Of a DNA stretch of 64,000 nucleotides, positions 1 through 64,000 are shown one piece after another. Source of the DNA: an uncultured Actinomycetota bacterium. Its GTDB lineage: Bacteria; Actinomycetota; Acidimicrobiia; Spongiisociales; UBA5794. The position numbers were made by a program, and so were the translations under genes. The notes beneath the pieces are model-generated. The model saw nothing but the letters and a program-made list of their open reading frames with translations, ran no database searches and was not told where the DNA came from. Location: assembly GCA_963715255.1 (NCBI GenBank), contig CAVQRN010000002.1:49185-113184 (forward strand), given 5' to 3'. How positions within the stretch are numbered: the stretch's first letter is position 1; every line of letters starts with the position of its first letter.

Positions 1-1299
<1,299 letters not shown>

Positions 1300-1305
1300 G
1301 GAGGT

Positions 1306-1704
1306 TTGACTATGACAAGGAAAATCGTTGGCTATTTCGGAGGGACCGACTCGACGCTGTTGACCGATCTCGTCTGTGATCACTATGACACGGTGCCGAT
1401 TTCGAACGGGTTCGACAACCATGGCATGAACGTACGGATCATCAACAACGAAAACCGGGTCGACGTCCTGATCGGATACGTCCACAAGATCTTCGCCCCG
1501 GCGGACAGTGTGCAGCCCGGGGGTGTCACCTACGAGGACATCTTCCACGTCTGCCGCACCTTCAACATCCCGCTGCTCCTCGAAGTCCACAACGGACTCC
1601 ATGAGAAGGCGAGGAGCCTGTTCAACAACATCCCGGATGTCGTGCAGTTCATCGATCCGAGCGACATGCTCGGAGCCGTACGGGAGGTCCTGAAGACCGA
1701 GTAG
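1306..1704 (+). CDS. hypothetical protein (132 aa)
   Basis: Clean ORF with coding-like third-position GC bias, 6 bp after the gdhA stop. I recognise no family. The C-terminal segment NIPLLLEVHNGLHEKARSLF weakly resembles a TIM-barrel (trp-type) strand. Confidence 0.4.
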   Translation: MTMTRKIVGYFGGTDSTLLTDLVCDHYDTVPISNGFDNHGMNVRIINNENRVDVLIGYVHKIFAPADSVQPGGVTYEDIFHVCRTFNIPLLLEVHNGLHEKARSLFNNIPDVVQFIDPSDMLGAVREVLKTE

Positions 1705-1826
1705 GTGACGCTTCGGCGTTCTCGACAGTTGAGAGAGGGGACGCCCAATAGCTCCCAAGGAATGGACCGTGCACAACCCGAGCGTTGACCGTCGCGTCAT
1801 CGTCACATAGCAAGGAGCCCCCAAAC

Positions 1827-3020
1827 ATGCGCATCGCCAATCGGATCGCCAACCTCGGAACCGAAACTGCCTTCGCGGTATCGGGCGAGGCCGCCGCATT
1901 CGCTGCCGAGGGGAATCGGGTCTACCCGTTCCACCTCGGCGACATCAACCTCCCAACCCCGTCGACCGTGGTCGAAGGAGCAACAAAGGCCATCGCAGAC
2001 GGCAAGACGGGCTACTGCCCGAACGCGGGGATCCCGCAGCTGCGCGAGGCGCTCGCTGCCGACGTCGCCGCGTCCCACAACACCGACTACACGGCTGAGA
2101 ACGTGGTCATGCAGCCCGGGGGGAAACCCACGATCGGCAAGTTCATCCTGACCATGATGAACCCGGGCGACGAAGTGCTCTATCCGAACCCCGGCTACCC
2201 GATCTACGAGTCCCAGATCGAGTTCAACGGCGGAGTCGCCGTCCCGTACGGGTACGTCGAAGGCACCGAGAACTTCGAGTTCGACTTCGACTCTATCGAG
2301 CGCGGTATCACCGACAAGACCCGCCTGTTGATCCTCAACGATCTCCAGAACCCGATGGGTGCCGAATGCTCGATCGAGGAGCATGAGAAACTCGCTGAAT
2401 TGGTCCGCAACCACAACCTGTATGTGCTCGCCGACGAGGCGTATTTCGACATGCGTTACTCGGGGAAGAGCACGTCGTTCGTCGAACAGCCGGGAATGGC
2501 AGAGCGCACCGTCGTGCTCTACACCTTCTCGAAGAAGTTCGCGATGACCGGATGGCGTCTGGGTGCGAGCATCGGTCCGAAAGAGATCGTCGATGTGATC
2601 GCCAAGATCAACGTCAACGACGAATCCTGCTCGAATCACTTCATCCAGTACGGCGCTCTCGCCGGACTCGAGGGTGACCAGAGTGAACCCCAGGCGATCC
2701 TCAACACACTCGAAGCACGGAGAGACGCAACCGCCAAAGGTCTGAACGCCATCGACGGGATCCACACCTTCACGCCGAACGCCACCTTCTACCTGTTCCC
2801 GAACGTCACCGAGTTGATGGCTCGCAAGGGCATGAGCAACTACGAGGAGTTCCGTCGCGCAGCACTCCACGCGACCGGGGTGTCGTTCACGTCACGGATC
2901 CACTTCGGCCGCGAACTCGAAGGCGAGCAGAACAAGTACATCCGTCTCGCCTACTCCGGTATCAACATCCCAGACATCGAAGAAGGCCTTGGTCTGCTGA
3001 AGGACTGGGCAGAGGCTTAG
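1827..3020 (+). CDS. PLP-dependent class I/II aminotransferase (aspartate aminotransferase-like)
   Basis: AAGGAG RBS upstream of the ATG at 1827. PLP-lysine motif SKKFAMTGWRLG. Typical N-terminal MRIANRIANLGTETAF. Confidence 0.85.
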   Translation: MRIANRIANLGTETAFAVSGEAAAFAAEGNRVYPFHLGDINLPTPSTVVEGATKAIADGKTGYCPNAGIPQLREALAADVAASHNTDYTAENVVMQPGGKPTIGKFILTMMNPGDEVLYPNPGYPIYESQIEFNGGVAVPYGYVEGTENFEFDFDSIERGITDKTRLLILNDLQNPMGAECSIEEHEKLAELVRNHNLYVLADEAYFDMRYSGKSTSFVEQPGMAERTVVLYTFSKKFAMTGWRLGASIGPKEIVDVIAKINVNDESCSNHFIQYGALAGLEGDQSEPQAILNTLEARRDATAKGLNAIDGIHTFTPNATFYLFPNVTELMARKGMSNYEEFRRAALHATGVSFTSRIHFGRELEGEQNKYIRLAYSGINIPDIEEGLGLLKDWAEA

Positions 3021-3021
3021 A

Positions 3022-3150
3022 AGTAGCTGAGTAGCTGAGTAACTGAGTAACCGAGTAGCTGAGCAACCGAGTAGCTGGGTTGCCGAGGAAGGTCGGGAAG
3101 CCTTCATTCTCCGCTACCCGGCTACTCGGCTACTCCGCTACCGGATTGCC
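3022..3150. repeat. tandem octamer repeat (GAGTAGCT/GAGTAACT/CGAGTAGC) followed by inverted copies (GCTACTCGGCTACTCCGCTACC); hairpin-forming intergenic element between convergent genes
   Basis: Direct copies lie at 3022-3080 and inverted copies at 3108-3148. The same family recurs at least 8 more times in the window. Confidence 0.8.
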
Positions 3151-3153
3151 GCG

Positions 3154-5404
3154 CTACCCAGCGAGAGCACTCAGATAGGCCTTGATCCGCCTCAGCTGTC
3201 CTTCACCGTCGAGCCCTGCTTCATGGACGACCATGTCGCCGGTGCCGGACCCGAGGTAGTGGCCCTTCTCGAAGGGATACATCGTGTGGGCGCGTCCCAG
3301 CTCGCTGTGAATCCACCGATACATGGTCGGCAGCGTGAACCCGGTGATACCCATCGCCTGCTGGGCCGATGCCTCCGGGAAGATCGCCCGTTGCTCGGCG
3401 ATCGAGAGTCTGTCGAACAGTTCGGCGGACGTGACCAGATAGACATCGAGGTCGATCCCCGCCTCTGCCAGCAGCGGCAAGGTCTGATCGACGAAGGCGT
3501 AGGCCACCGCAGAGCCCTGCAGTACCACGGCGGCGTCGGCCGTGCCGGCAGCAGCGCGGCAGCTTGTAGAACCCCTGCGCCGCCATGCCGGCGGCTGCCA
3601 ACCCGAGCGCATCGCGATCGGGAATCGTCTCGCCGGGACGGGTGACGAACGGGGCGATCAGCGCCGGACGGGCCTGGAATGCCGCTGCCACGAGCGGCCA
3701 CATCTCTGCCGGTTCCCAAGGCGTCAGGGTGATGCCCGTGCCCGGTACGAAATTCTCCTGCAACACCTGAAGCGCCTGCGGATCCGCGTGGGTGGGACCG
3801 TCCTCACCGGTCTTCACGCCCGCATGTGCACAGACGAGCACGAACGGCCGGTACGGACCCGGTTCGGTCTCCTGTCGCGCCTGGTTGCCGATCGCGTGGA
3901 GCCGCGCCGGGATGTGTCCCAACGGTGCGAGGAAAGCGGCATACGACGCCACGGCTCCCACATGGATGCCGAAGGCCGATGCTCCGGAGAGCACACACGA
4001 CAGTCCGTCCTCACAGATGCCTCCGACGGACAACGACCGTGCTTCCGGATTGGCCGTCCGATGGTAGAAGCCATCGGGGAATCCTGCCCCTACGTCTGAG
4101 ATCGCCGTCGACCCCAGCAAGTCGGCGGCCCCGATGAGGATCGCCCCGTCGGATTCCCGATTCAGATATCCCAGAACCCTGCCCAGTGCCTGTCGCAGCG
4201 CCAGCTTGTCACCTGGCTCCAACGCAAGTTCGCCCGGCACCGTCGCCGGATCCGCCGCCGCGAATATCCGTTCCACGTCCGGAACCCCGTCGCGGAGCTT
4301 CCTCCCCCGGGTCTCGAGACGATCCTTCGCGCGTGCGATACGGTCGGCCATGGCGGCCGTCATCTCATCGGACTCCAGCAGTGTTCGATACCGTTCCAGT
4401 GCGGCCCACTGCGCCGCTTCGACGGCGACCTCATCCGACGGGTCCGGCCTCTCCCAAGTATCGACGTCGTCACCGAACACGGGCCGCTGGGTGTCGAAGA
4501 ACTCCGGGCTGCACATGGCATGACCGCCACCGTGCGACTTCTTGCCCTCGATGCCGTACTGCCACCCCTTCGTCGTGCGATACACGATCGCGGTGGGCTG
4601 CCCGTTGTCCATCTCGGTCGCCATCCGCTGGGCGGTGAGCACCAACGCGAAGTCGAATCCGTCCGGGACGTAGATCACATTCCAGTCGTGCAGATAGAAC
4701 AACTCCTTCGGATCCCACTGCACGTAGTCGCCGGGTCGGTCGCCCTCGCGAGTCACCGCGTCCGAATCGATCGAGGACTGGTTCCAGTCGACATGCATCA
4801 CCGCATTCGACAGGCCCGCTGTGCCGGCGAACGCCACCGCCTCAACGACCCGCCCCGGAGTCAGCCCACCTTCGCCCTCGATCAGATGCACCCGGGGCGC
4901 GTCGGTGCCGTAGGCGTCGGCAGCCGCCACCGCCAGGCCGAGCGACGATCCAACCCCGATTCCCGATGCACCGGTTGACAGTTTCACGAAGGGCGTCGCA
5001 GGAGTCGGATGCCCATCCAGCGCTTTCGAGCCGAATCGCCGGAACAGAGGGGCCTGCCGGGCCGGATTGCGACGGAACCCGAGCAGATCCTCGAAGCGCA
5101 GCCGTAGATTCGCTTCGTCGGGTAGGAGTTCAGGCCGGGCGATTCGAGCGATCTCGTCGCGCAGGGCGAACATCGCGTACAGACCGAGCGCCTTGTGCCC
5201 GGCCGAGTACGAGATCAAGTCCTGATCCGTGCGGTTCGGATCGCCGATGTCGTAGTCCATGTCGTCGAACAACAACCCCGCCACGATGTGGCCAGACGAC
5301 ACCGAACCACCCGGGTGCCCGGACTGGGCGTAGTTGAACAGCACCGCACACAGCCCTCGGTACACATCGTCAAACCGCTTCAAGGCCGCCAGATCGTCCG
5401 GCAT
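3154..5404 (-). CDS. tkt: transketolase; apparent single-base frameshift near 3560-3600
   Basis: N-terminal SGHPGG TPP-binding motif about 25 aa after the start at 5404. The C-terminal third (VLQGSAVAYAFVDQ...) continues in a different frame (ORF 3154..3612). The upstream frame degenerates into R/G-rich junk after GFYKLP. Confidence 0.75.
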
Positions 5405-6098
5405 CGCTTCCGCCGGCTCTGACACCTCCACCCATGTTGCTCGTCGCGGTCCAAACGCTGGATTCGTGATCACTTCAACTCCTCAACTTGCTCGTTCGAT
5501 GGCGGTGCGCACTCGCCTCCTGGCGGTCTGTCCGATGCACTTCAGACAGCCTACTTGCTCGCCCGATGGTCGATTCCACGGACAGGTGCAGGGGGTCGGC
5601 CAACGTGTCCCATCCCCTAGTCCCGGACTTCCAAGCCTCCAGCTTCCTGCTCTGAGCCATGACGGGCGTCCTTGCCTCATCGCCATGATTCAGGCGCCCA
5701 GAGCCCCCCGGCCCTTCGGGCCACCTCCCCCATAGGCTCAATCCACGGTTGGTGACGTGGGAGAGACCACCCTTCTCCTGTCCCCCCGCCGGAACGGCCG
5801 AGGGACGCGAGGAGCTTGCGACGAGCAGGGGGCCACCAGCGAGTTCACACAAGCGCACTCGCATCCGATAGTGACGAGGCCAACACGGGCCCCCTCTGGC
5901 CTGCCGCCCATCTCCCCAACTGCGTGGAGGAGCGTGTCAGAAAGTCCCGTTCACCCCTTCACCCGGATCGTGACCATCGGCAACGTCTCGAATCCCGGCC
6001 CCACCATGAGACCCCGGCTGAGGCGGAGGAAGAGGCGCCGCCGGCGACCGGAAGCTGGCAACTGGAAGTGGTAGCCGGAATCCGGCTCGTCTCGTGAC

Positions 6099-6686
6099 TC
6101 AAGACTCTCGCAGCAACTCCTCATAGCCCTCAGGCGTGTTCACGTCGAGGGGAGCTTCGCCGGCAACCGGCAGCCTTACGACCCGGTCGTCGCTCGACTC
6201 GATCAGCATTCGACCGAGCACCTTTGCCCCCGTCATCTCCTTCATGGACTCGACGGACGCGCGTGACAAGAGGAACGGATGGGCGACCCGATCGCTGTAC
6301 TCGGTCACACCTGCCCACGGCTTCTCCTCTGCCCAGAGATCGATCATCGAATCGATCGCCTCGGTACGGATCGTCGGCAGGTCGCCCGGTACGAGGACGA
6401 AGGCTTCGGCCTCTCCATCAGTAGCAGTCGCTGTCAACAACGATGACATGTTCCCACGGCGGTAGTCCGGATTTCGTGCGATCGTCGCCCGCCGAGCTTC
6501 CATGGAAGCTTCGATCATTTCTGCTTTGAATCCGACGACAACGATCACCCGGTCAGCGACGCTCGCCTCGACTGCCGCGATCGTCGCGTCGAGCACCGTC
6601 GATCCCCGGTACGGCAGCAGAAGCTTCGGCTGTCCCATCCGCTCGGAGGCTCCTGCGGCGAGAACGATCCCGGTGACCGATGCCAT
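6099..6686 (-). CDS. mocA: MobA-like NTP transferase, probable molybdenum cofactor cytidylyltransferase
   Basis: N-terminal LAAGASERMG nucleotidyltransferase motif. Lies 4 bp downstream of the Mo-binding subunit gene. Confidence 0.75.
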   Translation of the reverse strand: MASVTGIVLAAGASERMGQPKLLLPYRGSTVLDATIAAVEASVADRVIVVVGFKAEMIEASMEARRATIARNPDYRRGNMSSLLTATATDGEAEAFVLVPGDLPTIRTEAIDSMIDLWAEEKPWAGVTEYSDRVAHPFLLSRASVESMKEMTGAKVLGRMLIESSDDRVVRLPVAGEAPLDVNTPEGYEELLRES

Positions 6687-6689
6687 CGC

Positions 6690-8912
6690 TCAGATCCCGA
6701 TGATGTCCTCGGGGAGCACGGGGACCCTCGTCAGGTCTCTCCCCGTCGCAGCACGAATCGCCGCGATGATCGCAGGCGTCGAACTGATGGTGGGAGATTC
6801 CCCGATCCCTTTCGCACCGAACGGACCCCAGTGGTCGCCCTCTTCGATGATCCGGGTCTCAACGTCCGGGGCATCAAGGAAGGTTGGAATCAAGTAGTCC
6901 GTGAAGGTGGGGTTCCGGATGACACCCCCGTCGACGACCAGTTGCTCCATCACGGCGAGGCCCATGCCCTGCATAATGCCGCCCTCGAGTTGTCCAGTGA
7001 TCGCCTGGGGATTGAGCGCCTTGCCGACATCCTGAGCCGTATCGACTCGAACGACACGCACCAGGCCAAGCTCCGCATCGACATCCACGACCGCCCGGTG
7101 GGCGGCGACGACGAAGCCGGCGTGAACATCACCCTGGCCATTCTCATCCGGCGGATACGTTGCTGGATGCCGAAACTGCACGTGTTGCTCGACGGGTCCA
7201 TCGGCGCAGACCTCGGTGATGCTTGCGACGAGCTCGCCGTCGCGATAGACGCCGTCGTCACGCAGCTCATCACCATCGTGTTTGGCGAGGATCTGATCTC
7301 GGAGCCCAACGGCTGCGGCATGCACCGCACCGCCGGTCATCTGTGTCTGGCGGGACGCCGAAGTTGATCCGGCCGATCCGATCTGCGACGTGTCATCCCA
7401 CACGACGGCGACACGATCGGTGCCGAGAATCGTCCTGGCGATCTGCTGGCACACTGTCACGAGTCCCTGTCCGACTTCCATGGCAGCGGTGTGCACCTCG
7501 ACGCCTGCCGTGGTCATCACGGCCCGGGCCTCGGCGAAGTCGTCAAAGCCTTCGGAGAAGGCGAGGTTCTTGAGCCCGACGGCGTACCCGATGCCCCGCA
7601 CGACCGAAGACGACGGAGTAGTCAAACCGGTCCCGCCTGGGAGCAGCCGCGGATCGTCACTGTGAAGCGGTTCCGGCAGCGGAATCGCTTCGACCGCGTC
7701 GATCACGGCAACCGTGGGGAGCGAGCCTTGGATGATCTGCCCGGAGGTTGCGATGCGATCACCGGGAGCGAGCGCGTTGCGTCGCCGAAGATCGAGCGGA
7801 TCCATGTCGAGCGCCTCGGCGAGGCGATCCATCTGCATCTCGGATCCGAAACACGTCTGCACCGCCCCGAAGCCGCGCATCGCTCCGCACGGCGGATTGT
7901 TGGTTCTGGCGGCGATCGCATCAACCACGACGTTGTCACACCGGTATGCACCGACGGTGAAGAACGCCGCGTTGGCCAGTACCGCCCGGCTGGTGTGGGC
8001 ATACGCTCCACCGTCGAAGATGAGGCGTGCCGTGACCTTGACCAGGTTCCCGTCTTCGTCTGCCTCGTGGCGATACCACATGCGCGACGGGTGACGCTTC
8101 ACGTGACCCACAAACGATTCGGAACGGTCGTACACCATCTTCACCGGACGCCCCGTAGCCAGCGAGAGCATGGCGACGTGGATGTGGAGCGAGATGTCCT
8201 CTCGGGATCCGAATGCGCCGCCGATGCCGGCAGGGTGGCAACGAATCTGGTCCGGCTCCATGTCGAGGCAGGCGATGATCTGTCGGTGGTCGACGTGAAT
8301 CCACTGGCTTGTGATGTACAGATCGAGGCCGCCCTCCCCGTCGGGGATGGCGAAGCCTGCTTCCGGTCCGAGAGGAGCCTGATCCTGGGTAGCGGTCTCG
8401 TAGAACCCTTCGACAACGACCGATCCGACCGCTGCCTCATCACCGCGCCGGACCTTCATCTCCCTGAACGTGAATCCTTCGTCGGCGGCCTTGTCCGGGT
8501 CGACAACGGGCTCCAGCGGCTCCCACTCGACCACGATCGCAGCAGCGGCACGTCTGGCCGTCTCCTCGTCCTCGGCGGCCACGACGGCAACCGGTTCGCC
8601 CCAATACCGGGCGATGCCGTCGCAGAGCACGGGCTGATCCTGCTCCTCCTGTCCGAACAGCGGTTCGCCCGGTACGTCGTCCTGTGTCAGGACCGCTCGA
8701 ACGCCGGAGATAGCCAGCGCAGGAGCGATGTCGAGCTTCAGGAGCCGGGCGTGGGCGTGGGGGCTTCGCAGTGTGGCGCCCCACAACATGTCCTCCGACG
8801 AGAGATCGGACGCATACGCGAAGCTCCCGATGACCTTCGGCTTGCCATCGGGTCGGCGCACGCTCGTTCCGATGCCGCCGACAATCCGGGGTTTGGTGCG
8901 TGTTGTCATGAT
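6690..8912 (-). CDS. xanthine dehydrogenase/aerobic CO dehydrogenase family molybdopterin-binding large subunit
   Basis: About 740 aa with the aldehyde oxidase/xanthine dehydrogenase a/b hammerhead and Mo-binding regions (PRIVGGIGTSVRRPDG, FGAKGIGESP). The start MTTRTKP at 8912 overlaps the small-subunit stop by ATGA. Confidence 0.9.
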   Translation of the reverse strand: MMTTRTKPRIVGGIGTSVRRPDGKPKVIGSFAYASDLSSEDMLWGATLRSPHAHARLLKLDIAPALAISGVRAVLTQDDVPGEPLFGQEEQDQPVLCDGIARYWGEPVAVVAAEDEETARRAAAAIVVEWEPLEPVVDPDKAADEGFTFREMKVRRGDEAAVGSVVVEGFYETATQDQAPLGPEAGFAIPDGEGGLDLYITSQWIHVDHRQIIACLDMEPDQIRCHPAGIGGAFGSREDISLHIHVAMLSLATGRPVKMVYDRSESFVGHVKRHPSRMWYRHEADEDGNLVKVTARLIFDGGAYAHTSRAVLANAAFFTVGAYRCDNVVVDAIAARTNNPPCGAMRGFGAVQTCFGSEMQMDRLAEALDMDPLDLRRRNALAPGDRIATSGQIIQGSLPTVAVIDAVEAIPLPEPLHSDDPRLLPGGTGLTTPSSSVVRGIGYAVGLKNLAFSEGFDDFAEARAVMTTAGVEVHTAAMEVGQGLVTVCQQIARTILGTDRVAVVWDDTSQIGSAGSTSASRQTQMTGGAVHAAAVGLRDQILAKHDGDELRDDGVYRDGELVASITEVCADGPVEQHVQFRHPATYPPDENGQGDVHAGFVVAAHRAVVDVDAELGLVRVVRVDTAQDVGKALNPQAITGQLEGGIMQGMGLAVMEQLVVDGGVIRNPTFTDYLIPTFLDAPDVETRIIEEGDHWGPFGAKGIGESPTISSTPAIIAAIRAATGRDLTRVPVLPEDIIGI

Positions 8913-9367
8913 CCCTCCCCGGTCACGGTCTCGAAGGCGCGCAGAATGGCTCCATACCCGGTGCAACGGCAGATGTTGCCCGAGAGCGCCTCCCTGATCT
9001 CGGGCTCGGTCGGGTGCGGATTGACCTCGAGCAGATGGGAGCCGGCGACGACGAAGCCGGGAGTGCAGAAACCGCACTGGACAGCGCCTTCGGCCAGCAT
9101 CGCCTCTTGAACGGGGTGAAGTTCGGTGTCGGAGGAGAGCCCTTCGACGGTGGTCACCGTTGACCCGTCGGCGTCCGCTGCCATCACGAGGCAAGAGCAG
9201 AGGGATTCGCCGTCGAAGATGACCGTGCAGGATCCGCACTCGCCTTGTTCACAGGCATCCTTCGTCCCGGGAAGGTCGAGATCGTTCCGGAGGGCGTGCA
9301 GCAGGCTCTCGTGTCCTGCCACGTCGACAACTCGGTCCTTGCCGTTGACGGTGATCGTGACGTTCAT
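8906..9367 (-). CDS. (2Fe-2S)-binding small subunit of the molybdenum hydroxylase
   Basis: Both cluster motifs are intact: CEQGECGSC...C and QCGFCTPG...CRCTGY. 153 aa. Confidence 0.9.
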   Translation of the reverse strand: MNVTITVNGKDRVVDVAGHESLLHALRNDLDLPGTKDACEQGECGSCTVIFDGESLCSCLVMAADADGSTVTTVEGLSSDTELHPVQEAMLAEGAVQCGFCTPGFVVAGSHLLEVNPHPTEPEIREALSGNICRCTGYGAILRAFETVTGEGS

Positions 9368-10164
9368 AGGAGACTCCGTTCCACGAGCCGTCTTGCCAGC
9401 ACACCAGAGGCGTGTCTCCGATAGGCCTCCGTCGATCGATGGTCGGTGATCGGCCGAACTTCGTCGGAGACGATACGGGCGAACTCTGCGAGAACGGATT
9501 CCGAGATTGTCGACTCGGCATTGATCATCTCTTCGGCCCGGGTGGCGCGCATCGGCGTTGTGGCGACCGATCCGAGCGCGACGCGGATACCGTCGTCGCC
9601 GCGGATGACCACGCAACTGACAGTCGAGATCACCATGGCGTTCCGGGCCCCCACCTTCGCGAACTCCTGTGCGCTTGACACGTCTTCGGGTACCACGACG
9701 GCGGTGATGATTTCGTCGGCCGCCAATGAGGTCCGCTTCACACCCGTGAAGAACTCGTTCCACGGGATTGTCCTGGTTCCGCGTTCCTTGGATCGGACTT
9801 CGATCGAAGCATCTGCGGCAGCGATCCACGGCAATCCGTCACCGGCCGGACTCGCCGTGCCGACGTTCCCTCCGATGGTTCCTGCGGCACGGATCTGGGG
9901 TGAGCCGACGGTTCTCGCTGCCTGAGCGAGGCCTCGATGACGGTCCCGTTCAAGTCGGGCCCAGGTGACACCGGCGCCGATGCGCGTTGGTGTCACCTCC
10001 CGGAGTTCTTCGACCCGTCTCAAGGAGAGAATTCGGGACGGTCGGTGGTGTGCAAGGTTGACCTCAACCATGAGGTCGGTTCCTCCGGCGAGGAGCTGCG
10101 CATCCGGCTGCTGAGCCTTCACTGCGAGCGCTTCGTCGAGGTCGTGGGCAGCAACGAATTCCAT
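9364..10164 (-). CDS. FAD-binding medium subunit (CoxM/XdhB-like) of the molybdenum hydroxylase
   Basis: LLAGGTDLMVEVN FAD-binding motif, CO dehydrogenase flavoprotein C-terminal region, translationally coupled to the small subunit. Confidence 0.85.
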   Translation of the reverse strand: MEFVAAHDLDEALAVKAQQPDAQLLAGGTDLMVEVNLAHHRPSRILSLRRVEELREVTPTRIGAGVTWARLERDRHRGLAQAARTVGSPQIRAAGTIGGNVGTASPAGDGLPWIAAADASIEVRSKERGTRTIPWNEFFTGVKRTSLAADEIITAVVVPEDVSSAQEFAKVGARNAMVISTVSCVVIRGDDGIRVALGSVATTPMRATRAEEMINAESTISESVLAEFARIVSDEVRPITDHRSTEAYRRHASGVLARRLVERSLL

Positions 10165-10229
10165 GGACCCAACTTAGTCGATTGAACCCTGCCGGTCGGT
10201 ATGAGGCCGCCACTTCTCCCCTGACAAGA

Positions 10230-10296
10230 TCGAGCTACGAGCTGCCGGCTACCGGCAGTCCCCACTCAGCTACTCAGCTACTCAGCTACTCAACCG
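10230..10296. repeat. octamer repeat array (GAGCTAC x2, CTACTCAG x3 plus a small palindrome CCGGCTACCGGCAG)
   Basis: The last repeat unit provides the TGA stop of the amidohydrolase gene. Confidence 0.75.
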
Positions 10297-11654
10297 ACGA
10301 GCCGCGCCGCGGCCATATGGTGCTTCTCGATCAAGACCGGCAGCTCAACACCGACCAGTTCTCCGTCCTTCACGACTGCCCGTCCATGCACGTAGTTCTG
10401 GTCGACACCAGTCGGCGCGACAAAGAGCACGGCGGCAACCGGATCGTGGAGCGCACCGGCATACTCCAAACGGTCGAGCGAGATGGCGATGAAGTCCGCT
10501 CCCTTTCCTGGCTCCAGCGAGCCGACATCGTCCCGCCCGAGGACCGCGGCCGAACCGCGGGTTGCGATCCGAAGTGCTTCTCGTGCCGTGAGCAACCGGC
10601 CGCCTTCGATCGACGGGGCGGCTGCCAGCCGCGCAAGCAGCATCGCCTGCCGGGCTTCGGCGATCAGGTGACTGCCATCGTTGCTCGCCGAGCCGTCCAC
10701 GCCGAGACCGAGTCGAACATTGGACGCCAAGTAGCGCCGGACCGGAGCGATGCCGGATGCGAGGCGCATGTTCGATGACGGACAGTGGGCTACTCCGGTC
10801 CCCGATTCGGAGAGTCTTTCAATCTCGGCGTCGTTGATGTAGATGCCGTGGGCATACCAAACGTCATTGCCAACCCATCCCAGGTCCTCCATGAGTTCGA
10901 CGGGGCGCCGCCCGAACGTCTCGATGCAGAACTGCTCCTCGTCGTGTGTCTCGGCGACGTGGGTGTGGAGATGGACGCCGTAGCGCCGGGCCAGTGCGGC
11001 GGATTCGCGCATCAGGCCCGCGGTCACGGAGAACGGTGAACACGGTGCGACGACGACGCGGGTCATGGCTCCGGGTGCCGGATCGTGGAACGCGTTGATC
11101 ACCCGTTCAGTGTCAAGAAGGATCGTCTCGTCGTCCTCAACCACCGAGTCGGGAGGCAGTCCCCCGTCGCTCTCACCGAGACTCATCGAACCTCTGGCGG
11201 CATGGAAACGCAGCCCAACCGCTGCTGCACCCGCGATCTGGTCGTCGAGGCTCGACCCATTCGGGAAGAGGTACTGGTGGTCAGACGAGGTCGTGCAGCC
11301 GGAGAGTGCCAATTCGGAGAGGGCGAGCTGTGTCGAGATTCTCACATCGTCCGGAGTGAGGCGTGCCCATATGGGATAGAGCGTGCGGAGCCAGTCGAAC
11401 AGGCCAACGTCCTGTGCGCCGGGCACGGCGCGGGTCAGCGTCTGATAGAAGTGATGGTGTGTGTTGATGAGTCCGGGAAGCACGACATGCCCGGAGAGGT
11501 CCACAACGTCGTCGGCCGTCTCGGGAAGCTCCGCGGTCGAGCCGACCTGTTCGATGAACCCGTCGACGGCGAAGAGGCCCCCGTCGCTGATCTCCGTTCC
11601 AGCGTCGTCCATGGTGGCGAGAACCTGCGCGTGCCGAACGAGAAGTGTGCTCAT
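10290..11654 (-). CDS. amidohydrolase superfamily (COG0402), guanine/8-oxoguanine deaminase-like
   Basis: HHHFYQT metal-binding motif and the remaining His/Asp ligands of the TIM-barrel amidohydrolase fold. Start MSTLLVRHAQ at 11654. Confidence 0.75.
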   Translation of the reverse strand: MSTLLVRHAQVLATMDDAGTEISDGGLFAVDGFIEQVGSTAELPETADDVVDLSGHVVLPGLINTHHHFYQTLTRAVPGAQDVGLFDWLRTLYPIWARLTPDDVRISTQLALSELALSGCTTSSDHQYLFPNGSSLDDQIAGAAAVGLRFHAARGSMSLGESDGGLPPDSVVEDDETILLDTERVINAFHDPAPGAMTRVVVAPCSPFSVTAGLMRESAALARRYGVHLHTHVAETHDEEQFCIETFGRRPVELMEDLGWVGNDVWYAHGIYINDAEIERLSESGTGVAHCPSSNMRLASGIAPVRRYLASNVRLGLGVDGSASNDGSHLIAEARQAMLLARLAAAPSIEGGRLLTAREALRIATRGSAAVLGRDDVGSLEPGKGADFIAISLDRLEYAGALHDPVAAVLFVAPTGVDQNYVHGRAVVKDGELVGVELPVLIEKHHMAAARLVG

Positions 11655-11756
11655 AGAGAACAATGTACCAACCCGACCGTGGTCGTCCGTCGGTAGTCGG
11701 GTCCCCGCTTCCTCGATACAATGGCGAGACGGGGTCGAAGAAGAGGAGCGACGAAC

Positions 11757-12497
11757 ATGATTACGCAGTACCACCGACCGCTCACGCTCGAAGAGGCGGT
11801 CGCGCTCACCGCACGACCCGATGCCGTGATCATCGCCGGAGGAACCTCCGTCAATGCCGACCCCGGCCGCAGGCCCGCCACCGCTGTTGACCTGCAAGCG
11901 CTCGACCTCGCAGGAATCGACACCGACGGCGAGTCCATCCGTATCGGTGCGACAACACGCCTCCAAGATCTCGTCGATTCGACACTCGTCCCTGTCGTGC
12001 TCCGCGATCTCGCCCGACGGGAAGCACCGAATACCATCCGCAATGCCGCAACGATTGGCGGAACGATCGGGGCCGTCGATGCAGAGAGCGAACTACTTGC
12101 CGGCCTGCTCGCGTTCGGATCGAGCGTAACGCTCGTGCGTGCCGGTTCGACGACCGAGCATGCTCTCGACGAGATCCTCGACGACCCGGCGCTGCTCAAC
12201 GGAGCCATCATGACCAGCGTATCCATCCCGTCCAACGGACTCGCCGCAGCCGATCGGACCGGTCGCACCCCCATGGATCGGCCGATCGTGATGGCCGTCG
12301 CACACCGGGACCACAAAGGGACCGTTCGGCTGGCCATGACCGGTGTCTTCACCCGCCCCGTTGTGGTCGATCCAGAGCAGATCTCCAGCCTTGATCCACC
12401 ATCCGACTTCCGGGGCTCGCCGGGCTACCGCAAGAACCTTGCCGAGGTACTCGCAGGCAGGGTCCTCGCCACCGTCACCGGAGGTGAACGAACATGA
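11757..12497 (+). CDS. FAD-binding molybdopterin dehydrogenase subunit, second copy
   Basis: AGGAG RBS before the ATG at 11757. IIAGGTSVN FAD motif. Overlaps the next gene by 4 bp. Confidence 0.75.
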   Translation: MITQYHRPLTLEEAVALTARPDAVIIAGGTSVNADPGRRPATAVDLQALDLAGIDTDGESIRIGATTRLQDLVDSTLVPVVLRDLARREAPNTIRNAATIGGTIGAVDAESELLAGLLAFGSSVTLVRAGSTTEHALDEILDDPALLNGAIMTSVSIPSNGLAAADRTGRTPMDRPIVMAVAHRDHKGTVRLAMTGVFTRPVVVDPEQISSLDPPSDFRGSPGYRKNLAEVLAGRVLATVTGGERT

Positions 12498-15388
12498 CGA
12501 TCACCCTCACGATCAACGGGACAAGGCGTTCTCTCCTCTGCGAGCCGCACGAATCTCTCCGCACCGTGCTCCGTCGGGCGGGTTATCACAGTGTTCGGTA
12601 CGGATCGGGAACCGGCGAGACGGGGGCGGCCGCAGTCCTCGTTGACGGCCGCCTCATCTCTGCCGATGTCATGCTCGCCGCACAGGCCGACGGTCATGAC
12701 GTCGAGACGGTCGAAGGCCTGAGCGCGCCAGGCACGCTCCACCCGATCCAGGAAGCGTTCATCGAGACCGGGGCAATTCAGTCGGGCTACTCAACACCTG
12801 CCACGATCCTGGCGGCGAAAGCCCTCATCGACCGGAATCCCGACCCGACGGAGAACGAAGTCCGTGACGCTCTCTCCGGAATCCTCGACAGAGAGACCGG
12901 CTACCTCCGACCGGTCCATGCGGTCCTCCGCGCCGCTGCGGTGTTGCGCGGTGAAACGCCGGAGAGCATCGACGTGGTCTCCCTCGACGCTCTCGTCGGC
13001 ACCGACGGCCAACACGCCGGCACGGACGGCATCAGCGTCATCGCCCCGCGTGTCGTCCCGAGTTCCGACGTCCCCGAAACTCGCGTCGTCGGCAAGCCCG
13101 AGACGAAGGTTGATGCACTCAAACTGGCGAAAGGCAATCCTGCGTTCACCGACGACGTCGATCTGACCGGAATGCTGATCGCAAAGGTGCTCTACAGCCC
13201 CCACGCTCATGCCAGGATCGTTGCCATCGACGATTCGGAAGCGCGGGCGCTGCCCGGCGTTCACGCCGTGCTCCATCACGGCAATGTCTCCCGAGTGCGG
13301 TACGCGTCGGGCGGTCAGAGCTACCCGAATCCGCTCCCCTATGACCAGGTCAGTTTCGACAACAAGGTCCGTTTCGTTGGTGACCGCGTCGCTGCCGTCG
13401 CCGCCGACACCGAGGAGATCGCCCTTGCGGCCGTCGCCTTGATCGATGTCACCTACGAGGTGCTCCCTGCCGTCTTCGATGAGAACGATGCGATCCTCGA
13501 CGGTGCGCCGGTGATCCACGATGAAGCCGACATGGAGGGGGCGCACGACGCCTCCCACAACCTTGTCCATCACATCCAAGCCCAGACCGGCGACGTTGCA
13601 GACGGGTTCGCGAGCGCCGACCGCGTCTTCCAACACACGTCGCGCGTCCACCAGGTCCAGCAGGCACCGATCGAACCACACATTGCGATCTCGGCCTGGG
13701 ACAGCGACGAGCGGCTCGTCATCACATCATCGACCCAGGTGCCCTTCCACGTCCGACGGATGGTCGCTCCGCTGCTCGGGTTGCCGGTGAAGAAGATCCG
13801 AATCATCAAGCCGCGCATCGGCGGCGGTTTCGGCGTCAAACAAGAGATGTTGATCGAGGACATCGTCGGCCACCTCACGATCGTGACCGGCCGTCCGGTT
13901 CGGCTTGAACTCACCCGCGAGGAGGAGTTCATCTCGAGCCGGACCCGACATCCGCAAACGATCACGTTCAAGACCGGCGTCGACGCAAGAGGCAAACTGA
14001 CCGCCCAAGAGATGCGCGTCGTCGCCAACACCGGCGCCTACGGAACCCACGGCCTCACGGTGCAGATGGTGACCGGCCTCCGGGGACTCAGTTCCTACAA
14101 CTCCCCGCTGAAGCGATTCGATTGCAGGGTCGCATACACGAACATCCCAGTCCCAGGGGCCTACCGCGGGTACGGGGCTCCACAGGCGCTCTACGCCCTG
14201 GAGACTCACATGGAGGACATTGCCGACGAACTCGGCATGGACGCAATCGAATTCCGCCGACTGAACTGGACCGGCGTCGGCGACCCGCTCGACATCGCCC
14301 CTCAACTCGGTGAGGGCGACCAGGATGCCAGCGTGATGCCGGTCGTGACATCGAGCGGTCTCGAGGAAGCCGTCGCTCAGGGACAGCGGGCAATCGGATG
14401 GAACCGACGAACCGACGCAGAGTGGCATCGGCCCGCCGACCGACCGAACATCCGCCGGGGCCTCGGATTTGCGATGGCGATGCACGGCACCGCGATCCCC
14501 GGCCTCGACATGGGTGGTGCGAGCCTCAAGATCAACGACGACGGTTCATTCAACTTGCTGGTTGGCGCCACCGATCTTGGAACCGGGTCGGACACGGTGC
14601 TGGCGCAGATCGCTGCGGAAGTGGTCGGTGTACGAACCGATGACATCATCGTCTACTCATCCGACACCGACATGACTCCATTCGATGTTGGTGCGTATGC
14701 GTCGAGCACGACCTACATCTCGGGGATGGCCACCAAACGCGTGGCCGAACAGGTTCGTAGTCAGATCATCGAACGCGCGGCCCTCATGCTCGGCGTCGAA
14801 GGGGACTCGATCGATCTCTACGACGGGTCGGCATGGTCGACCGACGGGCAATCGGTGACGCTTGAGAAGATCGCACTATCCACGCTCCACCAGGAGGGCC
14901 AGCATCAGATCATGGCGGACGCGTCCTACGTCTCGCCGGAGTCGCCTCCACCATATGCGGCCCAGTTCGCTGAGGTCGAGGTTGACATCGAGACGGGGCA
15001 GGTGACCGTCAATCAACTCGTGATGGCGGTCGACTGTGGCGTCCCGATCAACCCGGTCACGGCGTCCGGGCAGGTCGAAGGCGGGATGGTGCAGGCCCTT
15101 GGGTACGGGCACTGCGAGGAGATGGTGTACGACCAGGACGGACGGATGCTCAATCCGCAGTTCGGCCCGTACAAGATCTACCGCGCCGACGAGATGCCAC
15201 GACTCGAGGCGATTCTGGTACAGACGATGGAACCGAGTGGTCCCTTCGGAGCCAAGGCAATCGCCGAGATCCCGAAGGACGCCGTCGCCCCTGCCATCAG
15301 GAACGCGATCGTAGACGCAACCGGTGTTCGGATCGCCAACATCCCGTTCACACCGGAACGCGTCTGGAACGCGCTGCAGCAAGCGTGA
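12494..15388 (+). CDS. fused ferredoxin-like (cysteine-less) and molybdopterin-binding subunit of a xanthine dehydrogenase family enzyme
   Basis: The N-terminal 150 aa align to CoxS but all eight Fe-S cysteines are replaced (YGSGTGETGAAAV; SGYSTPA; DRETGY). About 800 aa follow with the Mo-binding large subunit fold. Confidence 0.8.
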   Translation: MTITLTINGTRRSLLCEPHESLRTVLRRAGYHSVRYGSGTGETGAAAVLVDGRLISADVMLAAQADGHDVETVEGLSAPGTLHPIQEAFIETGAIQSGYSTPATILAAKALIDRNPDPTENEVRDALSGILDRETGYLRPVHAVLRAAAVLRGETPESIDVVSLDALVGTDGQHAGTDGISVIAPRVVPSSDVPETRVVGKPETKVDALKLAKGNPAFTDDVDLTGMLIAKVLYSPHAHARIVAIDDSEARALPGVHAVLHHGNVSRVRYASGGQSYPNPLPYDQVSFDNKVRFVGDRVAAVAADTEEIALAAVALIDVTYEVLPAVFDENDAILDGAPVIHDEADMEGAHDASHNLVHHIQAQTGDVADGFASADRVFQHTSRVHQVQQAPIEPHIAISAWDSDERLVITSSTQVPFHVRRMVAPLLGLPVKKIRIIKPRIGGGFGVKQEMLIEDIVGHLTIVTGRPVRLELTREEEFISSRTRHPQTITFKTGVDARGKLTAQEMRVVANTGAYGTHGLTVQMVTGLRGLSSYNSPLKRFDCRVAYTNIPVPGAYRGYGAPQALYALETHMEDIADELGMDAIEFRRLNWTGVGDPLDIAPQLGEGDQDASVMPVVTSSGLEEAVAQGQRAIGWNRRTDAEWHRPADRPNIRRGLGFAMAMHGTAIPGLDMGGASLKINDDGSFNLLVGATDLGTGSDTVLAQIAAEVVGVRTDDIIVYSSDTDMTPFDVGAYASSTTYISGMATKRVAEQVRSQIIERAALMLGVEGDSIDLYDGSAWSTDGQSVTLEKIALSTLHQEGQHQIMADASYVSPESPPPYAAQFAEVEVDIETGQVTVNQLVMAVDCGVPINPVTASGQVEGGMVQALGYGHCEEMVYDQDGRMLNPQFGPYKIYRADEMPRLEAILVQTMEPSGPFGAKAIAEIPKDAVAPAIRNAIVDATGVRIANIPFTPERVWNALQQA

Positions 15389-16176
15389 ACACGATTGGTC
15401 CCCGGGACATCCTGGCGGAGTTGACCGCCGCCGCCGATGGTGGACGACCGGTCGTGCTCGCCACCATCGTCGGAACCGAGCGGTCGGTCCCCCGGCACGC
15501 GGGCGCCAAGATGGTCGTGCACGCGGATGGGACCACAGTCGGGACGATCGGTGGTGGCGAGGTCGAAGCCCTTGTTCGCGACGAAGCCCTGGCCGTGCTG
15601 AAGGATCGAAGCCCTCGCCTCCGCAGCTTCACGCTCAACGATCCTGAGCAAGGCGACCCCGGTATCTGCGGGGGCACAATGACCGTCTATCTGGAGCCAT
15701 ATATGACCCCGCGCACCGTGTACGTCATCGGAGCCGGTCACGTCGGTCGCTCCGTCGTCGACCTCGCCGACTGGCTCGGGTACCGCACCGTCGTCGTCGA
15801 CGACCGGGCCGACCTCGTGACCGAGGAGGCCATGCCGAATGCCGGCGTCCGCTTCACGGGCTCCGTGAAGGACGCCCTCGCTGAGCACCCTGCAGATGAA
15901 ACCACCGCCGTCGTCGTCGTGACGAGGAGTCACGAGCTCGACGCCCAGATTCTGCCGATCCTCCTCGAAACGTCCGCTCCCTACATCGGTGTGATGGGTA
16001 GCAAACGCCGGTGGGCAACGACCCGGGAAGCACTGGTCGAATCGGGCACGTCCGCCGAGGCGCTTGGCCGGGTCCACGTTCCGATCGGCCTCAGCATTGG
16101 TGCCGAGACCGTCGAGGAGATCGCTGTGTCGATCATGTCCGAGATCATCGAGTCGGCTGCGGCGAGCAACGGGTGA
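15385..16176 (+). CDS. xdhC: XdhC/CoxI family molybdenum hydroxylase maturation factor
   Basis: XdhC N-terminal domain (VVLATIVGTERSVPRHAGAKMVV) and Rossmann-like C-terminal domain. 4-bp overlaps on both sides. Confidence 0.8.
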   Translation: MNTIGPRDILAELTAAADGGRPVVLATIVGTERSVPRHAGAKMVVHADGTTVGTIGGGEVEALVRDEALAVLKDRSPRLRSFTLNDPEQGDPGICGGTMTVYLEPYMTPRTVYVIGAGHVGRSVVDLADWLGYRTVVVDDRADLVTEEAMPNAGVRFTGSVKDALAEHPADETTAVVVVTRSHELDAQILPILLETSAPYIGVMGSKRRWATTREALVESGTSAEALGRVHVPIGLSIGAETVEEIAVSIMSEIIESAAASNG

Positions 16177-16979
16177 TCGACTTCTCCGACCATCTCGTCG
16201 TCGTCCGCGGCGGCGGCGACCTCGGGTCCGGTGTCATTTGGCGTCTGGCTCGGGTTGGTTTCCCCGTCGTCGTCCTCGAACTCGAGCGTCCTCTGACGGT
16301 GCGGCGCACCGTTGCTTTCTCGTCGGCCGTCGACCAGGGACGCGTCGTGATCGACGGCATCGAGGGCGTCTTGGTCTCCTCGGCCGAAACGGCCATCGAG
16401 ACCGCCGAGAGGGGCGCTGTGCCGGTTCTCGTGTCCCCCGACGTCCCTGTGCTTCCCATGCCGATCTCAACGCTCGTCGATGCCCGACTTGCCAAACAGG
16501 TACTCGACACGACCATCGACCGGGCACCGTTCGTCGTTGGACTCGGCCCCGGGTTCGTCGCGGGTCGCGATTGCGATGCGGTCATCGAGACGATGCGCGG
16601 CCACCGACTCGGTCGGGTCATCTGGGACGGACCGGCAGCACCGAACACCGGCGTCCCCGGCGAGATCGGTGGCGCATCCGGAGATCGTGTGCTCCGGGCG
16701 GAAACTGACGGTGAGCTCCGGTGGAACGTCTCCTTCGGTGACCGCGTCGAACCGGGCCGGCTGCTCGGCACCATCGAGGGCACTCCGGTGAAGGCGAAGA
16801 CCGGGGGAACGGTGCGCGGCCTGATCCAGCCGGGACCCGTCGAGATCGGTCTCAAGATCGGCGACGTTGACCCCCGATTCGATCCAGATGCCATTCATCA
16901 GATCTCCGACAAAGCACTCTCGATCGGCGGCGCCGTGCTCGAAGCCATCCTCGTCCGGGCGGGCGGCGCCGGAAGATGA
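16173..16979 (+). CDS. yqeB: selenium-dependent molybdenum hydroxylase system protein, YqeB family
   Basis: GTG start overlapping the xdhC stop. N-terminal LVVVRGGGDLGSGVIWRLARVGFPVVVLE matches the YqeB family N-terminal region as I recall it. Confidence 0.7.
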   Translation: MIDFSDHLVVVRGGGDLGSGVIWRLARVGFPVVVLELERPLTVRRTVAFSSAVDQGRVVIDGIEGVLVSSAETAIETAERGAVPVLVSPDVPVLPMPISTLVDARLAKQVLDTTIDRAPFVVGLGPGFVAGRDCDAVIETMRGHRLGRVIWDGPAAPNTGVPGEIGGASGDRVLRAETDGELRWNVSFGDRVEPGRLLGTIEGTPVKAKTGGTVRGLIQPGPVEIGLKIGDVDPRFDPDAIHQISDKALSIGGAVLEAILVRAGGAGR

Positions 16980-17692
16980 CGGCACCGCTGAGAGATCGCT
17001 TCGGTATCGGCTCGCGCGAGCTCGTCTCGATCGTCGGTGCAGGCGGCAAGTCCACGATCCTCTTCGCTCTCGGGCGCGAGCTTGCCGGCTCGTCGGGTCG
17101 GGTCGTTCTCACGACGACAACGAAGATGGCAATCGACCAAGTCACCGAGCCGATCTGTTGGTCGGATGACCCGGCCGTTGTCGAGGCGGCACTCGTTCCG
17201 GGGCATCCGGTGTTCGTGGCGATGGGCCGGATCCCCGGCAAGGTCACCGGCCCTTCACCGGAGGCTGTCGATCGCCTCTTCTCCGAGACGACGGCCCAGT
17301 ACATCCTGGTCGAAGCCGACGGGGCTCGGTCGATGTCGATCAAGGCGCCGGCCGATCACGAGCCGGCAATCCCAAGTAACTCGACCACGGTGATCGTGGT
17401 CGCCGGCATCGATGCCACCGGCCGGCCAATCTCCGAGGTAGCGCATCGCCCCGATCTCGTCGCGAGGATCACAGGTATTGGAGCAGACGACGTCTTGACC
17501 ATCGAGGGCGCCGCTTCCGTCCTTCTCCACCGGAGTGGCGGCCTGAAGGGAATCCCAGATGCCGCACGAGTGGTGATGGCGATCACAAAAGTGACCCCGG
17601 ACGACGAACAAGGAGCGAACCAGTTGGCGGCAATCCTCGAACGCCACCCAAGGACCGACATGACGATCAAATTGGGGACTTCTCAGCTTTGA
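16976..17692 (+). CDS. yqeC: selenium-dependent hydroxylase accessory protein YqeC
   Basis: LVSIVGAGGKSTILFALGREL...VVLTTTTKM P-loop signature, as I recall for the YqeC family. 4-bp overlap with yqeB. Confidence 0.7.
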   Translation: MTAPLRDRFGIGSRELVSIVGAGGKSTILFALGRELAGSSGRVVLTTTTKMAIDQVTEPICWSDDPAVVEAALVPGHPVFVAMGRIPGKVTGPSPEAVDRLFSETTAQYILVEADGARSMSIKAPADHEPAIPSNSTTVIVVAGIDATGRPISEVAHRPDLVARITGIGADDVLTIEGAASVLLHRSGGLKGIPDAARVVMAITKVTPDDEQGANQLAAILERHPRTDMTIKLGTSQL

Positions 17693-17740
17693 GCGGGCCC
17701 GCCGAGGGAGAACACCTGCTCCGCTACTCCGGCACTCCCC

Positions 17741-19143
17741 TACCCGACCACTGATTCCGGCAGCAACGCATTCGTTCCACGATGCAGATACTCCCCGCGC
17801 CCGGGTTCGCCGACGAATTCACCGAGATCGACGATGACCTCTCCGCGCAGCATGACGGTCTCGACGCGGCCACCGATCTCCGCACCCTCGAAGACCGAGT
17901 AATCGAGATTCATCGAATGCGTCGCTGCAGACAGTGTGTGTGATGCGGCAGGGTCGTAGATGACGACGTCGGCGTCGGACCCGGGAGCGATACGTGCCCT
18001 TCTTCGGGTAGATCCCGGACAGCTTGGCAGGCGTCTCCGCGGTTACTTCGATCCACCTGGTGAGTGGAATCCAGCCTTCCACGACACCCTGGTAGACGAG
18101 ATCCACTCGGTGCTCGACAACGCCGAGGCCGTTCGGGATCTTGCGGAAGTCTCCCCGCCCCGCCTCCTTCTGCTTCCACGTGAACGGGCAGTGGTCGGTG
18201 GCGACCGCGTCGATCCTGCCGGTCGAGACCCCGGACCACAGCGCCGCTTGGTGTCCTTCACTGCGACGCCGCAGCGGTGGCGAACAGACGAACTTCGCTG
18301 CCTCGAATCCCTCGGGGAGGTCCTCCTGGGCGAGCCAGAGGTACTGGGGACAGGTTTCGGTGAAGACGGGCAGGCCCCGATCACGAGCGACGACGGCCTC
18401 AGCGAATGCATCCTGCGAAGAGATGTGCACGATCACAAGAGCGCATCCCACGATTTCCGCGAGTGCGGCAACACGATGGACGGCTTCGGCCTCCATCGAG
18501 GCCGGTCGGGTCAGCAGGTGGTAGATCGGATCGGTCTCGCCTCGGGCAATGGCCTGATCCCGAAGGGCGTCGATGGCGATTCCGTTCTCGGCATGCATCA
18601 TGATCGTGGCGCCGATCGAGGCAGCGACCTGCATCGCTTCGAGGATCTGCCGATCGTCAGACAGATTCACGCCCGGGTACACGGTGAAGAGCTTGAAGGT
18701 GGTGACCCCCGCATGCATCATCTCGGCGAATTCGCCGAGCGTGCCTTCATGGACGTCGGTGACCATCATGTGGAATCCGTAGTCGATGAACGACTTCCCC
18801 TCGGCGCGATCCATCCATTCGGCGAGTCCGTCTTTGAGCGTTCCTCCCCGTGTCTGGCCGGCGTAGTCGACGATCGTCGTTGTCCCACCGATAGCAGCAG
18901 CCCTCGTGCCCGTCTCATACGTATCTGCCGACGACGTCCCAGAGACCGGCAACTCCATGTGCGTATGCATGTCGACGCCGCCGGGAATCACGTACCGTCC
19001 GGTGGCGTCGATCACTCGGTCGAATTCGTCTCCCGCTGCGCCGGGTTCGACGACACCGACGATGCGCTCTCCCTCGACGACGACATCTGCCTCCGTCGCC
19101 ACGGCACCCGTCACGACCGTTCCGTTACTGATGAGTGTTCGCA
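17741..19143 (-). CDS. dihydropyrimidinase/D-hydantoinase (cyclic amidohydrolase); apparent +1 insertion frameshift near 18003
   Basis: DMHTHME metal site, carboxylated-Lys region and DHCPF motif. After ...PAKLSGIYPKKGT the frame switches. The alternative frame gives the expected IAPGSDADVVIYDP...LRGEVIVD C-terminus. Start MRTLISNG at 19143. Confidence 0.75.
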
Positions 19144-19269
19144 TGGTCCCATCATGGTCGATGACGCGGCGGTGCACGAGTAGGGGCCGAAGGTCGCAAC
19201 ACCGCATCTCTGTGGCAGCGTAGGAGTTGTTGAGTAGTGCGATTGCCCAGATCGGCTTACGATCGGTCC

Positions 19270-19600
19270 CCCCGGCCGCGTCTTCTTCCTCCCCCTCAGG
19301 GGGAGGTGCCGCCCGTAGGGCGGCCGAGGGGGTCAAAGAGTCCCGTTGTGCGAACCGCGAACCATACAACGGTCCCCTCGGCGTCTTGTTCTTCCTCCCC
19401 CTCAGGGGGAGGTGCCGCCCGCAGGGCGGCCGGAAGGGGGTCGAAGGGGTTCCGATTCGCGAATCGCGAACCATACAACGGTCCCCTCGGCCGTAGGCCG
19501 GGGGGACGCGGAGCGAAGCGACGCAGGGGGGCGTCTTCTTCTTCCTCCCCCTCAGGGGGAGGTGCCGCCCGCAAGGCGGCGGTGGGGGTCGGACCGTGAC
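19270..19600. repeat. imperfect tandem repeat (units about 105-145 bp, about 2.6 copies). Each unit carries two adjacent perfect GC-rich hairpins: CCTCCCCCTCAGGGGGAGG and GCCGCCCGYAGGGCGGC
   Basis: Three copies of TTCTTCCTCCCCCTCAGGGGGAGGTGCCGCCCG-AGGGCGGC start near 19281, 19389 and 19535. Two copies of CGCGAACCATACAACGGTCCCCTCGGC are interleaved. Sits in the divergent region between the dihydropyrimidinase and DUF222-HNH genes. Confidence 0.75.
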
Positions 19601-19787
19601 CGGTGTGGGACCCCCGCCAGGGCTCCTCAGACTTCTTCGGCAACCCTGCTGTGTGAGCCGGTTTCTTGTCTTACCTGGTTGATACGTTGCGCATATGGAC
19701 ACGACAGACGACTCTGACGATGGATGCGATCGAACAGTCCCTCGCCGACGGCGAGGCGACGATCGCTGAGGGTCCGCGCGGTCTCAG

Positions 19788-20849
19788 ATGGTGTTGATTC
19801 GTGAAGCCGACCGCCGGCAGGCGCCGCTCGCAGACGGCTGCCGGTCTCTCGCAGAGTGGGTGACGGGCCGTCTCGATGTTGCACCAGAGACGGCGAAGAC
19901 CTTGGTGTCGACGGCTCGGCGTCTCGAATCGCTCCCCACGGTCGAACACGCCACCGCCGTCGGGTCGATCAGCTTCGATCGGACCGTCGAGGCGGCCCGG
20001 ATCGCTCTCCCATCCGAAGACGCCACGATCGTCGACGAACTTGCCGTCTTCGACGTCGCTGCGATTCGGCGTCTCGTGTCGAACCGGCACCGCATGACCC
20101 GTGACACAGAGCGTGAAGTGTTCGAGACCCGCTATGTGGCGGTGCAGGCGAACCTGGACGAGTCGTCGTGGCGGGTCCACGGACAACTCCCCGCCACAGC
20201 CGGCAGATGCTTCGTTGACGCCCTCGACGCCAAAGCCGACCAGTTACCACCCGATCCGGACGGGGATCGCAGTCGGACGACCCGCTACGCCGATGCGTTG
20301 TGGGCCATCAGCGTCGACTCGCTCGCTGGTAGCGACGGCGCCACGGTCGAATCTGCGACACCGCTGTTGACCGTCTTCGTCGACGCCCACGATGCTGCCG
20401 GGACGAACGGTGAGACCGGCGTGATGATTGAAGCCGGACCCAGAGTCGGACCCGCAACGATCGAAGCGATCCTCTGCGACGGGGTCATCGAAGTCACCGG
20501 CCGAACACAAGACGGCACACCGGTGAATATGGGACGCCGCAGCCGCACCATCCCACCCAGGCTGAAACGCTTCGTTCTCGCCCGCGACGGCGGCGTGTGC
20601 ACCATTGCGGGCTGTGTCAGTAGGTACCGGCTCCAACCACACCACATCACCCCCTGGTCCCAAGGCGGCGCCACCGACGCCGACAACCTCACCACACTCT
20701 GCTGGTTCCACCACCACGTCGTCATCCACGGCCGAGGCTTCACCATCAACCCCTCATCCCCACCCCAACGCCGCCGACTCCGTCGACCATGGATCCACGC
20801 TCCACCGCCGCGGTCCGACTACGCGGGTGACATTCATGTTCACTACTAG
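19788..20849 (+). CDS. DUF222 plus HNH endonuclease domain protein (mycobacterial REP13E12-type); the N-terminus looks short or possibly frameshifted
   Basis: C-terminal HNH motif HHITPWSQGG...NLTTLCWFHH. DUF222-like central region. A 25-aa ORF (19719-19796) in another frame abuts the start. Confidence 0.7.
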   Translation: MVLIREADRRQAPLADGCRSLAEWVTGRLDVAPETAKTLVSTARRLESLPTVEHATAVGSISFDRTVEAARIALPSEDATIVDELAVFDVAAIRRLVSNRHRMTRDTEREVFETRYVAVQANLDESSWRVHGQLPATAGRCFVDALDAKADQLPPDPDGDRSRTTRYADALWAISVDSLAGSDGATVESATPLLTVFVDAHDAAGTNGETGVMIEAGPRVGPATIEAILCDGVIEVTGRTQDGTPVNMGRRSRTIPPRLKRFVLARDGGVCTIAGCVSRYRLQPHHITPWSQGGATDADNLTTLCWFHHHVVIHGRGFTINPSSPPQRRRLRRPWIHAPPPRSDYAGDIHVHY

Positions 20850-21051
20850 CACCCCTACCGGTCGCACCGACCCGGATTCCGCACAGGGCCTCACGGCCGC
20901 CGAACTCGATGATCTCATCTGGGATGTCGCCGTGGGAAGACCAACGCGCGTCGTGCTCGATACGGAGAGGAAGCGCGCCGCGTACTTCGCCGTGCACAAG
21001 CGGATCCAGGAGGCCGTAGCCAGGAGTCGCCGGTCCGCAGCACCTGGATAG
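20836..21051 (+). CDS. hypothetical small protein (72 aa)
   Basis: ORF MFTTSTPTGRTD...WDVAVGRPTRVVLDTERKRAAYFAVHKRIQEA, followed by a strong hairpin. No family assignment. Confidence 0.3.
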   Translation: MFTTSTPTGRTDPDSAQGLTAAELDDLIWDVAVGRPTRVVLDTERKRAAYFAVHKRIQEAVARSRRSAAPG

Positions 21052-21077
21052 CGACACTGATGCTGTCAAACACGAAG

Positions 21078-21103
21078 AAGGCCCGGTCAACGACCGGGCC
21101 TTC
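21078..21103. terminator. perfect 10-bp-stem hairpin AAGGCCCGGT-CAACG-ACCGGGCCTT
   Basis: Sits immediately 3' (on the minus strand) of the duplicated tmRNA 3' end, so it looks like the original ssrA terminator. It could also terminate the plus-strand small ORF. Confidence 0.5.
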
Positions 21104-21127
21104 GGTGGAGGTGGGGGGAATCGAACC
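21103..21127. repeat. 25-bp direct duplicate of the tmRNA 3' end (CGGTGGAGGTGGGGGGAATCGAACC)
   Basis: Identical to 21260-21284, the acceptor/T-arm end of ssrA, and 132 bp away from it. Confidence 0.75.
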
Positions 21128-21260
21128 TTCTCAACTCGCCGAAGACCCACCAGGACCCCACCAACCATCACAGCGCAAGAGAGCCGCGAGGCAGAAAAGG
21201 ACGAAGCACCACAACACGAGGTCGAGCCCGGGAAGGGCTCGACCGACGTCACGATCACGG

Positions 21261-21617
21261 CGGTGGAGGTGGGGGGAATCGAACCCCCGTCCCACGAGGT
21301 TTCAGCGTCGGCATCTCCGAGCGCAGCCGACAGCGAGCTTTCGGAACCTGAGAGACGCCGTCGGCAGTTTCTCCTGGGTCCTAGTCGGAATTGTCTTACC
21401 CCGCCGATCCCGACATCCCGGCGGGGGCATCCTGCATTGTTATGCCCGGATCCGGCGAGACAGGCACCCTCCGGTCGGACACGCTGCGTTAATTATGCAG
21501 CGAATGCGTAACTTTCGTTATTGGCACTTATGTTTGTTCCCGGCTCTTTAACGAGGCTCCGGGGACCTCGGCTCGCTTCCGGCGCCTCAACCCTCACGGT
21601 CGAAACCATGTCACCCC
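21261..21617 (-). ncRNA. ssrA: tmRNA (ssrA), about 357 nt
   Basis: Read on the minus strand: 5' GGGGGUGACAUGGUUUCGAC..., 3' ...GGACGGGGGUUCGAUUCCCCCCACCUCCACC. Internal tag reading frame GCC AAU AAC GAA AGU UAC GCA UUC GCU GCA UAA (ANNESYAFAA*). smpB lies 1.6 kb away. Confidence 0.85.
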
Positions 21618-21702
21618 CATTTCTGGGGAACACGCTTGGCGCGTTCATCACGCTCAAGAGTAGTCGTGCGATCCCGTCACCGCTTGCCCGTTTTCCCGCT
21701 AG

Positions 21703-22584
21703 ATGCCATCCGCGGATAGCCTGCCGGGCATGGACACAGAACCACAAGATCCAGAGAACGGAACGACCAATCCTCCCGCCCCGGCTCCGTCGACCATCGA
21801 CGTGACGACCCGCGAGGAGCACTCGCGAACGTCCAGCACCGCCCGAGGATTCTTGATCGCCCTCGCGATCGGACTGGTCGCCGTGTTCGCCATGCAGGTC
21901 TTCACGCTGGTCTCTGCGAGTCGGACCGACGAGCAGATCACCGCTCTCGACGAGCAGGTCAACTCCATCGGCGGTGACGTCGCCAACGTCCAGGCTTCCG
22001 TCGACGCTGTCGATCAGAAGGTCGACGACCTCGCCACCCAGTCTTTGACCGCTCCCGCCGCCTCCGGCGCATCGGCGCCCGTTGCACCGAGCGCACCCGC
22101 CGGGTACCTTCCTCCGTTCGAGCAAGGCCAACCGGATGCCGCTCTCGGAGTGGTCCTCGGCGACGTCGGCGGCGTTGACTACTACACCGACGCCGAGATG
22201 ACCGTCAATCCTGCGGACGGCACCGCGCGAGCGTGGCTCGTCTGGGCCCACTGGTGCCCATACTGCCAGCGTGAGCTACCCCCGCTTTCGGACTGGTACA
22301 ACGAGAACGCCGATCTGTATCCGAATGTGGAGCTGATCAGCGTCACGAGCTCGATCGACCCGGCCCGTGGGAATCCGCTCGAGCCCTATCTCGATGAACT
22401 GCAACTCCCGTTCCCTGCGATCGTGGACCCCGACCTCGCCCTCGCCGAACAATTCGGGTTGAGCGCCTACCCGTTCTGGGTCTTCACGGCAGGCGACGGG
22501 TCGACTCTGCTCAGGGTCGCCGGGTTCCTCGAGATCGAGCAGGTCGCGGAGATCTTCGGTCAGCTCGAATCGCTGCCTTCGTAG
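21703..22584 (+). CDS. membrane-anchored thioredoxin-like (TlpA/redoxin family) protein
   Basis: N-terminal low-complexity region plus a TM helix (FLIALAIGLVAVFAMQVF), a coiled-coil segment, and a WCPYC CxxC thioredoxin-fold motif. Confidence 0.7.
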   Translation: MPSADSLPGMDTEPQDPENGTTNPPAPAPSTIDVTTREEHSRTSSTARGFLIALAIGLVAVFAMQVFTLVSASRTDEQITALDEQVNSIGGDVANVQASVDAVDQKVDDLATQSLTAPAASGASAPVAPSAPAGYLPPFEQGQPDAALGVVLGDVGGVDYYTDAEMTVNPADGTARAWLVWAHWCPYCQRELPPLSDWYNENADLYPNVELISVTSSIDPARGNPLEPYLDELQLPFPAIVDPDLALAEQFGLSAYPFWVFTAGDGSTLLRVAGFLEIEQVAEIFGQLESLPS

Positions 22585-22596
22585 GGGTCGGTCGTC

Positions 22597-23167
22597 GTGC
22601 GCTCCTCTTGGGACAATCGTTACCGGGAACGGTCGGCTCCGGTAGACCCTTCGGCGTTTGTCACCGTTGAACTCGCACCGCTTCTCGGCTCGCCCGGTCG
22701 GGCACTCGATCTCGCCGGAGGCGCAGGGAGACACGGCGTTTGGCTTGCGGAGCGTGGCTGGGAGACGACCATGATCGATACGTCGGAGGTCGCGATAGCA
22801 CTCGCCGCTGAGCGGGCAGGAGAGGCCGGCGTCGACGTCACACTCGTTCACAGCGACCTCACCGCCGCAACGCTCCCCGACGGCCCATGGGATCTCGTGC
22901 TCATCGTGCACTACCTCCAGAGAGACCTCTTCTCCCCGGCCATCGACACTCTGGCGGATGACGGCCTGATCGCGTTCCTCGGTCGCCACCGTTCGGAACC
23001 TGCAACGCCGGGAGCGACCATCCCTCCCCTACCTCCTCCAAGAGGGCGAGGCGCCGTCGCTCGTTGACGGTCTCCAGATCCTCCACTACGCCGAGGGCTG
23101 GTCGATCGAGGACCGGCACGAGGCAAGGGTGGTGGCCCGTAGACGGAGTAGCCGGGTAGCTGGGTAG
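22597..23167 (+). CDS. SAM-dependent methyltransferase, TehB-like; apparent frameshift near 22995-23030
   Basis: Class I MTase motif LDLAGGAGRHGVWLAERG. After ...LIAFLGRHRSEP the frame changes. The alternative frame gives a TehB-like C-terminus ...QEGEAPSLVDGLQILHYAEGWSIEDRHEARVVARRRSSRVAG*. Its last residues and TAG stop lie inside the octamer repeat. Confidence 0.6.
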
Positions 23168-23175
23168 CTGAGCAC
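23139..23175. repeat. octamer repeat array (GGAGTAGCCGGGTAGCTGGGTAGCTGAGC)
   Basis: Same family as 3022-3150. Encodes the C-terminal ...SRVAG* of the upstream gene. Confidence 0.7.
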
Positions 23176-23200
23176 GGACTCTGGCTGGAAGCCGGCGGCT

Positions 23201-23659
23201 CTATCTCCTGTGGCTCTTCGCCCGGTCCATCTCTCGCTTCTGTTGGCGTTCCACGAGCTTCTTCCGCTTGTCGTAGGTGTGACGGCCCCTGGCCAGGGCG
23301 ATCTCGATCTTCGCGATGCCGCGCACGAAGTAGATCTGGAGCGGAACAAGCGTGAGTCCCTGTTCGTTGATCTTGCCGGTGAGGCGATCGATCTCCCGCC
23401 GATGGAGCAACAACTTGCGTTTCCGCTCCGGGGCATGGCCGCCGCCGATCGCGAATGAGTACGGCGCGATGTGGGCGTTCTCGAGCCAGAGTTCCGAGCC
23501 CTGCAGCAACCCGTAGGCATCCTTGAGCTGCACCTGCCCCGCACGGAGGCTCTTCACCTCGGACCCGGTGAGCACCATCCCTGCCTCGAAGGTGTCGAGG
23601 ATCTCGTAGTTGTGTCGTGCGCGTCGGTTGGTTGCGACGACTTTGCGACCTTCAGTCAT
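23201..23659 (-). CDS. smpB: SsrA-binding protein
   Basis: Full-length SmpB (NRRARHNYEI...GSEVKSLR...) with a basic C-terminal tail. Confidence 0.9.
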   Translation of the reverse strand: MTEGRKVVATNRRARHNYEILDTFEAGMVLTGSEVKSLRAGQVQLKDAYGLLQGSELWLENAHIAPYSFAIGGGHAPERKRKLLLHRREIDRLTGKINEQGLTLVPLQIYFVRGIAKIEIALARGRHTYDKRKKLVERQQKREMDRAKSHRR

Positions 23660-23669
23660 GATCAGAAGC

Positions 23670-24866
23670 CTAGAAGTATTTGGCCGGGTTCACGGGGTTG
23701 CCGTTGAACCTGACCTCGAAGTGAAGATGGGGTCCGGTCGAAACGCCGGTTGATCCCACGTAGCCGATCACCTGTCCGGCCTTCACCTTCTGTCCATCAG
23801 ACACGGCGAACTCCGATTGATGGGCGTACAGCGTCACCATGCCGCCGCCGTGGTCGATCATGATCGAGTTCCCATACCCGCCCTTCACCCCTGCGAAGAA
23901 GACCGTTCCGGCCGCAGCCGCCACGATCTTCTGTCCCATGCCGGCGTCCAAGTCGATCCCGGTGTGCATCAACGAATAGCCGTAGATCGGATGAACCCTC
24001 GGCCCGAACCCGGATGAGATCACTCCCGGCACTGGTCGGACGAGGCTGCCCGGCGCCGCGCTGGCGACTTTCACTCGCTCGGCAATGAGTCTCTTGATCG
24101 ACGATTGCTCCTTCTCGAGCGAAGCGATCTCAACCTCGATCTCCTCTATCTCCGCGTCGTAGGACGCCAGGAGAGATCGCTGGCGGCGATACTCCTCCTG
24201 GAGCGCGTCGCTCGATTGCTGCAATTCGTTCTGGAGGGAACCGAGATGCTCCTCGGCAGTCTCGAGATCGACAAGATCCGACGCGAGGGTGACTTCGTGT
24301 GCAGCGATGGTGTCACTCGCACGCTGCTCGTCGACGAGGAGAACCTCGAATCGTCGAATCGTTTCCGTGCCGCTGGCGGTAATCCGATCGAGATATGCCA
24401 ACCCGATCCCAATGTCGGTCCACACTTTCGCCGACAGTGCGACCGTCGGGACACCGAGGCCGGCGCTCATGTAGGACTCGACCGCGTACTGTGCAGCGTC
24501 GACGCGCGCCGTACCCAGTTCCGATCTGGTTAGTGCGAGGGACTGGTACTTCGCGTGCAAGTCGGATCGCACGTCGCGCAGAGCACCCTGCTTCTGGGCG
24601 AGTTCGGAGACGACAGCCAGCACATCCATCCGAAGTGAAGCCATCGCCTCGAGGATCTCATCCATGCGCCCGGCCGTCGCCTGGATGTCGAGAGCAAGTG
24701 CGCTACGGTTCGCCGATGTCGCATCGATCTCGTCACTCAGGGAATCGATCCGATTCCTGACACTCTGGAGATCACGATCGAGATCGTCGGCGCCGACGGC
24801 CGGCACCACCGCGAGCACCAACACCGCCGTGAGCACCGAAACGAAGAGACGGCGCGCTCCAGTCAC
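23670..24866 (-). CDS. M23 family metallopeptidase with N-terminal coiled-coil (EnvC/RipC-like, FtsEX-associated)
   Basis: Signal/TM segment, long coiled coil, and C-terminal M23 motifs HTGIDLDAG...GNSIMIDHGGG...GSTGVSTGPHLHFEV. 4-bp overlap with ftsX. Confidence 0.8.
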   Translation of the reverse strand: MTGARRLFVSVLTAVLVLAVVPAVGADDLDRDLQSVRNRIDSLSDEIDATSANRSALALDIQATAGRMDEILEAMASLRMDVLAVVSELAQKQGALRDVRSDLHAKYQSLALTRSELGTARVDAAQYAVESYMSAGLGVPTVALSAKVWTDIGIGLAYLDRITASGTETIRRFEVLLVDEQRASDTIAAHEVTLASDLVDLETAEEHLGSLQNELQQSSDALQEEYRRQRSLLASYDAEIEEIEVEIASLEKEQSSIKRLIAERVKVASAAPGSLVRPVPGVISSGFGPRVHPIYGYSLMHTGIDLDAGMGQKIVAAAAGTVFFAGVKGGYGNSIMIDHGGGMVTLYAHQSEFAVSDGQKVKAGQVIGYVGSTGVSTGPHLHFEVRFNGNPVNPAKYF

Positions 24867-25750
24867 GTTCTCAAGTACTTGTGGACCGTGAGGCTCAGTC
24901 CGCTGCCGACGAGACCGGCAAGCACCCCGAACAGCAGGACCAGCGCTCCCTGCATGAAGAGGTAATCAGATTGAACGGCGACGTTGATCCAGTCCGGCAG
25001 GTCGGTGAGACGATCGACCGCTAGTTGTTGGGCAACGACGATGAAGCCCACGGCGAGACCAGCTCCCACAAATCCTTCGAGCGCGCCCTCGAGAAGGAAC
25101 GGTACCCGCACGAGCCAGTTCGATGCACCCACGAGTCGCATGATTTCAATCTCTTCGCGGCGCGTGTAGATGGCCATGTGAATCGTGTTGGCGATCAGCG
25201 CCACTGCGGCGACCCCGAGAGCAACCGCAAGGAGCCAGAACATCACGCGCAGTCCATCTCGAAGAGAGATCATCGCGTCAATCGCTTGCCCGGCGGACTG
25301 GACGCGTAAAAGCCCCGGCGTGGCCTGCAGGCGCGTCACGATCGTCTGGTAGTCATCCGGGTCAACGGGCTTGATCCGGAGCGAGGCAGGGACAATATCG
25401 GGGCTTTCTTCGATCACACGCAACGTGGCCGGCTGGTTCGAGAGCAGTACTCGAGCCTCTTCGAGGGCTTCAGCCTTTGAGACGAAGCTAACGCTCTCGA
25501 CTTCGTCCCAGCTCTCCATCTCGGCCTTCAGATCGTCGACCGCCGTGAGCGCGTCGTCACGCACGAACGCGATCACACGAACGTCTTCAGCCCATTGAAG
25601 GGTGTTGATTCGAACCACCTCGCCGAAGACGAGGGTCCCAAAGGTGAGCGTCAGAGAGATGAAGACGGCGAGAACAGCGCCCAACACGACCAGGCCGTTG
25701 GCCCCGATGTTCGCGAAGGCCTCTCGGAGGACGTACGAGACGCGGGTCAT
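24863..25750 (-). CDS. ftsX: cell division ABC transporter permease FtsX
   Basis: Four-TM FtsX topology with a large extracytoplasmic loop. Translationally coupled to ftsE. Confidence 0.85.
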
Positions 25751-26709
25751 CCGTTGACCTCCCCGTCGGCGTCGGGTTCTTCGCCCGAACCCTCGATGTC
25801 TGCGGTGGCGTCCTGCTCGTCCCGATCGTCGTATTCGATCGAATCACCGTCAACGCCCGTGGGCTCCTCCAGAGAACTCTGCTCATCAACCGACGAACCG
25901 GTGACCGTCGACTCTTCGAAATCGAGGGTCGAAATGACAGTATCTTCGGCAGTAGTAGCGGTGTCGGATTCGGCAACCACGTCCGTAATGATGAAAGGGG
26001 CATCTGCGCCACCGACATCCTCAACGATGGCCGCCTCGTAGAGGCCACGACTCTCGTCGCGAGTGATACGGCCACGATCGAGTTGGACGACCCTGCGTCG
26101 CATCGCAGTGACAATCGCGTGGGCGTGGGTCGCCATGACCACGGTGGTGCCCGTGCGGTTGATCCGATCGAGGATGCGCATGATCCCAACGGAAGTCGCG
26201 GGGTCCAGGTTCCCGGTCGGCTCATCGGCGAGAACGATGAGAGGTCGGTTCACGAATGCTCGGGCCACCGAGACTCGCTGTTGCTCACCACCGGAGAGTC
26301 GTCGCGGCAGGCGGTCGGCCATCTCGGAGAGACCGACGAGATTGAGGACTTGCGTAACCTGATTGTCGATCGCCGAGCGCGGTTTCCCCGTCACCTCCAT
26401 CGCAAATGCGACGTTCTCGTAGACCGTCTTGCTCGGGAGAAGCTTGAAATCTTGAAACACCGTCCCGATGGATCGACGAAGGTGAGGGATCTTCCATCCC
26501 GGTAGCTCCGACGCGTGTTTCCCGGCGACCCAAATGTCGCCGTTGGTCGGCTTCTCCTCTCGCATCATGAGGCGAATGAGCGTCGACTTTCCGGACCCCG
26601 AGGGGCCGACGAGAAAGACGAACTCACCCTTGTTGATGTCGAGATCGATGTCCTTGACGGCTACAACACCGCCGTCGTAGACCTTCGTCACATTATCGAG
26701 ACGGATCAT
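25747..26709 (-). CDS. ftsE: cell division ATP-binding protein FtsE with an unusual acidic C-terminal extension of about 90 aa
   Basis: Walker [10 protein letters not shown], signature LSGGEQQR, Walker B. Start [11 protein letters not shown] at 26709. The C-terminal 90 aa are D/E/T/S-rich ([24 protein letters not shown]). Confidence 0.85.
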
Positions 26710-26844
26710 GAAATCCCTATCGCGGCTTCGTAGTCCTACCCCACCCGCCAACGAGTCGCCAGGTTACCCGTAGACCCCGTATAGGAGGGGTATTGCGTGC
26801 GTGAAGAGCGGAGTGGGACAAGGGACTCGCGAGAGGTCTGGCGC

Positions 26845-26876
26845 CCTACTCGGCTACCGAGCTACCCAGCTACTTC
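26845..26876. repeat. octamer repeat array (CTACTCGG/CTACCGAG/CTACCCAG/CTACTTCC)
   Basis: Contains the prfB TAG stop and encodes its last residues ...EVAG*. Confidence 0.7.
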
Positions 26877-27969
26877 CCTCCGCCACTGCAGATAGCTGTC
26901 TATGAGGGCGTCCAGGTCTCCGTCGAGGACACCCTGGATGTTTCCTATCTCGCGGCCGGTACGAAGATCTTTGACCATCTGGTAGGGCTGGAGTACGTAG
27001 GAACGGATCTGGCGTCCCCAGCCGGCTTCGGTTTGGTCGCCGCGGATGGCGTCGACCTTCGCCTGCTGTTCGACACGGGCCCGATCCGCCAGTCGTGCGG
27101 CGAGGAGATGCATTGCCCTCACCCGGTTCTGGGTCTGAGACCGTTCGGCTTGACAACTGACAACGACACCGGTGGGCAGGTGCGTCAGCCTGACCGCCGA
27201 ATCCGTCTTGTTGATGTGCTGGCCGCCGGCACCCGACGCCCGGTATGTGTCGACCCTGAGATCCTCCGGGTTGATTTCGACCTCTTTGACGTCGACTTCC
27301 GGGATGACATCGACACCGGCGAATGCCGTGTGGCGACGAGCGGCCGAATCGAACGGACTGATCCGCACGAGCCGATGCACGCCGCGTTCGCTCTCGAAGA
27401 TTCCGTAGGCATGATCTCCCTTGATGGTGATCGTGGCCGACTTGATGCCCGCTTCCTCACCGACCTGGTACTCGTCCACTTCGAAGGAGAGCTCGGTTCG
27501 TTCGAGGTATCGCAGGTACATACGGAACAACATCTCCGCCCAATCCTGAGCATCGACGCCGCCGGCACCGGCATGAACCGACATGATTGCGGTCGAGTCG
27601 TCGTGAGGACCGAAGAAGAGCGTTTCGCGCTCGAGACGACTGAGCGTCGTTTCGGTTTCGCGCAGCTCCTTCATCGCGTCGTCGAGGCCCGAGGCATCGT
27701 CTTCTTCAAGGCCGAGTTCGATCAGCACCTCGGCGTCATCAAGTGCCTCGTCCAGGATCGCCACCTGCTCGATGGTACGTTCGTGCCGAGCGAGGGTTCG
27801 GGTCACCGCGAGTGCCCGATCCTGATCGTCCCATAAGCCAGGTTCGGAGACCTGCTGCCTCAGTTCGACGAGTGCCTGTTCTTTGCCTGCGACGTCAAAG
27901 GAACCTCCTGGCGTCGTCGAGCCGTGAGCGCAGGTCGTTCAGAAGTATGCGGAGGTCATTCGGTTCCAT
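26862..27969 (-). CDS. prfB: peptide chain release factor 2, expressed via programmed +1 ribosomal frameshift
   Basis: ORF0 (MEPNDLRILLNDLRSRLDDARRFL) ends at an in-frame UGA within CUU UGA C. The +1 frame continues DVAGKEQALVELRQQ... through SPF and GGQ motifs to 26862. Confidence 0.85.
27894..27900 (-). promoter_or_regulatory. RF2 autoregulatory +1 frameshift site CUU UGA C with an internal Shine-Dalgarno-like AGGAGG 3 nt upstream
   Basis: Read on the minus strand: GCC AGG AGG UUC CUU UGA CGU. This is the classic RF2 recoding cassette. Confidence 0.8.
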
Positions 27970-28215
27970 TGTGGGATGAGCGTACCCGTCGGCGGGTTGC
28001 TGCACTCCTTTCGGTCCAGATTCCTTGCTGTGAAGCTTCTTGAACCACCGTCGCCCAGATGTCCTCAATGTGCGTGCCATCATGGAGGGTTCGAACGACG
28101 ATTCCACTGCCATAACGTCGATGGGGCCGCCGATTCAGTCCAATAAGGGGATTGACGAAGTCTGCACCGTTGACCACCGTTCCCTTGCGTTCCGCGGAGT
28201 CGAACATGGCGCTGC

Positions 28216-30867
28216 CTAGACCAGCGGTTCGGCCCCAACGGCGCCGTGACAGCGCTTGTACTTCTTCCCCGACCCGCATGGGCACGGAGCGTTGCGCCCC
28301 ACCTTCTCACCCGTTCGAATGATCTGCTTCTGCTTGAGCTGTTGAACAGACTTCGCCGACGAAGTGGTCACCTGCGCCTTCGGTGCTTCCTGCTGCTGGA
28401 CCACGTCGACGTGGAACATGTAGCGGGTGGCGTCGTACTTCACGGCGTCAATCAATTCCTCGAAGTAGTTGAAGCCCTCACGCTGGTACTCGACCAGTGG
28501 ATCCTTCTGACCCATCGCGCGCAGACCGATGCCGGAGCGGAGGTAGTCCATCTCGGCGAGATGCTCCCTCCACTTGTTGTCGATGACTGAGAGCGTGACC
28601 GTGCGCTCGAGTTGACGCATGACCGTGTCACCGAACTGCGCCTCCCGGGCCGCGTACACGGCGTCGGCATCGGTCACGTACGCGTCGATGATCTCGTCAG
28701 AGGTGAGTGTCTCCGGGTCGCTGAACGACGCGCTGCTGATCGTCGGATCGTAGAGGGCCTTCATTCGGACCTCGAATTCGGCCCAATCCCAATCAGAAGA
28801 ATCGGTGCCTTCCGTCATCGTCTCGACCTCGAACTCGATGGCCGCAGCGCGCCACCCAGCGAGCAGTCCGTCGGTGCTCGTGCCGTCGAGAATCTGGTTC
28901 CGCCACTTGTAGATGATCTGACGCTGGGTGTTCATCACCTCGTCGTACTTGAGCACGTTCTTGCGGATCTCGAAGTTCTGTGCTTCTACTTGCGTCTGCG
29001 CACGCTCTATCGCCTTCGACACCATCTTGTGCTCGATCGGGACGTCCGGCGGAATCCGCAGTCTCTCCATGATCGAAGCCACGCGTTCGTTGGCGAACCG
29101 GCGCATGAGGTCGTCTTCAAGCGACAGATAGAACCGAGACTCACCTGGATCGCCCTGCCTGCCGGAACGGCCTCGCAGCTGGTTGTCGATTCGGCGCGAG
29201 TCGTGCCGTTCGGTGCCGAGCACATACAAGCCGCCCGCATCGAGCACCTGTTGCCTCTGCTGTCGCGTCTCTGCAGCGAATCGCTCGATGGAATCGGTGA
29301 ACGCTGCCTCGTACCCCGGATCGTCCGCTGGTATCTCTCTGCGGATCATCTCGGCTCGAGCGAGTTCCTCGGGATTCCCGCCGAGCTGGATGTCGACCCC
29401 TCGTCCCGCCATATTCGTCGCGACCGTGACCGCTCCAAGCTGGCCAGCCTGGGCGATGATGTGGGCCTCTCGCTCATGCTGCTTGGCGTTGAGGACTTCG
29501 TGTTTGATGCCCCGGCGCTTCAACGTGTTGGCGAGGCGCTCAGATTTCTCGATCGACACGGTTCCGACGAGGACGGGCTGGCCGCGGCGGCTGCGTTCTT
29601 CGATGTCGTCGGCGAGCGCGGCGAACTTGTGATCCTCGTCGAGGTAGACGACGTCGGCCTGGTCGATGCGAGCGACCGGCTCATTCGTCGGGATGTCGAG
29701 CACGTCGAGTCCATAGATCCCATGGAACTCCCCGGCTTCGGTAAGGGCCGTGCCGGTCATCCCCGAGAGCTTCTCATACATCCGGAAGTAGTTCTGAAGG
29801 GTGATCGTGGCGAGGGTCTGGTTCTCCTCTTTGATGTGGACACCCTCCTTCGCCTCGATCGCCTGGTGGAGGCCCTCGGAGTAGCGCCGGCCTTCGAGCA
29901 CCCGACCGGTGAACTCGTCCACGATCATGATCTCACCGTTCTTGATGAGGTAGTCGACGTCGAGGTGATAGAGCCCGGTCGCCTTCAATGCCACGTCGAG
30001 GTGGTGGATGAAGTCAACGTTGGCATAGTCGTACATGTTCTCGACGCCGAGAATCTGCTCGACGCGGGTAACGCCGGTCTCGGTGACGATGACCTGCCGC
30101 TTCTTCTCGTCGATCTCGTAGTGCTCATCTCTTCGAAGTCGCTCGACGATGCGGGCGAAGTCCCGATACCACTTCCCGGTCTCGCCGACCCTCCCGGAGA
30201 TGATGAGCGGGGTCCTGGCTTCGTCGATGAGGATCGAATCGACCTCGTCGACAATGCCAAAGTAGTGGCCCCGCTGGGTACGGTCCTCGGGGCGCATCGT
30301 CATGTTGTCCCTGAGGTAGTCGAATCCGAACTCGTTGTTCGTCCCGTACGTGATGTCTGCGCGGTATGCCGGCCTTCGCTCCTGTGGCGTCATCTCGGAC
30401 TGGATGAGTCCGACGTCGAGACCAAGGAATCGGTGGATCTGTCCCATCCAATTCGAGTCGCGCGCTGCCAGGTAGTCGTTGACCGTGACGATGTGGACAC
30501 CCTCGCCGGCGAGCGCGTTCAGGTAGGACGGCATCGTCGAGACCAGCGTCTTTCCCTCGCCGGTGCGCATCTCGGAGATCATCCCCCGATGGAGCGTGCC
30601 GGCCCCAATGACCTGGACATCGAAATGACGCTGACCGAGCGTTCGCTTCGCCGCCTCACGAACAACGGCGAAGGCCTCTTCCTCAAGATCGTCAACCGGT
30701 TCGCCGTTCCGGACGCGGTTGCGGAACTCAGCGGTCTTCGCGACCAGATCGGCGTCGCTCAATCGCTCAGTCTCCGGCTCGAGCGCGTTGACGCGGGTGA
30801 CGAGCCCCTCAAGTTCCTTGAGGCGCTTGCCCTCCCCAATCCGAAGAGCTTTAGAGAAGATGGACAT
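28216..30867 (-). CDS. secA: preprotein translocase ATPase SecA
   Basis: 883 aa. DEAD-like motor motifs and a C-terminal zinc finger [14 protein letters not shown]. Confidence 0.95.
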
Positions 30868-30916
30868 GGCGGCGAATACTACGGGGGCCGTTGGCTTGTT
30901 GAGCGAGTGTGAGATG

Positions 30917-30950
30917 GCGGAGTAGCCGAGTAGCTGAGTAGCCGAGTGGT
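30917..30950. repeat. octamer repeat array (GGAGTAGCCGAGTAGCTGAGTAGCCGAGTGG)
   Basis: Same family. Located between the secA start and the upstream gene's stop. Confidence 0.7.
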
Positions 30951-30966
30951 CGAACGAAGTGTCGCG

Positions 30967-31320
30967 TCATGAGCGGACGTTGGCCTTCAGTCTCAGCAGC
31001 ATTCGCCTGATTGCGCCGACCTCGGCAAGATGATCATCGGCGACGCCACGGGGAACTGCTCCCAGATCTCTCGCCAGGAGGAGATGACTCTCAAGTTCAG
31101 CCGCGGAGCCGAGAGCGATCGTCAGGAACCTGCGGAACTCCCTCACCGACTCTCGTCCCGCTCCCTCTGCAATATTCGCGGGAATGGACATCGCTGCCCG
31201 TGTGATCTGATCGCCGAGGCCGAAGCGGTGGCGGCCACTCAACCCGTCGGCCGTCCGATGGATGTCGAGAGCAAGATGGTGAGCTCGTTGCCACACATCG
31301 AGTCTTCTGAAGTTCCGCAT
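30967..31320 (-). CDS. four-helix-bundle protein (the family often found inside 23S rRNA intervening sequences)
   Basis: MRNFRRLDVWQRAHHLALDIH...IAEGAGR signature. 117 aa from the start at 31320. Confidence 0.6.
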   Translation of the reverse strand: MRNFRRLDVWQRAHHLALDIHRTADGLSGRHRFGLGDQITRAAMSIPANIAEGAGRESVREFRRFLTIALGSAAELESHLLLARDLGAVPRGVADDHLAEVGAIRRMLLRLKANVRS

Positions 31321-31411
31321 TTCCCCGTCATACATGAAGAGAGCGGTGGGTTCTAGACGCTCGTGTGCCGGAGCTCGAACTGCCGGGATCACCGTCTACA
31401 AGCTGAGTCTT

Positions 31412-31447
31412 CCTCGGCTACTCGGCTACTCGGCTACTCAGCTAGTC
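31412..31447. repeat. octamer repeat array (CTCGGCTACTCGGCTACTCGGCTACTCAGCTAG)
   Basis: Directly abuts the TGA stop of the response-regulator gene. Confidence 0.7.
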
Positions 31448-32096
31448 AATCCAGACTGATCAGGTCTTCCCGTACCGCGTACAGGACTGCCTCGTTCCTG
31501 GAGTGGAAACCGAGTTTGTCGAGGATGTTCCTGATGTGGTTCTTCACCGTGTTCTCGGAGATGAACAGGTCCGTGCCGATCTCGCGGCTCGTCTGTCCCT
31601 GTGCCACGAGTCCAAGGACCTCGATCTCACGCCCGGTCAACACCGGCTTCCTCGATTGCAGCAGCTCCTGGTGGCGGAGCAACTGCCGGGTCACATCGAG
31701 GAGCTTTCCTGCCATGTTCGGGGAAATGGCAGCCCCGCCGTTCTCAACAGCGTTGAGGGCTCCGACCAGGGCGTCGAACGGGGCGTCCTTCGTGACGTAT
31801 CCGCGAGCCCCGGCTTTGATGCCAACGAGGAGGTCCTCCTCCGATTCGCTCGCAGTGAGCAGAATGACGTGCGCTCCCGGAGCGACGGCGCTGATCTTCT
31901 CGACGACCTCGAGGCCCGAGATGCCGGGCATCAGGATGTCGAGCAGGACCAGATCCGGTTGATACTCCTCGGCAGCGGAGACTGCCCCTTCTGCGTCGCC
32001 TGACTGGGCAATGACCTCGAATCCGGCGTCTTTCAGTGCTGATGCCAGTCCTGCTCTGAACAGCGGCACATCGTCAACAATGAGCAGTCTCTTCAT
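31446..32096 (-). CDS. two-component response regulator, NarL/LuxR family
   Basis: REC domain (DD...D...K) plus a C-terminal LuxR-type HTH (LTGREIEVLGLVAQGQTSREIG...SENTVKNH). Confidence 0.85.
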   Translation of the reverse strand: MKRLLIVDDVPLFRAGLASALKDAGFEVIAQSGDAEGAVSAAEEYQPDLVLLDILMPGISGLEVVEKISAVAPGAHVILLTASESEEDLLVGIKAGARGYVTKDAPFDALVGALNAVENGGAAISPNMAGKLLDVTRQLLRHQELLQSRKPVLTGREIEVLGLVAQGQTSREIGTDLFISENTVKNHIRNILDKLGFHSRNEAVLYAVREDLISLD

Positions 32097-32120
32097 CTCG
32101 ACTCAGTACTCCCGCTCGGC

Positions 32121-32669
32121 TTACTCCGGTTCGATCATCCCGAGATCGCCGTCTCGCCGGTAATAGAGCACCGACTGTCTGCCTGTGTCCGCGTCGAGGA
32201 AGACGAAGAAGTCGTGTCCGAGCATCTCCATCTGCAATGCAGCTTCCTCGACCGACATGGGCCGCATCGCGAATCGTTTTCTCTTCACGATGACAGCGTC
32301 TCGGTCATGTAGGTCATCGACCGTGTTGCCGGGTGGGTTGAGGTCTTTGTGGCCAGCTTTGCGGGATCGCTGAATGAGTCGTTCTTTGAGCCTTCGGAGT
32401 TGCCGTTCGTACTTGTCAGACGCGGTGTCGAGCGCCGCCCGTGCGTCGAAGGCGTTTGATTCGACGCGGACGATCTGGCCGGCGGCGGTAGAGGTGATCT
32501 CGACGCGATATCTGGCGTCGGTCTGCCTCGGATTGCCGTTCTCGGAGAACTCAACGTCGACATTGGTCACGTCGTCGAAGATCCTCCCTGCATGCTCAAC
32601 CTTCTCATGAGCGAGATCGCGGACATCGTCTGCAATCTCGGTGTTCCACGCGTGGATCCGAACGTTCAC
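32121..32669 (-). CDS. hpf: ribosome hibernation promoting factor, long form
   Basis: N-terminal RaiA/HPF domain and the C-terminal dimerisation domain typical of long HPF. Confidence 0.85.
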   Translation of the reverse strand: MNVRIHAWNTEIADDVRDLAHEKVEHAGRIFDDVTNVDVEFSENGNPRQTDARYRVEITSTAAGQIVRVESNAFDARAALDTASDKYERQLRRLKERLIQRSRKAGHKDLNPPGNTVDDLHDRDAVIVKRKRFAMRPMSVEEAALQMEMLGHDFFVFLDADTGRQSVLYYRRDGDLGMIEPE

Positions 32670-32794
32670 TCGTGCTCCTTCGCATCATGACGATGGCCCC
32701 TCCGGGCTCCTCCCGGGCGCGTCGAATCGACCGGTCTCGGTCGTACGGGCACGGAGGGCGCTTTGATCGGTCGGACCGCTCAACGGTTGAACCG

Positions 32795-33385
32795 TCACCG
32801 CACCTCCATGGGGCTTTCTCCTGCCTCCATCCTACTCGCGCAGGTCGCAACCAGCACGAGAGTCGGAAGATCGTTGAGTGCCGCGGCCGCTGCACGGGCC
32901 GTCACTCCCGTCGTGAGCACATCATCGACGAGCGCCGCGTATCTTGGAACGACCGAGCCGGAAGGGGTGAAGCGCACCGCGGACCGCTCGTCCCGGCTGC
33001 GACCGGCGTGCCGTCGCCACCACAATCGGGGCCGAATCGCGTCGATGACGGGGAGCCCGGTCCGCCGTGCGACTCCCGCAGCAAGGATCGCTGCCGGATC
33101 GATGCCGTGGCGAAATGCTCGAAGGGCGGCCCTTGGCACGGGGACGAGTGCGGTGACCGACCCGGGGAGTCTCTCCGCCATGGCATCTGCAAGCGGCTCC
33201 GCGGCAGCAACAACGGCCCGGTACTTCAACGCGTGGACGAGCCGACGTGCCGGTCCCTCGTGGACGAAGCCGGCCACACCGATCAGGCCCGCTCCAAGGG
33301 ATACCTCCGGTGCAGGACGCAGTTCAAGCCGACACCGAACGCAGAGCGAATCGGTCGCAGGCATGGTGCAAGCCAAACAGAACAT
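32795..33385 (-). CDS. ComF family phosphoribosyltransferase-domain protein
   Basis: N-terminal Cys-rich CLAC...CVRC motif, PRTase-type motif ALVDDVLTTGVT. Conserved actinobacterial comF-hpf-secA synteny. Confidence 0.7.
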   Translation of the reverse strand: MFCLACTMPATDSLCVRCRLELRPAPEVSLGAGLIGVAGFVHEGPARRLVHALKYRAVVAAAEPLADAMAERLPGSVTALVPVPRAALRAFRHGIDPAAILAAGVARRTGLPVIDAIRPRLWWRRHAGRSRDERSAVRFTPSGSVVPRYAALVDDVLTTGVTARAAAAALNDLPTLVLVATCASRMEAGESPMEVR

Positions 33386-33471
33386 GCCCCCGACCGTAAA
33401 GGCAGAGTGGGACAGAATTCGTGAGATCAGATCGGTCACCGGCGAATGAGACCGGTGATCCGTTTTCAAAC

Positions 33472-33578
33472 AAGTAGCTGAGTAGCCGAGCAACCGAGTC
33501 GTCGCACGAGACTGATCCCGACAGGCAAGGTCCCCGAGTGGTCTCTGCTACTCCGCTACTCCGCTACTCCGCTACTCG
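33472..33578. repeat. octamer repeat: direct copies (33472-33510) and inverted copies CTACTCCG x3 (33546-33578), forming a long hairpin
   Basis: Directly abuts the TGA stop of ahcY. Confidence 0.75.
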
Positions 33579-33579
33579 A

Positions 33580-34827
33580 TCACGTTCCTTCTTCCCACGA
33601 TGTCAGGTAGCGGGCTTGTTCTTCTGTCAATGTCTCCAGTGACGCGCCCATTGCTTTGAGCTTGAGCCGAGCGACGGACTCGTCGAGCTCACGGGGCAGC
33701 GTGTACACATCGGGTGGGAGATCGCCGCCTACTTGGACAAGCCACTCTGCGGCGAGCGCCTGGTCGGCGAACGACATGTCCATCACATCGGCGGGGTGGC
33801 CCTCGGCTGCGCCCAGATTCACCAGCCGTCCCTCAGCCACGACGATGATTCGGCGCCCATCGTCCAGTTCGAACTCCTCGAGATTCTCCCTGATCTCGCG
33901 ACGAGCAACCGCCATCTGGCGAAGCCCGACCAGATCAAGTTCCACATCGAAGTGCCCGGCGTTCGCGATGAGAACGTTGTCCTTCATCACCAGGAAGTGC
34001 TCGGGTCGGAAGACGTGGATGCCGCCCGTCACCGTGAGGAAGACATCTCCAACCGGAGCCGCCTCGGCCGCCGTCATCACCCGGTAACCCTCCATCGCCG
34101 CCGAGAGTGCCCGAATCGGGTCGACCTCGACCACGACAACACTTGCCCCGAGGCCTGATGCACGGCGGGCGATACCCCATCCACAGTCACCGAAACCTGC
34201 GACGACCACGGTACGTCCGGCGAACAGGATATTCGAAGCCCTGAGAATCCCGTCGAGCGACGACTGTCCGGTTCCGTGCCGGTTGTCGAACAGATGTTTC
34301 GTTTCGGAGTCGTTCACGGCCACAACCGGGTAGCGAAGGACCCCCTCGGCGGCCATCGCTCGGAGGCGCAGCACGCCGGTGGTCGTCTCCTCGAGGCCTC
34401 CGAGGATCGGTTGCAGCTTCCGTTCACGATGCAGAACGGTCGTGGTGTCTGCCCCATCGTCGAACACGATGTGCGGCTCGGTGTCGAGGATTGCGTTGAT
34501 GTGTCGGTAGAAGGTATCGGGATCCTCACCGCGCACTGCGTACACGGGGATGCCGTCATCAACGAGCGCCGCAGCCACGTCATCCTGGGTCGAAAGAGGG
34601 TTCGAAGCGCACAGGGCCACCGATGCCCCACCGACGCGCAGCGTTTGCATCAGCGTCGCAGTCTCGGTCGTTACGTGCATGCAGGCAGCGACCCGGATAC
34701 CCTCCAGCGGTCGTTCGGCCTCGAACCGTTCCCGGATCGCAGCAAGGACCGGCATTCTGCGGTCGGCCCACGCGATTCGCCGATGCCCTTCGAATGCGAG
34801 TGACGAATCAGCGATGTCATAGTTCAT
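33580..34827 (-). CDS. ahcY: adenosylhomocysteinase
   Basis: Start MNYDIADSS. NAD-binding GFGDCGWG region and typical AdoHcyase substrate-domain motifs. Confidence 0.9.
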   Translation of the reverse strand: MNYDIADSSLAFEGHRRIAWADRRMPVLAAIRERFEAERPLEGIRVAACMHVTTETATLMQTLRVGGASVALCASNPLSTQDDVAAALVDDGIPVYAVRGEDPDTFYRHINAILDTEPHIVFDDGADTTTVLHRERKLQPILGGLEETTTGVLRLRAMAAEGVLRYPVVAVNDSETKHLFDNRHGTGQSSLDGILRASNILFAGRTVVVAGFGDCGWGIARRASGLGASVVVVEVDPIRALSAAMEGYRVMTAAEAAPVGDVFLTVTGGIHVFRPEHFLVMKDNVLIANAGHFDVELDLVGLRQMAVARREIRENLEEFELDDGRRIIVVAEGRLVNLGAAEGHPADVMDMSFADQALAAEWLVQVGGDLPPDVYTLPRELDESVARLKLKAMGASLETLTEEQARYLTSWEEGT

Positions 34828-35816
34828 GGTGCTCCCTTCGCGAGCATGGTCTTGAAAGCCTCGAGGGTCTTCACTGGTGTCGGGTCGATTCCTGCCGCTT
34901 CCGCCATTGCCACGGACGCGACGTCCCCGACGACGGCAAGGCTGAAGAAGCGGGCGAGCGAGCTGTCTCCGGATGAGCGGACGTCGCCGACGCGGCGGAC
35001 CTTCCCGGAGAGCACCGTGCCTGAGAGATCCAACCGACGGGCCACGCTCGGATGATCGGCGGAGTCCCTCAGGTAGATCACGCCGAATGCGCCGCTCGAC
35101 TCGCGTTGCCACCCTTCGAGTTCGTTGTGGTTCATTTCGGGGACGGTCCCTGAGAACGCGGGGAGCTTCGCGTTCTCGTTGATCTGAGTCTTCCACCGGT
35201 ACGCCGCCGTTGAGCCGACGCCACGACCGCCGTAGATGACGGCTGTTCTCTCGCCGAGACCGGCAGCGAGATCGCGTCCGAGCTGCACCGCGCCGCCGCT
35301 CCCTCCGTCGAGTAGTCGATCGACGACGTCTGCGGCTTCGCCGAGCGCGGCATCGGCGTTCCGAACATGGCCGCCGGCGCCGAGCATCGCAGTCACGGCC
35401 GCAGTCTGATATCCGACGCCGGCCCTTGGTTGGAGACCCCCCGGAACTTCCACGTACGGGATGCCCCGCTCTCCTGCAATCTCACCGAGGCGGCCGCCCG
35501 AGGCGACAGCAGCCAGATCGAGACCAGCAGAGATCGCTTGATCGACCCCCGAGAGCACCTCTTCGGTGTTCCCGCTGTAGGAGACGGCGAGCACCGTGAC
35601 ACCTCCCTCCGTCGCCCATGCAGGGAGCCCGTACCCACGGTGGACGACCATCGGAACGCGCAGCGTCGATGCGAGCGTTCCGATGGTGGCCGCCATCGCC
35701 GACCCTCCCATGCCGAGCAGCACGATCGGCCCGTCGGACCGCAATGGAGCGACGTCCTGGCCGATTCCCCACCGGAGTTGCTCCGGCAGGCTCAGGATGT
35801 CATTGAACATCGTCAT
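34824..35816 (-). CDS. SIS-domain bifunctional phosphoglucose/phosphomannose isomerase
   Basis: Two SIS subdomains (LLGMGGSAMAA...; ...VIYGGRG). Operon with manB. Start MTMFNDIL. Confidence 0.7.
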   Translation of the reverse strand: MTMFNDILSLPEQLRWGIGQDVAPLRSDGPIVLLGMGGSAMAATIGTLASTLRVPMVVHRGYGLPAWATEGGVTVLAVSYSGNTEEVLSGVDQAISAGLDLAAVASGGRLGEIAGERGIPYVEVPGGLQPRAGVGYQTAAVTAMLGAGGHVRNADAALGEAADVVDRLLDGGSGGAVQLGRDLAAGLGERTAVIYGGRGVGSTAAYRWKTQINENAKLPAFSGTVPEMNHNELEGWQRESSGAFGVIYLRDSADHPSVARRLDLSGTVLSGKVRRVGDVRSSGDSSLARFFSLAVVGDVASVAMAEAAGIDPTPVKTLEAFKTMLAKGAP

Positions 35817-35995
35817 TGATCGGAAGGAATGGCTTCGTCGATCAGCATGACGGGAATGCCGTCTCGAACCGGATACTGAAGCCCGCAGTCCGAGCAGACG
35901 AGTGCCGGGGGTTCGGGACGCACGATGAGCGTTCCCGTGCAGGACGGGCATTGCATGATCTCTAGCAACGCCGGGTCGATCAGATGGTCAGTCAC
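35813..35995 (-). CDS. Trm112-family small zinc-ribbon-like protein
   Basis: 60 aa with CPSC...C motif. 4-bp overlaps on both sides. Confidence 0.55.
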   Translation of the reverse strand: MTDHLIDPALLEIMQCPSCTGTLIVRPEPPALVCSDCGLQYPVRDGIPVMLIDEAIPSDQ

Positions 35996-37329
35996 GGTCC
36001 CTCCTGGATGATCGATGCCACCGCCGCGACGAGTTCGTCAACCCTGGCGGCGTCTGGTGCTTCTGCGTTGAGCCTGAGCTTGGGCTCGGTATTCGAAGGT
36101 CGGAGATTGAACCACCGGTCGCCGAGGTCGACGGTCAGTCCGTCGAGATAGTCGATCTGGGCATCGCGGTATGCAGCAGCCACCGCAGCGGTAGCCACCG
36201 TTTGGTCTTCGACGTCGTAGTTGATCTCGCCCGACCCGGCGTACGGCTCGTAGTCGAGACGGAGTTCGGAGAGCGGGCGCCCGTCCTCCGACATCACCTG
36301 CATCAATACGAGCATTGCGAGAATTCCGGAATCGGCGCGGTAGTTGTCTCGGAAGTAGTAGTGACCGGAGTGTTCACCACCAAACACGGCACCGGTCTCC
36401 TTCATGACTTGCTTGATGAACGAGTGCCCGACTCTTGTCCGCACCGGAACACCCCCCGCACGCTGAACCCTCTCGGGAACTGCCTTCGAACAGATGAGGT
36501 TGTGCACAATCGATGCGCCGGGCTCTCTCCTGAGGAACCAGTCGCCGATGATCGCCGTCGTCGTGCTGCCGGGCAGCGGGACACCCCGGTCGTCGATGAA
36601 GAACGCTCGGTCGGCATCGCCATCGAACGCGACGCCAAGGTCCGGGTTCGTCTCATCCATCAAGGCGAGAAGATCGGCGAGGTTCTCCGGCCTGAGTGGA
36701 TCGGCCGGGTGGTTCGGGAAGGTCCCGTCCGGTTCGAGGTAGAGGCCGATGAGCCGGGCCGGCAGCCGCTCGAACACCGTCGGCAGGGCGATACCGGCCA
36801 TTCCGTTGCCTCCGTCTGCAGCAACGGTCAGCTCCGAGAACACCCTGGCATCGATAACGCCGAAGAGATGATCGACGTATCCAACGAGGATGTCGACGAC
36901 CTCAATCGAGCCGCGATCATCCTGTGCCACCTGTTTCGAGACGGCGATCCGCTTGATGTCCTTCAGTCCCGATTCCTCACCGACCGGCGCAGCGCCGGCG
37001 AGACAGAACTTCAACCCGTTGTACTCGGGCGGATTGTGAGATGCCGTCACGACCACGCCGGGAAGATCCATCGACCCGGATGCGAAGTAGAGACCATCGG
37101 TTGTGATCTCGCCGAGATCAACCACGTCGGTCCCCGCGGCGGTAATCCCGTCGATGAGGGCGTCAACGATCGCAGGCGACGAGACCCGACAATCCCGTCC
37201 AACGGCGATTCGATCGGCGTCGGCGAATGTGGCAAAGCCGTACCCGATCCGTCGAGCCGCCTCCTCGTCGATCTCAGACGGGTAGAGGCCTCGGACGTCG
37301 TACGCCTTGAAGATGCTGTCAAGATCCAT
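35992..37329 (-). CDS. manB: phosphomannomutase/phosphoglucomutase
   Basis: Phosphohexomutase active-site TASHNPPEYNG, a Mg-binding loop, and a sugar-binding C-terminal domain. Confidence 0.85.
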   Translation of the reverse strand: MDLDSIFKAYDVRGLYPSEIDEEAARRIGYGFATFADADRIAVGRDCRVSSPAIVDALIDGITAAGTDVVDLGEITTDGLYFASGSMDLPGVVVTASHNPPEYNGLKFCLAGAAPVGEESGLKDIKRIAVSKQVAQDDRGSIEVVDILVGYVDHLFGVIDARVFSELTVAADGGNGMAGIALPTVFERLPARLIGLYLEPDGTFPNHPADPLRPENLADLLALMDETNPDLGVAFDGDADRAFFIDDRGVPLPGSTTTAIIGDWFLRREPGASIVHNLICSKAVPERVQRAGGVPVRTRVGHSFIKQVMKETGAVFGGEHSGHYYFRDNYRADSGILAMLVLMQVMSEDGRPLSELRLDYEPYAGSGEINYDVEDQTVATAAVAAAYRDAQIDYLDGLTVDLGDRWFNLRPSNTEPKLRLNAEAPDAARVDELVAAVASIIQEGP

Positions 37330-37401
37330 GGTGGGATTGTACGGTCGCCCCGGCGCGGGCCGAGTACCTGTCTCCGATCCCTTCCTACACTCACCGCCGA
37401 C

Positions 37402-38109
37402 ATGACCTCAGACACACCGACGACCCTCTCGGTCGTGATCCCAGTCCACAATGAGGCGGACTACCTCCCCGTCGCACTTGCAGAGCTCTTCGAGGAGATT
37501 GCCGGGGTCCCCGCGTCGATCACCGTCCTGGTGGCCGAAAACGGTTCTACCGATGGCACCGCAGAAGCGGTTCGCGAACTGGTCGACCGGTATCCCGGAC
37601 TTGCCTTGCTCCAACTTCCCACTCCGGACTACGGCGCGGCCATGCGGGATGGGTTCCTCTCCACCGACGGCGAGTGGGTCGTCAACTTCGACATCGACTA
37701 CTTCTCCGGCGAATTCCTCCGCTCGGTTCTCGCGATCGGCGACGATGCAGATCTGGTCCTGGCCTCGAAGAGGGTCGAGGGCGCAGACGATCGCCGAGGC
37801 TACGTCCGCCGTTTCGCCACGTGGACGTTCAACCAGGTTCTGCGTTTCGTGCTGTCATCCGGCGTCTCGGACACGCATGGCATGAAGGCGATCCGCCGCG
37901 ATGTCGTCGACCGGATCGCCCCGGAAGTGATCTCGACCCAGGATCTGTTCGACACGGAACTCGTCGTCCACGCGGAGCGCGCCGGATACCGCATCGCCGA
38001 GGTGCCGGCCGTCGTCGAGGAGAAGCGTGAGACGAAGAGCAGCCTCGCCAAACGAGTACCGCGCACGCTCAAAGGCGTTTGGCGGATCCGGAAGAGCCTC
38101 CGGTCCTGA
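37402..38109 (+). CDS. GT2 polyprenol-phosphate glycosyltransferase (Ppm1/GtrB-like)
   Basis: VVIPVHNEADYL...ENGSTDGT...DxD-type signature of the GT-A family 2 dolichol/polyprenol-phosphate sugar synthases. Confidence 0.8.
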   Translation: MTSDTPTTLSVVIPVHNEADYLPVALAELFEEIAGVPASITVLVAENGSTDGTAEAVRELVDRYPGLALLQLPTPDYGAAMRDGFLSTDGEWVVNFDIDYFSGEFLRSVLAIGDDADLVLASKRVEGADDRRGYVRRFATWTFNQVLRFVLSSGVSDTHGMKAIRRDVVDRIAPEVISTQDLFDTELVVHAERAGYRIAEVPAVVEEKRETKSSLAKRVPRTLKGVWRIRKSLRS

Positions 38110-38123
38110 CACTCTCTGCGATG

Positions 38124-38582
38124 TCAAGCGTCGGCGGGGCTGTTCTCCTGCTCCTCGATGGCCTTCCCGAACACGATGTCGCGATAGGACGCGAACTTCG
38201 GGACGAGGATCACGATAGAAGTGATCAGGTACACGACATTCGCAGCGATGGTCGACAGCGGTCCGATCAGTGCCTCTGCGAGCCACATCGTGCCGGCAGT
38301 GCCGGCCCAAGCGGCAACATTGATCAGGTAGAAACGCACCGTCTCGCTGCTTGAGACCTTGCCGTCCTTGATCTCGAACGCCCAGACTCGATTCAAGAGA
38401 TACGACATGAAGGTGGTGATCGCGAATGCGACGCTTACGGCGGCCACCGACCACCACCCCATCCAGAGGAAGAGATTGAACAGAGCGAAGGAGACGATCG
38501 TGTTCGCGACACCGACGAGCCCAACTTTGATGAACTGGCTGAACGCCTCTTTGGTCATGAAGCTGGCGAGATAGCGCCTCAT
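38124..38582 (-). CDS. GtrA family protein (small polytopic membrane flippase subunit)
   Basis: Four predicted TM helices with the GtrA-like signature region FIKVGLVGVANTIVSFALFN. Confidence 0.75.
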   Translation of the reverse strand: MRRYLASFMTKEAFSQFIKVGLVGVANTIVSFALFNLFLWMGWWSVAAVSVAFAITTFMSYLLNRVWAFEIKDGKVSSSETVRFYLINVAAWAGTAGTMWLAEALIGPLSTIAANVVYLITSIVILVPKFASYRDIVFGKAIEEQENSPADA

Positions 38583-40705
38583 CCGTCGACCTCGGATGAC
38601 CGAAGCCTGTGCCGCCGGTATGCATATACCGCCAGCCCGGTGATTGCGATCAACGTGAGAGCCATACCCAGATTCTCGGCAGACGTGTTCCTGAACTCAA
38701 GGACGACGTGTTCGCTCGTCGGGACGACGATCATCAGCGACGGAGCGGCGCGGTACGGTCCATCGGCACCTTCCGCGATCCAATTCGGGAAGTAGGACTC
38801 CTTCACGAGGTGCGGCACACCAACAGCCGTCGTCGTGAACGTGATTCGGTGGTCGTCATGCACAACGTCAGTCACGACGCCCGTTTCGGCGTACGGCGTC
38901 ACGGTGGTCAGGCGATCATCGACGGCTTCGATCCGCGGCCACTCCTCCGGTCCGGTCTCGACGAGCCAGTTGTCCAGGTGATCGACGTCGTCGTACCACT
39001 CGAGTGACGGATCGCGAAAGTCACCGCCGCCGTCCCACACCGCCGGGCGTACCGATGCAATGTCGACGAAGTCGGAATCGGGGAGTGCGAAGACCGTCCA
39101 GGGTGGGGAAACGCCGACCTCGATGAGACCGGCGAGCCGAGCTTCCGATGCACCCTTCTCCGTGAAACTCACGTAGTAGGCGACGTCGTACACGGCAAGG
39201 TGTGTGATCCCTCGTTCCAGGTTCAGTCCGCGGTAGTCGAGTCCGCGCACAGGATTCGAAGGTCGTTCGCTGACCTCGGACGCGTTCAGAAAGTGGAACG
39301 GGGTCGTGAGCGAGGATTCGAAGAACAACCCCTCCATCGAAGGGTGGCCCTCGCTCCAGTACGGGAACAGCATCAGTGCCATCGGGGTCCCATACTTGTT
39401 CATATCGGAGTTCGCTTCCCACATGATGCGACCGGGCGGCAGCGTATCGACCGTTTCCATCAGGGCCTGGTACTCGTGGTAGTCGGTTTTCCCCTCGTAT
39501 CCCTCGAAGTTCCACTTGACCCAGCCGGGCACGTCGTGAACGGAGAGCATGGTCGCGGCGAGCACGATGAACCCGACACCGATCGATGCTCCGACAAGAA
39601 CGGATCGTCGAAGAGGGACGCGCCGCGAGATCTCGAGAACCGCCAAGCCGAGTGCGATTCCGGCGAACACGTACATGCCGAAGTACCAGTACGGAAGAAG
39701 GCGAGCGTTGTACAAGGCGGTGACACCGATCTTCGGAAGGACGAAATAGCCGGCGAGCGGTAGCAGTGTGAGCCACGCCAGCACCATGACATCGTCACGT
39801 CGCAGCATGGTCCACATCATCCCGACAAGCCCCAGCACGAGCACAGGAATGAACTCCCCCGGCAGGGGGGACCCAGGATTCGTGTCACCGATGACGTTGG
39901 CCACCGGCGCCCATCCCATGTCGGTGGTCATTCCCTGGAACACCCGGATACCGAGCGGCACGGCCCAGAACGCGCTGATCGCGAAACCGACGACCCACGA
40001 CGAGACGACCGTTCTCGGCCCGTTCCTTCTGAAGAGCAGCGACGCTGCGGCAACGACCACGATCATCGTGGTGACGACGTGAGTCATCGCCGTCAGGGCG
40101 AGGATGATCCCGGCCCACGGCGTGAATCGCCTCCCGAGGCGCGTGTCACGAGCGACCATTCCTAGATAGACGATCGAGAGGGCGAAGGACCACGAGAACG
40201 AGAACTCTCCTGCCAGCGTCGATTTGATGTTGGCACCGAAGATCGAGAAGCTCTCCATGAACACGAACATCGATCCCGTCAGCGCGGCGAGCGCCGCGAC
40301 CGGGCGCGAGAAGGCGAGGAGACGCAGAAACGCGTAGGTCGCAACGGGGAGCGCCACAAGTCCGACGATCGTCACAAGCTTGAACGCAACCCCGTATGGG
40401 AGGAATACGTCGAGGAGGACCGTCACGAGCGCAGGGATCGGGAAGTAGAAGTACAGGGCTGGGAATCCCGCGTACCACGAACTTGACCAGCCAAACAGGC
40501 GCCCGGATGGCAGCAGCACGTCCTTCAGGAATTGCGGCAGGAGCACGTGCGCCCCCATGTCGCCACCCGTCGGCGTGTTGGCGACCAGGATTTGTGGGAA
40601 CCGAATCAACGATCCGGACCCGATGACGCCGAGAACCCCCGACATGATGAGCAAGATGAGCAGCGTCGGTGCACCGACGAGCAAGATGATCAACCAGGTC
40701 GGCAC
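38579..40705 (-). CDS. large polytopic membrane protein, putative GT-C type glycosyltransferase
   Basis: 708 aa, about 11 N-terminal TM helices followed by a large extracytoplasmic C-terminal domain. 4-bp overlap with gtrA. Family assignment is by architecture and context only. Confidence 0.5.
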   Translation of the reverse strand: MPTWLIILLVGAPTLLILLIMSGVLGVIGSGSLIRFPQILVANTPTGGDMGAHVLLPQFLKDVLLPSGRLFGWSSSWYAGFPALYFYFPIPALVTVLLDVFLPYGVAFKLVTIVGLVALPVATYAFLRLLAFSRPVAALAALTGSMFVFMESFSIFGANIKSTLAGEFSFSWSFALSIVYLGMVARDTRLGRRFTPWAGIILALTAMTHVVTTMIVVVAAASLLFRRNGPRTVVSSWVVGFAISAFWAVPLGIRVFQGMTTDMGWAPVANVIGDTNPGSPLPGEFIPVLVLGLVGMMWTMLRRDDVMVLAWLTLLPLAGYFVLPKIGVTALYNARLLPYWYFGMYVFAGIALGLAVLEISRRVPLRRSVLVGASIGVGFIVLAATMLSVHDVPGWVKWNFEGYEGKTDYHEYQALMETVDTLPPGRIMWEANSDMNKYGTPMALMLFPYWSEGHPSMEGLFFESSLTTPFHFLNASEVSERPSNPVRGLDYRGLNLERGITHLAVYDVAYYVSFTEKGASEARLAGLIEVGVSPPWTVFALPDSDFVDIASVRPAVWDGGGDFRDPSLEWYDDVDHLDNWLVETGPEEWPRIEAVDDRLTTVTPYAETGVVTDVVHDDHRITFTTTAVGVPHLVKESYFPNWIAEGADGPYRAAPSLMIVVPTSEHVVLEFRNTSAENLGMALTLIAITGLAVYAYRRHRLRSSEVDG

Positions 40706-40825
40706 CGCACCCGTGCTCGCGGCCTGCCGAAGGCTCAGAAGCAGGGTCCATGACGGCGGACGGGGGCGAGGAGGTCACGGCCGAGAGGCTAGCGATAGCG
40801 GCTCGGTAGGGCGGCCAAGCAGAAC

Positions 40826-41026
40826 CTACGCCTCGCGGCGGGTCACGTCGACCAATGCGTCCAGTTCCAGGTGCTCTCCGTCGCGATTCCACCACTTCGA
40901 TTCGCACCGATGACAAGAGCAGAACACTACTTCTGATCCGTCAGGGAGTTTGAGTTCGATCTCGATCACGGTGTCCTGACCGCATGTGCTGCAGCGGAGT
41001 CCGTCGCTGGTAGTAGGCCGTGCCAT
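40826..41026 (-). CDS. hypothetical zinc-ribbon protein (66 aa)
   Basis: CSTC...CSCHRC four-Cys arrangement. Confidence 0.4.
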   Translation of the reverse strand: MARPTTSDGLRCSTCGQDTVIEIELKLPDGSEVVFCSCHRCESKWWNRDGEHLELDALVDVTRREA

Positions 41027-41040
41027 GGGGTGAAGAGTAG

Positions 41041-41090
41041 CGCAGTAGAGCAGTAGCAGGCAACGCAGTACTGATCTACTGATCTACTGC
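41041..41090. repeat. variant repeat array: GCAGTAGA/GCAGTAGC direct copies followed by inverted CTACTGAT x2
   Basis: Related to the GAGTAGCY family. Supplies the TAG stop and last residues (...EAVDQ*) of the 94-aa gene. Confidence 0.6.
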
Positions 41091-41360
41091 TTCCGGCAGA
41101 TCTTCGAGCTTCCCGAGGTAGCGGGATCGTCGCTTCCCATCCTCGGTCCAGTATGCATACCAGTAGGGACCGTGGGGGCACCGGGTGCAGTTGTCTTTCC
41201 CGCATCGGACCATCTGTTTCCGCAGCTTGACCTCGGGCCCCGACCCCGGCAGATCCACACCGCGTCCCTCGAGGCGAGCCTTGGCAAGAATGTAGAGCCG
41301 GCGCAACCCGTGTTCGTCCATTTCTCGCACTGCCTCGAGAACGTCCCTGTCGATCGACAC
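41076..41360 (-). CDS. hypothetical protein (94 aa) with a CxxC...CxH motif
   Basis: Clean ORF. CGKDNCTRCPHGPYWYAYW. Confidence 0.4.
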   Translation of the reverse strand: MSIDRDVLEAVREMDEHGLRRLYILAKARLEGRGVDLPGSGPEVKLRKQMVRCGKDNCTRCPHGPYWYAYWTEDGKRRSRYLGKLEDLPEAVDQ

Positions 41361-41368
41361 CCCGCCCC

Positions 41369-41584
41369 CTACGCCGGACCCGAAGCGAACAACGTCGGCT
41401 GAGACCTACGGTCATGCAGCACCCAACCAACCGGTGGCGTGACGCGATCGGCATGGACCGTGCACAGCGGGTAGCGAGTACCCGGAGCGGGAGAACCTTC
41501 GCTGTCGACGAGCCACGCCTCACGGCGCTCGTACGCATAGGTGAGAGACGAGGTGGAGTTCAATGAGCAACGTACGCAGGTCAT
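41369..41584 (-). CDS. DUF3499-like small protein
   Basis: MTCVRCSLNS...YPLCTVHADRVTPPVGWVLHDRR resembles the actinobacterial DUF3499 family. Confidence 0.45.
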   Translation of the reverse strand: MTCVRCSLNSTSSLTYAYERREAWLVDSEGSPAPGTRYPLCTVHADRVTPPVGWVLHDRRSQPTLFASGPA

Positions 41585-41636
41585 GGCCGCGCGAACATAG
41601 GGGCCGAGGCGAGAGGAACCAAGCATCTCGGGAATC

Positions 41637-42017
41637 TCATCTGATCCCAGCCTTCCGGATCGCCTTGTCCAGGCGGCCACCATCTGGCGTGCCGGTCTCG
41701 AATAGGACGCTCCGCCCTTCGGCGTCGAGGATGACGACCAGCGGCACGGCTTCGATCGCGTATCGATCGAAGAGTTCGGGCTCGAGTTCCCACGTTACCT
41801 CACGAGTCGCGACGCCGGCCCGGCTCACAATCCTCATCGTTTCGGTACAGGTGTCGCAGTCCGTCGAAGTGAAGACGACGACACCAGGCCGGGATCCGAG
41901 GCCTTCGAGATCGACGGGAGGATGCGGCGGCCGCTGCCACCGACCGACAAGTCGGGCGGCGCCCACAACAATGACCACCAGTGCCAGCACGAGAACGAGA
42001 CGGAGCGGAGTGCTCAT
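41637..42017 (-). CDS. membrane-anchored thioredoxin-like protein
   Basis: N-terminal TM helix, CDTC CxxC motif, thioredoxin-fold length. Confidence 0.5.
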   Translation of the reverse strand: MSTPLRLVLVLALVVIVVGAARLVGRWQRPPHPPVDLEGLGSRPGVVVFTSTDCDTCTETMRIVSRAGVATREVTWELEPELFDRYAIEAVPLVVILDAEGRSVLFETGTPDGGRLDKAIRKAGIR

Positions 42018-43477
42018 CCGACGCCGACACCGCCGACGAAAGCCACCCCTTGAGGCCCTGCAATCGACACTGCAACCGAGACCGGCAGACTCGCATTGAC
42101 GAGCATCCCGGAGTTGCCGGACTCGGAGAGCGAAGGGACGGGGATTTCCACATATCCGCCGGGTGGGATCACGATCTTCTCAGATCGAAGTGCGGAGACG
42201 CCGAGCGGACTCACCGTCACCGTCGCAGCTTCGGCGGAGGGATTCAGTATCCAGATCGAGGTCTCTGCTCCCGGCACGACTCCGAGGCCGGGAACGAGCC
42301 ACCGCTCGAGCACATCCGTGTTTCCCGGCATTGCCGCCATACCGTCGTAGGAGATGGGCCCTTCGACTTCCTCGCCCTCCGCTGTATCGGTCGCCGCTTC
42401 GTCGGTCGCCGCTTCATCCGCGGTACCGCCGCCCGGGTCTTCCTCAGGTGGTACGACGCCGGTCCTCGGGAACGTGCCGTCCGGCGCCGCCTGGATGATC
42501 GCGCCGATGGGAGCGTTGGATCGCACCCGCACGGCGAAGGGCGGATCGGCCAGGTCTGACAAGTGAATTCGCACCGGCTCGAGCGGCGAGACGATCATTC
42601 CATCGGCGTCGGGTATCGGGCCCTCCGGCGTGAAGAGATCGATCGCGATCGTTGCCCCAACGGCGCCGCCGTTCGAGATAACCAGCGTTGGCTCCAATCC
42701 CGGGAGGCTCGTCACGGGGAAATCCCAGACGGTCGCCTGCCCCGTGCCCGGCCAGGACGCCTCGTCGGTTCCGTTGTTGAGCACGAGACTCGGAATGACG
42801 ATCCCGCTCTCGGATGTCACGGTGAGCGTGACCATGTCGAGGAATGGGATGACACGGGAGAGGTCTTCGGTCAACCACGAACGTCCGGGGACGTCGATGC
42901 TCTCGAACCCGGCAAGCGGAGATCTACCGAATTCGGTGATCGCTTCGACCGTGACCTTGGCACTCTCCGCGAACGGATTGAACAACTGGAGTTCGAGTTT
43001 GAACCCTTCCGCGGTGATGCCACCGACCAGTTGCCACTCCTTGGGAACCGACGCGACACACCGATCCCCCGTGAGCATATCCTCCGACCACATCACCATC
43101 GTCGTGACTGCCGGTCCGTCATCGAACTCCACGACGCCGGGTGACGTGCCGCGGCGAGCGATATCGCCGACGTCGATGCTTCGGGCCCCTGGACCGCGGA
43201 GGCGGAGCTCACTGATGGCCGGCTCTTCAGTCGGATTCGGATTCGGGAGCGTGATCGTCGCATCAACGTCGATCATCGAAGCCAGATTGAACGCTGAATC
43301 TCGAAGGGCCCCGGAGACCACCCACGGGCAGTACCAGGCGCTTGGATCACCGGTCGCTCCGACCGCTTCCGGTGCCGGTATCCCGAAGTCCGGCGGACGC
43401 ATCTGAACCGGTCCGGTCTGAGCGAGAGCGAGCGCTCCGACAACAGCCACGATGATGACAGCTGCGACCCGTCTCAT
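42014..43477 (-). CDS. DUF5719-like secreted/membrane-anchored protein
   Basis: N-terminal TM/signal (MRRVAAVIIVAVVGALALA), then a beta-rich domain with an acidic low-complexity insert. Translationally coupled to the upstream GT2-membrane gene. Confidence 0.45.
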   Translation of the reverse strand: MRRVAAVIIVAVVGALALAQTGPVQMRPPDFGIPAPEAVGATGDPSAWYCPWVVSGALRDSAFNLASMIDVDATITLPNPNPTEEPAISELRLRGPGARSIDVGDIARRGTSPGVVEFDDGPAVTTMVMWSEDMLTGDRCVASVPKEWQLVGGITAEGFKLELQLFNPFAESAKVTVEAITEFGRSPLAGFESIDVPGRSWLTEDLSRVIPFLDMVTLTVTSESGIVIPSLVLNNGTDEASWPGTGQATVWDFPVTSLPGLEPTLVISNGGAVGATIAIDLFTPEGPIPDADGMIVSPLEPVRIHLSDLADPPFAVRVRSNAPIGAIIQAAPDGTFPRTGVVPPEEDPGGGTADEAATDEAATDTAEGEEVEGPISYDGMAAMPGNTDVLERWLVPGLGVVPGAETSIWILNPSAEAATVTVSPLGVSALRSEKIVIPPGGYVEIPVPSLSESGNSGMLVNASLPVSVAVSIAGPQGVAFVGGVGVG

Positions 43478-46281
43478 CCGAATCTCCTCCCGGTCCACGC
43501 GATTCCGACAAGGGCGGCGAGCCACACCGCGGCTCCGATGGCCTGCAGGCGGCGAGCTTCGATGGGTTCGAAGCCGACCCAACCGGCCGCGGCCGTCAAT
43601 CCGTTGCCCCAACCGATCTGCTCCCATTCACCCGGACCCCAACGATCGTTGGCGTTCTCCCTGACTTCGAGGCCAACCCCAAACTCCGATGTGCCTTCGT
43701 AGCCGGTTCCGGCACGCGTCCACGACGAGCCTTCGGCGCTGATGGAGCGAACGGCGTTCTCAGCCTCGTTCTCGAACGTTGTGTTGGACAGCCCGCCGCC
43801 GAGCGGCACCAGATCGAGTTGGCCGACGAAGATCGTCCTCCACGCATCAGCGAACGGGTCCTTCTCGGTCTCGGCGAGCACAACGACCCACCGAACACCG
43901 AATGGGGCAAGTAACTCACCCCAGCGTTTCGTCTGCCCATCGATGATCGTCTGCAGCGTCTCCGCTGGCGCGCGTCGTCGCCGACCCTGGCCGCGGGCAA
44001 GTATGTCTCCCACGACTCCGGCATCGGCGCAGACACCAGCCGGTATGCCGCGCCGTCGATGATTCGATCGTCGCCGGGGAGGTTTCCCGGCGCACCTAAC
44101 ACAAGGATCCTCGATGCGGTTGGATCGCCCGGTCGCACGGCTGAGAACGTGAACGCCTCCCGGTACTCGTCGCCTGGATATCCGGCGCGGCCGCCCAGGA
44201 TCGTAACGGCGGACGCCGCCACGAGGAAGACTGATGCCCGCGACCGCTATTCCTGCAACGATGCGGCGCCAACCCCCTACTTCACGCACCCGTGTGATCG
44301 CTTCGAATGACGGACCGATGATGAGTCCGACGCCGAGCGACACGGCCGCAAGGCTCACACTCTCGATCTCCCGACCTGATCCGAGTCCCGCGGACCGAGC
44401 GAGGAATGCACCGGAGACGGCCACGATCGCACCCCAACCTGCCACCAGTGCGAGTCGCTGCGGCGCTGCCACGAGTGCGGCAGCAGCGGCGATCCCAGCG
44501 ACGACGGCCGTCACTCCCGGCAGTACCCAGTACGCGTCTCCGTCCGTGACGAAGCGGTGGAGATCGGCAGTGCCGAGCCATGGGAAAAGTAGCGGAACGG
44601 CGAGGACCGCACCGATCAGCGAGACACCGACGGCCCGCCATGCGGCGGCGTCGGTGAGGTTGAGCAGGGCCCATACGAGTAGTACGACAACCGGCACCGC
44701 GAGGGTGAGCGGCGCGAGAGCGGCGGTGACGCCTGCAAGGACCGCGACGGCCGCGATTCGCCCGACTCTCGCGACCCACGAGGCAGGAAACGGCGCGAGA
44801 GCAAAACGCATCGACCAGGGGATGAGCCCGATGGCGATCGCAACTCCGACAGCGGTCTCCTGAGCCACGGCCTGCGCCGCGGGGCCTGAGACGTAGACGA
44901 TCCCGGCGAGGGTCCCTGCCACGGCACCGATGCCCCATGTCCTCAGCAGACGAACCACTCCCCAGATTCCAAGGAGCCATGATCCTGCGGTTAGTGCGTA
45001 CTCGGCAAGATGCCGGCTGTCGAGGAGGATGGTCTGAACCAACCCGGTGAGCGCTATGAATGGACGGAGCGGCTCGACCGATCCGAGCCCCGCCGGGTTC
45101 CAGCCTCCTGCGTATGCGGAGATGGCGCTCGGCCCAGAATCACCGAATGGGAGGCTGTACCCGACCGCAGGCAATCCAAGGGACCAGATGCTCCGGGCGG
45201 CGAGAAGGACGAACACCAATGCGGCTGCTCCCACGATGAACGACGGTCGCCTGAGCTCGTCGCCGACCGTTTCGATCGAGAGCCGGTCCTCGCCCGGGAG
45301 TCTCAGTCGGATCCGATCGGAGAGCTCCGTTACGACCGACTTGAGGGCCACCGAACCGCTGATCTGATACCTGAAGAGCTCGGCGTCGCCGACCACTCGC
45401 CCCTTGCGCGCCGCTCGGCGTCCACGGAGTGTGTCCGGCAGCATGAACAGATTCCACAGCCACGATCTCAGCCAGTGGAAGAATCGCCACCGGCCGAGGA
45501 AGAGAGACAAGAAGGATTGGACGAAACCGGAGAGGAATGCCATCGGCAGCGCCCAGAGCAGCGTCATCGGCCCGTAGACCTTGATCATCGCCCGGATGCG
45601 CCCGGCGCGCTCTCGCCATTGATCGACCTCCCTGCTGTCGTCGTGGGCAAGCACCTCCGACGAAGGGACCACGATGACGCGCGCGCCCCGAAGCCGCGCT
45701 CGCTGGCAGAGGTCGACCGCCGCGGCGTAGGGTGCCATCGCAGCATCCGGACCGCCGAGACCACGAACAAGGTCCATTCGAATGAGTGTTGACTGTCCAG
45801 CGACGGCAGCAACGTCCCGAACGACGTCGTACTGGCCTTGGTCGCGTTCATCCTCGTCGAGACCCGTGTACGGGGTCTCGAACACGTCGGTCGCGAAACC
45901 TGAGGAGAGCAGCCGATCAGGGTCGTTCTCGTCGAGGATCTTCGAGCCGGAAACCGAGGCGTCGAGACGAGTCTGCCCGGCTACCAGCGCTTCGAGGGCG
46001 TCGGGTCGAGGGCGTACACCTCCAAGAACGAACCACAGATAGCTGGCGTCGCCGCAGGCGGCGATGAGGCCACCGCTACCTGCAATCCACTCGACGCCGC
46101 GAGCGGTGGCGAGACGGCGCGTGTCTTTGTCACCACCGACCACGATGACCCGCTGTGTTTCGTACACTTGCTGCTGGATCGATTCGATGGTCGCTGGAAG
46201 ATCGGCGCTGCGTCGAGCAACGATCGCGACCGCGACAGATTCTGGGCTTGCGCCCTCCGGAGATGACATGAACCAGGCCAT
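43474..46281 (-). CDS. GT2 glycosyltransferase fused to a large polytopic membrane domain; a pair of compensating frameshifts near 44222 and 43958
   Basis: N-terminal GT-A domain, then more than 10 TM helices. Between about 44222 and 43958 the protein-like reading is in another frame (AASAVTILGGRAGYPGDEYREAF...AARVGDDARQ), then returns (TLQTIIDGQTKRWGELLAPFG...). Confidence 0.65.
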   Translation of the reverse strand: MAWFMSSPEGASPESVAVAIVARRSADLPATIESIQQQVYETQRVIVVGGDKDTRRLATARGVEWIAGSGGLIAACGDASYLWFVLGGVRPRPDALEALVAGQTRLDASVSGSKILDENDPDRLLSSGFATDVFETPYTGLDEDERDQGQYDVVRDVAAVAGQSTLIRMDLVRGLGGPDAAMAPYAAAVDLCQRARLRGARVIVVPSSEVLAHDDSREVDQWRERAGRIRAMIKVYGPMTLLWALPMAFLSGFVQSFLSLFLGRWRFFHWLRSWLWNLFMLPDTLRGRRAARKGRVVGDAELFRYQISGSVALKSVVTELSDRIRLRLPGEDRLSIETVGDELRRPSFIVGAAALVFVLLAARSIWSLGLPAVGYSLPFGDSGPSAISAYAGGWNPAGLGSVEPLRPFIALTGLVQTILLDSRHLAEYALTAGSWLLGIWGVVRLLRTWGIGAVAGTLAGIVYVSGPAAQAVAQETAVGVAIAIGLIPWSMRFALAPFPASWVARVGRIAAVAVLAGVTAALAPLTLAVPVVVLLVWALLNLTDAAAWRAVGVSLIGAVLAVPLLFPWLGTADLHRFVTDGDAYWVLPGVTAVVAGIAAAAALVAAPQRLALVAGWGAIVAVSGAFLARSAGLGSGREIESVSLAAVSLGVGLIIGPSFEAITRVREVGGWRRIVAGIAVAGISLPRGGVRRYDPGRPRRISRRRVPGGVHVLSRATGRSNRIEDPCVRCAGKPPRRRSNHRRRGIPAGVCADAGVVGDILARGQGRRRRAPAETLQTIIDGQTKRWGELLAPFGVRWVVVLAETEKDPFADAWRTIFVGQLDLVPLGGGLSNTTFENEAENAVRSISAEGSSWTRAGTGYEGTSEFGVGLEVRENANDRWGPGEWEQIGWGNGLTAAAGWVGFEPIEARRLQAIGAAVWLAALVGIAWTGRRFG

Positions 46282-47230
46282 TCAAGGACCGAACTCGGAA
46301 TATTCCAATCCTTTCGCCGTTCTCCTGACCGGCGGCGTCGGTGGAGCGCGCGCTGCACGGTCGCTCAACCGGGTCTTTGCCGGTGGGCGGCTCACGGTGG
46401 TCGGCAACGTAGGCGATGACGAGCTGATCCACGGCGTCCACGTGTCGGCTGATCTCGACACGGTCCTCTACACACTTGCCGGTATCGAGGGCCCTCACGG
46501 TTGGGGTATCGCTGGGGACTCGTTCACCGTGATGGATCACCTGGAGACGCTCGGCGTCGACACAACCTTCCGCCTCGGTGATCGTGATCTGGCGACGTGT
46601 CTGTTCCGAACCGGGTTGCTCGCGTCGGGGAACAGGCTCTCGGACATCACAGAGCAGATCCGGCTGGCGCTCGGTGTCGAGACACGGATCCTGCCCGCCA
46701 CCGATGACCCGGTCCGAACCAGAGTTCGAATCGCCGACGGAAGCTGGCTCCCGTTCCAGGAGTACTTCGTCGCTCGGGGGCACCGTGACCACGTCCTAGA
46801 AGTGGAATACACCGGTGCCGAGCGTGCACTACCCGGCCCGGGGGTTGTCGAGGCCATCGCTGCAGCCGATGTCGTCGTGATCGCCCCATCGAATCCGCCC
46901 CTGTCGATCGGACCGATCATCGCCGTTCCGGAGATTCGCCGGGCCATCGCCGACAAGGAACGGGTCGTCGCCATCAGCCCTCTCTTCGGGGGCAAGGCGC
47001 TCAAGGGCCCGGCGGAGCGGGTGTTGGCGTCTCTCGGATTCCCGCCAGGGAACGCCGGAGTGTTGGCATCCTACGAGGGCCTCATCTCCGACGTCGTGGT
47101 CGACATCGGAGACGCAACTGACGTGCGAAAGCTGTCCACGTCGGTCATGATTCACGCCACCAACACCCGCCTCGGCACCGAGGACGAGGCCCGCCGGTTT
47201 GCCGAATGGTTCCAGGAGGCGTTCGCATGA
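46268..47230 (+). CDS. cofD: 2-phospho-L-lactate transferase (F420 biosynthesis)
   Basis: VLLTGGVGGAR N-terminal motif, CofD/UPF0052 fold. Followed by cofE with a 4-bp overlap. Confidence 0.85.
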   Translation: MNQAIQGPNSEYSNPFAVLLTGGVGGARAARSLNRVFAGGRLTVVGNVGDDELIHGVHVSADLDTVLYTLAGIEGPHGWGIAGDSFTVMDHLETLGVDTTFRLGDRDLATCLFRTGLLASGNRLSDITEQIRLALGVETRILPATDDPVRTRVRIADGSWLPFQEYFVARGHRDHVLEVEYTGAERALPGPGVVEAIAAADVVVIAPSNPPLSIGPIIAVPEIRRAIADKERVVAISPLFGGKALKGPAERVLASLGFPPGNAGVLASYEGLISDVVVDIGDATDVRKLSTSVMIHATNTRLGTEDEARRFAEWFQEAFA

Positions 47231-47922
47231 GCATCGAGATCCACGCGATTCGCGGAATCCCCGAGGTCGCCCCCGGCGACGACCTGGCGACGCTCATCGT
47301 CCATGGACTCGAGTCATCGCAGATCGCGCTGTCTGACCGTGACATCGTCGTCATCACGCACAAGGTGGTGTCGAAAGCCGAAGGCCGGATCGAACCCGCC
47401 CCCGATGACCGCGCCTACCGGGAACTGGCCGAACGCGAGGCCCGATCGATCCTGCGACGACGCGGCGATCTCCTCATCGCACAGACCGAACACGGGTTCA
47501 TCTGCGCGAACGCGGGCGTCGATCGCTCCAACGTGGCAGACGGATGGGCGGTCCTCCTCCCCGTCGATCCGGACCGATCGGCGCATCGGATTCGGCTCCG
47601 TATCGAACGATTGACGGGCGTCTCGATCGCCGTCGTCATCACGGATACGTTCGGTCGCCCGTGGCGACGCGGGCTCGTCGATGTCGCCATCGGCATCTCA
47701 GGACTGCCATCGATCCTCGACCTGCGCGGTCAATCCGATGCACACGGACGCACAATGAGCGTTACGGAGATCGCCATCGTCGATGAGATCGCTGCAGCCG
47801 CCGACCTTGTCATGGGCAAGGCCGACGAGATCCCGGTCGCCGTTGTGCGGGGCCTCGATCTGACCGGGGATGGACGAGCAACCGACCTGGTGAGACCCCC
47901 GGATGAAGACATGTTCCGGTGA
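47227..47922 (+). CDS. cofE: coenzyme F420-0:L-glutamate ligase (CofE domain only)
   Basis: CofE family signature (VVITHKVVSKAEGR...ICANAGVDRSN). No fused nitroreductase domain. Confidence 0.8.
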   Translation: MSIEIHAIRGIPEVAPGDDLATLIVHGLESSQIALSDRDIVVITHKVVSKAEGRIEPAPDDRAYRELAEREARSILRRRGDLLIAQTEHGFICANAGVDRSNVADGWAVLLPVDPDRSAHRIRLRIERLTGVSIAVVITDTFGRPWRRGLVDVAIGISGLPSILDLRGQSDAHGRTMSVTEIAIVDEIAAAADLVMGKADEIPVAVVRGLDLTGDGRATDLVRPPDEDMFR

Positions 47923-47994
47923 GGAGGAAGTTGCAGGCAGCAAGCAGCAAGCAGCGGGACTGAAGCATTCTCTTGTCGTGCCGGTTGCTCCCTG

Positions 47995-48873
47995 TCAGAG
48001 ATCGTCCGTTGTCTTCGGGCGATCATCCTTCAACAGTTTCGATAGGGCTCGATCGGCCAGGATCTTGCCGTCGGTCTGACATCCGGGGCAGTAGTTGGTC
48101 TCTCTCTTTCCGTGGACGATCCGCTGAACCGTCGCACCGCACGCCCGGCAGGGTTCTCCGAACTTGCCGTGCACCGCCATGTCCGGGTGGAAGGCTGTGA
48201 CTTTTGTCGGGAACCCATCACCGATCTCGCTCACCCGAATCTCCGTCCACCGGCTCAGCGTGTCACCCGTCGCGTTGAAGAGACGCTCGATCTCCTCTCG
48301 ATCGAGATTCGTGCTCATTTGTGTAGGCGAGAGTCGGCCGGCCCAGAGAATCTCATCGGCGAATGCTCCGCCTATCCCTGCGAAGAGTTGCGGGTTGGTG
48401 AGGGTCCGCTTGAGCGTGTGGCGCTCCCGGCCGAGGCGTTCGGCGAATTCGGCGACGTCGAGGTCGGCGATCTCCGCCCCGCCGGGATCGAGCAACCTGA
48501 GACCGCCGGTATCGACGAGGTGAATCGACGCGCGCCGCCTCGAGCCTGCTTCGGTGAGGAGCAGCGTTCCGTCGGCGAAGTCGAATGCGGCCAAACCGTT
48601 CCGACTCGGAATCGTCGCTCCTTGGGGAAGCCACTTCAGGCGACCGGCGATCATCAGGTGCACAACGAGGTGGAGACCGTCGTCGAGGTCCATCACGACC
48701 CGCTTCCCAAGGCGGCGGGCGTCGAGGACGATCCGATCTGCGGCGGCATCGATCGGCGGGTCGTAGGTCCGAAGCACCGAAACGCTCCGGACCCGTACGC
48801 CGAGCAGGGTCTCTCCCACGATCCGCGACCGGAGTGCGTGGAGATACGCCTCGATCTCAGGAAGTTCGGGCAT
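47995..48873 (-). CDS. Fpg/Nei family DNA glycosylase
   Basis: N-terminal MPELPEIE catalytic Pro/Glu, H2TH motif, C-terminal zinc finger CRACG...CPGCQ. Confidence 0.85.
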   Translation of the reverse strand: MPELPEIEAYLHALRSRIVGETLLGVRVRSVSVLRTYDPPIDAAADRIVLDARRLGKRVVMDLDDGLHLVVHLMIAGRLKWLPQGATIPSRNGLAAFDFADGTLLLTEAGSRRRASIHLVDTGGLRLLDPGGAEIADLDVAEFAERLGRERHTLKRTLTNPQLFAGIGGAFADEILWAGRLSPTQMSTNLDREEIERLFNATGDTLSRWTEIRVSEIGDGFPTKVTAFHPDMAVHGKFGEPCRACGATVQRIVHGKRETNYCPGCQTDGKILADRALSKLLKDDRPKTTDDL

Positions 48874-48939
48874 ACCGAAACAGTAGATCAGTAGCGCGAC
48901 ACAGGACGTCGGATCTTGGTCCTTGCCGCTGGCGTCTCG

Positions 48940-49881
48940 CTACTGCCTTCTGAACCAGTCGATGGTCTGGGCTAGACCGTCATCGAGATTCGTCCACGGT
49001 TCCCATCCCAGGATCTCCTGGGCCGCCTTCGGGTCAAGGGCCGATCGACGTTGCTCCCCGGCTCGTGGTGCGGCGTGGTTCGGCCGCACCGATGATCCAA
49101 CGATCCTGGCCATCTTGTCATAGAGGTCGACGACGGTGGTCTCCACCCCGGTCCCGATGTTCAGATAACGACCTCCGCCCTGAAGTGCCGCACGCCAGCA
49201 TGCATCGGTGACATCCTCGACGAAGACGTAGTCGCGGGTCTGGAGTCCATCGCCGTAGATGGTCGGCGTTCGCCCGGCCAGGAGGTCTCCGGAGAAGATG
49301 GCAACAACGCCGGCCTCTCCCGCCGGATCTTGGCCCGGCCCATAGACGTTGGCGAAGCCAAGAGAAACGTAGTCGAGGGCGGCGGTTCTCTTGAAGTAGT
49401 CCAGGTAGTCGTCGACGATCTTCTTCGATACGCCGTATGGCGAATCCGGCCTCCTGGTGACGGTCTCGCGTGTTGGGATCGAGGAGGTATCTCCGAACGT
49501 CGCTCCACCGGACGACGAGAACACGACTCGATCGACACCGGCATCTCGAGCGGCAAGCAGTACGTTGATCGTGCCGAGCACGTTGATTGATGCGTCCGTG
49601 ATCGGATCGGCAACTGACGCTCGCACATCGATCTGGGCGGCGAGATGGAAGACAACCTCGGGGGCGAAGCCGATGAACGCATCGCGCACTTCCGGCGCCC
49701 GGACGTCGATCTGATGGAAGTGGAGACGGCCACGTGCGCGAGCGTCTGCAAGACGCGAGAGCATTCCCGTCGAGAGATCGTCGACGACGAGCACCTCGGT
49801 ACCCTCGTCGATGAGGCGGTTCACCAAGTTCGAACCGATGAAGCCGGCTCCGCCGGTAACCACTGCCTTCGAGATGCCCAT
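48940..49881 (-). CDS. NAD-dependent epimerase/dehydratase (UDP-glucose 4-epimerase-like)
   Basis: TGGAGFIGSNL Rossmann motif. Catalytic S...YxxxK (YGVSKK). Confidence 0.8.
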   Translation of the reverse strand: MGISKAVVTGGAGFIGSNLVNRLIDEGTEVLVVDDLSTGMLSRLADARARGRLHFHQIDVRAPEVRDAFIGFAPEVVFHLAAQIDVRASVADPITDASINVLGTINVLLAARDAGVDRVVFSSSGGATFGDTSSIPTRETVTRRPDSPYGVSKKIVDDYLDYFKRTAALDYVSLGFANVYGPGQDPAGEAGVVAIFSGDLLAGRTPTIYGDGLQTRDYVFVEDVTDACWRAALQGGGRYLNIGTGVETTVVDLYDKMARIVGSSVRPNHAAPRAGEQRRSALDPKAAQEILGWEPWTNLDDGLAQTIDWFRRQ

Positions 49882-50591
49882 CAGTTCCTCCGATCGGTCG
49901 GGAGCGTAGCCCGGTCGTGGAGTCGTACCTCCCCGCTGTGTACGGCGATGACTCCATCAGATGTCTCCACGAGCAACGAACCTTCGTCGGAGACCGCAGC
50001 GGCGATTCCCGAACCGGTCGGGTATGAGACCGATCGGCCGATCGTGACACACGCTCTCCGGTACTCCTCGATCCCCCAGTCATCGGAGTGGCGCGCCATG
50101 CGGTCCAGGAATCGATCGGCCCACGCCGTAGCGAGCTCGGTGGTTACTCGGGGCCCAGGGTCGTTTTGGAATAGGGCATCGGCACCCGCGATCGGTGTCG
50201 CCCACAGCAGATTGATACCACAACCGACGACCACGGTCCCATCACCCGACTCGGCGAGCAACCCACCGACCTTCCCATCACCGGCCATGAGGTCGTTGGG
50301 CCAGCGCAGACCCACCGTGACGCCGCTGAGCGCGCCGATGGCCGACCGCGCCGCGAGTCCGGCTGCCAGCGGGATCAGACTCCAGGCCTCAACGGGCCAG
50401 GCCGGCTCGAAGGCGAGCGACGCGAAGATGGCGCGATCGGGTTCGAGCCAATCGCGACCCAGCCGGCCCCGCCCCGCGGTCTGGTGGTCGGCGATCACCA
50501 GGACCGGAATACGCCGGTCGTAACGGTCGCGAGCCTCATCCTGCGTAGATTCCACCGACTCGAGCTCAACAACTGCGTATCGTGTAGCCAA
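49881..50591 (-). CDS. birA: biotin--[acetyl-CoA-carboxylase] ligase
   Basis: GRGRLGRDW biotin-binding motif. Divergent from the acyl-CoA carboxylase beta gene. Confidence 0.8.
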   Translation of the reverse strand: MATRYAVVELESVESTQDEARDRYDRRIPVLVIADHQTAGRGRLGRDWLEPDRAIFASLAFEPAWPVEAWSLIPLAAGLAARSAIGALSGVTVGLRWPNDLMAGDGKVGGLLAESGDGTVVVGCGINLLWATPIAGADALFQNDPGPRVTTELATAWADRFLDRMARHSDDWGIEEYRRACVTIGRSVSYPTGSGIAAAVSDEGSLLVETSDGVIAVHSGEVRLHDRATLPTDRRN

Positions 50592-50634
50592 TCATCCACC
50601 TCGATGGTCAGATCTTGAGACTACCCGGAGAACC

Positions 50635-52185
50635 GTGAGCACCGAAGACCGCATCAACAAGCTACGAATCCTCCGCGAGAAGGCCATCACGCCAACGAAC
50701 CAGCGTGCGGTCGATCGTCAGCATGACCTCGGGAAACTCTGTGCACGCGAGCGCATCGACCTACTCCTCGACAAGGACTCGTTCCAGGAACTCGACATGT
50801 TCGTGCGACACCACGCGTCTGGCTTCGGCGTCGAAGACAATCGCCCTTCTGGTGATGCCGTCGTCACCGGTTACGGCAAAGTCGACGGACGCACCGTCTT
50901 TGTCTACGCGGAGGACTTCACCACGTACGGCGGGAGCCTCGGCGCGGCGGTCGCCGACAAGATCTGCAAGGTGATGGACCTCGCGATGGACAACGGAGCG
51001 CCGATCATCGCGATCAAGGACTCTGGTGGCGCCAGGATCCAGGAGGGTGTCGCGTCGTTGCATGGGTACGGACGGATCTTCGAGCGGAACGTTCGAGCCT
51101 CGGGGGTGATCCCCCAAATCTCGGCCATCATGGGACCGTGTGCGGGTGGCGCCGTCTACTCGCCGGCGATCACCGACTTCGTCTTCCAGGTTGAAGAAAC
51201 GGCCCATCTCTTCATCACCGGACCCGAGGTCATCAAGGCCGTAACCGGTGAAGACGTCACGATGGAGGAACTCGGAGGGGCCCACGCCCACACGACCCGG
51301 TCCGGTGTCACGCACTTCGTCGTTCCCGACGACCGGTCGGCGATGGAGGAGATCCGCTACCTGCTCTCGTTCCTGCCGCAGAACAACATGGAGGTCGCTC
51401 CGTTCTTCACCCCGCTCGACCGTCCCGATCGCATGGACGAACTGCTCACAACGATCATCCCGGACTCGCCGAACCAGCCCTACGACATGGTCGACGTCGT
51501 CGAGGCGATCGTTGACGATCGAGAGTTCTACCAGGTGCACGAGCACTTCGCTCCGAACCTGATCGTCGGATTCGCCCGACTCGATGGATACACCATCGGC
51601 GTCGTCGGGAACCAACCGGCGGTCCTCGCCGGAACACTCGACATCGACGCATCGTCCAAGGGGGCGAGGTTCGTCCGGTTCTGCGACGCGTTCAACATCC
51701 CGCTGGTGACGCTCGTCGACGTGCCCGGCTTCATGCCCGGCGTCGGCCAGGAACACGCAGGCATCATCCGCCACGGAGCCAAACTCCTCTATGCGTTCTC
51801 AGAGGCGACCGTGCCGCGAGTGACGGTGATTACACGCAAGGCCTACGGCGGAGCATTCCTCGTGATGAACGCCCGTGCGGTGCGCGCTGACATCGCCGTC
51901 GCATGGCCCACCGCGGAGATCGCCGTCATGGGGGCAAAGGGGGCCGTGAACATCATCCATCGCCGGGAGTTGCGCGAGGCTGATGATGCGGAAGTCGAGA
52001 GCCAGCGCCTGATCGACGACTACGAAGATCGCTTCAACAACCCGTATGTTGCGGCCGAAAGGGGCTACATCGATGATGTCATCGAGGCTCGCGAGACGAG
52101 GCCCCTTCTGATCCGCACCCTGGACATGCTTCGCAACAAGAGAGAAGCAACACCGCCGAGGAAACACGGCAACATCCCGCTGTAG
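50635..52185 (+). CDS. acyl-CoA carboxylase carboxyltransferase beta subunit (propionyl/acetyl-CoA)
   Basis: Two crotonase-like carboxyltransferase domains with typical AccD5/PccB motifs. Confidence 0.9.
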   Translation: MSTEDRINKLRILREKAITPTNQRAVDRQHDLGKLCARERIDLLLDKDSFQELDMFVRHHASGFGVEDNRPSGDAVVTGYGKVDGRTVFVYAEDFTTYGGSLGAAVADKICKVMDLAMDNGAPIIAIKDSGGARIQEGVASLHGYGRIFERNVRASGVIPQISAIMGPCAGGAVYSPAITDFVFQVEETAHLFITGPEVIKAVTGEDVTMEELGGAHAHTTRSGVTHFVVPDDRSAMEEIRYLLSFLPQNNMEVAPFFTPLDRPDRMDELLTTIIPDSPNQPYDMVDVVEAIVDDREFYQVHEHFAPNLIVGFARLDGYTIGVVGNQPAVLAGTLDIDASSKGARFVRFCDAFNIPLVTLVDVPGFMPGVGQEHAGIIRHGAKLLYAFSEATVPRVTVITRKAYGGAFLVMNARAVRADIAVAWPTAEIAVMGAKGAVNIIHRRELREADDAEVESQRLIDDYEDRFNNPYVAAERGYIDDVIEARETRPLLIRTLDMLRNKREATPPRKHGNIPL

Positions 52186-52240
52186 ACGCACCATCCGGAG
52201 AGATCAACGACGACGACGGCCACTCGGCCTCGTGCACCCA

Positions 52241-53036
52241 TCATGGTCGGCACGTCCAATGCACCCACGCCGAGTTTCCTGCATCGAGCGAATACTCGAC
52301 CAGCCATGCGGCCGCGGCGACATTGGCTTCGGGAGAGAACGGCGACTCTCCTTGGAACCCCGCTTCCTCCGAAGCACGGGACCATGTGCGATCGAGGAAT
52401 TGGAAGAGACCCGAGGCGCCGCTCCTCGAATTGTGGGCATCCGGGTCACCGTTCGACTCGCAGTCGATGATCAACAGCGCCTCCTCGATCCGCTCCGGAG
52501 GGAAATATCGTTCGACAAAGCTCCGCCACCGCTCGACCGGTCCGGCGACGGGAACTGCCTCCGCTGAGATCAAGGCATCCATCGCAGTCCTCTCGGCCTC
52601 GACCATGAGCTCCGTGGCAGCAATCGCTCGCCCGGTGAGGAAGCCCGCTTTCGCCAATGCCTGGTCAGACGCTGGATCAGTCGATCCGATGAGGTTCAAC
52701 ACCGTCTCGAGCAACGGGTCGATCTCAGGACTCACAAGGACTCCTGCTCGCTCGCCGGCTCCGGTAACGGCCACCACGAGGCCTGTGACCGCGTCCAGGA
52801 GGCGGTCTGCCTCGCTGTGATCGAGGTCGGCTCGCCGGGCGAGTAGATCGACAATCCCTCCTCGACGCGCGAGGTCTGCGCCGATCGAGGCGCTCTGGGA
52901 GATGTCGGACATCGTTTCGATCTGCCGAAGTGCATCCGGGAGGGGAACGGTCTCTGCGGCATACGCGTCTGCCGCCGGAAGCACGGCCAGGCCGAGCGCG
53001 ACGAACAACACTATGAAGAAGCGGGGATACCGCATG
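52241..53036 (-). CDS. secreted lytic transglycosylase (SLT-domain) protein
   Basis: Signal peptide MRYPRFFIVLFVALGLAVLPAADAYA. C-terminal SLT motifs ...ES..DP...SGASGLFQFLDRTW. Confidence 0.65.
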
Positions 53037-53332
53037 GGGAGACCCATGAGCAACTTCAGCCTATGAGCGCATCCCGGGTACCGCTGCCATTGGTAACCCT
53101 GCCTCGATGACCGGGGTCGAACCGGGGACGACTGAACCGTTCCCCTCTCCACCTTCGAAGGAGCACACCGAGTAATGCATGTCGCCGTTCTCGACGACCA
53201 GGCATCATCAGGCGCTGCGGCTGCGGCTCCGCCATTCGACACAAGGAGTGGCGAAACCTCATCCTTGCGCCTGACGCGACTGACCGCCGATCTCGGCAAC
53301 GGCATTGCTCGGCACACTCCTAGGATGCCGTC

Positions 53333-55078
53333 GTGAAATCCGTTCTCATCGCGAACCGGGGCGAGATCGCCGTCCGCGTGATTCGCGCCGCTCACGATCT
53401 CGGTCTCCGTGCGATCGCCATCTACTCCGAATTGGACAGAGACGCCGTCCACGTCGACCTTGCCGATGAGGCGTGGAACGTCGGTCCGGCCCCATCGTCC
53501 AAGTCCTACCTCAATGTCGATCGGATTCTGGAAATCGCCCGCGAGTCAAGGGCCGATGCCATCCACCCCGGATACGGATTCCTCGCAGAGAATGCGGCCT
53601 TCGCCAGAGCGGTCACCGACGCAGGTCTGACGTGGGTCGGCCCCCCACCCGAGGCGATCGCCACCATGGGCGACAAGATCGCGTCCCGCGTCGCTGCCGT
53701 CAAGGCCGGTGTGGCCGCGGTTCCAGGGACGACCGAGCCACTCACGGATGTCTCCCAGGTCAAGGCCTTCGCAGACGAGCATGGTCTGCCGATCGCCATC
53801 AAGGCAGCCCACGGAGGAGGAGGCAAGGGACTCAAGGTTGTTCGTGAGAGCGGTGACCTCGATTCCGCTTACGAAGGGGCCCGGCGCGAGGCCGAAGCGT
53901 GGTTTGCCAATCCCGAGGTCTACGTCGAACGCTACCTCGACACGCCACGCCACATCGAAGCCCAGGTGATGTTCGATACTCACGGCAACGGTGTGTTCCT
54001 TGGCGAACGAGACTGCTCCCTCCAACGACGCCACCAGAAACTCATCGAAGAGACCCCTGCTCCGGGATTCTCCGACGGGCAGCGGGCCGAGCTCGGGCGA
54101 GCTGCCCTTGCCGTTGCGCGTGCCGCCGGATACGTGAATGCCGGCACGGTCGAGTTCCTGCTCGACACGAACGGTGACCTGTTCTTCCTCGAGATGAATA
54201 CGAGGATCCAGGTTGAGCACACGATCACAGAAGAAACAACCGGTGTCGATCTCGTCGTGGAACAGTTGCGCGTCGCCGCCGGTGAGATCCTCTCGTTCGA
54301 TTCGGTCGAACGGACCGGTCACGCGATCGAATTCCGGATCAACGCAGAGGACCCGTCCAATGGCTTCCTCCCCACACCAGGCAAGCTCTCGGCATACCGT
54401 GAACCGGCAGGACCCGGGATCCGCGTCGACAGCGGCGTCCGTCAGGGTTCGCGTATCTCCCAGTACTACGACAACCTCATCGCCAAACTCGTCGTCCGCG
54501 GGCGGGATCGTGAAGAAGCGATCCGCAGATCGATCCGGGCGCTGACCGAGTTCAAGATCGAAGGCGTTGAGACGACGATCCCCGCACACCTGGAGATTCT
54601 CCGGGGTCCCGACTTCGCCGCGGGCAACATCCACACCCGTCTCGTGGAAGATTCGATGGACTTCAGCCGGCTCGGCACGAAGACCTCACCTGCGATGCCG
54701 GAAGACGAGGAACTCCAGGAGCGTGAGATCACCGTCGAGGTGAGCGGTCGACGTTTCGAGGTCAAGTACTGGTCGCAGGTCATCGCATCGACGGGGTCGG
54801 GACAGCGCCCCGCGCCGCGACGCAAGGCACCGAAGCTCAGCAAGGAGCAGTCGGCCGGTGCCGGCGAGGGCATCGTGACATCGCCGATGCAGGGCACGAT
54901 CGTGAAGGTTCACCACTCGGCCGGTGACACCGTACACGCCGGCGATCCGGTGTGCGTGCTGGAAGCGATGAAGATGGAGAATGAGATCAAAGCGCCGACC
55001 GACGGTGACATCGTGGATCTCCGAGTCCGGCCGGGCGACACGGTGAGCACGGGCGCGGTGCTGATGGTGATCAGGTAG
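53333..55078 (+). CDS. acyl-CoA carboxylase alpha subunit (biotin carboxylase plus biotin carboxyl carrier domain)
   Basis: ATP-grasp biotin carboxylase motifs. C-terminal biotinyl-Lys motif EAMKMEN. Confidence 0.9.
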   Translation: MKSVLIANRGEIAVRVIRAAHDLGLRAIAIYSELDRDAVHVDLADEAWNVGPAPSSKSYLNVDRILEIARESRADAIHPGYGFLAENAAFARAVTDAGLTWVGPPPEAIATMGDKIASRVAAVKAGVAAVPGTTEPLTDVSQVKAFADEHGLPIAIKAAHGGGGKGLKVVRESGDLDSAYEGARREAEAWFANPEVYVERYLDTPRHIEAQVMFDTHGNGVFLGERDCSLQRRHQKLIEETPAPGFSDGQRAELGRAALAVARAAGYVNAGTVEFLLDTNGDLFFLEMNTRIQVEHTITEETTGVDLVVEQLRVAAGEILSFDSVERTGHAIEFRINAEDPSNGFLPTPGKLSAYREPAGPGIRVDSGVRQGSRISQYYDNLIAKLVVRGRDREEAIRRSIRALTEFKIEGVETTIPAHLEILRGPDFAAGNIHTRLVEDSMDFSRLGTKTSPAMPEDEELQEREITVEVSGRRFEVKYWSQVIASTGSGQRPAPRRKAPKLSKEQSAGAGEGIVTSPMQGTIVKVHHSAGDTVHAGDPVCVLEAMKMENEIKAPTDGDIVDLRVRPGDTVSTGAVLMVIR

Positions 55079-55122
55079 CCGAGTAGCCGAGTAGCCGAGC
55101 AGCTGAGCAGCTGAGCAGCTGG
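55079..55122. repeat. octamer repeat array (GTAGCCGA x3, GCAGCTGA x3) filling the whole 47-bp gap between convergent genes
   Basis: The first unit contains the TAG stop of the carboxylase alpha gene. Confidence 0.75.
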
Positions 55123-55125
55123 GTG

Positions 55126-56682
55126 TTAGGCGCTGGGGCGGTATCTGCCGAAGACTTCCACGAGTGCGTTTGAGACCTCGCCAACCGTCGCACCCAGCCG
55201 CAGCGCCTCGCGCATTGGTGGGAGCAAGTTCGTGTCACCGGCAGCAACCGTCCGGACCGTCTGCAGAGCGGCGTCAACTGCCGCGGCGTCACGCTCCGCC
55301 CGCAGTCGGTGCAATCGCCCGACTTGTTCGGCCTCGATTCTGGGATCGACCCGTAGCACATCGTGGCCGCCGGTCTCGTCGATCTGGAATCGATTGACGC
55401 CCACGATCACGACATCACCGGACCCCACCGCCCGGGCGTATTCATATGCCGCGTTCTCGATCTCACGTTGCTGGAATCCCGATTCGATCCCGGCAACGGC
55501 TCCACCCAGGCTGTCGATCCGTCCGATGAGATCCATGGCCTCGGCCTCGAGACGATCGGTCAGCGACTCAACAAAGTACGACCCGGCGAGTGGGTCGACC
55601 ACCGAGGCGACGCCGGACTCGTGGCCGAGGATCTGCTGCGTCCTGAGCGCAATCATCACGGCTTCTTCGGTCGGGAGCCCCAACGCCTCGTCATACGAAT
55701 TCGTGTGCAGCGATTGGGTTCCTCCGAGGACCGCTGCGAGCGCCTGGTACGCCGTTCGGACCACGTTGTTGAGGGGCTGCTGTGCGGTCAACGTGGACCC
55801 GGCGGTCTGTGTATGGAACCTCATCATCCACGACGATGGAGAGGTGGCACCGACCCGGTCCTTCATGAGCCGGGCCCACATCCGACGGGCTGCCCGAAAC
55901 TTCGCCGCTTCCTCGAAGAGATCGTTGTGGGAATTCCAGAAGAACGACAATCGCGGAGCGAAGACGTCGACGTCGAGGCCGGCCCGCATCGCCGCTTCGA
56001 CGTACGCGAGTCCGTTCGCGATCGTGAACGCGATCTCCTGAGCGGCGGTCGATCCTGCTTCGCGGATGTGATATCCGCTGATCGAGATCGTGTTCCAATT
56101 CGGAAGCTCCTCCGCGCAGTACGAGAACACGTCGGTGACCAGCCGCATCGAAGGCGCCGTCGGATAGATGTACGTACCGCGAGCGATGTACTCCTTCAGG
56201 ATGTCGTTCTGGATCGTTCCGCGCACACGATCGGGTGCAACCCCCTGCTCTTCGGCAACGAGTTGATAGAGCAACAGGAGAATCGGCGCCGTCGAATTGA
56301 TCGTCATCGAGGTGGTGATGTCGCCGAGGGGGATCCGATCGAACAGCGCCCGCATGTCAACGATCGAGTCGATCGCGACCCCAACCTTGCCGACCTCTCC
56401 TGCGGCCATCTCATCGTCAGAATCGAGCCCCATCTGCGTGGGGAGATCAAACGCAACCGAGAGTCCAGTCTGCCCCGCTTGGAGGAGTCTCCTGAATCGT
56501 TCGTTGGTCGACCTCGCGTCGCCGAAGCCGGCGTACTGGCGCATGGTCCACAAGCGCCGTGTGTACATCGACGGATAGGGGCCGCGGGTGTACGGGTAGG
56601 ACCCGGGGGATCCGAGCTCCTCGTCGGGATCCCAGTCGCGCACATCGTCCGGGCCGTACTGTGTTTGGTTGGAGTCGTTCAT
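55126..56682 (-). CDS. methylmalonyl-CoA mutase family catalytic (TIM-barrel) subunit, without a B12-binding domain
   Basis: 518 aa matching the substrate-binding barrel of MCM/ICM-type mutases ([20 protein letters not shown]...). No C-terminal cobalamin domain in this ORF. Confidence 0.85.
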
Positions 56683-56785
56683 GGGTGTGGGGGTCCGGGG
56701 TCTATCGAGGCGCTGTTCCTATGCTTTTGACAGGTTCGATGCTACCTGCGGGAACTCGATCGCAAACGGAAGCGTGGAGTACACG

Positions 56786-59284
56786 ATGGATCCGAACATC
56801 CATGAAGCCCACCGGCTCGACCGGCGGCGCCGGCGTTTGCCGGGGCTGATCCTGCTCGCGGTTATCGCTACCGTCGGGGCCGGCTGGCTGGGCCTGTTTG
56901 GGTTCCTGGGCTCGAATGCGGCGCTCGGAACCGTGGAAGACCTCGAGGATCAGTACTTCTGCGACGTCACGGCCATGGATCTCTCCTTCCCCGACGTCTC
57001 TCGTCTGTCGAGTGTGACCACCGCCGACGGTGTCGAACTTGGGAAGTTGTCAGAACGCAACAGCCAACCCGTCCTGCTCGCCGAGGTACCGGACCTGGTG
57101 ATCGGAGCCCTCCTCTCAGCGGAGGACGAAGACTTCTACGAACATGAGGGGGTTGACTTCAAGGCCATCGTGAGAGCAGCGATCGGCGGTGGCGAGACCG
57201 GCGCCTCGACGATCACCCAGCAGGTCGTCAAACAGAACTACCTCACCGCCGACCGAACGCTCGAGCGGAAGATCTGCGAGGCCCAGGTTGCCGCCGAACT
57301 CGAACTCCTCTACACGAAGGATCAGGTGCTCGAGTTCTATGCGAACTCGGTGTTCTTCGGTTCGAACGCCTACGGCGTCCAGGCTGCCGCCCAGGAGTAT
57401 TTCGCCAAGGACCTCGACGAGTTGACGCTTGCCGAGGCGGCAACACTCGTGACTCCGATCAGGAACCCCACGTTCTATCACCCGCGACAGAATCCTCAAA
57501 ACTCGATCGCCGCTCGGAACCGGACCATCGATCAGATGGTGACCAATGGGCTGGTGACGGCGGAAGAGGGAGCAGCCGCGAAGAGCGCTCCGCTCGGCAT
57601 CGTCGCGCACTCGGTGCGTGAGGAGCTGGATCCCCAGGTGATGCTTGCCGTCCGCCAGCAGTTGCTCGATTCCGACGGATACGGGCTCGGAGATACGTAC
57701 GAGGAACGGAAGCGGGCGCTCTTCGGCTGCCCGGCCGCAGACACGACGTGTTCGGGCGGCGGTGGCCTCCAGATCGACATCACCATCGACTACGATCTCC
57801 AGACCGAAGCAACCCGGATCCTTCGATCCTGGTTCCGACCCGAGTACAACGGACCGACCGGCGCGATCGCCACCGTTGAGAACGAGACGGGAGCGATACT
57901 GGTTATCGCCTCAGGAGTCGACTACGGCGACGATATCGAAGCCGGGGAACGCCCATACGATCTCGCCACCGGGAGTGCCCGCAACGCCGGATCGGCGTTC
58001 AAGCCGTTCACGCTCACGGCCGCCCTCGAGAACGGGGATCTCGATGGTCGCCCCGTGACGCTCGCTTCGCTGTGGGACCGGTCGAGTCCCGCCGTCATCG
58101 ACTGCGGATACCCGTGTTCCGCTGACGGGAATACGTGGACGGTCGAGAACGCAGGGGGCAATGCGGGCCACGATCTTCAGTCGCTCGAGTCTGCGACCTA
58201 CAACTCGACGAACACGGTCTACGCACGGCTCATCGATGCGATCGGGCCCACGGTAGTCGTCGATACGGCCAGACGACTCGGAATCACCTCGCAGTATCTC
58301 AAACCGTTCCATGCGATCACGCTCGGTGCCGCGTCGGTCAGCCCGCTGGAGATGGCATCGGCGTATTCGACCATCGCCAACTACGGGAATCGAGTGGAGC
58401 CGTACCTCGTGAAGCGCATCACCGACGCGACCGGCAACGTGATCTACGAACACGAAGTCCGGCCGGAACGCGTCCTCTCTCGTTCGATCGGCTCCGTCGT
58501 CGTGAGCACGCTCGAGAAAGTTGTCTCCCAGGGCACCGGTCAGCGCGCCAACATCGGCCGCCCGCAGGCAGGGAAGACCGGGACCGCGACCGACTACACC
58601 GACGTATGGTTCGCAGGCTTCATCCCGCAACTCACGACGACGGTTTGGGTCGGATACCCGGATCGTCCGCTCCCGATGGAACGGTTCACGGTCTGGAACG
58701 ACGTGGAAGGCTCGGAACAGGCCATCCAGCGTGCCTACGGCGGCACCGTCGCTGCCCCCGTCTGGCAACAGTTCATGGAGTACGCCACACGTGATCTCCC
58801 GGTGTTGGACTTCGCCGAAGAACCGGTCGGGGCCGACGTCTACCGGATCGTGCCGAGAACCGTGGTCCCCGATCTCGCCGGGATGAACGACGAGGAAATG
58901 GCCGACGCGGTCTACGGGGCGGGGCTCCGTCTCGACCGGGTTGAGGTTGCTTCTTCCGAGCCGGAAGGACAGATCCAAGGCATCTCCCCGCGAGCCGGAA
59001 CCTCGGTTCAGCAGGGTTCGACGGTGAGCGTCCTCGTGTCAACCGGGATTCCCGAATCGATCCTCGCCCCCAATCTCGTCGGCCTCCCGCTGAGCGGTGT
59101 CACTTCGGCACTCCAGAAGTTCAGCGAGGACACCGGCGTCAGGCTCAACTGGGTGGTCGAACATCTCACCGTCAGCGATGCCAGCCAGTGGGGCATCGTG
59201 ATCAGGACCGAACCCTCCCCCGGTTCAGTCATCACCAATGGGCAGACGATCAAGGTGATCGTCGGCAGGGAGTCGAGTTCCTAG
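56786..59284 (+). CDS. class A penicillin-binding protein (transglycosylase plus transpeptidase) with C-terminal PASTA domains
   Basis: GT51 motifs EDEDFYEHEGVD and GASTITQQ. TP motifs SAFKPF, SxN, KTGT. Two PASTA-like repeats at the C-terminus. Confidence 0.85.
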   Translation: MDPNIHEAHRLDRRRRRLPGLILLAVIATVGAGWLGLFGFLGSNAALGTVEDLEDQYFCDVTAMDLSFPDVSRLSSVTTADGVELGKLSERNSQPVLLAEVPDLVIGALLSAEDEDFYEHEGVDFKAIVRAAIGGGETGASTITQQVVKQNYLTADRTLERKICEAQVAAELELLYTKDQVLEFYANSVFFGSNAYGVQAAAQEYFAKDLDELTLAEAATLVTPIRNPTFYHPRQNPQNSIAARNRTIDQMVTNGLVTAEEGAAAKSAPLGIVAHSVREELDPQVMLAVRQQLLDSDGYGLGDTYEERKRALFGCPAADTTCSGGGGLQIDITIDYDLQTEATRILRSWFRPEYNGPTGAIATVENETGAILVIASGVDYGDDIEAGERPYDLATGSARNAGSAFKPFTLTAALENGDLDGRPVTLASLWDRSSPAVIDCGYPCSADGNTWTVENAGGNAGHDLQSLESATYNSTNTVYARLIDAIGPTVVVDTARRLGITSQYLKPFHAITLGAASVSPLEMASAYSTIANYGNRVEPYLVKRITDATGNVIYEHEVRPERVLSRSIGSVVVSTLEKVVSQGTGQRANIGRPQAGKTGTATDYTDVWFAGFIPQLTTTVWVGYPDRPLPMERFTVWNDVEGSEQAIQRAYGGTVAAPVWQQFMEYATRDLPVLDFAEEPVGADVYRIVPRTVVPDLAGMNDEEMADAVYGAGLRLDRVEVASSEPEGQIQGISPRAGTSVQQGSTVSVLVSTGIPESILAPNLVGLPLSGVTSALQKFSEDTGVRLNWVVEHLTVSDASQWGIVIRTEPSPGSVITNGQTIKVIVGRESSS

Positions 59285-59325
59285 GCTCGCCCGTTCCTAG
59301 CCTCTCACGGCCGGTAGCCTCGATG

Positions 59326-61096
59326 AACATGGCTGAAACGCCCCTGAACAGACTCTGGAAGCACGCACAGCCGTATCGCGGTCGCGTCGTGACCGCCACC
59401 CTCTGGTCGTTCCTCAACAAGGCGATGGACATCGCTCCGCCATTTCTCATCGGGATGGCCATCGACGTCGTCGTGCGCCAGGAGGACTCGTTCCTCGCTT
59501 CGTTGGGTATCGCCGACCCACGCACGCAATTGGTCGTGCTCGCCGCCATCACGTTCGTCGTGTGGGCCCTCGAATCGCTCTTCGAATATCTCCAAGGGGT
59601 AGCGTGGCGAAACCTCGCCCAGACGATTCAGCACGACTTACGCGTCGATACGTATACGCACATGCAAGACCTCGAGCTCGCCTTCTTCGAAGACCGCCGA
59701 TCAGGTGACCTCATGGCAGTTCTCAACGACGATGTGAACCAACTCGAACGGTTCCTCGACATCGGTGCCAACGAGGTCATCCAGATGTTCACCACGGTGG
59801 TCCTGATCGGAGCATCGTTCTTCATCATCGCCCCATCGGTCGCCTGGCTCGCGTTCCTCTCCCGTTCCGGTCATCATCTGGGGTTCGTTCCGATTCCAGC
59901 GACGGATCGAGCCTCGATATGAAGTGGTGAGAGAGCAGGCAGCGGCGATCAATTCACTGCTCTCCAACAACGTGGGCGGCATCGCCACGATCAAAGCGTT
60001 CACCGCCGAACGCCGGGAGGTAGAACGGATCACCGAAGAGAGCGACCGATATCGCGCGGCGAACGCGGCAGCCATCACCCTGTCGTCCGCGTTCTCGCCG
60101 CTCATTCGGGTAGCGATCCTCGTCGGATTCACGGCGACGCTGATCTGGGGCGGTTTCCTCGTCCTCGACGGGGCGCTCAGTGTGGGGCTGTATTCAGTGA
60201 TGGTGTTCCTCACCCAGCGCCTCCTCTGGCCACTCACCCGTCTGGGGCAGACGTTCGATCTGTACCAACGTGCGATGGCCTCGTCGAAGCGGATCTTCGG
60301 AGTGCTCGACACCGAACCGCGTCTTGTCGACGGTTCCGATGAGCCCGGGCCGCTTGTCGGATCACTGGGATTGCACTCGGTCGAGTTCTCGTACGACGAT
60401 GGTTATCCCGTGCTCACCGATGTCACGATCGATATCCCTGCTGGTCAGACCACCGCGTTCGTCGGCCCGACCGGATCGGGCAAGACCACACTCATCAAGC
60501 TGTTGCTCCGGTTCTACGACCCCGGTATCGGATCGGTCACGCTCGATGGCGTCGATCTGCGAACGCTCCGCCGATTCGACGTTCGCCGAGCCATGGCACT
60601 CGTCTCCCAGGACGTGTTTCTCTTCCACGGGTCGGTTGCAGAGAACATCGCATACGGAAAGCCCGAAGCGACGGCCTTCGAGATTCGAGAGGCTGCCCAA
60701 ACGGCGGAAGCCCATGACTTCATCGAATCTCTCCCCCTCGGCTACGACACGATCGTCGGCGAGCGAGGCCAGAAGCTGTCGGGTGGCCAACGGCAGCGCC
60801 TCTCGATCGCGCGGGCATTGGTCACTGGATCCCCGATCCTCCTCCTGGATGAAGCAACATCAGCGGTCGACAACGAGACGGAAGCCGCCATCCAGCGATC
60901 GCTCGGAAAGGTCGCTCACGATCGAACCGTCGTGGTGATCGCACATCGTCTCTCCACCATCCGTCACGCCGACCGAATCTACGTGGTGGGCGCCGGGACC
61001 ATCGTGGAATCGGGAACACACGACGAACTGGTCGATCACCCGGGAATCTACCGGTCGTTGTGGGACGTCCAGACCGGTTCGGCCGTCGGCGTCTGA
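59326..61096 (+). CDS. ABC exporter, fused permease/ATPase (MsbA-like); apparent +1 insertion frameshift near 59860
   Basis: Six-TM domain then an NBD ([29 protein letters not shown]). The frame breaks at AFL|SRSG. Deleting one C of a CCC run restores ...[35 protein letters not shown]. Confidence 0.75.
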
Positions 61097-61163
61097 TCCA
61101 AACGTTTCGCGCTCTCGTTGATCCCTCTTGACGCTACCTGTGGTTATTTGATATTTCTTGCGT

Positions 61164-61634
61164 ATGACACTTTCAGTCACGGCGACGTCCGGAGGAGTTC
61201 CTCGAAACAGTGTTCGTCCTCCCACCGGTTCCGGGAACCTCGCGCCCCCTCCGGGCGCCGCCGTTCATCCCTCCGATCCCGTTCGCGCAACCGTTGCTCG
61301 ACGCCTTGAGATACAACCCATCGTCTGGGAAGGGACGCCGGCGGGATTCCCATCTCATCACCCATACGTCCGGAAGTTCTGGACTGCAGCGATCGGTCCG
61401 GGAGCGGTCGCAGACCTGATGCGTCTCGCCGTCGCCGCACAACGCGGCCGCTCCCTCCCCCTTCCAACAAACGTCTCGCTTCTCTCGAGGGAGGGTCTCG
61501 TCTCCTGGAGCCGGGGGCAACTCCTCACCGGGATCTCGATTCCCCCACTCCCTGACCGACACATCCGCCAGATGTCTCCGTCGCTGCGCAGAGAGCACCG
61601 CCGGGCGGTCGTCGACTTGCCAACTGCACCCTGA
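61164..61634 (+). CDS. hypothetical protein
   Basis: ORF preceded by an AT-rich promoter-like island (TTGACG...TATTTGATATTT). Protein-like but unassigned. Confidence 0.3.
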   Translation: MTLSVTATSGGVPRNSVRPPTGSGNLAPPPGAAVHPSDPVRATVARRLEIQPIVWEGTPAGFPSHHPYVRKFWTAAIGPGAVADLMRLAVAAQRGRSLPLPTNVSLLSREGLVSWSRGQLLTGISIPPLPDRHIRQMSPSLRREHRRAVVDLPTAP

Positions 61635-61636
61635 GG

Positions 61637-62407
61637 TTGGAAACTACGGTCGTGATCGACGAAGCCGTGGAGACACTCGCTGGACGGAAGCGAATCCTCG
61701 TATTCACCGGCGCCGGGATCTCGACGGAGTCGGGTATTCCGGACTTTCGGGGACCCCAGGGAATCTGGAAGCAATTCGATCCTTCCGACTACACCTACGA
61801 TCGCTACATCGACGATCCGGGGTTTCGAAGGGAGTCGTGGGGCAAGCGATTCCGTTCCCCGTACCTCGGAGCGGACCCGAACGACGCACACCGCGCGGTA
61901 ACCCGGCTGTGGAATGCTGGGCGTTTGATCGGATGCGTGACGCAGAACATCGACGGCCTTCACGCTGCAGCCGGCCTCGTTCCCGAGGCACTCGTCGAGA
62001 TGCACGGGACTGCGAATCGGATCCACTGCATCTCCTGCGGTGACGAACCCGAGTTCGATGAGATTGAACGGCGATGGGAATCCGGCGAAGCTGATCCGGC
62101 GTGCCGGCGCTGTGAGGGGATTCTGAAGACCACGATCGTCTACTTCGGCGAAAGCCTGCCACTCGACGCAACGACGCGGGCATGGCACATGGCGGAGCAA
62201 GCCGACGCGGTGCTCGTCGTCGGTTCATCACTGTCCGTCTACCCGGCGGCATTCGTTCCACTCGACGTGGTAGATCGCGGCAATCCGATGGTCATCATCA
62301 ACCGTGGCGAGACCGATCATGATTTCCGGGCCACCGTGCTCGTGGACGGCGCTGCGGGCGAAGTTCTCCCCGAGCTCGTCGATCGTCTCGCCGGCTCCTC
62401 CGAGTAG
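61637..62407 (+). CDS. Sir2-family NAD-dependent protein deacylase
   Basis: GAGISTESGIPDFRG motif and Zn-ribbon Cys pairs CISCG...CRRCEG. Confidence 0.85.
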   Translation: METTVVIDEAVETLAGRKRILVFTGAGISTESGIPDFRGPQGIWKQFDPSDYTYDRYIDDPGFRRESWGKRFRSPYLGADPNDAHRAVTRLWNAGRLIGCVTQNIDGLHAAAGLVPEALVEMHGTANRIHCISCGDEPEFDEIERRWESGEADPACRRCEGILKTTIVYFGESLPLDATTRAWHMAEQADAVLVVGSSLSVYPAAFVPLDVVDRGNPMVIINRGETDHDFRATVLVDGAAGEVLPELVDRLAGSSE

Positions 62408-62417
62408 CCTCACCGCC

Positions 62418-63475
62418 ATGAACAAATCGGCCTCTGAAATCACGCCGGACGATGTCGTTCTCGACTCGTTCGTCGCGATCGTCGACCTACCGCGCGGACG
62501 ATCACCCCAGCCACGAGATCGCCGGTTCGATTCGGGTCGATCGCATGGATCTGAATCGGATCGAGGGACTGACCCCCTCCCCCGACTCCCCGATCCTGCT
62601 CTACTGCGGCATCGGGGAGGTTTCGCGAATCGCCGCTCGGTCTCTGTCGGAGCGCGGCTACACCGGCGTCGTATCGCTCCTCGGGGGCTTCCGCCGCTGG
62701 CGATCCGAAGAGCGGCCAGTCGTCGCCGTCGTCGACCGTGCACCGGATCGCTACGAACGCCACATCAGGCTCGCGGGACTCGGACCGGATGGCCACGGCA
62801 AGGATTCGCGCTGCCCGCATCATGGTTGTCGGTGCGGGAGGACTCGGTTCCCCGGTGATCCAGTACCTCGCAGGCGCGGGGGTCGGAGTGATCGGGATCG
62901 TCGATGGGGATCGGGTCGACGCAACAAACCTGCAGCGCCAGGTGCTCTTCGATGAGGCCGCCGTCGGTGTGCGAAAGGTCGATGCCGCACTGGCGAAGGT
63001 ACGGTCTCTCAACTCCGACGTGACGGTCGTTCCGATCGCAACTTGGCTCGACGGAGGCAACGCCGGCGGCCTCGTGGACGAGTACGACATCGTGGTGGAC
63101 GCGTCCGACAACTTCGCCACCCGTCTCGCCGTCAACGACGCTGCTGCCGGTGCCGGCATCCCGTTCATTCACGGTGCCGCGATCCGATGGGAGGGGCTAG
63201 TGGCGGCATTCGAACCGCAGGTCGGCCCCTGCTATCGATGCCTGTTCCCGGAGATGCCGGGGAATGAAACGACATGCAGCGACGTGGGCGTACTTGGAGC
63301 GGTGACCGGCGTCATCGGGTCGCTGATGGCCGTCGAAACGATCAAACACATCATCGGTTCACCGGATCGACTCATCGATCGCCTCATCACCTACGACGCC
63401 CGTTCGACGAGCTTCGACTCGTTGAAGATCAACCGAGCAACGCGTTGCCCGATCGGACACCGCAACGGGTGCTGA
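62418..63475 (+). CDS. rhodanese-domain plus ThiF/MoeB-type E1 adenylyltransferase fusion (rhodanese N-terminal); two apparent +1 insertions near 62497 and 62800
   Basis: The rhodanese active-site loop (LLYCGIGEVSRIAARSL) is followed by the ThiF N-terminal motif RYERHIRLAGLGPDG. The frame then switches to ARIRAARIMVVGAGGLGSP... Removing one C at each site gives a continuous protein. Confidence 0.55.
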
Positions 63476-63606
63476 GAGATCGAGCAGCTAGGGCCGCGGC
63501 GTGCTTGTCATCGTCCGTCCCCCCGTCCCTACGGCCCGAGGGGACCGGAGCTGGAAGCTGCAAGCGGCAAGCTGGCAGCTCTGGAAGCGCTGGAAGCTCC
63601 GACCTC

Positions 63607-64000
63607 TCAGTCAGGCAGGGGAAGGTGCAACGCTGCGCCGACCCTCATGATTGGCGCCACCGGTTCGGGGGTCGGGGACGGGGACGGGGACGGAGTCGGA
63701 GTCGGGGCTGCAGTGCTTGCCTTGACCGCCTGGGTGACCGGCGCGGGGGCAACCGTTGTGGTGGGCGCCGCCTCAGGTGCTGGAGCCGTCGTCGTGGTCG
63801 GAGCGGGAGCGGGTGCGGGAGCCGGTGCCACCGTCGGCGGCGGGAGTGGAGCGGTCGTCGTCGTGGTCGTCGGTGCCGGAGCAGCCTTGCGCATGAAGAT
63901 GACGGTCACCCAGAGCTGACCACTGTCGCTCTGGGATACACCGATTCCGACGTAGTTGTAGTTGCCGAGGATGTTGCGACGGTGACCGGCCGAAGCCATG
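63607..64000 (-). CDS. CAP (SCP/PR-1-like) domain C-terminal fragment with a Pro/Thr/Ala-rich tail; gene continues beyond the window end
   Basis: HRRNILGNYNYVGIGV...LWVTVIF CAP3/CAP4-like motifs, then a (PAPT)n low-complexity linker. Confidence 0.4.
   Translation of the reverse strand, partial: MASAGHRRNILGNYNYVGIGVSQSDSGQLWVTVIFMRKAAPAPTTTTTTAPLPPPTVAPAPAPAPAPTTTTAPAPEAAPTTTVAPAPVTQAVKASTAAPTPTPSPSPSPTPEPVAPIMRVGAALHLPLPD

Follow-up and report, generated by a model that had tools for sequence, protein, structure and literature searches.

To our knowledge, the STRR (short tandemly repeated repetitive) sequences of heterocystous cyanobacteria, for which Mazel 1990 is reportedly a source, and the intervening sequences (IVSs) of rRNA have each been known for more than 30 years, have been assigned no function, and have been regarded as curiosities that bear no relation to one another; likewise, we know of no function found for the PF05635 protein family in 30 years. 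STRRs are 7-bp tandem repeats that form intergenic hairpins of unknown function, and roles in transcript stability or translational coupling have been proposed for them (PMC2670836). Their insertion into the helix of a stable RNA, the RNase P RNA, is indicated as well (Vioque 1997). In Coxiella, the stem flank of the IVS carries strain-variable tandem heptamers (GACAGAT) and is cut by RNase III (PMC4990558). Other systems that invite comparison are the REP/RAYT partnership, with a single-copy associated gene flanked by repeats as one of its hallmarks (PMC3733652), and the "predicted global regulator binding sites" of Geobacter metallireducens, e.g., GTTGCTYN, whose function is unknown (PMC2700814).

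The DNA analyzed here, a 64-kb stretch, referred to as the window, of the metagenomic genome of an uncultured, UBA5794-like member of the Acidimicrobiia, contains a family of tandem octamer arrays, one pair of which encloses a PF05635 gene. The reading that we put forward, and to which we give an even chance of being correct, is that the arrays are noncoding, transcribed hairpin repeats of 3' untranslated regions, similar to STRRs and IVS stems, which are remodeled by slippage and allele replacement and owe their stop-rich orientation to selection. A genome-specific population of 7- or 8-base units would accordingly fill the 3' untranslated and intercistronic spaces.

Octamer arrays at the 3' ends of genes

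Ten strong (GAGTAGCY)n arrays at eight loci and a pair of the CAGTAGAK variant were located in the window by Tandem Repeats Finder and our own 8-periodic scan, and inspection by eye added a single decayed copy (Table 1). The first-pass annotation had described a dispersed octamer family at gene 3' ends, and the family is real: a three-unit pattern with at most 3 mismatches yielded 22 matches versus 0.00 expected from 100 dinucleotide-preserving shuffles, among which the maximum was 0. The arrays comprise 2.6 to 8 copies with a period of 8 in the window, and periods of 7 and 8 are both present in relatives. All array loci, of which there are at least 10 per 64 kb, are intergenic or overlap last codons only, and the density of array regions in related MAG loci (designated by L and a number) is 0.31 per kb. 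The unit had been called AT-richer than the genome, which is correct but only marginally so (50 to 62% GC versus 61 to 66%). Of an array placed earlier at 10230-10296, the stretch at 10264-10292 holds up, and the remainder contains a small, separate hairpin; the degenerate copy pointed out near 17712-17745 was recovered by eye as a decayed four-unit copy. Besides the octamers, the window has two heptamer arrays, which had escaped the first-pass annotation. That at 47933-47955 is possibly a further member of a wider 7/8-mer repeat population, and relatives use the GCTGGAA-type unit of the array at 63549-63600 at other sites (L205 and L226).

Table 1. Repeat arrays of the window and the gene enclosed by one pair of them; for arrays, + denotes that the stop-rich GAGTAGCY strand is the + strand of the window
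Feature	Position	Strand	Context
Array, ~8 units (GAGTAGCT / GAGTAACY / GAGCAACC)	3022-3087	+	5' arm of hairpin; begins 1 nt past TAG stop (3018-3020) of aminotransferase gene 1785-3020 (+)
Inverted arm, 4 units (GAGTAGCC / GGGTAGCG)	3109-3141	-	Pairs with 3022-3087; convergent transketolase-like gene ends at 3221
Single array (TGAGTAGC)3.6	10264-10292	-	TGA stop of amidohydrolase gene 10290-11966 (-) makes up its first three bases; followed by small unrelated hairpin, CTGCCGG-TAG-CCGGCAG
Decayed four-unit copy GGGTAGGG GAGTGCCG GAGTAGCG GAGCAGGT	17712-17745	-	Between convergent genes; weak, recognized by eye only
Array GAGTAGCC GGGTAGCT GGGTAGCT	23146-23172	+	3' end of methyltransferase gene (+), whose C-terminal frame runs through the array and ends at TAG 23165-23167; unchanged in 7 metagenome contigs
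Array	26846-26874	-	Includes prfB TAG stop (26862-26864) and encodes the last four RF2 residues
Inverted arm GAGTAGCC GAGTAGCT GAGTAGCC	30920-30947	+	19 nt past PF05635 stop, 52 nt before secA start
PF05635/TIGR02436 "four helix bundle protein" gene	30967-31392	-	Likely start ATG at 31317; in loop between two arrays
Array (GAGTAGCC)3	31413-31448	-	5' arm of stem around PF05635 gene; opens with TGA stop of LuxR-type response-regulator gene 31446-32096 (-)
Inverted arm	33473-33499	+	Pairs with 33543-33578
Array (GAGTAGCG)4	33543-33578	-	5' arm; begins 2 nt past TGA stop of AdoHcyase gene (33580-)
CAGTAGAG-variant arm	41036-41056	+	Variant pair
GATCAGTA-variant inverted arm	41069-41089	-	Overlaps TAG stop of ORF 41076-41360 (-)
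Heptamer array (GCAAGCA)3.3	47933-47955	.	Between convergent genes
Array (GAGTAGCC)2.5 (GAGCAGCT)3	55075-55121	+	Without inverted arm; fills the entire gap from acyl-CoA carboxylase alpha TAG (55076-55078) to convergent methylmalonyl-CoA mutase stop (55126)
Heptamer array GCTGGAA / GCTGCAA / GCTGGCA	63549-63600	.	Intergenic gap
			

The GAGTAGCY octamer also occurs in several other phyla, a recurrence that our reading leaves unexplained. Its matches concentrate in certain genomes (at least 10, 8, 6, 5, and 4 loci per MAG). Viral contigs gave 0 GAGTAGCY matches versus 1 to 4 for control octamers, and the idea that this octamer is uniquely favored across all sequence space is unsupported. Since control octamers form arrays in viral contigs, singleton arrays elsewhere may be unrelated microsatellites. 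An Rfam scan of the window reported tmRNA alone and no family at any array, a literature search with the literal repeat sequence gave no match, and searches on octamer or octanucleotide tandem repeats returned the Geobacter analogue alone. Likenesses to TRAP-binding triplets, Rho rut sites, pause sites, the tRNA D-arm, and K-turn motifs were dropped for want of a test or a fit.

Seven window genes, all of them Pfam verified, have their stop 0 to 4 nt before an array or inside it. With gene calls beyond the window provided by a codon model trained on 13 Pfam-verified window genes, 34 of the 55 stop-bearing arrays in the window and 20 related MAG loci follow a co-oriented gene end, and 21 point away from the neighboring gene end. 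Of these 34 arrays, 28 lie within -17 to +23 nt of the stop, versus about 6 arrays that abut a gene end in stop-free orientation (206 kb in total, from this genome and relatives). Arrays occupy 12 of 21 convergent gaps overall and, within the window, 4 of 6 convergent and 0 of 5 divergent gaps. In other phyla, 10 of 10 tested Pfam-domain ORFs terminate at the first stop of the array. A statistic based on incoming ORFs of at least 100 codons was dropped, since 85% of positions drawn at random from these GC-rich sequences satisfy it.

As the unit is not a multiple of three and contains TAG and TGA, it places stops in all frames. The first-pass annotation was right in noting that one strand has stops in all three frames and its complement has none, and its orientation statements for the arrays at 10230, 23139, 26845, 31412, and 30917 were equally accurate. 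Because of the stops in all frames, a stop-rich array may expand as far as the final codons of a gene, or into them, with the protein still being ended, which the opposite orientation does not permit. The orientation toward the gene would then reflect a selective filter and not the purpose of the arrays.

A different explanation, which takes up the combined translation-stop and terminator-like module of the first-pass annotation, is that selection favors the arrays for stopping translation in three frames. As back-stops, they would catch ribosomes that have read through or shifted frame, in a GC-rich genome with few off-frame stops, and they would serve as terminators as well. This explanation accounts for the sense bias at stops (28 versus about 6), for the location of several genes' stops inside the array and for the ORF ends in other phyla, and every frame is indeed stopped within 1.5 units. 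A passive filter, however, predicts the orientation bias equally, one extra stop would suffice so that 3 to 20 units are unneeded, and the inverted arms, together with the 21 of 55 arrays mentioned above, face away from the gene end. Moreover, stop-free 7-mer arrays are abundant in relatives: there are 15 "no-stop" arrays in related genomes, and the 7-mers GACAGCR and TGTCTTC lack a stop on either strand. Variant units that have lost TAG (GAGCAGCC and GAGCCGCC) persist, the stop-free arm comes first in L205 and L226, and the arrays are without T-tails. Selection for translational stops strikes us as rather improbable.

Folding and turnover of the arrays

The region 3018-3156 folds with -65.5 kcal/mol (z = -4.9 versus shuffles), and the pair 3' of the AdoHcyase gene (33473-33499/33543-33578; z = -3.2 and -3.7) and the variant pair (41030-41095; z = -3.0) make up three direct/inverted pairs whose computed fold energies are far better than those of shuffles. 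Of the four loci at which direct copies had been said to be followed by inverted ones, those at 3022, 33472, and 41041 thus stand (z = -4.9, -3.2, and -3.0), and that at 55079 has no inverted copies, its units changing from GAGTAGCC to GAGCAGCT, with a fold z of +0.33. Single arrays, which account for half of the window arrays, fold no better than shuffles (z = -1.2 to +0.3), e.g., -1.2 for the array at 10264-10292, +0.1 for the copy at 17712-17745, and +0.33 for the array at 55075-55121. Across phyla, an inverted partner within 300 nt was found for only about 10% of 91 seeded arrays, so a hairpin role cannot explain all arrays. The assumption that arrays always form hairpins was rejected, given the unfolded single arrays and the low proportion of partnered seeds. 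In some related MAGs, the two arms differ in period (7 versus 8) and pair poorly.

Canonical termination signals were not associated with the repeats: no T-tail is present at any array, a terminator scan detected no canonical terminator at any of them, and terminator-like sites are not above shuffles (8 versus 8.9, 12 versus 10.1, and 6 versus 9.5). The arrays do not have the combination of a GC-rich stem-loop and a U-tract that characterizes an intrinsic (Rho-independent) terminator. Where a direct array precedes an inverted one, the transcript, and also single-stranded DNA, would fold into a long imperfect stem right after the stop, made up of 7-bp helices split by single mismatches. Paired arrays of this type may serve as RNA 3'-end or processing hairpins, i.e., as a block for 3'-exonucleases, a cistron boundary, or an RNase III site, and possibly in factor-independent termination, to which hairpins without a tail might also give rise.

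Comparison of orthologous regions revealed that the hairpin of arrays is kept, while unit, length, and allele differ. At the AdoHcyase 3' site, an array hairpin is present between conserved flanks in five relatives, with units of the type GAGTAGCG, CAGTAGAK, or AGCTACC. The 99%-identical strain L001 has another allele at the prfB array, which is of the CAGTAGAG type and has an inverted arm, and the site in L092 that is orthologous to 55075-55121 carries a 70-nt array of different composition. Array length is polymorphic, with 3 versus 5 units in L208, a 15-nt indel between L195 and L199, an arm of 14 copies in L209, and arrays of 16 to 20 copies at the contig ends of MAG194. Unrelated alleles were observed between strains despite a 100% identical response regulator (RR) or 98 to 99% identical flanks. 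Strain differences are hence copy-number changes and whole-allele replacements, which lends no support to the earlier suggestion that the module is "being templated"; in situ templated hypermutation was rejected as their source because divergent alleles are shared across lineages. That such alleles are common to other lineages (L207 matches L206) argues for allele replacement. Arrays would be lengthened and shortened by replication slippage, and whole array alleles would be swapped by homologous recombination between related strains. For practical work, it is of importance that the arrays break metagenome assemblies, shift annotated stop codons, and serve as hypervariable strain markers.

Copy-number polymorphism and a very fast turnover are also what functionless microsatellite-like DNA would exhibit, that is, slippage-prone 7/8-mers tolerated 3' of genes and homogenized by slippage or recombination. 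The unstructured single arrays, the arrays of arbitrary control octamers in viral contigs, and the lack of an array at the aminotransferase 3' end in relatives of different synteny are in line with this explanation. Independent births would, however, yield units specific to each locus, whereas a single family is shared by at least 10 loci here, and the matches concentrate in particular genomes. The hairpin is kept at orthologous sites as the sequence changes, the arms co-vary, and a strong, specific tie to one protein family extends across unrelated metagenomes (see below). We therefore regard an origin as mere microsatellite DNA as unlikely.

A PF05635 gene enclosed by an array stem

The element at 30920-31448 is located between a response-regulator gene and secA and not in a 23S or 16S rRNA helix. 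Its gene is a member of the 23S rRNA IVS protein family and Avd-like: the Pfam match to PF05635 has a value of 9.6e-32, TIGR02436 scores 110 bits versus a cut-off of 24, and the structure model of the protein (pLDDT 93) is similar to PDB 2GSC (TM 0.90) and to Avd (4DWL; TM 0.73). In a 556-nt RNA, the minimum-energy and the centroid fold both pair 30920-30947 with 31413-31448 over about 29 bp. The array at 30917 had been singled out as an exception with respect to the sense of the flanking genes; its orientation was described correctly, but it is no exception, since together with the array at 31413 it forms the hairpin that encloses the PF05635 gene. The flanking inverted-repeat score of this gene (25) is the highest of 154, and it is the sole gene that scores at least 14. 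The stem is of the type known from 23S IVSs, where it is cut by RNase III.

The enclosure of PF05635 genes by an array stem is a general architecture. Among 80 unrelated metagenomic PF05635 loci, a tandem 7/8-mer array is found no farther than 150 nt away in 68 (85%); in the remaining parts of these loci, the array density is 0.14 per kb. The flanks are complementary with a z of at least 4 at 45 of 74 loci and with a score of at least 14 at 34 of 74, compared with none of the 668 pseudo-genes and a single one of the 154 real genes that served as controls, the latter being the PF05635 gene of the window itself (IVP gene). Among the sampled loci is a true 23S rRNA IVS, L185, whose arms consist of (GGAAGTC)n; in L224/L225, the PF05635 gene occurs with GCTGAGA / TCAGCTN arrays, which are also paired between ribosomal-protein genes; and in L220, the unit is GTGAGAC, in the nuo operon. 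Flavobacterium has the same architecture as the window, including the GAGTAGCY octamer. The commonest 5-mer in PF05635 flanks is GCTGA, and distal arrays are 4 times more frequent at PF05635 loci than in single-hit genomes. A general presence of PF05635 genes beside GAGTAGCY arrays was rejected, as this neighborhood is confined to the window and two orthologous Flavobacterium loci. The literature on PF05635 and four-helix-bundle proteins does not describe flanking arrays except for the Coxiella heptamers, and no description of a link between STRRs and a PF05635 gene was found.

In all relatives, the cassette occupies the identical site, and signs of recent movement are thus lacking. Compared with its neighbors (89 to 97%), the IVP protein (65 to 79%) has diverged much further. 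The enclosed gene is inverted in some relatives, which suggests recombination between the inverted arms. The arms co-vary between relatives (GAGTAGCC/GGCTACTC, GAGTAGCG/GCTACTCR, and CAGTAGAT/GATCTACT), for which gene conversion between the inverted arms, instead of selection, could be responsible. At one locus, the type of the arms varies together with the IVP allele.

It is conceivable, though we consider it doubtful, that the arrays and the PF05635 protein are one system, in which an Avd-like protein from a pentameric, nucleic-acid-binding family binds the 7/8-mer on RNA or DNA and the cargo-less arrays are non-autonomous, similar to REPIN and RAYT. The element, selfish or domesticated, would spread horizontally, also into rRNA helices, with the 23S IVSs as its gene-carrying copies. 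Such a system would fit the finding that the gene is flanked by the genome's own dispersed unit in three unrelated settings (the window, L224/L225, and L220), the architecture and octamer shared with Flavobacterium, the arrays within 150 nt at 85% of the 80 loci, the fourfold excess of distal arrays, and the top rank of GCTGA in the flanks. The co-variation of IVP allele and arms and the divergence and inversion of IVP in relatives are likewise consistent with it, as is the modeled fold, which matches the Avd of the DGR ribonucleoprotein. On the other hand, of the roughly 10 array loci in the window, just 1 carries the gene, as do 2 among about 106 seeded loci, the cassette site is constant in relatives, and the array type at other loci does not follow the IVP allele within strains. 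The co-variation of IVP and arms is confounded by linkage, the PF05635 protein is without a catalytic domain and its binding is putative, and the presence of the gene may reflect no more than retention in hairpin loops. Furthermore, the Coxiella IVS protein appears not to be made (PMC4990558).

The arrays may be functionally tied to the PF05635 protein, which would be a novelty. Such a tie would offer a handle on the role of PF05635/Avd-like proteins outside diversity-generating retroelements and on the origin and spread of the repeats, and it would bear on mRNA 3'-end formation in GC-rich bacteria without canonical terminators. If arrays and protein are indeed one system, the PF05635 family would gain a function, the occurrence of STRR-like repeats in many phyla would be explained, and a second partnership of the RAYT-REPIN type, a widespread uncharacterized module, would exist in bacteria.

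Comparison with known repeat systems

The window arrays share with the GTAG superfamily of REPs, BIMEs, and REPINs the high copy number, the extragenic placement 3' of genes, between unidirectional and convergent ORFs, the inverted pairs that give larger hairpins, and the GTAG, which is present in every unit. Liang, Rudd and Deutscher reportedly described in 2015 that E. coli REPs near stop codons affect translation termination and tmRNA tagging. The shared features, and the single-copy gene flanked by repeats, would suit a REP or REPIN family mobilized by a RAYT (Y1 HUH) transposase, but a REP is a 20- to 40-bp imperfect palindrome with one unpaired GTAG, whereas the window unit is a nonpalindromic tandem 8-mer with a GTAG every 8 nt. 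Many sister arrays lack GTAG altogether (GCTGANN and GACAGCR), the flanked gene encodes a PF05635 four-helix-bundle protein without a known nuclease or transposase motif and not a Y1 transposase, and neither RAYT nor Y1_Tnp was detected among the 20 window ORFs scanned. Mobilization by a RAYT is therefore a very remote prospect.

The paired sites of Geobacter metallireducens resemble the window arrays in being multicopy sets of 3 to 5 tandem 7/8-mers that mostly form opposite-strand pairs at variable distance. They differ in that they are read as protein-binding sites near promoters, with IS elements at fixed distances, and in that no relation to stop codons or PF05635 is reported for them.

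The first-pass annotation did not recognize a described actinobacterial REP/MITE family, a statement that calls for qualification: the arrays are of the same kind as the STRR heptamers (PMC2670836) and the tandem-heptamer 23S IVS stems (PMC4990558). Repeats of this kind are now found at gene 3' ends in an actinobacterial lineage, where some encode the last residues of essential proteins such as RF2. The 23S rRNA IVSs with an S23p/PF05635 ORF, e.g., of Leptospira, Coxiella, and Xanthomonas, have in common with the window a gene in the loop of a long stem of inverted flanks, and both the PF05635 ORF and the closing stem of complementary flanks are features of the 30920-31448 element only. Unlike an IVS, this element is not inserted in an rRNA helix, its processing by RNase III is putative, and most window arrays are without an ORF.

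In contrast to STRRs, whose hosts are heterocystous cyanobacteria and whose units are STRR1-3, the window arrays belong to a member of the Acidimicrobiia, as indicated by synteny with L092 and by source labels, and consist of GAGTAGCY; the unit is mainly 8 nt long, with 7-mers alongside in relatives, and the arrays, which strongly favor the sense orientation, begin at the stop codon or within it. The essential properties nevertheless coincide. In both cases, a short unit whose length is not a multiple of three is repeated head to tail at many dispersed noncoding, intergenic loci, and adjacent direct and inverted copies can form hairpins.

Octamer arrays at the ends of housekeeping genes

The dispersed family of octamer arrays described in the first-pass annotation is real: Tandem Repeats Finder returned period-8 arrays at all loci named there, a periodic scan of the window against (GAGTAGCY)n gave 10 strong arrays at 8 loci, and a three-unit pattern with ≤3 mismatches matched 22 times in the window, with none expected from 100 dinucleotide-preserving shuffles. 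At the second locus (10230-10296), only 10264-10292 is an array, and two heptamer arrays, at 47933 and 63549, had been overlooked.

Repeat arrays and other features of the window
Feature	Position (strand)	Description
Direct array	2900-3300 region	7-8 head-to-tail GAGTAGCT-like octamers immediately 3' of TAG
Inverted copies	2900-3300 region	4 units after a 20-nt spacer behind the direct array
Decayed copy	near 17720	
tmRNA gene	21261-21618 (-)	near smpB; Rfam, 184.6 bits
Intrinsic terminator	21103-21077 (-)	12-bp GC-rich stem, T-rich tail
Methyltransferase gene	22597-23167 (+)	two frames
prfB frameshift site	about 27895-27910 (-)	AGGAGG TTC CTT TGA C
PF05635 gene	30967-31392 (-)	between response-regulator gene and secA
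Variant pair	41036-41089	CAGTAGAG/GATCAGTA
(GCAAGCA)3	47933-47955	between convergent genes
Heptamer array	63549-63600	GCTGGAA/GCTGCAA
Hexamer runs	63668-63705	GGGGAC / CGGAGT

According to Pfam, the arrays of the window adjoin ordinary housekeeping genes, i.e., those for an aminotransferase, a transketolase-like protein, an amidohydrolase, a CO-dehydrogenase flavoprotein, SmpB, FtsE, RF2, SecA, a LuxR-type response regulator, AdoHcyase, acyl-CoA carboxylase alpha, and methylmalonyl-CoA mutase. Exact protein matches tie the window to metagenome assemblies, one contig of which bears the label Actinobacteriota_UBA5794. In seven window genes (aminotransferase, amidohydrolase, prfB, response regulator, AdoHcyase, accA, and the C-terminal frame of a methyltransferase), the same-sense stop codon is located inside the array or 0 to 4 nt 5' of it, and the final four residues of RF2 are array-encoded and strain-variable. 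The prfB gene carries a canonical programmed +1 frameshift site; hence the N-terminal part, encoded in the 0 frame, is missing from the annotated ORF of 314 codons. The N-terminal part of the methyltransferase stops at 23067, and its C-terminal frame crosses three array units, encoding the tail RRSSRVAG, up to the TAG at 23165-23167; the split may reflect a frameshift, a pseudogene, or a mistake in assembly, and seven independent metagenome contigs carry an identical array. An alternative high-GC3 ORF without a Pfam match (3154-3612 [-]), which ends 15 nt from an inverted array and overlaps the transketolase-like gene (3221-5473 [-]) at its 3' end on the same strand, might represent a frameshifted C terminus of that protein.

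Position statistics were based on gene calls for the window and 20 related metagenome-assembled genome (MAG) loci, using a codon model trained on 13 verified genes that chose the correct frame in 48/51 blocks. Among the stop-bearing 7/8-mer arrays with a 5' neighbor, 34/55 follow a co-oriented gene end, 28 of these 34 with the stop at -17 to +23 nt. Arrays occupy 12/21 convergent, 22/117 codirectional, and 5/27 divergent gaps; counting only the unbiased window, the figures are 4/6 for convergent and 0/5 for divergent gaps. In other phyla, 10 sense ORFs whose end coincides with the first stop codon in a GAGTAGCY array all have Pfam domains, a result that is illustrative rather than a rate, since the ten were picked by eye from 23 candidates. 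About six arrays have the stop-free orientation at a gene end, two of them squeezed between two convergent stops. In the best-supported reading, the orientation bias reflects a filter, because only arrays with stops in all frames could expand harmlessly into a gene end; a three-frame stop module that is itself selected is a rival explanation.

Compared with shuffles, three direct/inverted pairs give far stronger folds (3018-3156, -65.5 kcal/mol, z -4.9; 33466-33582, z -3.2; 41030-41095, z -3.0), with 7-bp helices separated by single mismatches; the fourth pair proposed earlier, at 55079, does not exist, as its inverted arm is absent. The folding of the single arrays at 10264, 23146, 26846, 55075, and 17720 does not differ from that of shuffles. 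No T-tail was found at the window arrays, and the window has no excess of terminator-like sites; its sole convincing canonical intrinsic terminator follows the tmRNA gene.

A PF05635 gene between two arrays

The array at 30920 (+) had been noted as an orientation exception; it is antisense to its neighbors because it forms an inverted pair with the array at 31413 (-). Between them lies a PF05635 gene, whose predicted structure (pLDDT 93) resembles XCC0516 (2GSC; TM 0.90) as well as BT_0352 (2RLD), and reaches a TM of about 0.73 with the DGR accessory protein Avd (4DWL/8UB7). In the 556-nt RNA that begins at the response-regulator stop and reaches the secA leader, minimum-energy and centroid folds both pair the two arrays, which close the element. 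Among 154 genes called in array-rich Acidimicrobiia sequence, the PF05635 gene is the only one with a flanking inverted repeat score of ≥14 (score of 25).

This architecture recurs elsewhere. Flavobacterium piscinae and F. filum carry the order gene stop, (GTAGCTGA)6, PF05635 gene, stop, (CTCAGCWW)4, with the same octamer as in the window. In 68/80 unrelated PF05635 loci from metagenomes, a period-7/8 array lies ≤150 nt from the gene, the array density elsewhere in these loci being 0.14 per kb. Complementary flanks reached z ≥4 in 45/74 and a score of ≥14 in 34/74 loci, versus 0/668 pseudo-genes. The units vary (TCAGCNN, TTAGCNN, GTGACAA, AGTGATA, TAAGTTA, and others), GCTGA being the most frequent 5-mer of the flanks. 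One locus, with (GGAAGTC)n arms, is a classical intervening sequence (IVS), located in the 23S rRNA gene of a bacterium. Two further lineages have arms whose unit family also makes up arrays dispersed in neighboring intergenic spaces. One of them (L224/L225, 12500-20000) has paired heptamer arrays (TCAGCTC/GCTGACA, AACTCCA/TTTGGAG) of the family flanking the local PF05635 gene in ribosomal-protein gene gaps, e.g., rpsK/rpsM. In the other, an Acidimicrobiia MAG (L220, 9950-10312), the gene is antisense in the nuo operon between nuoD and nuoH, and GTGAGAC-type heptamer arrays adjoin it and also separate other nuo cistrons.

Our literature search for arrays flanking PF05635 genes recovered one case, the Coxiella IVS with two to three strain-variable GACAGAT heptamers at an RNase III site (PMC4990558), and PF05635 is still termed uncharacterized (PMC11270868). 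The association across phyla is apparently an undescribed lead, and a protein-linked module, in which the PF05635 protein binds or propagates the arrays, is one rival explanation.

Allelic turnover and distribution

At the AdoHcyase 3' end, an array hairpin is present between conserved flanks in 5/5 relatives (SecA 89 to 97% identical). Units and lengths differ (GAGTAGCG, CAGTAGAK, or AGCTACC heptamers in reverse topology), and the hairpins of all five fold (z -1.6 to -4.2). The response regulator-PF05635-secA cassette has an unchanged site in all relatives, and the unit types of its two arms covary. Its PF05635 gene is far more divergent (65 to 79% identity) than its neighbors and, in some related species (L195-L209), inverted relative to them, the flanking arrays retaining their orientation. 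Two haplotypes of this gene, 68% identical to each other, occur among strains whose response regulators are 100% identical: one, IVP-A, has GAGTAGCY arms, and the other, IVP-B, has CAGTAGAT arms. Copy numbers also vary (three versus five units), and one arm has 14 copies. The prfB, AdoHcyase, and aminotransferase loci bear unrelated array alleles between strains despite 98 to 100% identical flanks, and some of these alleles have matches in more distant lineages, indicating that whole alleles are exchanged. Where the aminotransferase gene has other neighbors in relatives, no array is present. The accA/mutase gap contains an array in both species compared, the second being an Acidimicrobiia MAG with an orthologous junction (90 to 92% amino acid identity), with differences in length, units, and stop codon. 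Two contigs of a related MAG (L043, 422-580; L072, 4489-4615) end inside GAGTAGCG arrays of 16 to 20 or more copies; the repeats thus break short-read assemblies, and true array lengths are probably underestimated.

In one-genome-per-species bacteria, the exact three-unit pattern occurs in more than 106 stretches among the matches listed, with ~1 expected from length alone. Matches cluster by MAG (at least 10 and at least 8 loci in two Acidimicrobiia, at least 6 in a Thermoanaerobaculia, at least 5 in a Gemmatimonadaceae, and at least 4 in a Verrucomicrobiae), and many Streptomyces and other taxa have single matches among those listed. Neutral microsatellites are a further rival explanation. 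In viral contigs, where the control octamers were run, these matched one to four times and GAGTAGCY 0 times; arrays of arbitrary 8-mers therefore do occur, and singletons call for cautious interpretation. An Anaplasma phagocytophilum assembly (L080, L105) has long (GAGTAGCT)n arrays on short scaffolds of 40% GC, and these may come from the tick host or another contaminant, not from Anaplasma.

Relation to known repeat systems

The best-supported reading is that the arrays are noncoding repeats of the 3' untranslated region, resembling the cyanobacterial short tandemly repeated repetitive (STRR) elements and IVSs. Paired arrays would form RNA or single-stranded DNA hairpins directly 3' of the stop codon, and arrays in general would evolve by slippage and allele replacement. 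Orientation bias, C-terminal tails encoded by arrays, inverted arms, stop-free arrays, and the persistence of hairpins while their sequence turns over are all accounted for by this reading; it covers neither single arrays nor the fact that one octamer recurs in different phyla. REP/RAYT elements, i.e., GTAG-superfamily repeats with a Y1 transposase, are a rival explanation, but the array units lack the palindrome that defines REPs. Since host and unit differ, the window arrays fall outside the named STRR families, and they are not rRNA IVSs, because they are not located in rRNA, but they would work like both STRR sequences and IVS stems.

Follow-up and report, generated by a model that had tools for sequence, protein, structure and literature searches.

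A purine-degradation cluster with YqeB and YqeC from an actinobacterium of the Acidimicrobiia type: a smaller equivalent of the E. coli xdh/ygf region

The genes yqeB and yqeC are markers of the selenium-dependent molybdenum cofactor and together with selD define the selenium-cofactor utilisation trait (Haft & Self 2008, Zhang et al. 2008), which has been studied in Firmicutes and Proteobacteria. Their presence beside two sets of molybdenum hydroxylase genes in a lineage outside both groups raises the question of which reactions this locus encodes and whether they depend on selenium. We analysed the 64-kb stretch of DNA that carries the locus (here termed the window) and recovered all eleven genes of the first-pass annotation, in the order and on the strands first described, at 6099-19144: five on the minus strand, five on the plus strand and a convergent hydantoinase/dihydropyrimidinase gene. 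The locus is a real, well-conserved purine-degradation cluster that belongs to a known system, and its features are as follows:

6099-6686, minus strand: MobA/MocA-like nucleotidyltransferase, probable molybdenum-cofactor cytidylyltransferase (PF12804, TIGR03310)
6690-8909, minus strand: molybdopterin-binding large subunit of the three-subunit xanthine dehydrogenase type, PucD-like (TIGR03196, Pfam)
8906-9367, minus strand: 2x[2Fe-2S] small subunit (Pfam Fer2_2 and Fer2)
9364-10164, minus strand: FAD-binding medium subunit, XdhB/CoxM-like (PF00941 and PF03450; NF043083)
10290-11654, minus strand: 8-oxoguanine deaminase-type amidohydrolase (NF006055)
11655-11756: intergenic region between the two divergent modules, carrying a pair of conserved -10-like boxes
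11757-12497, plus strand: YgfM-like subunit that binds FAD and pairs with the XdhD-type enzyme (TIGR03312, PF00941)
12494-15388, plus strand: XdhD-type fused subunit with an FeS-like domain and Mo-binding domains, colinear with E. coli XdhD
15385-16176, plus strand: XdhC-family molybdenum-cofactor insertion chaperone (PF02625 and PF13478)
16173-16979, plus strand: YqeB (TIGR03309)
16976-17692, plus strand: YqeC, a P-loop NTPase (TIGR03172 and PF19842)
17740-19144, minus strand: HyuA-like D-hydantoinase/dihydropyrimidinase with a one-base insertion at 17993 (TIGR02033 once the extra base is removed)

The plus-strand module is a five-gene operon (ygfM-like, xdhD-type, xdhC, yqeB and yqeC) in which every junction is a 4-nt overlap, reading ATGA, GTGA, GTGA and ATGA in order. 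The last two of these (16173-16176 and 16976-16979) bear out the proposed translational coupling of yqeB and yqeC to xdhC. On the minus strand the gene for the small Fe-S subunit overlaps both of its neighbours by 4 nt, with ATGA in each case. A GAGGAG ribosome site lies ahead of the ygfM-like ATG at 11757, and the divergent intergenic region, which gave no match to Rfam, has TACAAT as its plus-strand -10-like box and, for the minus strand, AATGTACC, which reads TACATT on that strand. Across 11 aligned related loci AATGTACC is invariant and a TAnAnT box is kept ~35 nt upstream of ygfM; both conserved boxes are putatively functional.

We compared YqeB and YqeC with the NCBIfam curated (equivalog) thresholds, a test set beforehand, and both scored well above them. 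YqeB reached 300.6 bits against TIGR03309 (cutoff 220, E=8.6e-90, model positions 1-254 of 256), and YqeC 173.8 bits against TIGR03172 (cutoff 73.05, E=3.9e-51) and 133.9 bits against PF19842 (cutoff 27.6). E. coli YqeB is a 541-aa XdhC-YqeB fusion that aligns to both window ORFs in order, with XdhC 35 % identical to its residues 2-249 (the N-terminal half) and the window YqeB 47 % identical to residues 268-525 (the C-terminal half), including the DC.AVIET.RGH motif; judged by this alignment, the two overlapping genes are evidently the split form of the fused protein. A Haloarcula YqeB homolog is likewise fused to XdhC (PMC2276186). As in the selenium-cofactor trait elsewhere, yqeB adjoins both yqeC and xanthine-dehydrogenase-family genes and overlaps the gene of an XdhC-family chaperone, and the co-occurrence of the yqeB-yqeC pair is itself the signature of the trait. 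The predicted structure of YqeB (pLDDT 86.7) combines a Rossmann-like domain with a barrel-sandwich-hybrid-like domain, and the protein has one invariant Cys, while the fold of YqeC, a SIMIBI P-loop NTPase, matches metallocentre-assembly NTPases. Occurrence in an actinobacterium, at first presented as new, has precedents: NCBI already labels Acidimicrobiia orthologs YqeB and YqeC, and SsnA, profiled as a uricolytic marker, has been reported in Actinomycetota and Chloroflexota (PMC12507026).

The minus-strand module has the three-subunit layout of a PucCDE-type xanthine dehydrogenase. Its large subunit narrowly misses the TIGR03196 (pucD) cutoff (741.7 against 783.65 bits), contains the Pfam domains Ald_Xan_dh_C, MoCoBD_1 and MoCoBD_2 and retains the active-site motifs GGAFGSRE, RGFG and GESP (Glu/Arg/Glu); the small subunit has all canonical Cys positions filled, and the FAD medium subunit matches NF043083 at 174 bits, below cutoff. 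The amidohydrolase, initially called guanine-deaminase-like and counted as one of two flanking ring-opening hydrolases, scores as an 8-oxoguanine deaminase (NF006055, 668.7 bits against a cutoff of 532). Models for guanine deaminase and SsnA score far lower. It would thus be a deaminase whose predicted product from 8-oxoguanine is urate, and of the two supposed ring-opening enzymes only the convergent gene keeps its place, in the hydantoinase/dihydropyrimidinase family. As for the claim that mocA implies an MCD-type cofactor, a MobA-like NTP transferase domain is clearly present (PF12804, 115 bits), but the protein, 30 % identical to E. coli MocA, misses the MocA/YgfJ equivalog cutoff (TIGR03310, 138.5 against 186.45 bits), and an MCD cofactor made by it is plausible.

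The fused plus-strand protein had been described as a joined CoxS and CoxL of an undefined purine/pyrimidine hydroxylase. The fusion is confirmed, and the protein is of the XdhD type: it is 37 % identical to and colinear with E. coli XdhD (residues 1-955 against 1-963), and its N-terminal CoxS-like domain is fused to Mo-binding domains directly after a short YgfM-type FAD gene, which is the XdhD architecture. The YgfM-like subunit, 32 % identical to E. coli YgfM, has TIGR03312 as its best NCBIfam match (91 bits, below cutoff), and ygfM and xdhD overlap by 4 nt both in the window and in the annotated coordinates of E. coli. For the E. coli XdhD-YgfM enzyme, reduction of urate to 2,8-dioxopurine with NADH was demonstrated in 2025, and Glu606 of XdhD was proposed to orient urate (PMC12507026). 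The matching Glu is present in the window protein and in 78/78 orthologs recovered full-length, and the catalytic Glu is conserved. TIGR03313 (XdhD/YgfN) is the best NCBIfam family for the fused protein, at 715.9 bits (cutoff 1101.9), with XdhA models close behind at 679 bits; since the cutoff is missed and the identity to E. coli XdhA (34.5 %) almost equals that to XdhD, the substrate of the protein is not certain.

Comparison with the E. coli K-12 region b2866-b2883 (xdhABC-ygeWXY-hyuA-yqeA-yqeB-yqeC-mocA-ygfK-ssnA-ygfM-xdhD-guaD) shows that the window is a compact counterpart, sharing the three-subunit xanthine dehydrogenase, a fused XdhD with its YgfM partner, YqeB, YqeC, MocA, a HyuA-type hydantoinase and a guanine-deaminase-superfamily amidohydrolase. 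At the protein level identity is only 30-47 %, the deaminase of the window is of the 8-oxoguanine type unlike that of E. coli, and the accessory genes lie in the same operon as xdhD, whereas in E. coli they form a separate divergent unit. The window lacks the E. coli genes ygfK, ssnA, ygeW, ygeX, ygeY and yqeA as well as the sigma-54 regulator, and contains no remnants of ygfK or ssnA. Reductive uric acid degradation through 2,8-dioxopurine (PMC12507026; bioRxiv 10.1101/2025.04.24.650524) begins with an XdhD-type molybdenum enzyme and includes a HyuA homolog, both found here, and an association with YqeB/YqeC has been recorded in every gut strain that possesses it. The bacteria in which the pathway was described are gut anaerobes, whereas the window comes from an environmental member of the Acidimicrobiia and holds only part of the pathway; YgfK and SsnA adjoin the operon in relatives. 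The clostridial enzyme (DOPDH, XdhAC) is just a distant relative and has no FAD subunit.

The five-gene operon recurs in ~55/80 related loci from Acidimicrobiia and Chloroflexota and the yqeB-yqeC pair is kept in ~50, with XdhD 70-94 % identical across dozens of metagenome-assembled genomes that carry the operon. One relative (L023) has the same two-module layout and in addition hyuA-ygfK-ssnA, its YgfK reaching 886 bits with TIGR03315 (cutoff 835), and ygfK and ssnA lie beside the operon in six further loci; several of the loci with these two genes are from Acidimicrobiia. In five Chloroflexota loci (L012, L018, L020, L022 and L024), whose XdhD is 81-83 % identical, selD follows yqeC directly in the same operon (TIGR00476, 335 bits). 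In another locus (L079) selD sits within its own conserved mgtE-selD-decarboxylase context, and its nearness to the operon may be coincidence.

We consider it about 65 % probable that the locus forms an island of molybdenum enzymes for purine catabolism, in which a urate-producing module is joined to an XdhD-YgfM-type urate/2,8-dioxopurine module, with YqeB and YqeC most likely installing selenium. The 8-oxoguanine deaminase and the conventional xanthine dehydrogenase of the minus strand would both yield urate, and the MocA-like cytidylyltransferase would supply the cofactor in its MCD form. By homology, the XdhD-YgfM-type enzyme most likely interconverts urate and 2,8-dioxopurine. XdhC would hold the molybdenum cofactor and then insert it, and YqeB and YqeC, the latter resembling NTPases that power the assembly of metal centres, would replace or install a labile terminal chalcogen ligand on the molybdenum, most likely selenium from selenophosphate made by SelD. 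Ring opening of a reduced urate derivative would fall to the convergent HyuA-type hydantoinase. Against this reading count the score of the XdhD-like protein (716 against 1102 bits), the absence of ygfK and ssnA, which encode the next steps of the reductive pathway, and the frameshifted hyuA of the assembly. The distribution of the selenium-cofactor trait also counts against it, the trait being found mostly in anaerobes and Acidimicrobiia being presumably mostly aerobes. Finally, there is no selD, selA, selB or selU in the window or, in the two-module Acidimicrobiia relatives, within 10 kb of the operon. Overall, what had first been observed is confirmed, and its interpretation partly supported.

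The last of these points bears on selenium itself. The earlier report of no selD or other selenium gene was upheld, as neither tblastn with three SelD sequences nor Pfam scans of larger ORFs, which a composition-based gene call had picked out over the whole window, found selD, and there is no selA, selB or selU in the 64 kb. Nor does selD occur within 10 kb of the operon in the relatives L001, L002, L009, L011, L021, L023, L026, L063 and L074. The same machinery might therefore be selenium-independent in this lineage, YqeB and YqeC installing sulfur or aiding cofactor insertion for XdhD-type enzymes in a genome with no selD. Such a role would agree with a 5200-genome survey that found the trait mostly in anaerobes and some organisms with YqeB or YqeC homologs and an incomplete trait, for which selenium-independent functions are possible (PMC5029168), and with the lack of a phenotype of a yqeC deletion in C. 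difficile. We nevertheless regard it as unlikely. The TIGR03309 and TIGR03172 cutoffs, which both proteins clear by a wide margin, were built to part selD-linked members from other homologs, TIGR03309 being found only in selD-positive genomes (PMC2276186). Moreover, selD is the next gene in operons with a closely similar XdhD, and related metagenomic lineages abound in SelD homologs of the Sec type, at least one of these homologs being labelled Acidimicrobiia. In C. difficile selD and yqeB are required for the use of xanthine and urate, and the urate reductase of C. sporogenes is inactive if produced in a selD mutant; in the literature we found no demonstration of selenium dependence for E. 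coli XdhD itself. Selenium dependence of the enzyme in this organism is likely.

The XdhD-like enzyme could instead act on another N-heterocycle, or in the oxidative direction only, outside reductive uricolysis, for example as a second purine/pteridine hydroxylase feeding the minus-strand module. The near-equal XdhA scores of its Mo domain and the missed TIGR03313 cutoff would suit such an enzyme, as would the lack of ygfK, ssnA, ygeW, ygeX, ygeY and yqeA, an Arg in the AYRGYG motif where E. coli XdhD has Gln, and a best solved-structure match to the 4-hydroxybenzoyl-CoA reductase HcrA (PDB 1rm6, 363.8 bits over residues 192-961). We know of no YqeB or YqeC link for that reductase. The entire XdhD architecture is shared, as are an N-terminal domain free of Cys ligands, a YgfM-like partner and the residue equivalent to Glu606; ygfK, ssnA and hyuA stand beside the same operon in close relatives, and the neighbouring genes of the window are predicted to make urate. 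A role of the enzyme outside reductive uricolysis is improbable.

The dihydropyrimidinase gene is convergent, as first described, and is frameshifted: as assembled, the extra base at 17993 puts the last ~80 residues out of frame. Once that base is removed, hyuA scores 517.6 bits against TIGR02033 (cutoff 393.25), and its product is 42 % identical to E. coli HyuA across the two frames. At least one other gene of the window, encoding a transketolase-like protein, differs from its L001 counterpart by a single-base indel, and the gene of an ABC exporter falls into two ORFs; on these grounds we suspect assembly errors. That the locus is decaying, with ygfK and ssnA lost and hyuA a pseudogene, could be read from the frameshift and from an HNH/DUF222 gene and triple 63-nt repeat that occupy the position of ygfK-ssnA in L023, but is very improbable given these likely errors, the intact hyuA frame in L001 and in a 99.3 %-identical metagenome contig (L082), and the uninterrupted reading frames of the other ten genes.

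The N-terminal Fe-S-like domain of the XdhD-type protein has none of the canonical [2Fe-2S] Cys ligands. The ligand positions read STASDSSDE in the window protein and DADNSSNSD in E. coli XdhD, compared with Cys throughout in the window's own CoxS, and the domain is equally Cys-less in all 78 orthologs; HcrABC, unlike the XdhD-type protein, has an Fe-S subunit with full ligands. Ligand loss as an XdhD trait is a feature we noted here from E. coli XdhD, not a published criterion, and the domain is probably a cysteine-less relic of a 2x[2Fe-2S] domain. The FAD partner of XdhD-type enzymes still has its FAD motifs. Should the clusters really be missing, the wiring between FAD and molybdenum could not follow the route known in the xanthine oxidase family, and the enzyme would rely on an electron path not yet described or on another physiological donor. 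We tentatively suggest, as a possibility somewhat short of even odds, that XdhD-type enzymes keep the whole CoxS-like domain yet are clusterless in this way and, as a separate point, that the selenium-cofactor maturation set XdhC-YqeB-YqeC, joined by selD in some operons, is widespread in free-living Acidimicrobiia and Chloroflexota rather than in gut anaerobes.

The locus reported in the first-pass annotation is confirmed as a gene arrangement, and its interpretation as a selenium-dependent purine/pyrimidine hydroxylase system is partly supported. Gene calls were made by ORF listing and inspection of start sites followed by NCBIfam and Pfam scans, giving the following two-module map, which agrees with the one drawn initially.

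Genes of the molybdenum hydroxylase locus, with family-model scores where obtained
6099-6686, minus strand: MobA/MocA-like transferase (TIGR03310, 138.5 bits, short of the 186.45 cutoff)
6690-8909, minus strand: PucD-like Mo subunit (TIGR03196, 741.7 bits, short of the 783.65 cutoff)
8906-9367, minus strand: 2x[2Fe-2S] subunit
9364-10164, minus strand: FAD subunit
10290-11654, minus strand: amidohydrolase of 8-oxoguanine deaminase type (NF006055, 668.7 bits, cutoff 532)
11757-12497, plus strand: YgfM-like FAD subunit
12494-15388, plus strand: fused XdhD-like protein, 964 amino acids
15385-16176, plus strand: XdhC
16173-16979, plus strand: YqeB (TIGR03309, 300.6 bits, cutoff 220)
16976-17692, plus strand: YqeC (TIGR03172, 173.8 bits, cutoff 73.05)
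17740-19144, minus strand: HyuA-like hydantoinase, convergent with yqeC (TIGR02033, 517.6 bits, cutoff 393.25, after removal of an extra base at 17993)

Both marker genes thus score above their NCBIfam cutoffs, and overlapping ATGA/GTGA junctions at all four plus-strand boundaries, as well as at two on the minus strand, bear out the proposed translational coupling to xdhC. YqeB and YqeC are genuine and are tied to selD in related operons. Their Acidimicrobiia orthologs already carry the names YqeB and YqeC at NCBI, and as automatic public annotation assigns the right names to these genes, the locus as a single finding is not surprising. The predicted amidohydrolase is present, but its guanine-deaminase-like label gives way to 8-oxoguanine deaminase; SsnA was rejected as its identity, since its scores with the SsnA models are 126-129 bits, compared with 669 bits with the deaminase model. 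The divergent intergenic region contains two conserved -10-like boxes. An Rfam scan of 5000-21000, this region included, found no riboswitch or other RNA at E ≤ 0.1, and matches to promoter and terminator consensus sequences were no more numerous than in shuffled sequence.

We retrieved the E. coli K-12 region b2863-b2888 and aligned its proteins with those of the window. The fused protein aligns with E. coli XdhD over its full length (37 % identity) and the small FAD subunit is 32 % identical to YgfM, while YqeC, HyuA and MocA show 36 %, 42 % and 30 % identity respectively. Purified E. coli XdhD-YgfM converts urate to 2,8-dioxopurine with NADH, the later steps being carried out by YgfK, SsnA and HyuA (PMC12507026, 2025). 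The molybdenum enzyme originally proposed stands, but calling it an XdhD-YgfM homolog of this recently described reductive urate pathway is more apt than purine/pyrimidine hydroxylase. No homologs of E. coli ygfK, ssnA, ygeW, ygeX, ygeY or yqeA were found within the window, nor did tblastn detect remnants of ygfK, ssnA or ygeW there. E. coli YqeB is a 541-amino-acid fusion whose N-terminal half resembles the window's XdhC (35 %) and whose C-terminal half resembles its YqeB (47 %), and because the two halves align in this way the window can be seen to carry a split form. This arrangement, with XdhC and YqeB as separate proteins, lends itself to expression in a foreign host and to working out what each factor does.

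The sole genuinely unexplained point of the locus lies at the N-terminus of the XdhD-like protein. The domain there (approximately 155 amino acids, 12494-12960) matches the [2Fe-2S] domain model PF01799 but lacks every canonical cysteine ligand, as do the corresponding domains of E. coli XdhD (23317-23790 of the E. coli comparison locus) and of all 78 orthologs that could be extracted. Alternative cysteine clusters were ruled out, as the 964-residue window protein contains just four cysteines, which are scattered, with only one common to E. coli. The partner FAD subunit looks intact, YgfM retaining the FAD motifs AGGT and TIGG. Database names for XdhD-type proteins still read 'Fe-S binding' and the absent ligands are not discussed in PMC12507026. 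The cysteine-less domain poses a concrete biochemical question, namely the route of electrons from FAD to Mo in XdhD-YgfM.

No sequence relatives of YqeB or YqeC were found in the PDB, and we examined predicted models of both. In the YqeB model (pLDDT 86.7) a Rossmann-like domain precedes a beta domain similar to barrel-sandwich or biotinyl-type domains; Cys134 and His144, within the motif DC.AVIET.RGH, do not vary and also occur in the E. coli protein. YqeC (pLDDT 94.7) is modelled as a P-loop NTPase of the SIMIBI class in which the Walker A motif is invariant, and ArsA/Get3, HypB, UreG and CooC are among its structural neighbours. Based on these folds, invariant residues and neighbours, YqeB may serve to relay chalcogen or to bind the cofactor, and YqeC may power an assembly step that depends on a nucleotide.

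To our knowledge no mechanism has been described for placing the labile selenium ligand on molybdenum hydroxylases, and the genetics to date have been restricted to clostridia and enterococci. TIGR03309 has been reported from selD-positive genomes only (PMC2276186), and the Se-cofactor trait occurs chiefly in anaerobes, with some genomes containing YqeB or YqeC homologs having an incomplete trait (PMC5029168). Clostridial urate reductase from a selD mutant is inactive, and YqeB, YqeC and SelD occur in all pathway-bearing gut strains (bioRxiv 10.1101/2025.04.24.650524). C. difficile requires yqeB and not yqeC (PMC11448449).

When the genome collection was scanned with the XdhD-like protein, 80 loci (70-94 % identity) were found, most of them labelled Acidimicrobiia, Actinomycetota or Chloroflexota; these labels and a GC content of 61-66 % back the initial reading of a high-GC actinobacterium. 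The best match (L001, 94 %) carries a Saprospiraceae label and may be a mis-binned contig. Searching all locus proteins against these loci by tblastn, we found ygfM-xdhD-xdhC-yqeB-yqeC retained in approximately 55 of the 80 and the full two-module layout in about a dozen Acidimicrobiia loci. In five Chloroflexota loci selD lies directly 3′ of yqeC on the same strand; in one (L012) its ORF begins approximately 50 nt past yqeC and its product scores 335 bits against TIGR00476. The operon-linked SelD of these Chloroflexota relatives (L012, 15241-16431) has an additional N-terminal CxxC...CxxC segment, zinc-ribbon-like, before the SelD core. A Sec-type SelD (HGAG-UGA-ACK) is encoded two genes from the operon in another relative, L079 (16241-17311), where the active-site position is an in-frame UGA (HGAG-U-ACK) and SelD is therefore itself a selenoprotein. 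Many database homologs are 322-329 amino acids long, which fits gene calls truncated at the UGA codon. Two homologs on large contigs keep an mgtE-selD-decarboxylase context from which the operon is absent, so L079 is weak evidence of linkage. SelD hits from a metagenome scan, which had no traceable connection to the source genome, are left out of the evidence. The locus and its relatives show a minimal conserved unit of enzyme, XdhC, YqeB, YqeC and sometimes selD in one translationally coupled operon. Between Acidimicrobiia and Chloroflexota XdhD is 70-85 % identical and its operon partners merely 40-75 % (L001-L080), a contrast in sequence identity which suggests transfer of the operon between phyla together with unusually strong constraint on XdhD.

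SsnA, the uricolytic marker profiled in the E. coli study, has been reported from Actinomycetota and Chloroflexota (PMC12507026). Searching the E. coli pathway proteins against the loci showed that SsnA and YgfK are encoded next to the operon in L023, L025, L027, L029, L034, L039 and L059. In L023 the same layout as in the window continues into hyuA-ygfK-ssnA, and the YgfK there scores 886 bits (cutoff 835). The locus under study, with its relatives, carries the recently reported route of reductive urate breakdown over to Acidimicrobiia and Chloroflexota from the environment. At the position that ygfK-ssnA takes in L023, the window carries three copies of a repeat of approximately 63 nt and an HNH/DUF222 gene. 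The copies (19264-19582) lie between hyuA and the HNH/DUF222 gene, each with the palindrome CCTCCCCCTCAGGGGGAGG, and their 28-nt core is found at no other place in the window. The DUF222 and HNH endonuclease gene (19788-20849) adjoins the locus where synteny with L023 breaks.

At 17993 one additional base shifts the frame of the hyuA-like gene; neither L001 nor a JGI metagenome contig that shares 99.3 % identity with the window over 7.1 kb has this base. A transketolase-like gene (3221-5473) has a one-base insertion at approximately 3558 relative to an intact L001 copy (772 amino acids), and an ABC exporter is split near 59922 into two ORFs (59188-59922 and 59924-61096). Since the base at 17993 is missing from both of these sequences and two further genes appear to carry single-base indels, all three breaks are probably assembly errors rather than gene decay.

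Pfam scans of the larger ORFs across the window and tblastn with three SelD sequences revealed no selenium genes, in agreement with the initial statement that neither selD nor any other is visible there. The remaining window contains housekeeping genes (smpB, ftsEX, prfB, secA, hpf and ahcY), acyl-CoA carboxylase genes and a methylmalonyl-CoA mutase. The F420 biosynthesis genes cofD (46064-47922) and cofE (47995-48873) bear on a proposed F420-dependent variant of 2,8-dioxopurine reductase. Glycosylases of the Fpg family release oxidised purines from DNA, and the member encoded here may be connected with the 8-oxoguanine deaminase. Close to the window end, a ThiF/MoeB-family adenylyltransferase gene (62738-63475) is possibly part of molybdopterin synthesis.

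Follow-up and report, generated by a model that had tools for sequence, protein, structure and literature searches.

A fused CoxS-type domain lacking all eight [2Fe-2S] cysteine ligands in a putative XdhD-type molybdenum enzyme of Acidimicrobiia and Chloroflexota

The fused molybdenum enzyme subunit encoded by ORF 12494-15388 (+ strand, 964 aa), in the 64-kb stretch of DNA analysed here (the window), was found to begin with a CoxS-type domain from which all eight cysteine ligands of the two [2Fe-2S] clusters are missing. As no ligand site holds a cysteine and neither this chain nor its FAD subunit contains another cysteine set, the alignments show a domain that should now bind neither cluster, while its fold is kept under strong purifying selection. 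It is rather likely, taking all parts together, that the protein belongs to an active XdhD-type purine molybdenum enzyme working with YgfM, in which the cluster-less N-terminal domain is structural and the clusters were lost independently. Coordinates are given in Table 1.

Residues 1-150 align almost gap-free with real [2Fe-2S] small subunits, in agreement with the sequence-only reading, which had set them against the small subunit of the PucCDE-like enzyme 3 kb away, a normal canonical example with eight cysteines (43% identity over 152 aligned positions). Residues 2-148 align without a gap (E = 1e-33) with the closest counterpart of the domain, 3hrd_D, the FeS subunit of the selenium-dependent nicotinate dehydrogenase of E. 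barkeri. The ligand cysteines of the window's small subunit (39, 44, 47, 59 and 98, 101, 133, 135) correspond to S38, T43, A46, D58 and S97, S100, D132, E134 of the fused protein, so that 0/8 cysteines remain of the CoxS/XdhC-type patterns C-x4-C-x2-C-xn-C and C-x2-C-xn-C-x-C. The earlier claim that every ligand is substituted is upheld by this alignment, as are the substitutions in the motifs then quoted, apart from a small offset in VMLAAQ: ligand 4 of cluster 1 is D58, in ISADVML. The fold had also been judged correctly, as it is a true CoxS-type fold with an N-terminal beta-grasp and a helical domain matching Fer2_2 (aa 72-144, E = 4e-21), though the Pfam search gave no match to Fer2 (PF00111) in the fused ORF. 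The invariant Q96 and R133 are retained. A check for alternative ligands disclosed only four cysteines in the whole fused protein (16, 544, 848, 874), forming no other set, and none in the sequence of the upstream FAD subunit. With all eight ligands lost, the canonical Mo-FeS-FeS-FAD wire cannot exist, as had been argued. The same Cys-less fused architecture, sought in other genomes, was present in 79/79 species-representative genomes of the window's clade (Acidimicrobiia and Chloroflexota), with the pattern [SA][TA][ADS][DE] / S[SA]DE at the eight sites, and no cysteine was found there in 120/120 close homologue clusters either, which rules out chance or assembly error.

The N-domain and the Mo part had dN/dS ratios of 0.085 and 0.089, respectively, and the linker joining them, which varies in length among relatives, gave 0.29. 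The AlphaFold2 model of the fused protein was confident (pLDDT 93, pTM 0.93; N-domain pLDDT 90-97) and docked the N-domain against the Mo domain in the manner of Desulfovibrio aldehyde oxidoreductase (MOP/AOR; 1dgj, 1sij, 1vlb). This single-chain enzyme, in which a CoxS-type domain is likewise fused to the Mo domain, was the best whole-chain fold match (1dgj/1sij, TM 0.84-0.90) at 27-28% sequence identity; it differs in binding two [2Fe-2S] clusters, in lacking an FAD subunit and in acting on aldehydes. That the N-terminal region might be a decayed linker was considered and rejected, since purifying selection on it is as strong as on the catalytic part and the model sets it against the Mo domain with high confidence.

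The remainder of the chain matched Ald_Xan_dh_C, MoCoBD_1 and MoCoBD_2 (E from 1e-25 to 8e-79, all passing the Pfam cutoffs), the domain set of the Mo-binding subunit of the xanthine oxidase family. Its motifs include Q415 (STQ), Q450 (GGGFGVKQ), R558 (AYRGYG), an XdhD-type LGEG loop with E607, and the catalytic E925. When the Mo-site residues were inspected, Q415, R558 and E925 were all found to be kept, also throughout the window clade; from the motifs, we take them to be the Mo=O glutamine Q767, the substrate arginine R880 and the catalytic glutamate E1261 of the bovine enzyme. The best PDB sequence match of this part was the alpha subunit of 4-hydroxybenzoyl-CoA reductase (1rm6_A, E = 2e-107), itself a reductive dehydroxylase. 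Domains and Mo site are those of CoxSML, PucCDE, E. coli XdhABC, 4-hydroxybenzoyl-CoA reductase and nicotinate dehydrogenase, whereas such canonical three-subunit molybdenum hydroxylases have the eight cysteines and an internal Mo-FeS-FeS-FAD relay.

Table 1 Features of the XdhD-type locus and its surroundings in the window.
Feature	Position	Strand	Evidence or remark
Cys-less CoxS-type domain (aa 1-150)	12494..12943	+	Pfam, alignments, model pLDDT 90-97, dN/dS 0.085
Former ligand codons, cluster 1	S38 12605-12607; T43 12620-12622; A46 12629-12631; D58 12665-12667	+	
Former ligand codons, cluster 2	S97 12782-12784; S100 12791-12793; D132 12887-12889; E134 12893-12895	+	
Linker (aa 151-197), ferredoxin-like to Mo domain	12944..13084	+	low pLDDT aa 160-180; dN/dS 0.29
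Molybdopterin-binding part (aa 198-964)	13085..15388	+	Pfam, residue motifs, PDB sequence match
YgfM-like FAD subunit	11721..12497	+	FAD_binding_5; best NCBIfam match TIGR03312
XdhC-family Moco insertion chaperone	15385..16176	+	profile matches; in 60/80 related loci
YqeB, selenium-dependent molybdenum cofactor maturation protein	16197..16979 (start approximate)	+	TIGR03309, 299.7 bits (cutoff 220)
YqeC, selenium cofactor biosynthesis protein	16976..17692	+	TIGR03172, 173.8 bits (cutoff 73); Pfam YqeC
Dihydropyrimidinase/hydantoinase (HyuA-like)	17749..19153	-	frameshift near 17993-18003
8-Oxoguanine deaminase (urate-making)	10290..11654	-	NF006055, 668 bits (cutoff 532)
Authentic [2Fe-2S] small subunit, PucCDE-like xanthine dehydrogenase (comparison sequence)	8906..9367	-	Fer2 + Fer2_2, all eight Cys
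MocA 6099-6686; PucD-like Mo subunit 6690-8912; small subunit; FAD subunit 9364-10164	6099..10164	-	

The best NCBIfam match of the fused ORF was TIGR03313 (XdhD/YgfN), at 715.9 bits below the cutoff of 1101.9, and that of the preceding gene TIGR03312, at 90.7 bits below the cutoff of 241.5. The gene layout is that of the XdhD/YgfN family, in which a YgfM-type FAD gene is followed by the gene for a fused S-L chain. The LGEG loop (LGEGD), absent from E. coli XdhA, aligns E607 with E606 of E. coli XdhD, a residue proposed to orient urate (PMC12507026). In this reading, the ORF encodes the Mo-binding chain of a purine-catabolic molybdenum hydroxylase/reductase of the XdhD type, whose FAD-binding partner is of the YgfM type. 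E. coli K-12 XdhD (YgfN, b2881), the partner of YgfM, likewise lacks all eight cysteines. The sequence-only reading was not aware of any earlier description of a large subunit carrying a fused CoxS-like domain without cysteines. E. coli XdhD is such a protein, but no mention of its missing ligands was found in the XdhD literature searched, and the family is still labelled Fe-S-binding in RefSeq and NCBIfam. JGI annotates close homologues of the window protein as 'putative selenate reductase molybdopterin-binding subunit', a label that has historically been attached to YgfN/XdhD (Haft and Self 2008).

Both systems have ygfM followed by xdhD, a fused S-L subunit devoid of the FeS cysteines, the loop glutamate, a short YgfM-type FAD subunit and linked yqeB, yqeC and mocA, to which relatives of the window locus add ygfK, ssnA, hyuA and ygeW. 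The two proteins are 40% identical overall and differ in their replacement residues (DADS/SNSD in E. coli, STAD/SSDE in the window) and at Arg558, kept in the window protein where E. coli XdhD has Gln, so that the substrate may differ. The window operon, unlike the E. coli system, has its own xdhC gene, and its clade comprises environmental MAGs of Acidimicrobiia and Chloroflexota, whereas the E. coli type is found in gut bacteria.

As judged from sequence comparison, cluster loss in the Acidimicrobiia/Chloroflexota clade is independent of that in the E. coli XdhD clade. In a neighbour-joining (rather than maximum likelihood) tree of representative sequences, the window clade grouped in 200/200 bootstraps with its closest fused relative, P0121 (57% identity), which keeps all eight cysteines, leaving E. 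coli XdhD and P0136 outside; descent shared with E. coli XdhD to the exclusion of FeS-containing enzymes was therefore not recovered. The window N-domain shares 51-55% identity with Cys-containing domains but only 34% with its E. coli XdhD counterpart. The window clade also lacks a 1-aa insertion present in the E. coli clade, and true FeS subunits occur in the nearest relatives of each Cys-less clade. The functional group marked by the LGEG loop spans members with 8, 4 and 0 cysteines, the 4-Cys intermediate lacking only the flavin-proximal cluster. On these comparisons, what is new here is the separate loss in the window clade (79 genomes examined) and this intermediate.

The operon ygfM-xdhD-xdhC-yqeB-yqeC lies inside a purine cluster and is conserved, recurring in 51-74 of 80 related loci (ygfM in 74, yqeB in 59, yqeC in 51). 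The FAD subunit gene had rightly been placed just upstream and overlaps the fused ORF by 4 nt, its real start probably being M13 at 11757. The subunit keeps the flavin motifs AGGT and TIGG and lacks ~21 aa of its C-terminal domain; measured by dN, it evolves 2.5 times as fast as XdhD, a speed not shown by the canonical FAD subunit of the same genomes, which fits a weakened role of the flavin subunit. YqeB and YqeC, both above their cutoffs and in one operon, are the marks of a selenium-dependent Mo hydroxylase (Haft and Self 2008), and the window enzyme is probably selenium-dependent; no SelD was present among the ORFs scanned within the 64-kb window. Two urate producers adjoin the operon, a canonical xanthine dehydrogenase, encoded with an MCD-forming cytidylyltransferase (MocA), and an 8-oxoguanine deaminase divergent from ygfM, whose NF006055 match starts at residue 105 of the listed ORF. 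Homologues of YgfK, SsnA, YgeW and HyuA adjoin the operon in related loci L028, L064 and L039, while ygfK and ssnA are absent from the 64-kb window and from the loci of the closest relatives. CofD and CofE are also encoded in the window.

According to a 2025 report, E. coli XdhD uses NADH to reduce urate to 2,8-dioxopurine (yanthine). It co-purifies with a ~30 kDa protein taken as YgfM, and formation of 2,8-dioxopurine by this preparation from urate and NADH was shown in end-point LC-MS assays without rates (PMC12507026). The selenium-dependent 2,8-dioxopurine dehydrogenase (DOPDH) XdhAC of Clostridium sporogenes, which probably has the same reaction and pathway as the window enzyme, shares the YqeB/YqeC/SelD selenium trait and the fusion of FeS-like and Mo domains. 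The Clostridium enzyme needs SelD and differs in having iron-sulfur cluster binding domains, according to its authors, in lacking an FAD subunit and in using methyl viologen and not NAD(P)H (bioRxiv 10.1101/2025.04.24.650524). The C. difficile counterpart is ~26% identical to E. coli XdhD (PMC12507026). From the shared XdhD features and the gene neighbourhood, the predicted reaction of the window enzyme is most likely the reversible C6 dehydroxylation/hydroxylation between urate and 2,8-dioxopurine.

Catalysis would take place at the intact Mo site, and the N-domain would be retained as a structural part of the enzyme, bracing the pterin side of the Mo cofactor, where Q96 and R133 are kept, and carrying the docking surface for YgfM. 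As to the electron route, slow or conformationally gated transfer from YgfM-bound FAD is provisionally ranked first, as suggested by the E. coli NADH end-point assay, ahead of redox cycling at Mo by a second purine substrate and then of an external redox partner. In xanthine oxidoreductase, Mo and FeS I are ~15 Å apart, FeS I and FeS II ~12 Å, and FeS II and FAD ~8 Å; with FAD roughly at least 25 Å from the pterin, cluster-less transfer to Mo is expected to fall short of normal turnover by orders of magnitude. This distance counts against the joint reading of an active XdhD-type enzyme with YgfM, as do the sub-cutoff TIGR03313 and TIGR03312 scores, the non-monophyly with E. coli XdhD, the absence of ygfK and ssnA, the Arg558 difference, the rate-less E. 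coli assays and the fast evolution of YgfM.

The recurrent loss of the wire (0-Cys forms twice and a 4-Cys form), with 8-, 4- and 0-Cys members in one LGEG-loop group, suggests that it is dispensable there. A broad and rather unlikely interpretation is that this xanthine oxidase family group, E. coli XdhD included, repeatedly dropped both clusters, its chemistry needing no internal wire, with Mo reduced and re-oxidised at the active site and the FAD subunit a relic or priming device. In the specific form of an Fe-S-independent ping-pong with two purines at one Mo site, or of a small donor reducing Mo directly, the idea is unlikely. Xanthine, for example, would be hydroxylated at C8, taking Mo(VI) to Mo(IV), and the dehydroxylation of urate at C6 would then return Mo(IV) to Mo(VI). 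On balance, xanthine would be isomerised via urate to 2,8-dioxopurine, a transhydroxylase-like and net redox-neutral conversion; cluster loss would insulate Mo from the flavin, and YgfM would be vestigial or serve priming only. The relaxed constraint on YgfM and the xanthine dehydrogenase encoded next door, which interconverts xanthine and urate, favour such a cycle. So does the reversibility of the urate/2,8-dioxopurine reaction in the Clostridium enzyme (bioRxiv 10.1101/2025.04.24.650524), and the failure of E. coli delta-xdhA to consume xanthine (PMC12507026) is compatible with it, since the cycle could not start without catalytic urate. However, NADH was the sole reductant when purified E. 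coli XdhD-YgfM formed 2,8-dioxopurine (PMC12507026). YgfM also keeps its FAD motifs and is retained in 74/80 loci, and the present analysis gave no direct evidence for ping-pong. We know of no precedent for two-purine redox cycling at Mo in the xanthine oxidase family.

It is quite improbable that the physiological donor is, instead of YgfM-FAD, an external redox protein docking near the pterin at the former FeS I site, such as a ferredoxin-like protein, an Fe-S flavoprotein (YgfK; E. coli YgfS/YgfT or AegA type) or an F420-dependent partner. The Fe-S proteins YgfK, YgfS and YgfT are kept in the same E. coli region, E. coli urate degradation is reported to be formate-dependent and to involve AegA and UacF (cited in PMC12507026), the Clostridium enzyme does not use NAD(P)H (bioRxiv 10.1101/2025.04.24.650524), and an F420-dependent enzyme is said to occur in Chloroflexota clusters (PMC12507026), with CofD and CofE in the window. 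Yet the case is purely inferential, no such partner is conserved beside the operon in 80 loci (YgfK homologues in 13/80), and the N-domain is predicted to pack as in AOR, covering the docking face. Complete loss of a normally essential cofactor pair would fit a pseudoenzyme, scaffold or regulatory paralog, as entertained in the sequence-only reading, with catalysis lost along with the clusters; this is very improbable given the intact Mo-site residues, dN/dS of ~0.09 in N-domain and Mo part, the co-operonic xdhC, yqeB and yqeC, which serve cofactor insertion only, and the activity of the E. coli homologue (PMC12507026). The replacements are themselves conserved and partly acidic (D/E58, D132, E134), as they might be if Asp, Glu, Ser or Thr, or another subunit, still held the clusters. 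This is hardly credible, as A46 is incapable of ligation, the XdhD-type ORF has four scattered cysteines and YgfM none, and the replacement residues differ between the two Cys-less clades. To our knowledge, no [2Fe-2S] site lacks every Cys or His ligand.

Textbooks present the two [2Fe-2S] clusters of the xanthine oxidase family as indispensable for joining Mo to FAD. They are entirely lacking both in the widespread clade described here and in E. coli XdhD, each of which retains an FAD subunit together with an intact Mo site. Either electrons span at least ~25 Å unaided by a relay, or the redox route currently drawn is not the physiological one. The independent loss in two lineages and the 4-Cys intermediate argue that, within this functional group, dispensing with the clusters is adaptive or at any rate tolerated freely. 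E. coli XdhD is the first enzyme of a newly described gut urate-degradation pathway. The question also bears on the engineering of urate-lowering probiotics, and the 'Fe-S-binding' database names of XdhD-type proteins need correcting. If Mo does cycle at the active site without the wire, this would be a new operating mode for the xanthine oxidase family.

The XdhD-like fused molybdenum subunit of the window is a protein of 964 aa with Pfam matches to Fer2_2 (aa 72-144), the a/b-hammerhead and both molybdopterin-binding domains. Its residues 2-148 align without gaps with the FeS subunit of nicotinate dehydrogenase (3hrd_D, E=1e-33), and the first 150 residues share 43% identity with the small subunit of the neighbouring xanthine dehydrogenase, whose ligands are Cys 39/44/47/59 and 98/101/133/135. 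At the corresponding sites XdhD has S38, T43, A46 and D58, and S97, S100, D132 and E134, and the alignment thus bears out the claim of the sequence-only reading that all eight [2Fe-2S] ligands are lost. Replacement by other nearby Cys or His residues was considered and rejected, as the entire chain contains four scattered Cys (16, 544, 848 and 874) and the sequence of the FAD subunit YgfM none; C16, H68 and H83 are mostly conserved, H83 being present in normal subunits too. Since neither protein offers an alternative ligand set, the ligand loss is confirmed. No Cys was found at the eight sites in 120 of 120 close homologue clusters (79-94% identity) or in 79 of 79 species-representative genomes recovered from GTDB, and the conserved replacement pattern in the clade of close homologues (the window clade) is [SA][TA][ADS][DE] / S[SA]DE. 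The loss is neither an artefact nor decay.

With protein identities of 70-94%, the window clade is distributed over Acidimicrobiia and several orders of Chloroflexota, and members also occur in MAGs labelled Saprospiraceae, Gemmatimonadales, Kiloniellales and Acidobacteria (loci L006, L017, L020, L059, L064 and others), a spread that suggests horizontal transfer and/or binning contamination.

In comparisons with relatives at 80% identity or more, the N-domain has a dN/dS of 0.085, the Mo part one of 0.089 and the linker one of 0.29, values that are meaningful only as a comparison between regions because dS is near saturation. The AlphaFold2 model (pLDDT 93, pTM 0.93) folds the N-domain with high confidence (pLDDT 90-97), uncertainty being confined to the linker; over the whole chain it comes closest to the fused S-L aldehyde oxidoreductase of Desulfovibrio (1dgj, 1sij; TM 0.84-0.90). 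The possibility that the region is an unrelated linker is ruled out by the Pfam and PDB matches, the pLDDT and the dN/dS. Among the residues invariant across Cys-containing and Cys-less relatives are Q96 (QCGFC, here QSGYS) and R133 (CRCTGY, here DRETGY), and in solved family members these two motifs line the interface between the pterin and FeS I. Given the selection, the model and the invariance of Q96 and R133, the N-domain is a conserved, folded, cofactor-less module. It would be kept for structure, as support of the pterin pocket and as a docking surface for YgfM.

In the Mo part, the active-site residues Q415 (STQ), R558 (AYRGYG) and the catalytic E925 are all present, as a check of the large-subunit portion disclosed. 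Mapping to bovine numbering covered the motif-anchored active-site residues; F1009 and A1078 are further positions flagged by the preprint on the Clostridium sporogenes enzyme DOPDH (bioRxiv 10.1101/2025.04.24.650524). The gene order is ygfM-like, xdhD-like, xdhC, yqeB, yqeC, an operon of five genes that is seen again in 51-74 of 80 related loci. Both YqeB and YqeC exceed their NCBIfam cutoffs, and the two proteins mark the trait of selenium-dependent molybdenum hydroxylases (Haft and Self 2008, PMC2276186); SelD was not found within the 64-kb window. Divergently upstream of ygfM lie genes for an 8-oxoguanine deaminase, a canonical PucCDE-like xanthine dehydrogenase with an 8-Cys small subunit, and MocA. 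As the family match of the deaminase begins at residue 105, its real start is near 11654, and a short divergent promoter region remains before ygfM. Downstream, the hydantoinase gene is split, residues 1-387 of the orthologue in locus L079 matching frame -1 of the window and residues 384-468 frame -2, which makes it a pseudogene or else an error of the assembly. Homologues of E. coli YgfK and SsnA flank the operon in loci L028, L064 and L039, and in L028 a YgeW homologue is also close by; all three are enzymes of the reductive urate pathway.

Coordinates of the features in the window
Feature	Position	Strand	Remarks
Small subunit of PucCDE-like xanthine dehydrogenase	8906-9367	-	
8-oxoguanine deaminase	10290-11966	-	listed ORF, 558 aa, over-extended
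YgfM-like FAD subunit	11721-12497		directly upstream of xdhD, 4-nt overlap
XdhD-like fused Mo subunit	12494-15388	+	964 aa
Dihydropyrimidinase/hydantoinase	17749-19153	-	downstream of operon; frameshift near 17993-18003
Repeat of about 63 nt	19264-19582		three copies, intergenic, spacing 106 and 150 nt
HNH ORF	19788-20849	+	353 aa
CofD and CofE	46064-47922	+	F420 biosynthesis

The repeat copies that follow the purine cluster are 76-100% identical, each carries the palindromes CCTCCCCCTCAGGGGGAGG and GCCGCCCG..GGGCGGC, and the element looks like a REP or MITE-like one. The ORF directly after them carries an HNH motif and weakly matches the nuclease region of IscB (E=6e-8, far below cutoff); relatives such as L028 have ygfK and ssnA at this place, and the position may mark a rearrangement. 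Genes for F420 biosynthesis are encoded further along the window, and in Chloroflexota urate clusters F420-dependent enzymes are reported to replace YgfK (PMC12507026). The remainder of the window consists of housekeeping genes.

The best-matching NCBIfam families, TIGR03313 and TIGR03312, both below cutoff, describe the E. coli pair XdhD(YgfN)/YgfM. E. coli K-12 XdhD (L001:21317-24187) likewise lacks all eight Cys, although with other replacements (DADS/SNSD against STAD/SSDE here), and it is annotated as an 'Fe-S binding subunit' fusion in RefSeq and as a 'Mo/Fe-S-binding subunit' in TIGR03313. In 2025 it was co-purified with a protein of ~30 kDa taken as YgfM, the preparation converting urate to 2,8-dioxopurine with NADH, and E606 was proposed as the urate-orienting residue (PMC12507026). 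Window XdhD has the same loop and Glu (E607, LGEGD), both of which E. coli XdhA lacks. At the family substrate-Arg site (AYRGYG), E. coli XdhD and the cluster representative P0136 carry Gln. For the XdhAC (DOPDH) of Clostridium sporogenes, a parallel study found selenium dependence and Fe-S-binding domains, with methyl viologen able to drive the enzyme and NAD(P)H unable to do so (bioRxiv 10.1101/2025.04.24.650524).

The same Cys-less architecture was sought among 1.84 billion cluster representatives, of which the best 150 relatives were taken. A CoxS-like N-terminal domain is present in 47 of these 150, and most of the 47 retain the full set of Cys, among them P0121, the nearest full-length relative (57% identity). 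Besides E. coli XdhD and the window-clade fragments P0143, P0174 and P0221, P0136 and P0169 are Cys-less, the former grouping with E. coli XdhD in the tree and the latter, absent from the tree, having an N-domain that resembles the E. coli type. In P0124 (L004:1479-4310) the loss is limited to the first, flavin-proximal site (DGDG/CCCC); the four Mo-proximal Cys are kept and the FAD-subunit gene is still upstream, a possible intermediate stage of cluster loss. P0122, the nearest 50%-cluster representative, lacks the N-domain but was not used as evidence because its C-terminus is frameshift garbage.

A single loss common to the window clade and E. coli XdhD is rejected by three lines of evidence. 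Neighbour-joining trees of the Mo part join the window clade to P0121 and P0123 and leave E. coli XdhD and P0136 outside in 200 of 200 bootstraps; the window N-domain is 51-55% identical to those of the Cys-containing P0121, P0126 and P0128 and 34% identical to that of E. coli XdhD; and a one-residue insertion before the first motif is found in the E. coli clade and is lacking in the window clade. Genuine FeS modules occur in the closest relatives of either clade: P0123 and P0137 have M, S and L encoded by separate genes, and no ligand Cys is missing from the P0123 small subunit. Judged from these sequences, the two clades lost their Cys separately. The LGEG loop and an upstream FAD-subunit gene are common to all variants (8, 4 or 0 Cys), which are most simply read as a single functional group with at least two losses of the clusters.

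YgfM retains its AGGT and TIGG motifs, is shorter by about 21 aa in the C-terminal domain, and has a dN 2.5 times that of XdhD, against 1.08 times for the canonical XDH FAD subunit relative to its Mo subunit across the same pairs of genomes (window versus loci L006-L085), which hints at a weakened role of the flavin subunit. The canonical hops in xanthine oxidoreductases are about 15, 12 and 8 Å. By this geometry, removal of both clusters leaves a flavin-pterin gap of roughly 25 Å or more, across which the usual tunnelling rules set an upper bound of about 1 transfer per second, 0.01 per second or less being the realistic figure. Since such a rate would still give detectable product in the published hour-long end-point assays, these do not discriminate between possible physiological donors; the alternatives to transfer from YgfM are that a second purine cycles Mo between its redox states, or that an external partner is the donor.

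The proposal of a pseudoenzyme was not upheld: the architecture is that of a known, recently characterised enzyme type, XdhD/YgfM, the Mo site is present and selection is purifying, hence the protein is neither categorically new nor a pseudoenzyme. The S-domain is folded and free of clusters, the Mo site is intact, the FAD subunit is retained, and there are dedicated genes for Moco/Se maturation. The window enzyme is predicted to be active, probably in the interconversion of urate and 2,8-dioxopurine. The suggestion that a Cys-less CoxS-like fused domain had not been described holds in part: such a protein was known in E. coli XdhD, and its cluster-ligand loss is apparently unmentioned in PMC12507026, bioRxiv 10.1101/2025.04.24.650524, the commentary PMC12990295 and older reviews, a prior mention being possible in the subscription reviews of E. 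coli molybdoenzymes, which lay outside the search. What appears to have gone unrecognised is the complete absence of Fe-S ligands, which contradicts the current annotation; the loss arose by convergence and leaves the mechanism with a real gap, one that is testable in E. coli.

Follow-up and report, generated by a model that had tools for sequence, protein, structure and literature searches.

A tandem array of double-hairpin repeats upstream of a DUF222-HNH gene and its probable kinship with nuclease-associated mobile elements

Between a dihydropyrimidinase gene and a DUF222-HNH gene of an uncultured Actinomycetota bacterium lies a short intergenic region crowded with palindromes, and the question it raises is whether these serve the neighbouring genes, as operators or as an attenuator, or belong to a mobile repeat. 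We addressed this through computational analysis of the 64,000-nucleotide stretch of DNA that contains the locus, hereafter the window, together with related loci from other genomes. The reading that we favour, and hold to be probable, is that the array is a cluster of the cis ends of a nuclease-associated, REPIN- or MITE-like element family, made up of three tandem units of a dispersed palindromic repeat that operates at the DNA level.

Architecture of the array and its surroundings

The array extends from 19264 to 19618, and the genes on either side of it are those originally proposed. On the minus strand is the divergent dihydropyrimidinase (amidohydrolase) gene (17743-19156; 96% identity to P0001), which carries a frame shift near 17993-18003, and on the plus strand is a DUF222-HNH gene of REP13E12 type (19695-20849), identified by its Pfam domains (PF02720, E 2.4e-15; PF01844, E 1.1e-7) and matched by P0122, for which the Pfam result (DUF222 + HNH) was the same. 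The first 90 nt of the HNH gene are out of frame with a 353-aa ORF at 19788-20849, a frame break evident from a P0122 tblastn search and from comparison with the loci L102 and L104.

Each repeat opens with hairpin A, CCTCCCCC-TCA-GGGGGAGG, followed by hairpin B, GCCGCCC-GYA-GGGCGGC, and three A+B copies are present in the window. Pattern matching recovered this 37-nt double palindrome three times, two copies being exact (19288-19324 and 19394-19430) and the last differing at one position (19544-19580); in shuffled sequence none would be expected, and neither pattern matching nor a covariance model found a further A+B core copy outside the array in the 64-kb window. The original prediction of three double-palindrome modules thus stands as to their number, but hairpin B of copy 3 is imperfect (GCCGCCC-GCA-AGGCGGC) and the unit is larger than was described, with a G-rich third element closing each module (CGAGGGGG, CGGAAGGGGG and GGTGGGGG in copies 1, 2 and 3). 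As had been reported, there are two copies, and no more, of the 27-nt repeat CGCGAACCATACAACGGTCCCCTCGGC (19356-19382 and 19465-19491). This repeat carries CCCCTCGGC, the 3' strand of a helix that pairs with the third element, and the true repeating unit is therefore an element of 106-150 nt with several hairpins. A repeat finder returned a 63-nt block three times, starting at 19264, 19370 and 19520, which gives start-to-start distances of 106 and 150 nt and bears out the irregular spacing first estimated at about 105 and 145 bp. This uneven spacing, 'spacers' that are themselves repeated and flanking genes that are not cas genes all agree with the earlier view that the array is not a CRISPR. 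Tandem Repeats Finder reported nothing on the array, because the units differ by large indels.

The units all lie on the plus strand in direct orientation, with no inverted doublet. Ahead of unit 1 is a junction piece (19264-19287) in which the left arm of hairpin C, GGTCCCCCCGGCC, is fused to GCGTCTTCTT; its word GTCCCCYCGGC recurs at 19372 and 19481, with the complement at 19496-19507. Module 1 (19284-19337) comprises hairpin A at 19288-19306, hairpin B at 19308-19324 and the third element CGAGGGGG at 19325-19332, and scored 69.0 bits (E 1.9e-16) with covariance model R1, with 0 pattern mismatches and a DNA fold z of -3.65. In the centre of unit 1 (19338-19382), which holds the first copy of the 27-nt repeat, CCCCTCGGC pairs back to GCCGAGGGG of module 1 in the fold of 19264-19382, and the right arm of hairpin C and the whole of hairpin D are deleted relative to the full units of L104 and L089. 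Module 2 (19390-19445; hairpin A 19394-19412, hairpin B 19414-19430, third element CGGAAGGGGG 19431-19440) scored 58.3 bits with R1 (E 1.3e-13), again with 0 pattern mismatches. The centre of unit 2 (19446-19543) is more elaborate, with the second copy of the 27-nt repeat, the additional hairpin C (GTCCCCTCGGCC-GTA-GGCCGGGGGGAC, 19481-19507), hairpin D with its G-tract (19508-19531) and the CGTCTTCTTCTT junction (19532-19543), and L027, L037, L072, L089 and L104 have these parts in the same order. Module 3 (19540-19593; hairpin A 19544-19562, hairpin B with its 1 mismatch 19564-19580, third element GGTGGGGG 19581-19588; R1 70.7 bits, E 6.7e-17) is the copy common to the syntenic loci L102 and L104 and the non-syntenic L105. 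Unit 3 ends in a closing hairpin, GGTGGGGGTC ... GACCCCCGCC (19581-19618), and the segment 19540-19618 folds as DNA to -30.9 kcal/mol (z = -4.63).

Downstream of the array, a spacer block (GGCTCCTCAGACTTCTTCGGCAAC..., 19619-19665) that is conserved and aligns with L102, L104, L105 and other HNH loci leads to a RecA-NDp-like promoter and putative leaderless start at 19666-19697, with TTGTC at 19666-19670, a -10 element TACGTT at 19683-19688 and the ATG at 19695-19697. The layout, TTGTCTTAC-8 nt-TACGTT, 6 nt, ATG, in which the 8-nt spacer follows TTAC, may be set beside the RecA-NDp consensus tTGTCRgtg-8 nt-TAnnnT (PMC5656591), and the block TGTC-N4-N8-TAnnnT-N4-9-ATG is found in 72 of the 73 HNH loci. 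Mycobacterial 13E12 genes are induced by DNA damage and carry RecA-NDp (PMC3381160). From this motif we predict that the HNH gene is likely to be DNA-damage-inducible and leaderless, and it is from the motif that promoter activity is inferred here. With 6 nt between the end of the -10 element and the ATG, the predicted promoter is downstream of the array, which would leave the array out of the HNH transcript and its leader and makes the suggested attenuator role unlikely; there is also no U-run. The array is a repeat cluster of the HNH unit and not a regulatory leader of either neighbour. We also considered a tmRNA-att-bounded island, given that the 3' end of the tmRNA gene is duplicated over 25 nt (21103-21127 vs 21261-21285), but these repeats bracket just 134 nt and both the array and the HNH gene lie outside them.

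Structure-preserving variation and mirror symmetry

Folded as single-stranded DNA, the array reaches -122 kcal/mol, compared with -92 in shuffles (z = -6.05), and the single modules gave z values of -2.5 to -4.6. When 103 distinct copies were compared, the paired fraction came to 90.8% of cells, with changes on both sides in 107 cells, levels of pairing and two-sided change that were reached by 0 of 500 shuffles and that stood far above the slid controls. Hairpins A and B both carry compensatory changes, and the variation within the repeat preserves its structure.

The third element is the mirror image of the 3' arm of hairpin A and co-varies with that arm. The mirror pair GGGGGAGG ... GGAGGGGG and five co-varying variants were found, each a homopurine mirror repeat beside its pyrimidine complement, and GGGGAAGG / GGAAGGGG is a natural co-varied pair of arm and third element. 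In a permutation test the mirror score was 196.0 vs 180.1 (sd 3.4), which 0 of 5000 permutations reached. The folding programs used allow Watson-Crick and G-U pairs only; an intramolecular triplex would fit a third element mirrored in this manner. Reading the third element as a G-quadruplex fails to explain why its A position tracks the hairpin arm.

Close relatives differ in copy number, from 1 to 3: L102 carries a single degenerate copy, the three units of L104 are full but their stems have decayed, and the window has 3 units of which one is internally deleted. Because the stems of the syntenic L104 have decayed without compensation, the copies at this particular locus may be inert relics.

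Distribution, nuclease genes and competing explanations

An exact-core search found the same core in species-representative genomes of several phyla (101 stretches), among them members of Acidimicrobiia, Oscillospiraceae, Sphingomonadales, Dehalococcoidia and other groups, so the array represents a repeat family and the idea that no other copies might exist can clearly be set aside. Many of these stretches lie at the ends of MAG contigs, as with repeats that break assemblies, and exact-core copies numbered up to 4 per MAG in Acidimicrobiia and at least 35 in one Oscillospiraceae MAG. A gene-less form, consisting of a module, a centre and an inverted module, occurs in L003, L026, L048, L063, L069, L054, L065 and L076 and in a Pleomorphomonas plasmid, the single match when the whole array was used to query a plasmid collection; inverted doublets able to form a long hairpin are also present in L186, L188 and L190. 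The core pattern had no copy in viral contigs, and a literature search with the literal sequences returned just two irrelevant matches, from human or mouse. The apparent gene start 'ATGACCCACGAAGAG' behind some modules has no ORF and belongs to a longer element. Integron attC sites were considered as a model, but the module, judged on its sequence, lacks R'/R'' core sites.

The linkage to nuclease genes is the second feature of the family. The original prediction had raised a REP13E12-like mobile repeat tied to the HNH gene and had proposed looking beside other such genes, and this proved well founded: the same module and leader precede a DUF222-HNH gene in the non-syntenic context of L105 and an internally deleted DUF222-HNH remnant in L089, and in about 15 further relatives a module lies on the gene strand at a nearly constant distance upstream of the matched DUF222-HNH start, about 245 nt in general and 243-323 nt overall (upstream modules in L104, L105, L108, L109, L116, L122, L123, L126, L127, L131, L133, L140, L144, L152, L180 and L197). 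Relatives often have a module downstream as well, within about 100 nt of the HNH gene (L115, L121, L122, L124, L125, L127, L138, L142 and L197), and this downstream module is absent from the HNH unit of the window's own clade. Many HNH homologues sit on contigs of 1.3-3 kb. Modules also flank a DUF559 (Vsr-like) gene in L030, L057, L187-L194 and L202, and DUF559 elements with the module as inverted ends occur in Actinomycetota, Alphaproteobacteria and Deinococcota; related C-rich/G-rich inverted ends surround a DUF559 gene in L199, L200 and L201. The terminal inverted repeats measure 56 nt at 95% identity in L201 (Deinococcus), 27-29 nt in L202 and 24 nt at 100% in L200, and are also present in L193, and the L202 insertion falls exactly between the pntAA stop and the pntAB start. 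Pfam assigned the bracketed genes just to DUF559 / MTES_1575 (restriction-endonuclease-like) and to DUF222 + HNH and recognised no transposase in the gene-carrying copies, and PADLOC defence models gave no meaningful match to either nuclease. No target-site duplication or empty site was found among the loci, which included no filled/empty pair (L027 and L084 are both filled). The link to nucleases may fail in some lineages, since the dozens of Oscillospiraceae copies came with no DUF559 or DUF222 gene in the stretches examined.

Several other explanations have to be weighed against these data. The repeated operator of the original prediction, or a protein-binding array controlling both divergent genes, would account for 19-bp perfect palindromes present three times in a divergent intergenic region, but we regard it as very improbable: dozens of copies dispersed over several phyla, with identical palindromes at many unrelated loci, do not fit it easily, the close relative L102 manages with one degenerate copy, and the tolerance of compensatory changes points to folding over base-specific recognition of a duplex. 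A local slippage duplication without wider meaning, suggested by the tandem units and by copy number that varies between relatives, would explain the size of the cluster but not a widespread, structured element, and we give it next to no credence. A structured ncRNA that partners the HNH protein, as the HEARO/omega RNA does IscB, or regulates the HNH gene would suit the constant same-strand position upstream of HNH genes and the co-varying helices. However, Rfam (4227 models), at gathering and permissive thresholds alike, found nothing but the tmRNA in the window, nothing above chance at 19100-19800 and nothing at 12 loci with consensus copies; the predicted HNH promoter lies downstream of the module with a leaderless start; DUF559 genes, which are unrelated, have the module beside them in either orientation, and whole elements are palindromic; and the stems decay in L104. 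This explanation is, in our judgement, highly improbable.

A host-serving role of REP type deserves more attention, although we consider it unlikely. Here the repeat would act on RNA or transcription as a U-less terminator, an insulator or a 3'-end stabiliser, shielding the divergent promoters from each other. Several solo modules do begin 0-60 nt past the stop of a co-directional gene (L027, L030, L046, L047, L048, L063 and L084); copies downstream of HNH genes are often on the gene strand, the hairpins are stable, and two weak terminator-like sites (a hairpin plus CTTCTTCTT) lie within the array. Against this, no U-run follows hairpins A or B, the terminator scan gave 3 sites vs 1.1 expected, which is not significant, the two weak ones just mentioned being of the hairpin+CTTCTT kind, and the array lies between two divergent starts with nothing there needing termination. 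An orientation count of solo modules against neighbouring genes relied on crude ORF calling that placed many copies 'inside' ORFs of high-G+C DNA, and it carries no weight here. The mirrored third element and the inverted ends around nuclease genes would also be left unexplained. Another possibility is a REP/REPIN family whose mobility would depend on a tyrosine (HUH) transposase of RAYT or TIRYT type with its gene elsewhere in the genome, with the nuclease genes as mere neighbours. The REPIN-like architecture with its inverted doublets and clusters favours this, as does GGGGGTCAG at the module end, which fits the TIRYT-repeat consensus GGGGWSAS (PMC3733652). Yet the palindromes lack an adjoining GTAG or CGTC head, a search of about 1.1 Mb of loci gave no ORF resembling a Y1 transposase (a weak test with approximate queries), and the genes actually bracketed are DUF559 and HNH, and we view such a transposase as distinctly improbable.

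We return to the nuclease-associated element family as the probable explanation. The core module, in the order hairpin A, hairpin B and mirrored G-rich tract, would elsewhere act like the terminal inverted repeat of small elements carrying a DUF559 or DUF222-HNH nuclease, with the gene-less arrangement of module, centre and inverted module as a REPIN- or MITE-like form. The units in the window would form the 5' flank of the HNH unit, upstream of the probable damage-inducible leaderless promoter, and the cluster would most likely have grown and shrunk through unequal recombination or slippage between units. We infer that the module serves in cis, as a site that takes up its fold in single-stranded DNA and is a target for recognition or cutting by the associated nuclease, and that copies would spread through break repair, whether homing or gene conversion, or through copy-out of a single strand. 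A more far-reaching proposal is tentative, and taken as a whole we doubt it: the module would be a single-stranded DNA device containing a purine-motif triple helix, with hairpin A as the duplex, hairpin B as the turn and the mirrored purine tract in the groove, and it would be in this fold that the DUF559 and DUF222-HNH proteins recognise or cleave it. Module and nucleases would together define a class of mobile elements, driven by nucleases and so far undescribed, with gene-carrying 'autonomous' and REPIN/MITE-like 'miniature' forms, hosted by Actinomycetota, Alphaproteobacteria, Deinococcota and probably Bacillota and Chloroflexota, and switched on by DNA damage in actinobacteria via a PafBC-type promoter.

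To our knowledge, DUF559 and DUF222-HNH (the mycobacterial 13E12 repeat proteins) are very common families without a known biological role. If the link is true, they would be the enzyme partners of a structured repeat, as RAYT is to REP, and the function of both families would be directly testable with a 55-nt oligonucleotide and purified protein. It would also account for a class of assembly-breaking repeats in environmental genomes, offer a natural, conserved mirror-repeat (triplex-capable) DNA motif under selection, and connect a selfish element with the actinobacterial LexA-independent DNA-damage response.

Relation to known systems

Among the closest parallels are REP/REPIN-RAYT systems and the BIMEs of E. 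coli. As in the related genomes here, their short stable palindromes are dispersed in intergenic DNA as single copies, inverted doublets forming a long hairpin and mosaic clusters, one enzyme gene is bracketed by repeats and a folded single strand is likely to be what is recognised. The differences are that our module has no GTAG/CGTC head, hairpin A being preceded by TCTT/GATT and hairpin B by T (GTAG is found in the hairpin C loop only, and CGTC 10 nt upstream of hairpin A in some copies); that the genes bracketed are PD-(D/E)XK/Vsr-like DUF559 and DUF222-HNH nucleases rather than a Y1/HUH transposase; that the module consists of two hairpins and a mirrored purine tract; and that a near-identical core spans several phyla, whereas REPs are usually lineage-specific. 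TIRtrons, as described by Di Nocera et al. (2013, PMC3733652), consist of TIRYT genes with long, sometimes double-palindromic inverted repeats that share GGGGWSAS, and resemble our elements in these ends, in a G-rich motif that the GGGGGTCAG ending of many modules fits, and in moderately abundant solo, dimeric and clustered copies; they differ in that no tyrosine transposase lies between the ends at any locus studied here.

REP13E12 of M. tuberculosis shares the DUF222+HNH ORF and a promoter of RecA-NDp type (PMC3381160), which for the window's gene makes DNA-damage induction probable, and its non-syntenic copies and decayed remnants have counterparts in other MAGs (L105 and L089). The published descriptions consulted here mention no upstream double-hairpin module or array, and it is the window's clade that adjoins a tmRNA gene. 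MITEs and insertion sequences have in common with our family the terminal inverted repeats, which enclose a small gene in 'autonomous' copies (L193, L201 and L202) and a short non-coding centre in 'miniature' ones, and intergenic insertion, including inside an operon; they differ in that here no recognised transposase and no target-site duplication were found and each end forms hairpins of its own. Free-standing homing endonuclease genes (HNH and Vsr-like/EDxHD) are small selfish nuclease genes of these same two folds, and insertion in or beside a repeated target would permit spread by break repair, although we know of no homing endonuclease genes with structured inverted ends or gene-less miniature copies. 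The mirror repeats of H-DNA and triplexes offer the last comparison: our module differs from those structures in having one hairpin as its duplex part and another as its linker, but as in them the homopurine tracts stand in mirror symmetry beside a pyrimidine complement, and it is this mirror that the covariation preserves.

Architecture and surroundings of the array

The three double palindromes of the original prediction, CCTCCCCC-TCA-GGGGGAGG-T-GCCGCCC-GYA-GGGCGGC, were recovered at 19288-19324, 19394-19430 and 19544-19580, the last with a single mismatch in its second palindrome, and the pattern had no further match in the 64 kb and none in shuffles. They lie in the ~540 nt between a dihydropyrimidinase gene on the minus strand (start ~19144-19156) and a DUF222-HNH gene on the plus strand, both identities being confirmed by Pfam. 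The 27-nt repeat was likewise found twice, as claimed; what did not stand was the extent of the module, since relatives show that the unit is bigger than first described. Three tandem units occupy 19264-19618, each with hairpin A, hairpin B, a G-rich third element directly 3' of hairpin B (CGAGGGGG, CGGAAGGGGG and GGTGGGGG in copies 1, 2 and 3) and then a variable centre. Full units continue with hairpin C (GTCCCCTCGGCC-GTA-GGCCGGGGGGAC, 19481-19507), a short hairpin D, a G-tract and CGTCTTCTTCTT, after which the next hairpin A begins. Unit 1 has lost the right arm of hairpin C and the whole of hairpin D by internal deletion at a GGC microhomology, and unit 3 ends in the closing pair GGTGGGGGTC...GACCCCCGCC (19581-19618). 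Modelled as single-stranded DNA, the array forms a much more stable fold than shuffles (z = -6.05), and individual modules fold into exactly the two hairpins. Neither the array nor consensus copies matched a family in Rfam, and a literature search for the module sequences found no paper carrying them.

Compared with close homologues, the dihydropyrimidinase gene switches frame near 18000 (17993-18003), and the HNH gene begins with ~28 codons (19695-19790) that are out of frame with the remainder. These breaks are either real pseudogene lesions, in which case the locus may be in decay, or indel errors of the assembly. Upstream of the dihydropyrimidinase gene is a molybdenum hydroxylase cluster with YqeC and XdhC accessory genes (10182-17692), kept in the syntenic relatives L102 and L104 and in locus L197. 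On the other side, a 71-codon ORF without a Pfam match (20836-21051, plus strand) overlaps the HNH stop codon and is kept 3' of the HNH gene in L104, L107, L108, L120 and L135. Beyond it is a tmRNA gene (21261-21618, minus strand; tag ANNESYAFAA) whose last 25 nt are duplicated 134 nt downstream (21103-21127), just ahead of the original terminator hairpin, which resembles what a small integration at the tmRNA 3' end would leave behind. Loci L108 and L120 are without this duplication, and there the HNH unit directly abuts the tmRNA gene.

Structural conservation and the wider repeat family

A covariance model built on 29 diverse module copies scored the window's three at 58-71 bits and the rest of the window at 23 bits or less. 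When 103 distinct copies were aligned to it, 90.8% of cells were paired and two-sided changes occurred in 12 of 14 pairs (107 cells), both figures coming from a model-fitted and hence structure-biased alignment. None of 500 shuffles equalled the observed pairing signal, which collapsed when the partner was slid by 1-3 columns. Even with an alignment that leans on the model, hairpin B varies in sequence while the hairpin is kept, variant arms being GCAGC/GCTGAC, CTCCGAGC/GCTCGGAG, GGCAATGCAG/CTGCATTGCC, CGGCCAAGC/GCTTGGCCG and GTCTCGCC/GGCGAGAG. In one HNH-upstream module (L126, 1700-1970) the loop of hairpin A is interrupted by another palindrome, CCTCAATCCACGG...CCGTGGATTGAGG, which by eye measures roughly 200 nt.

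The third element repeats the 3' arm of hairpin A in reversed order, with no complementing of bases, and tracks changes in that arm. Most copies pair the arm GGGGGAGG with the element GGAGGGGG; variants are GGGGAGGG with GGGAGGGG, GGGGGAGA with AGAGGGGG, GGGAGAGGC with CGGAGAGGG, GGGGAAGG with GGAAGGGG (Pleomorphomonas) and CGGGGAGG with GGAGGGGGC (Sphingomonas). In an automated comparison of tails with the mirrors of their own arms over 32 arm classes, the sum was 196.0 against 180.1 (sd 3.4) after permutation, a value reached by 0 of 5000 permutations, although the copies are related to each other and this gives no clean probability. Such a mirror relation cannot arise from Watson-Crick pairing. 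In a purine-motif triplex the third strand runs antiparallel to the purine arm, forming G*G-C, A*A-T or T*A-T triples, and by these rules a triple helix with hairpin B as its turn would produce the mirror. A C-rich tract to one side offers the third element an alternative pairing partner in many copies, and several folds therefore compete.

Scanning one genome per species with the pattern CCTCCCCCNNNGGGGGAGGNGCCGCC matched 101 stretches, nearly all of which extend into the remainder of hairpin B and then GGAGGGGG, neither demanded by the pattern. The majority come from MAGs of Oscillospiraceae and other Clostridia, with dozens within one MAG; about ten Acidimicrobiia or other actinobacterial MAGs hold several copies apiece, and further core matches fall in Sphingomonadales, Caulobacter, Dehalococcoidia, Phycisphaerales, Dormibacterota and Oceanithermus. 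No core match was found in viral contigs. Many matches lie at contig ends, as expected because repeats break assemblies. The actinobacterial and alphaproteobacterial copies, one of them on a Pleomorphomonas plasmid, belong to dyad elements in which the module makes up the left arm; the parts run hairpin A, T, hairpin B, GGAGGGGGTCA, centre, TGACCCCCTCC, hairpin B', CCA, hairpin A'. A second subtype has hairpins C and D as its right half, like the window (L027, L037, L072 and L089). Loci L027 and L084 are syntenic yet contain different sets of parts, and the family is therefore mosaic.

Among the Oscillospiraceae of rumen and gut (loci L002-L101; MAG RUI441 and others), the core module sits within a ~95-nt element with an extra upstream hairpin, GCGGGTytaAGGGGGCGCAGCCCCCTC; a single MAG has at least 35 exact-core copies, and two Oscillospiraceae loci have tandem core copies ~190 nt apart. 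Short runs of 7-nt tandem repeats (CAGTACT, GGCAACA, GGACAGC, CGGGCTA, TACCGAC, GGCTGTC, GGTATTC and GGTCGCC) adjoin elements in the Acidimicrobiia loci L046, L069, L072, L089, L131, L170 and L197; the window's array has none.

Linkage to nuclease genes

Module copy number varies between close syntenic relatives of the window. L102, whose dihydropyrimidinase is 96% identical, has hairpins C and D, a 75-nt insert and one degenerate module (its sister contig ends within hairpin C), and L104 has three full units with hairpin A stems that have decayed without compensation. The module was also looked for beside other DUF222-HNH genes, and it was found upstream and/or downstream of them in relatives. 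The HNH gene of L105 is 87% identical, lies in an unrelated neighbourhood (ArsA, ThyX) and is preceded by the same ~250 nt, comprising hairpins C and D, the module, the spacer block and the promoter. In L089 a full unit, running from the module through hairpin D, lies together with the promoter block and an HNH gene remnant with an internal deletion beside unrelated genes. Many HNH homologues lie on contigs of 1.3-3 kb. Among 80 metagenomic loci with HNH relatives 42-91% identical, the covariance model placed a module on the gene strand 243-323 nt ahead of the matched start in 14, and L105 and L197 have one likewise. Where identity reaches 58% or more and no less than 300 nt of upstream sequence is available, 8 of 15 loci have an upstream module by our own tallies, on which all nuclease-module association counts here are based. 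In the wider sample the model also placed a module no more than ~100 nt past the gene in nine loci, of which five have it on the gene's strand and three inverted, the ninth being L197. In L197/L198 (3477-4100) an IS110-family transposase fragment adjoins the module after the HNH gene; palindromic repeats are known targets of IS110-type elements.

A block of the form TGTC-N4-N8-TAnnnT, with ATG 4-9 nt on (mostly 6), precedes the gene in 72 of 73 HNH loci with enough upstream sequence. It is conserved in loci L105-L185 as well as in the window, where the putative promoter reads TTGTCTTAC-ctggttga-TACGTT-gcgcat-ATG (19666-19697, plus strand). The window block matches the mycobacterial RecA-NDp/PafBC motif, tTGTCRgtg-8 nt-TAnnnT (PMC5656591), and the consensus is the mycobacterial one; mycobacterial 13E12 genes are damage-induced, with RecA-NDp motifs or LexA sites (PMC3381160). 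The spacing to the ATG implies a leaderless transcript, placing the array upstream of the promoter and outside any leader. Judged from sequence, the block predicts leaderless, DNA-damage-inducible DUF222-HNH expression beyond mycobacteria.

In two Acidimicrobiia loci from the first scan, inverted modules bracket a small gene (L030, 160-700; L057, 2050-2600) that encodes DUF559 (Pfam, E 6e-36). Five of six placed DUF559 homologues have modules on one or both sides: L187 and L192 are module-flanked and adjoin ATP synthase genes, L188-L191 have complete palindromic elements, and in L193/L194, from an alphaproteobacterial MAG, the ORF lies between a plus- and a minus-strand module. The sixth, from Reyranella, has a different long palindrome, also with mirrored C-tracts. 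Closed, annotated replicons show the same pattern. In Sphingomonas parapaucimobilis, module, DUF559 and inverted module sit exactly between the pntAA stop and the pntAB start, with unlike hairpin B at the two ends, and a second replicon of this species (L199) has the hairpin CCCCTCCCGC/GCGGGAGGGG twice on each side of DUF559. In Deinococcus proteolyticus, DUF559 is enclosed by an inverted repeat of 56 nt (95%) with the same C-rich/G-rich character, and this repeat also adjoins the DUF559 genes of three further Deinococcus replicons. The inverted repeat of Azospirillum lipoferum is perfect over 24 nt and includes the self-mirror GGGGAGAGGGG. Bracketed genes for this Vsr-like endonuclease thus occur in Actinomycetota, Alphaproteobacteria and Deinococcota (L030, L057, L187-L194 and L199-L202), and our literature search found no paper tying DUF559 to repeats.

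A candidate family of small elements

The simplest account of all these observations is a family of small elements with the module as its ends. Some would carry a nuclease gene, which is either DUF559 or, under a damage-type promoter of its own, DUF222-HNH; many would be gene-less as a palindromic miniature form, and clusters would arise through recombination between units. The window's array is then most simply one of these clusters, flanking an HNH unit on its 5' side. The modules may instead have host-level roles such as termination or insulation, and stop codons do precede many solo copies; however, the hairpins are not followed by a U-run and a terminator scan was not significant.

If the modules are indeed the ends of small elements, then spread via break repair between copies would be the most economical guess, and we favour it because the DUF559 and HNH folds both include homing endonucleases. 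A RAYT-like single-strand route could move the elements instead. No tyrosine transposase was found in the retrieved loci, which is a weak test, and the remaining lead towards such a route is the GGGGWSAS motif shared by the published TIRYT inverted repeats (PMC3733652).
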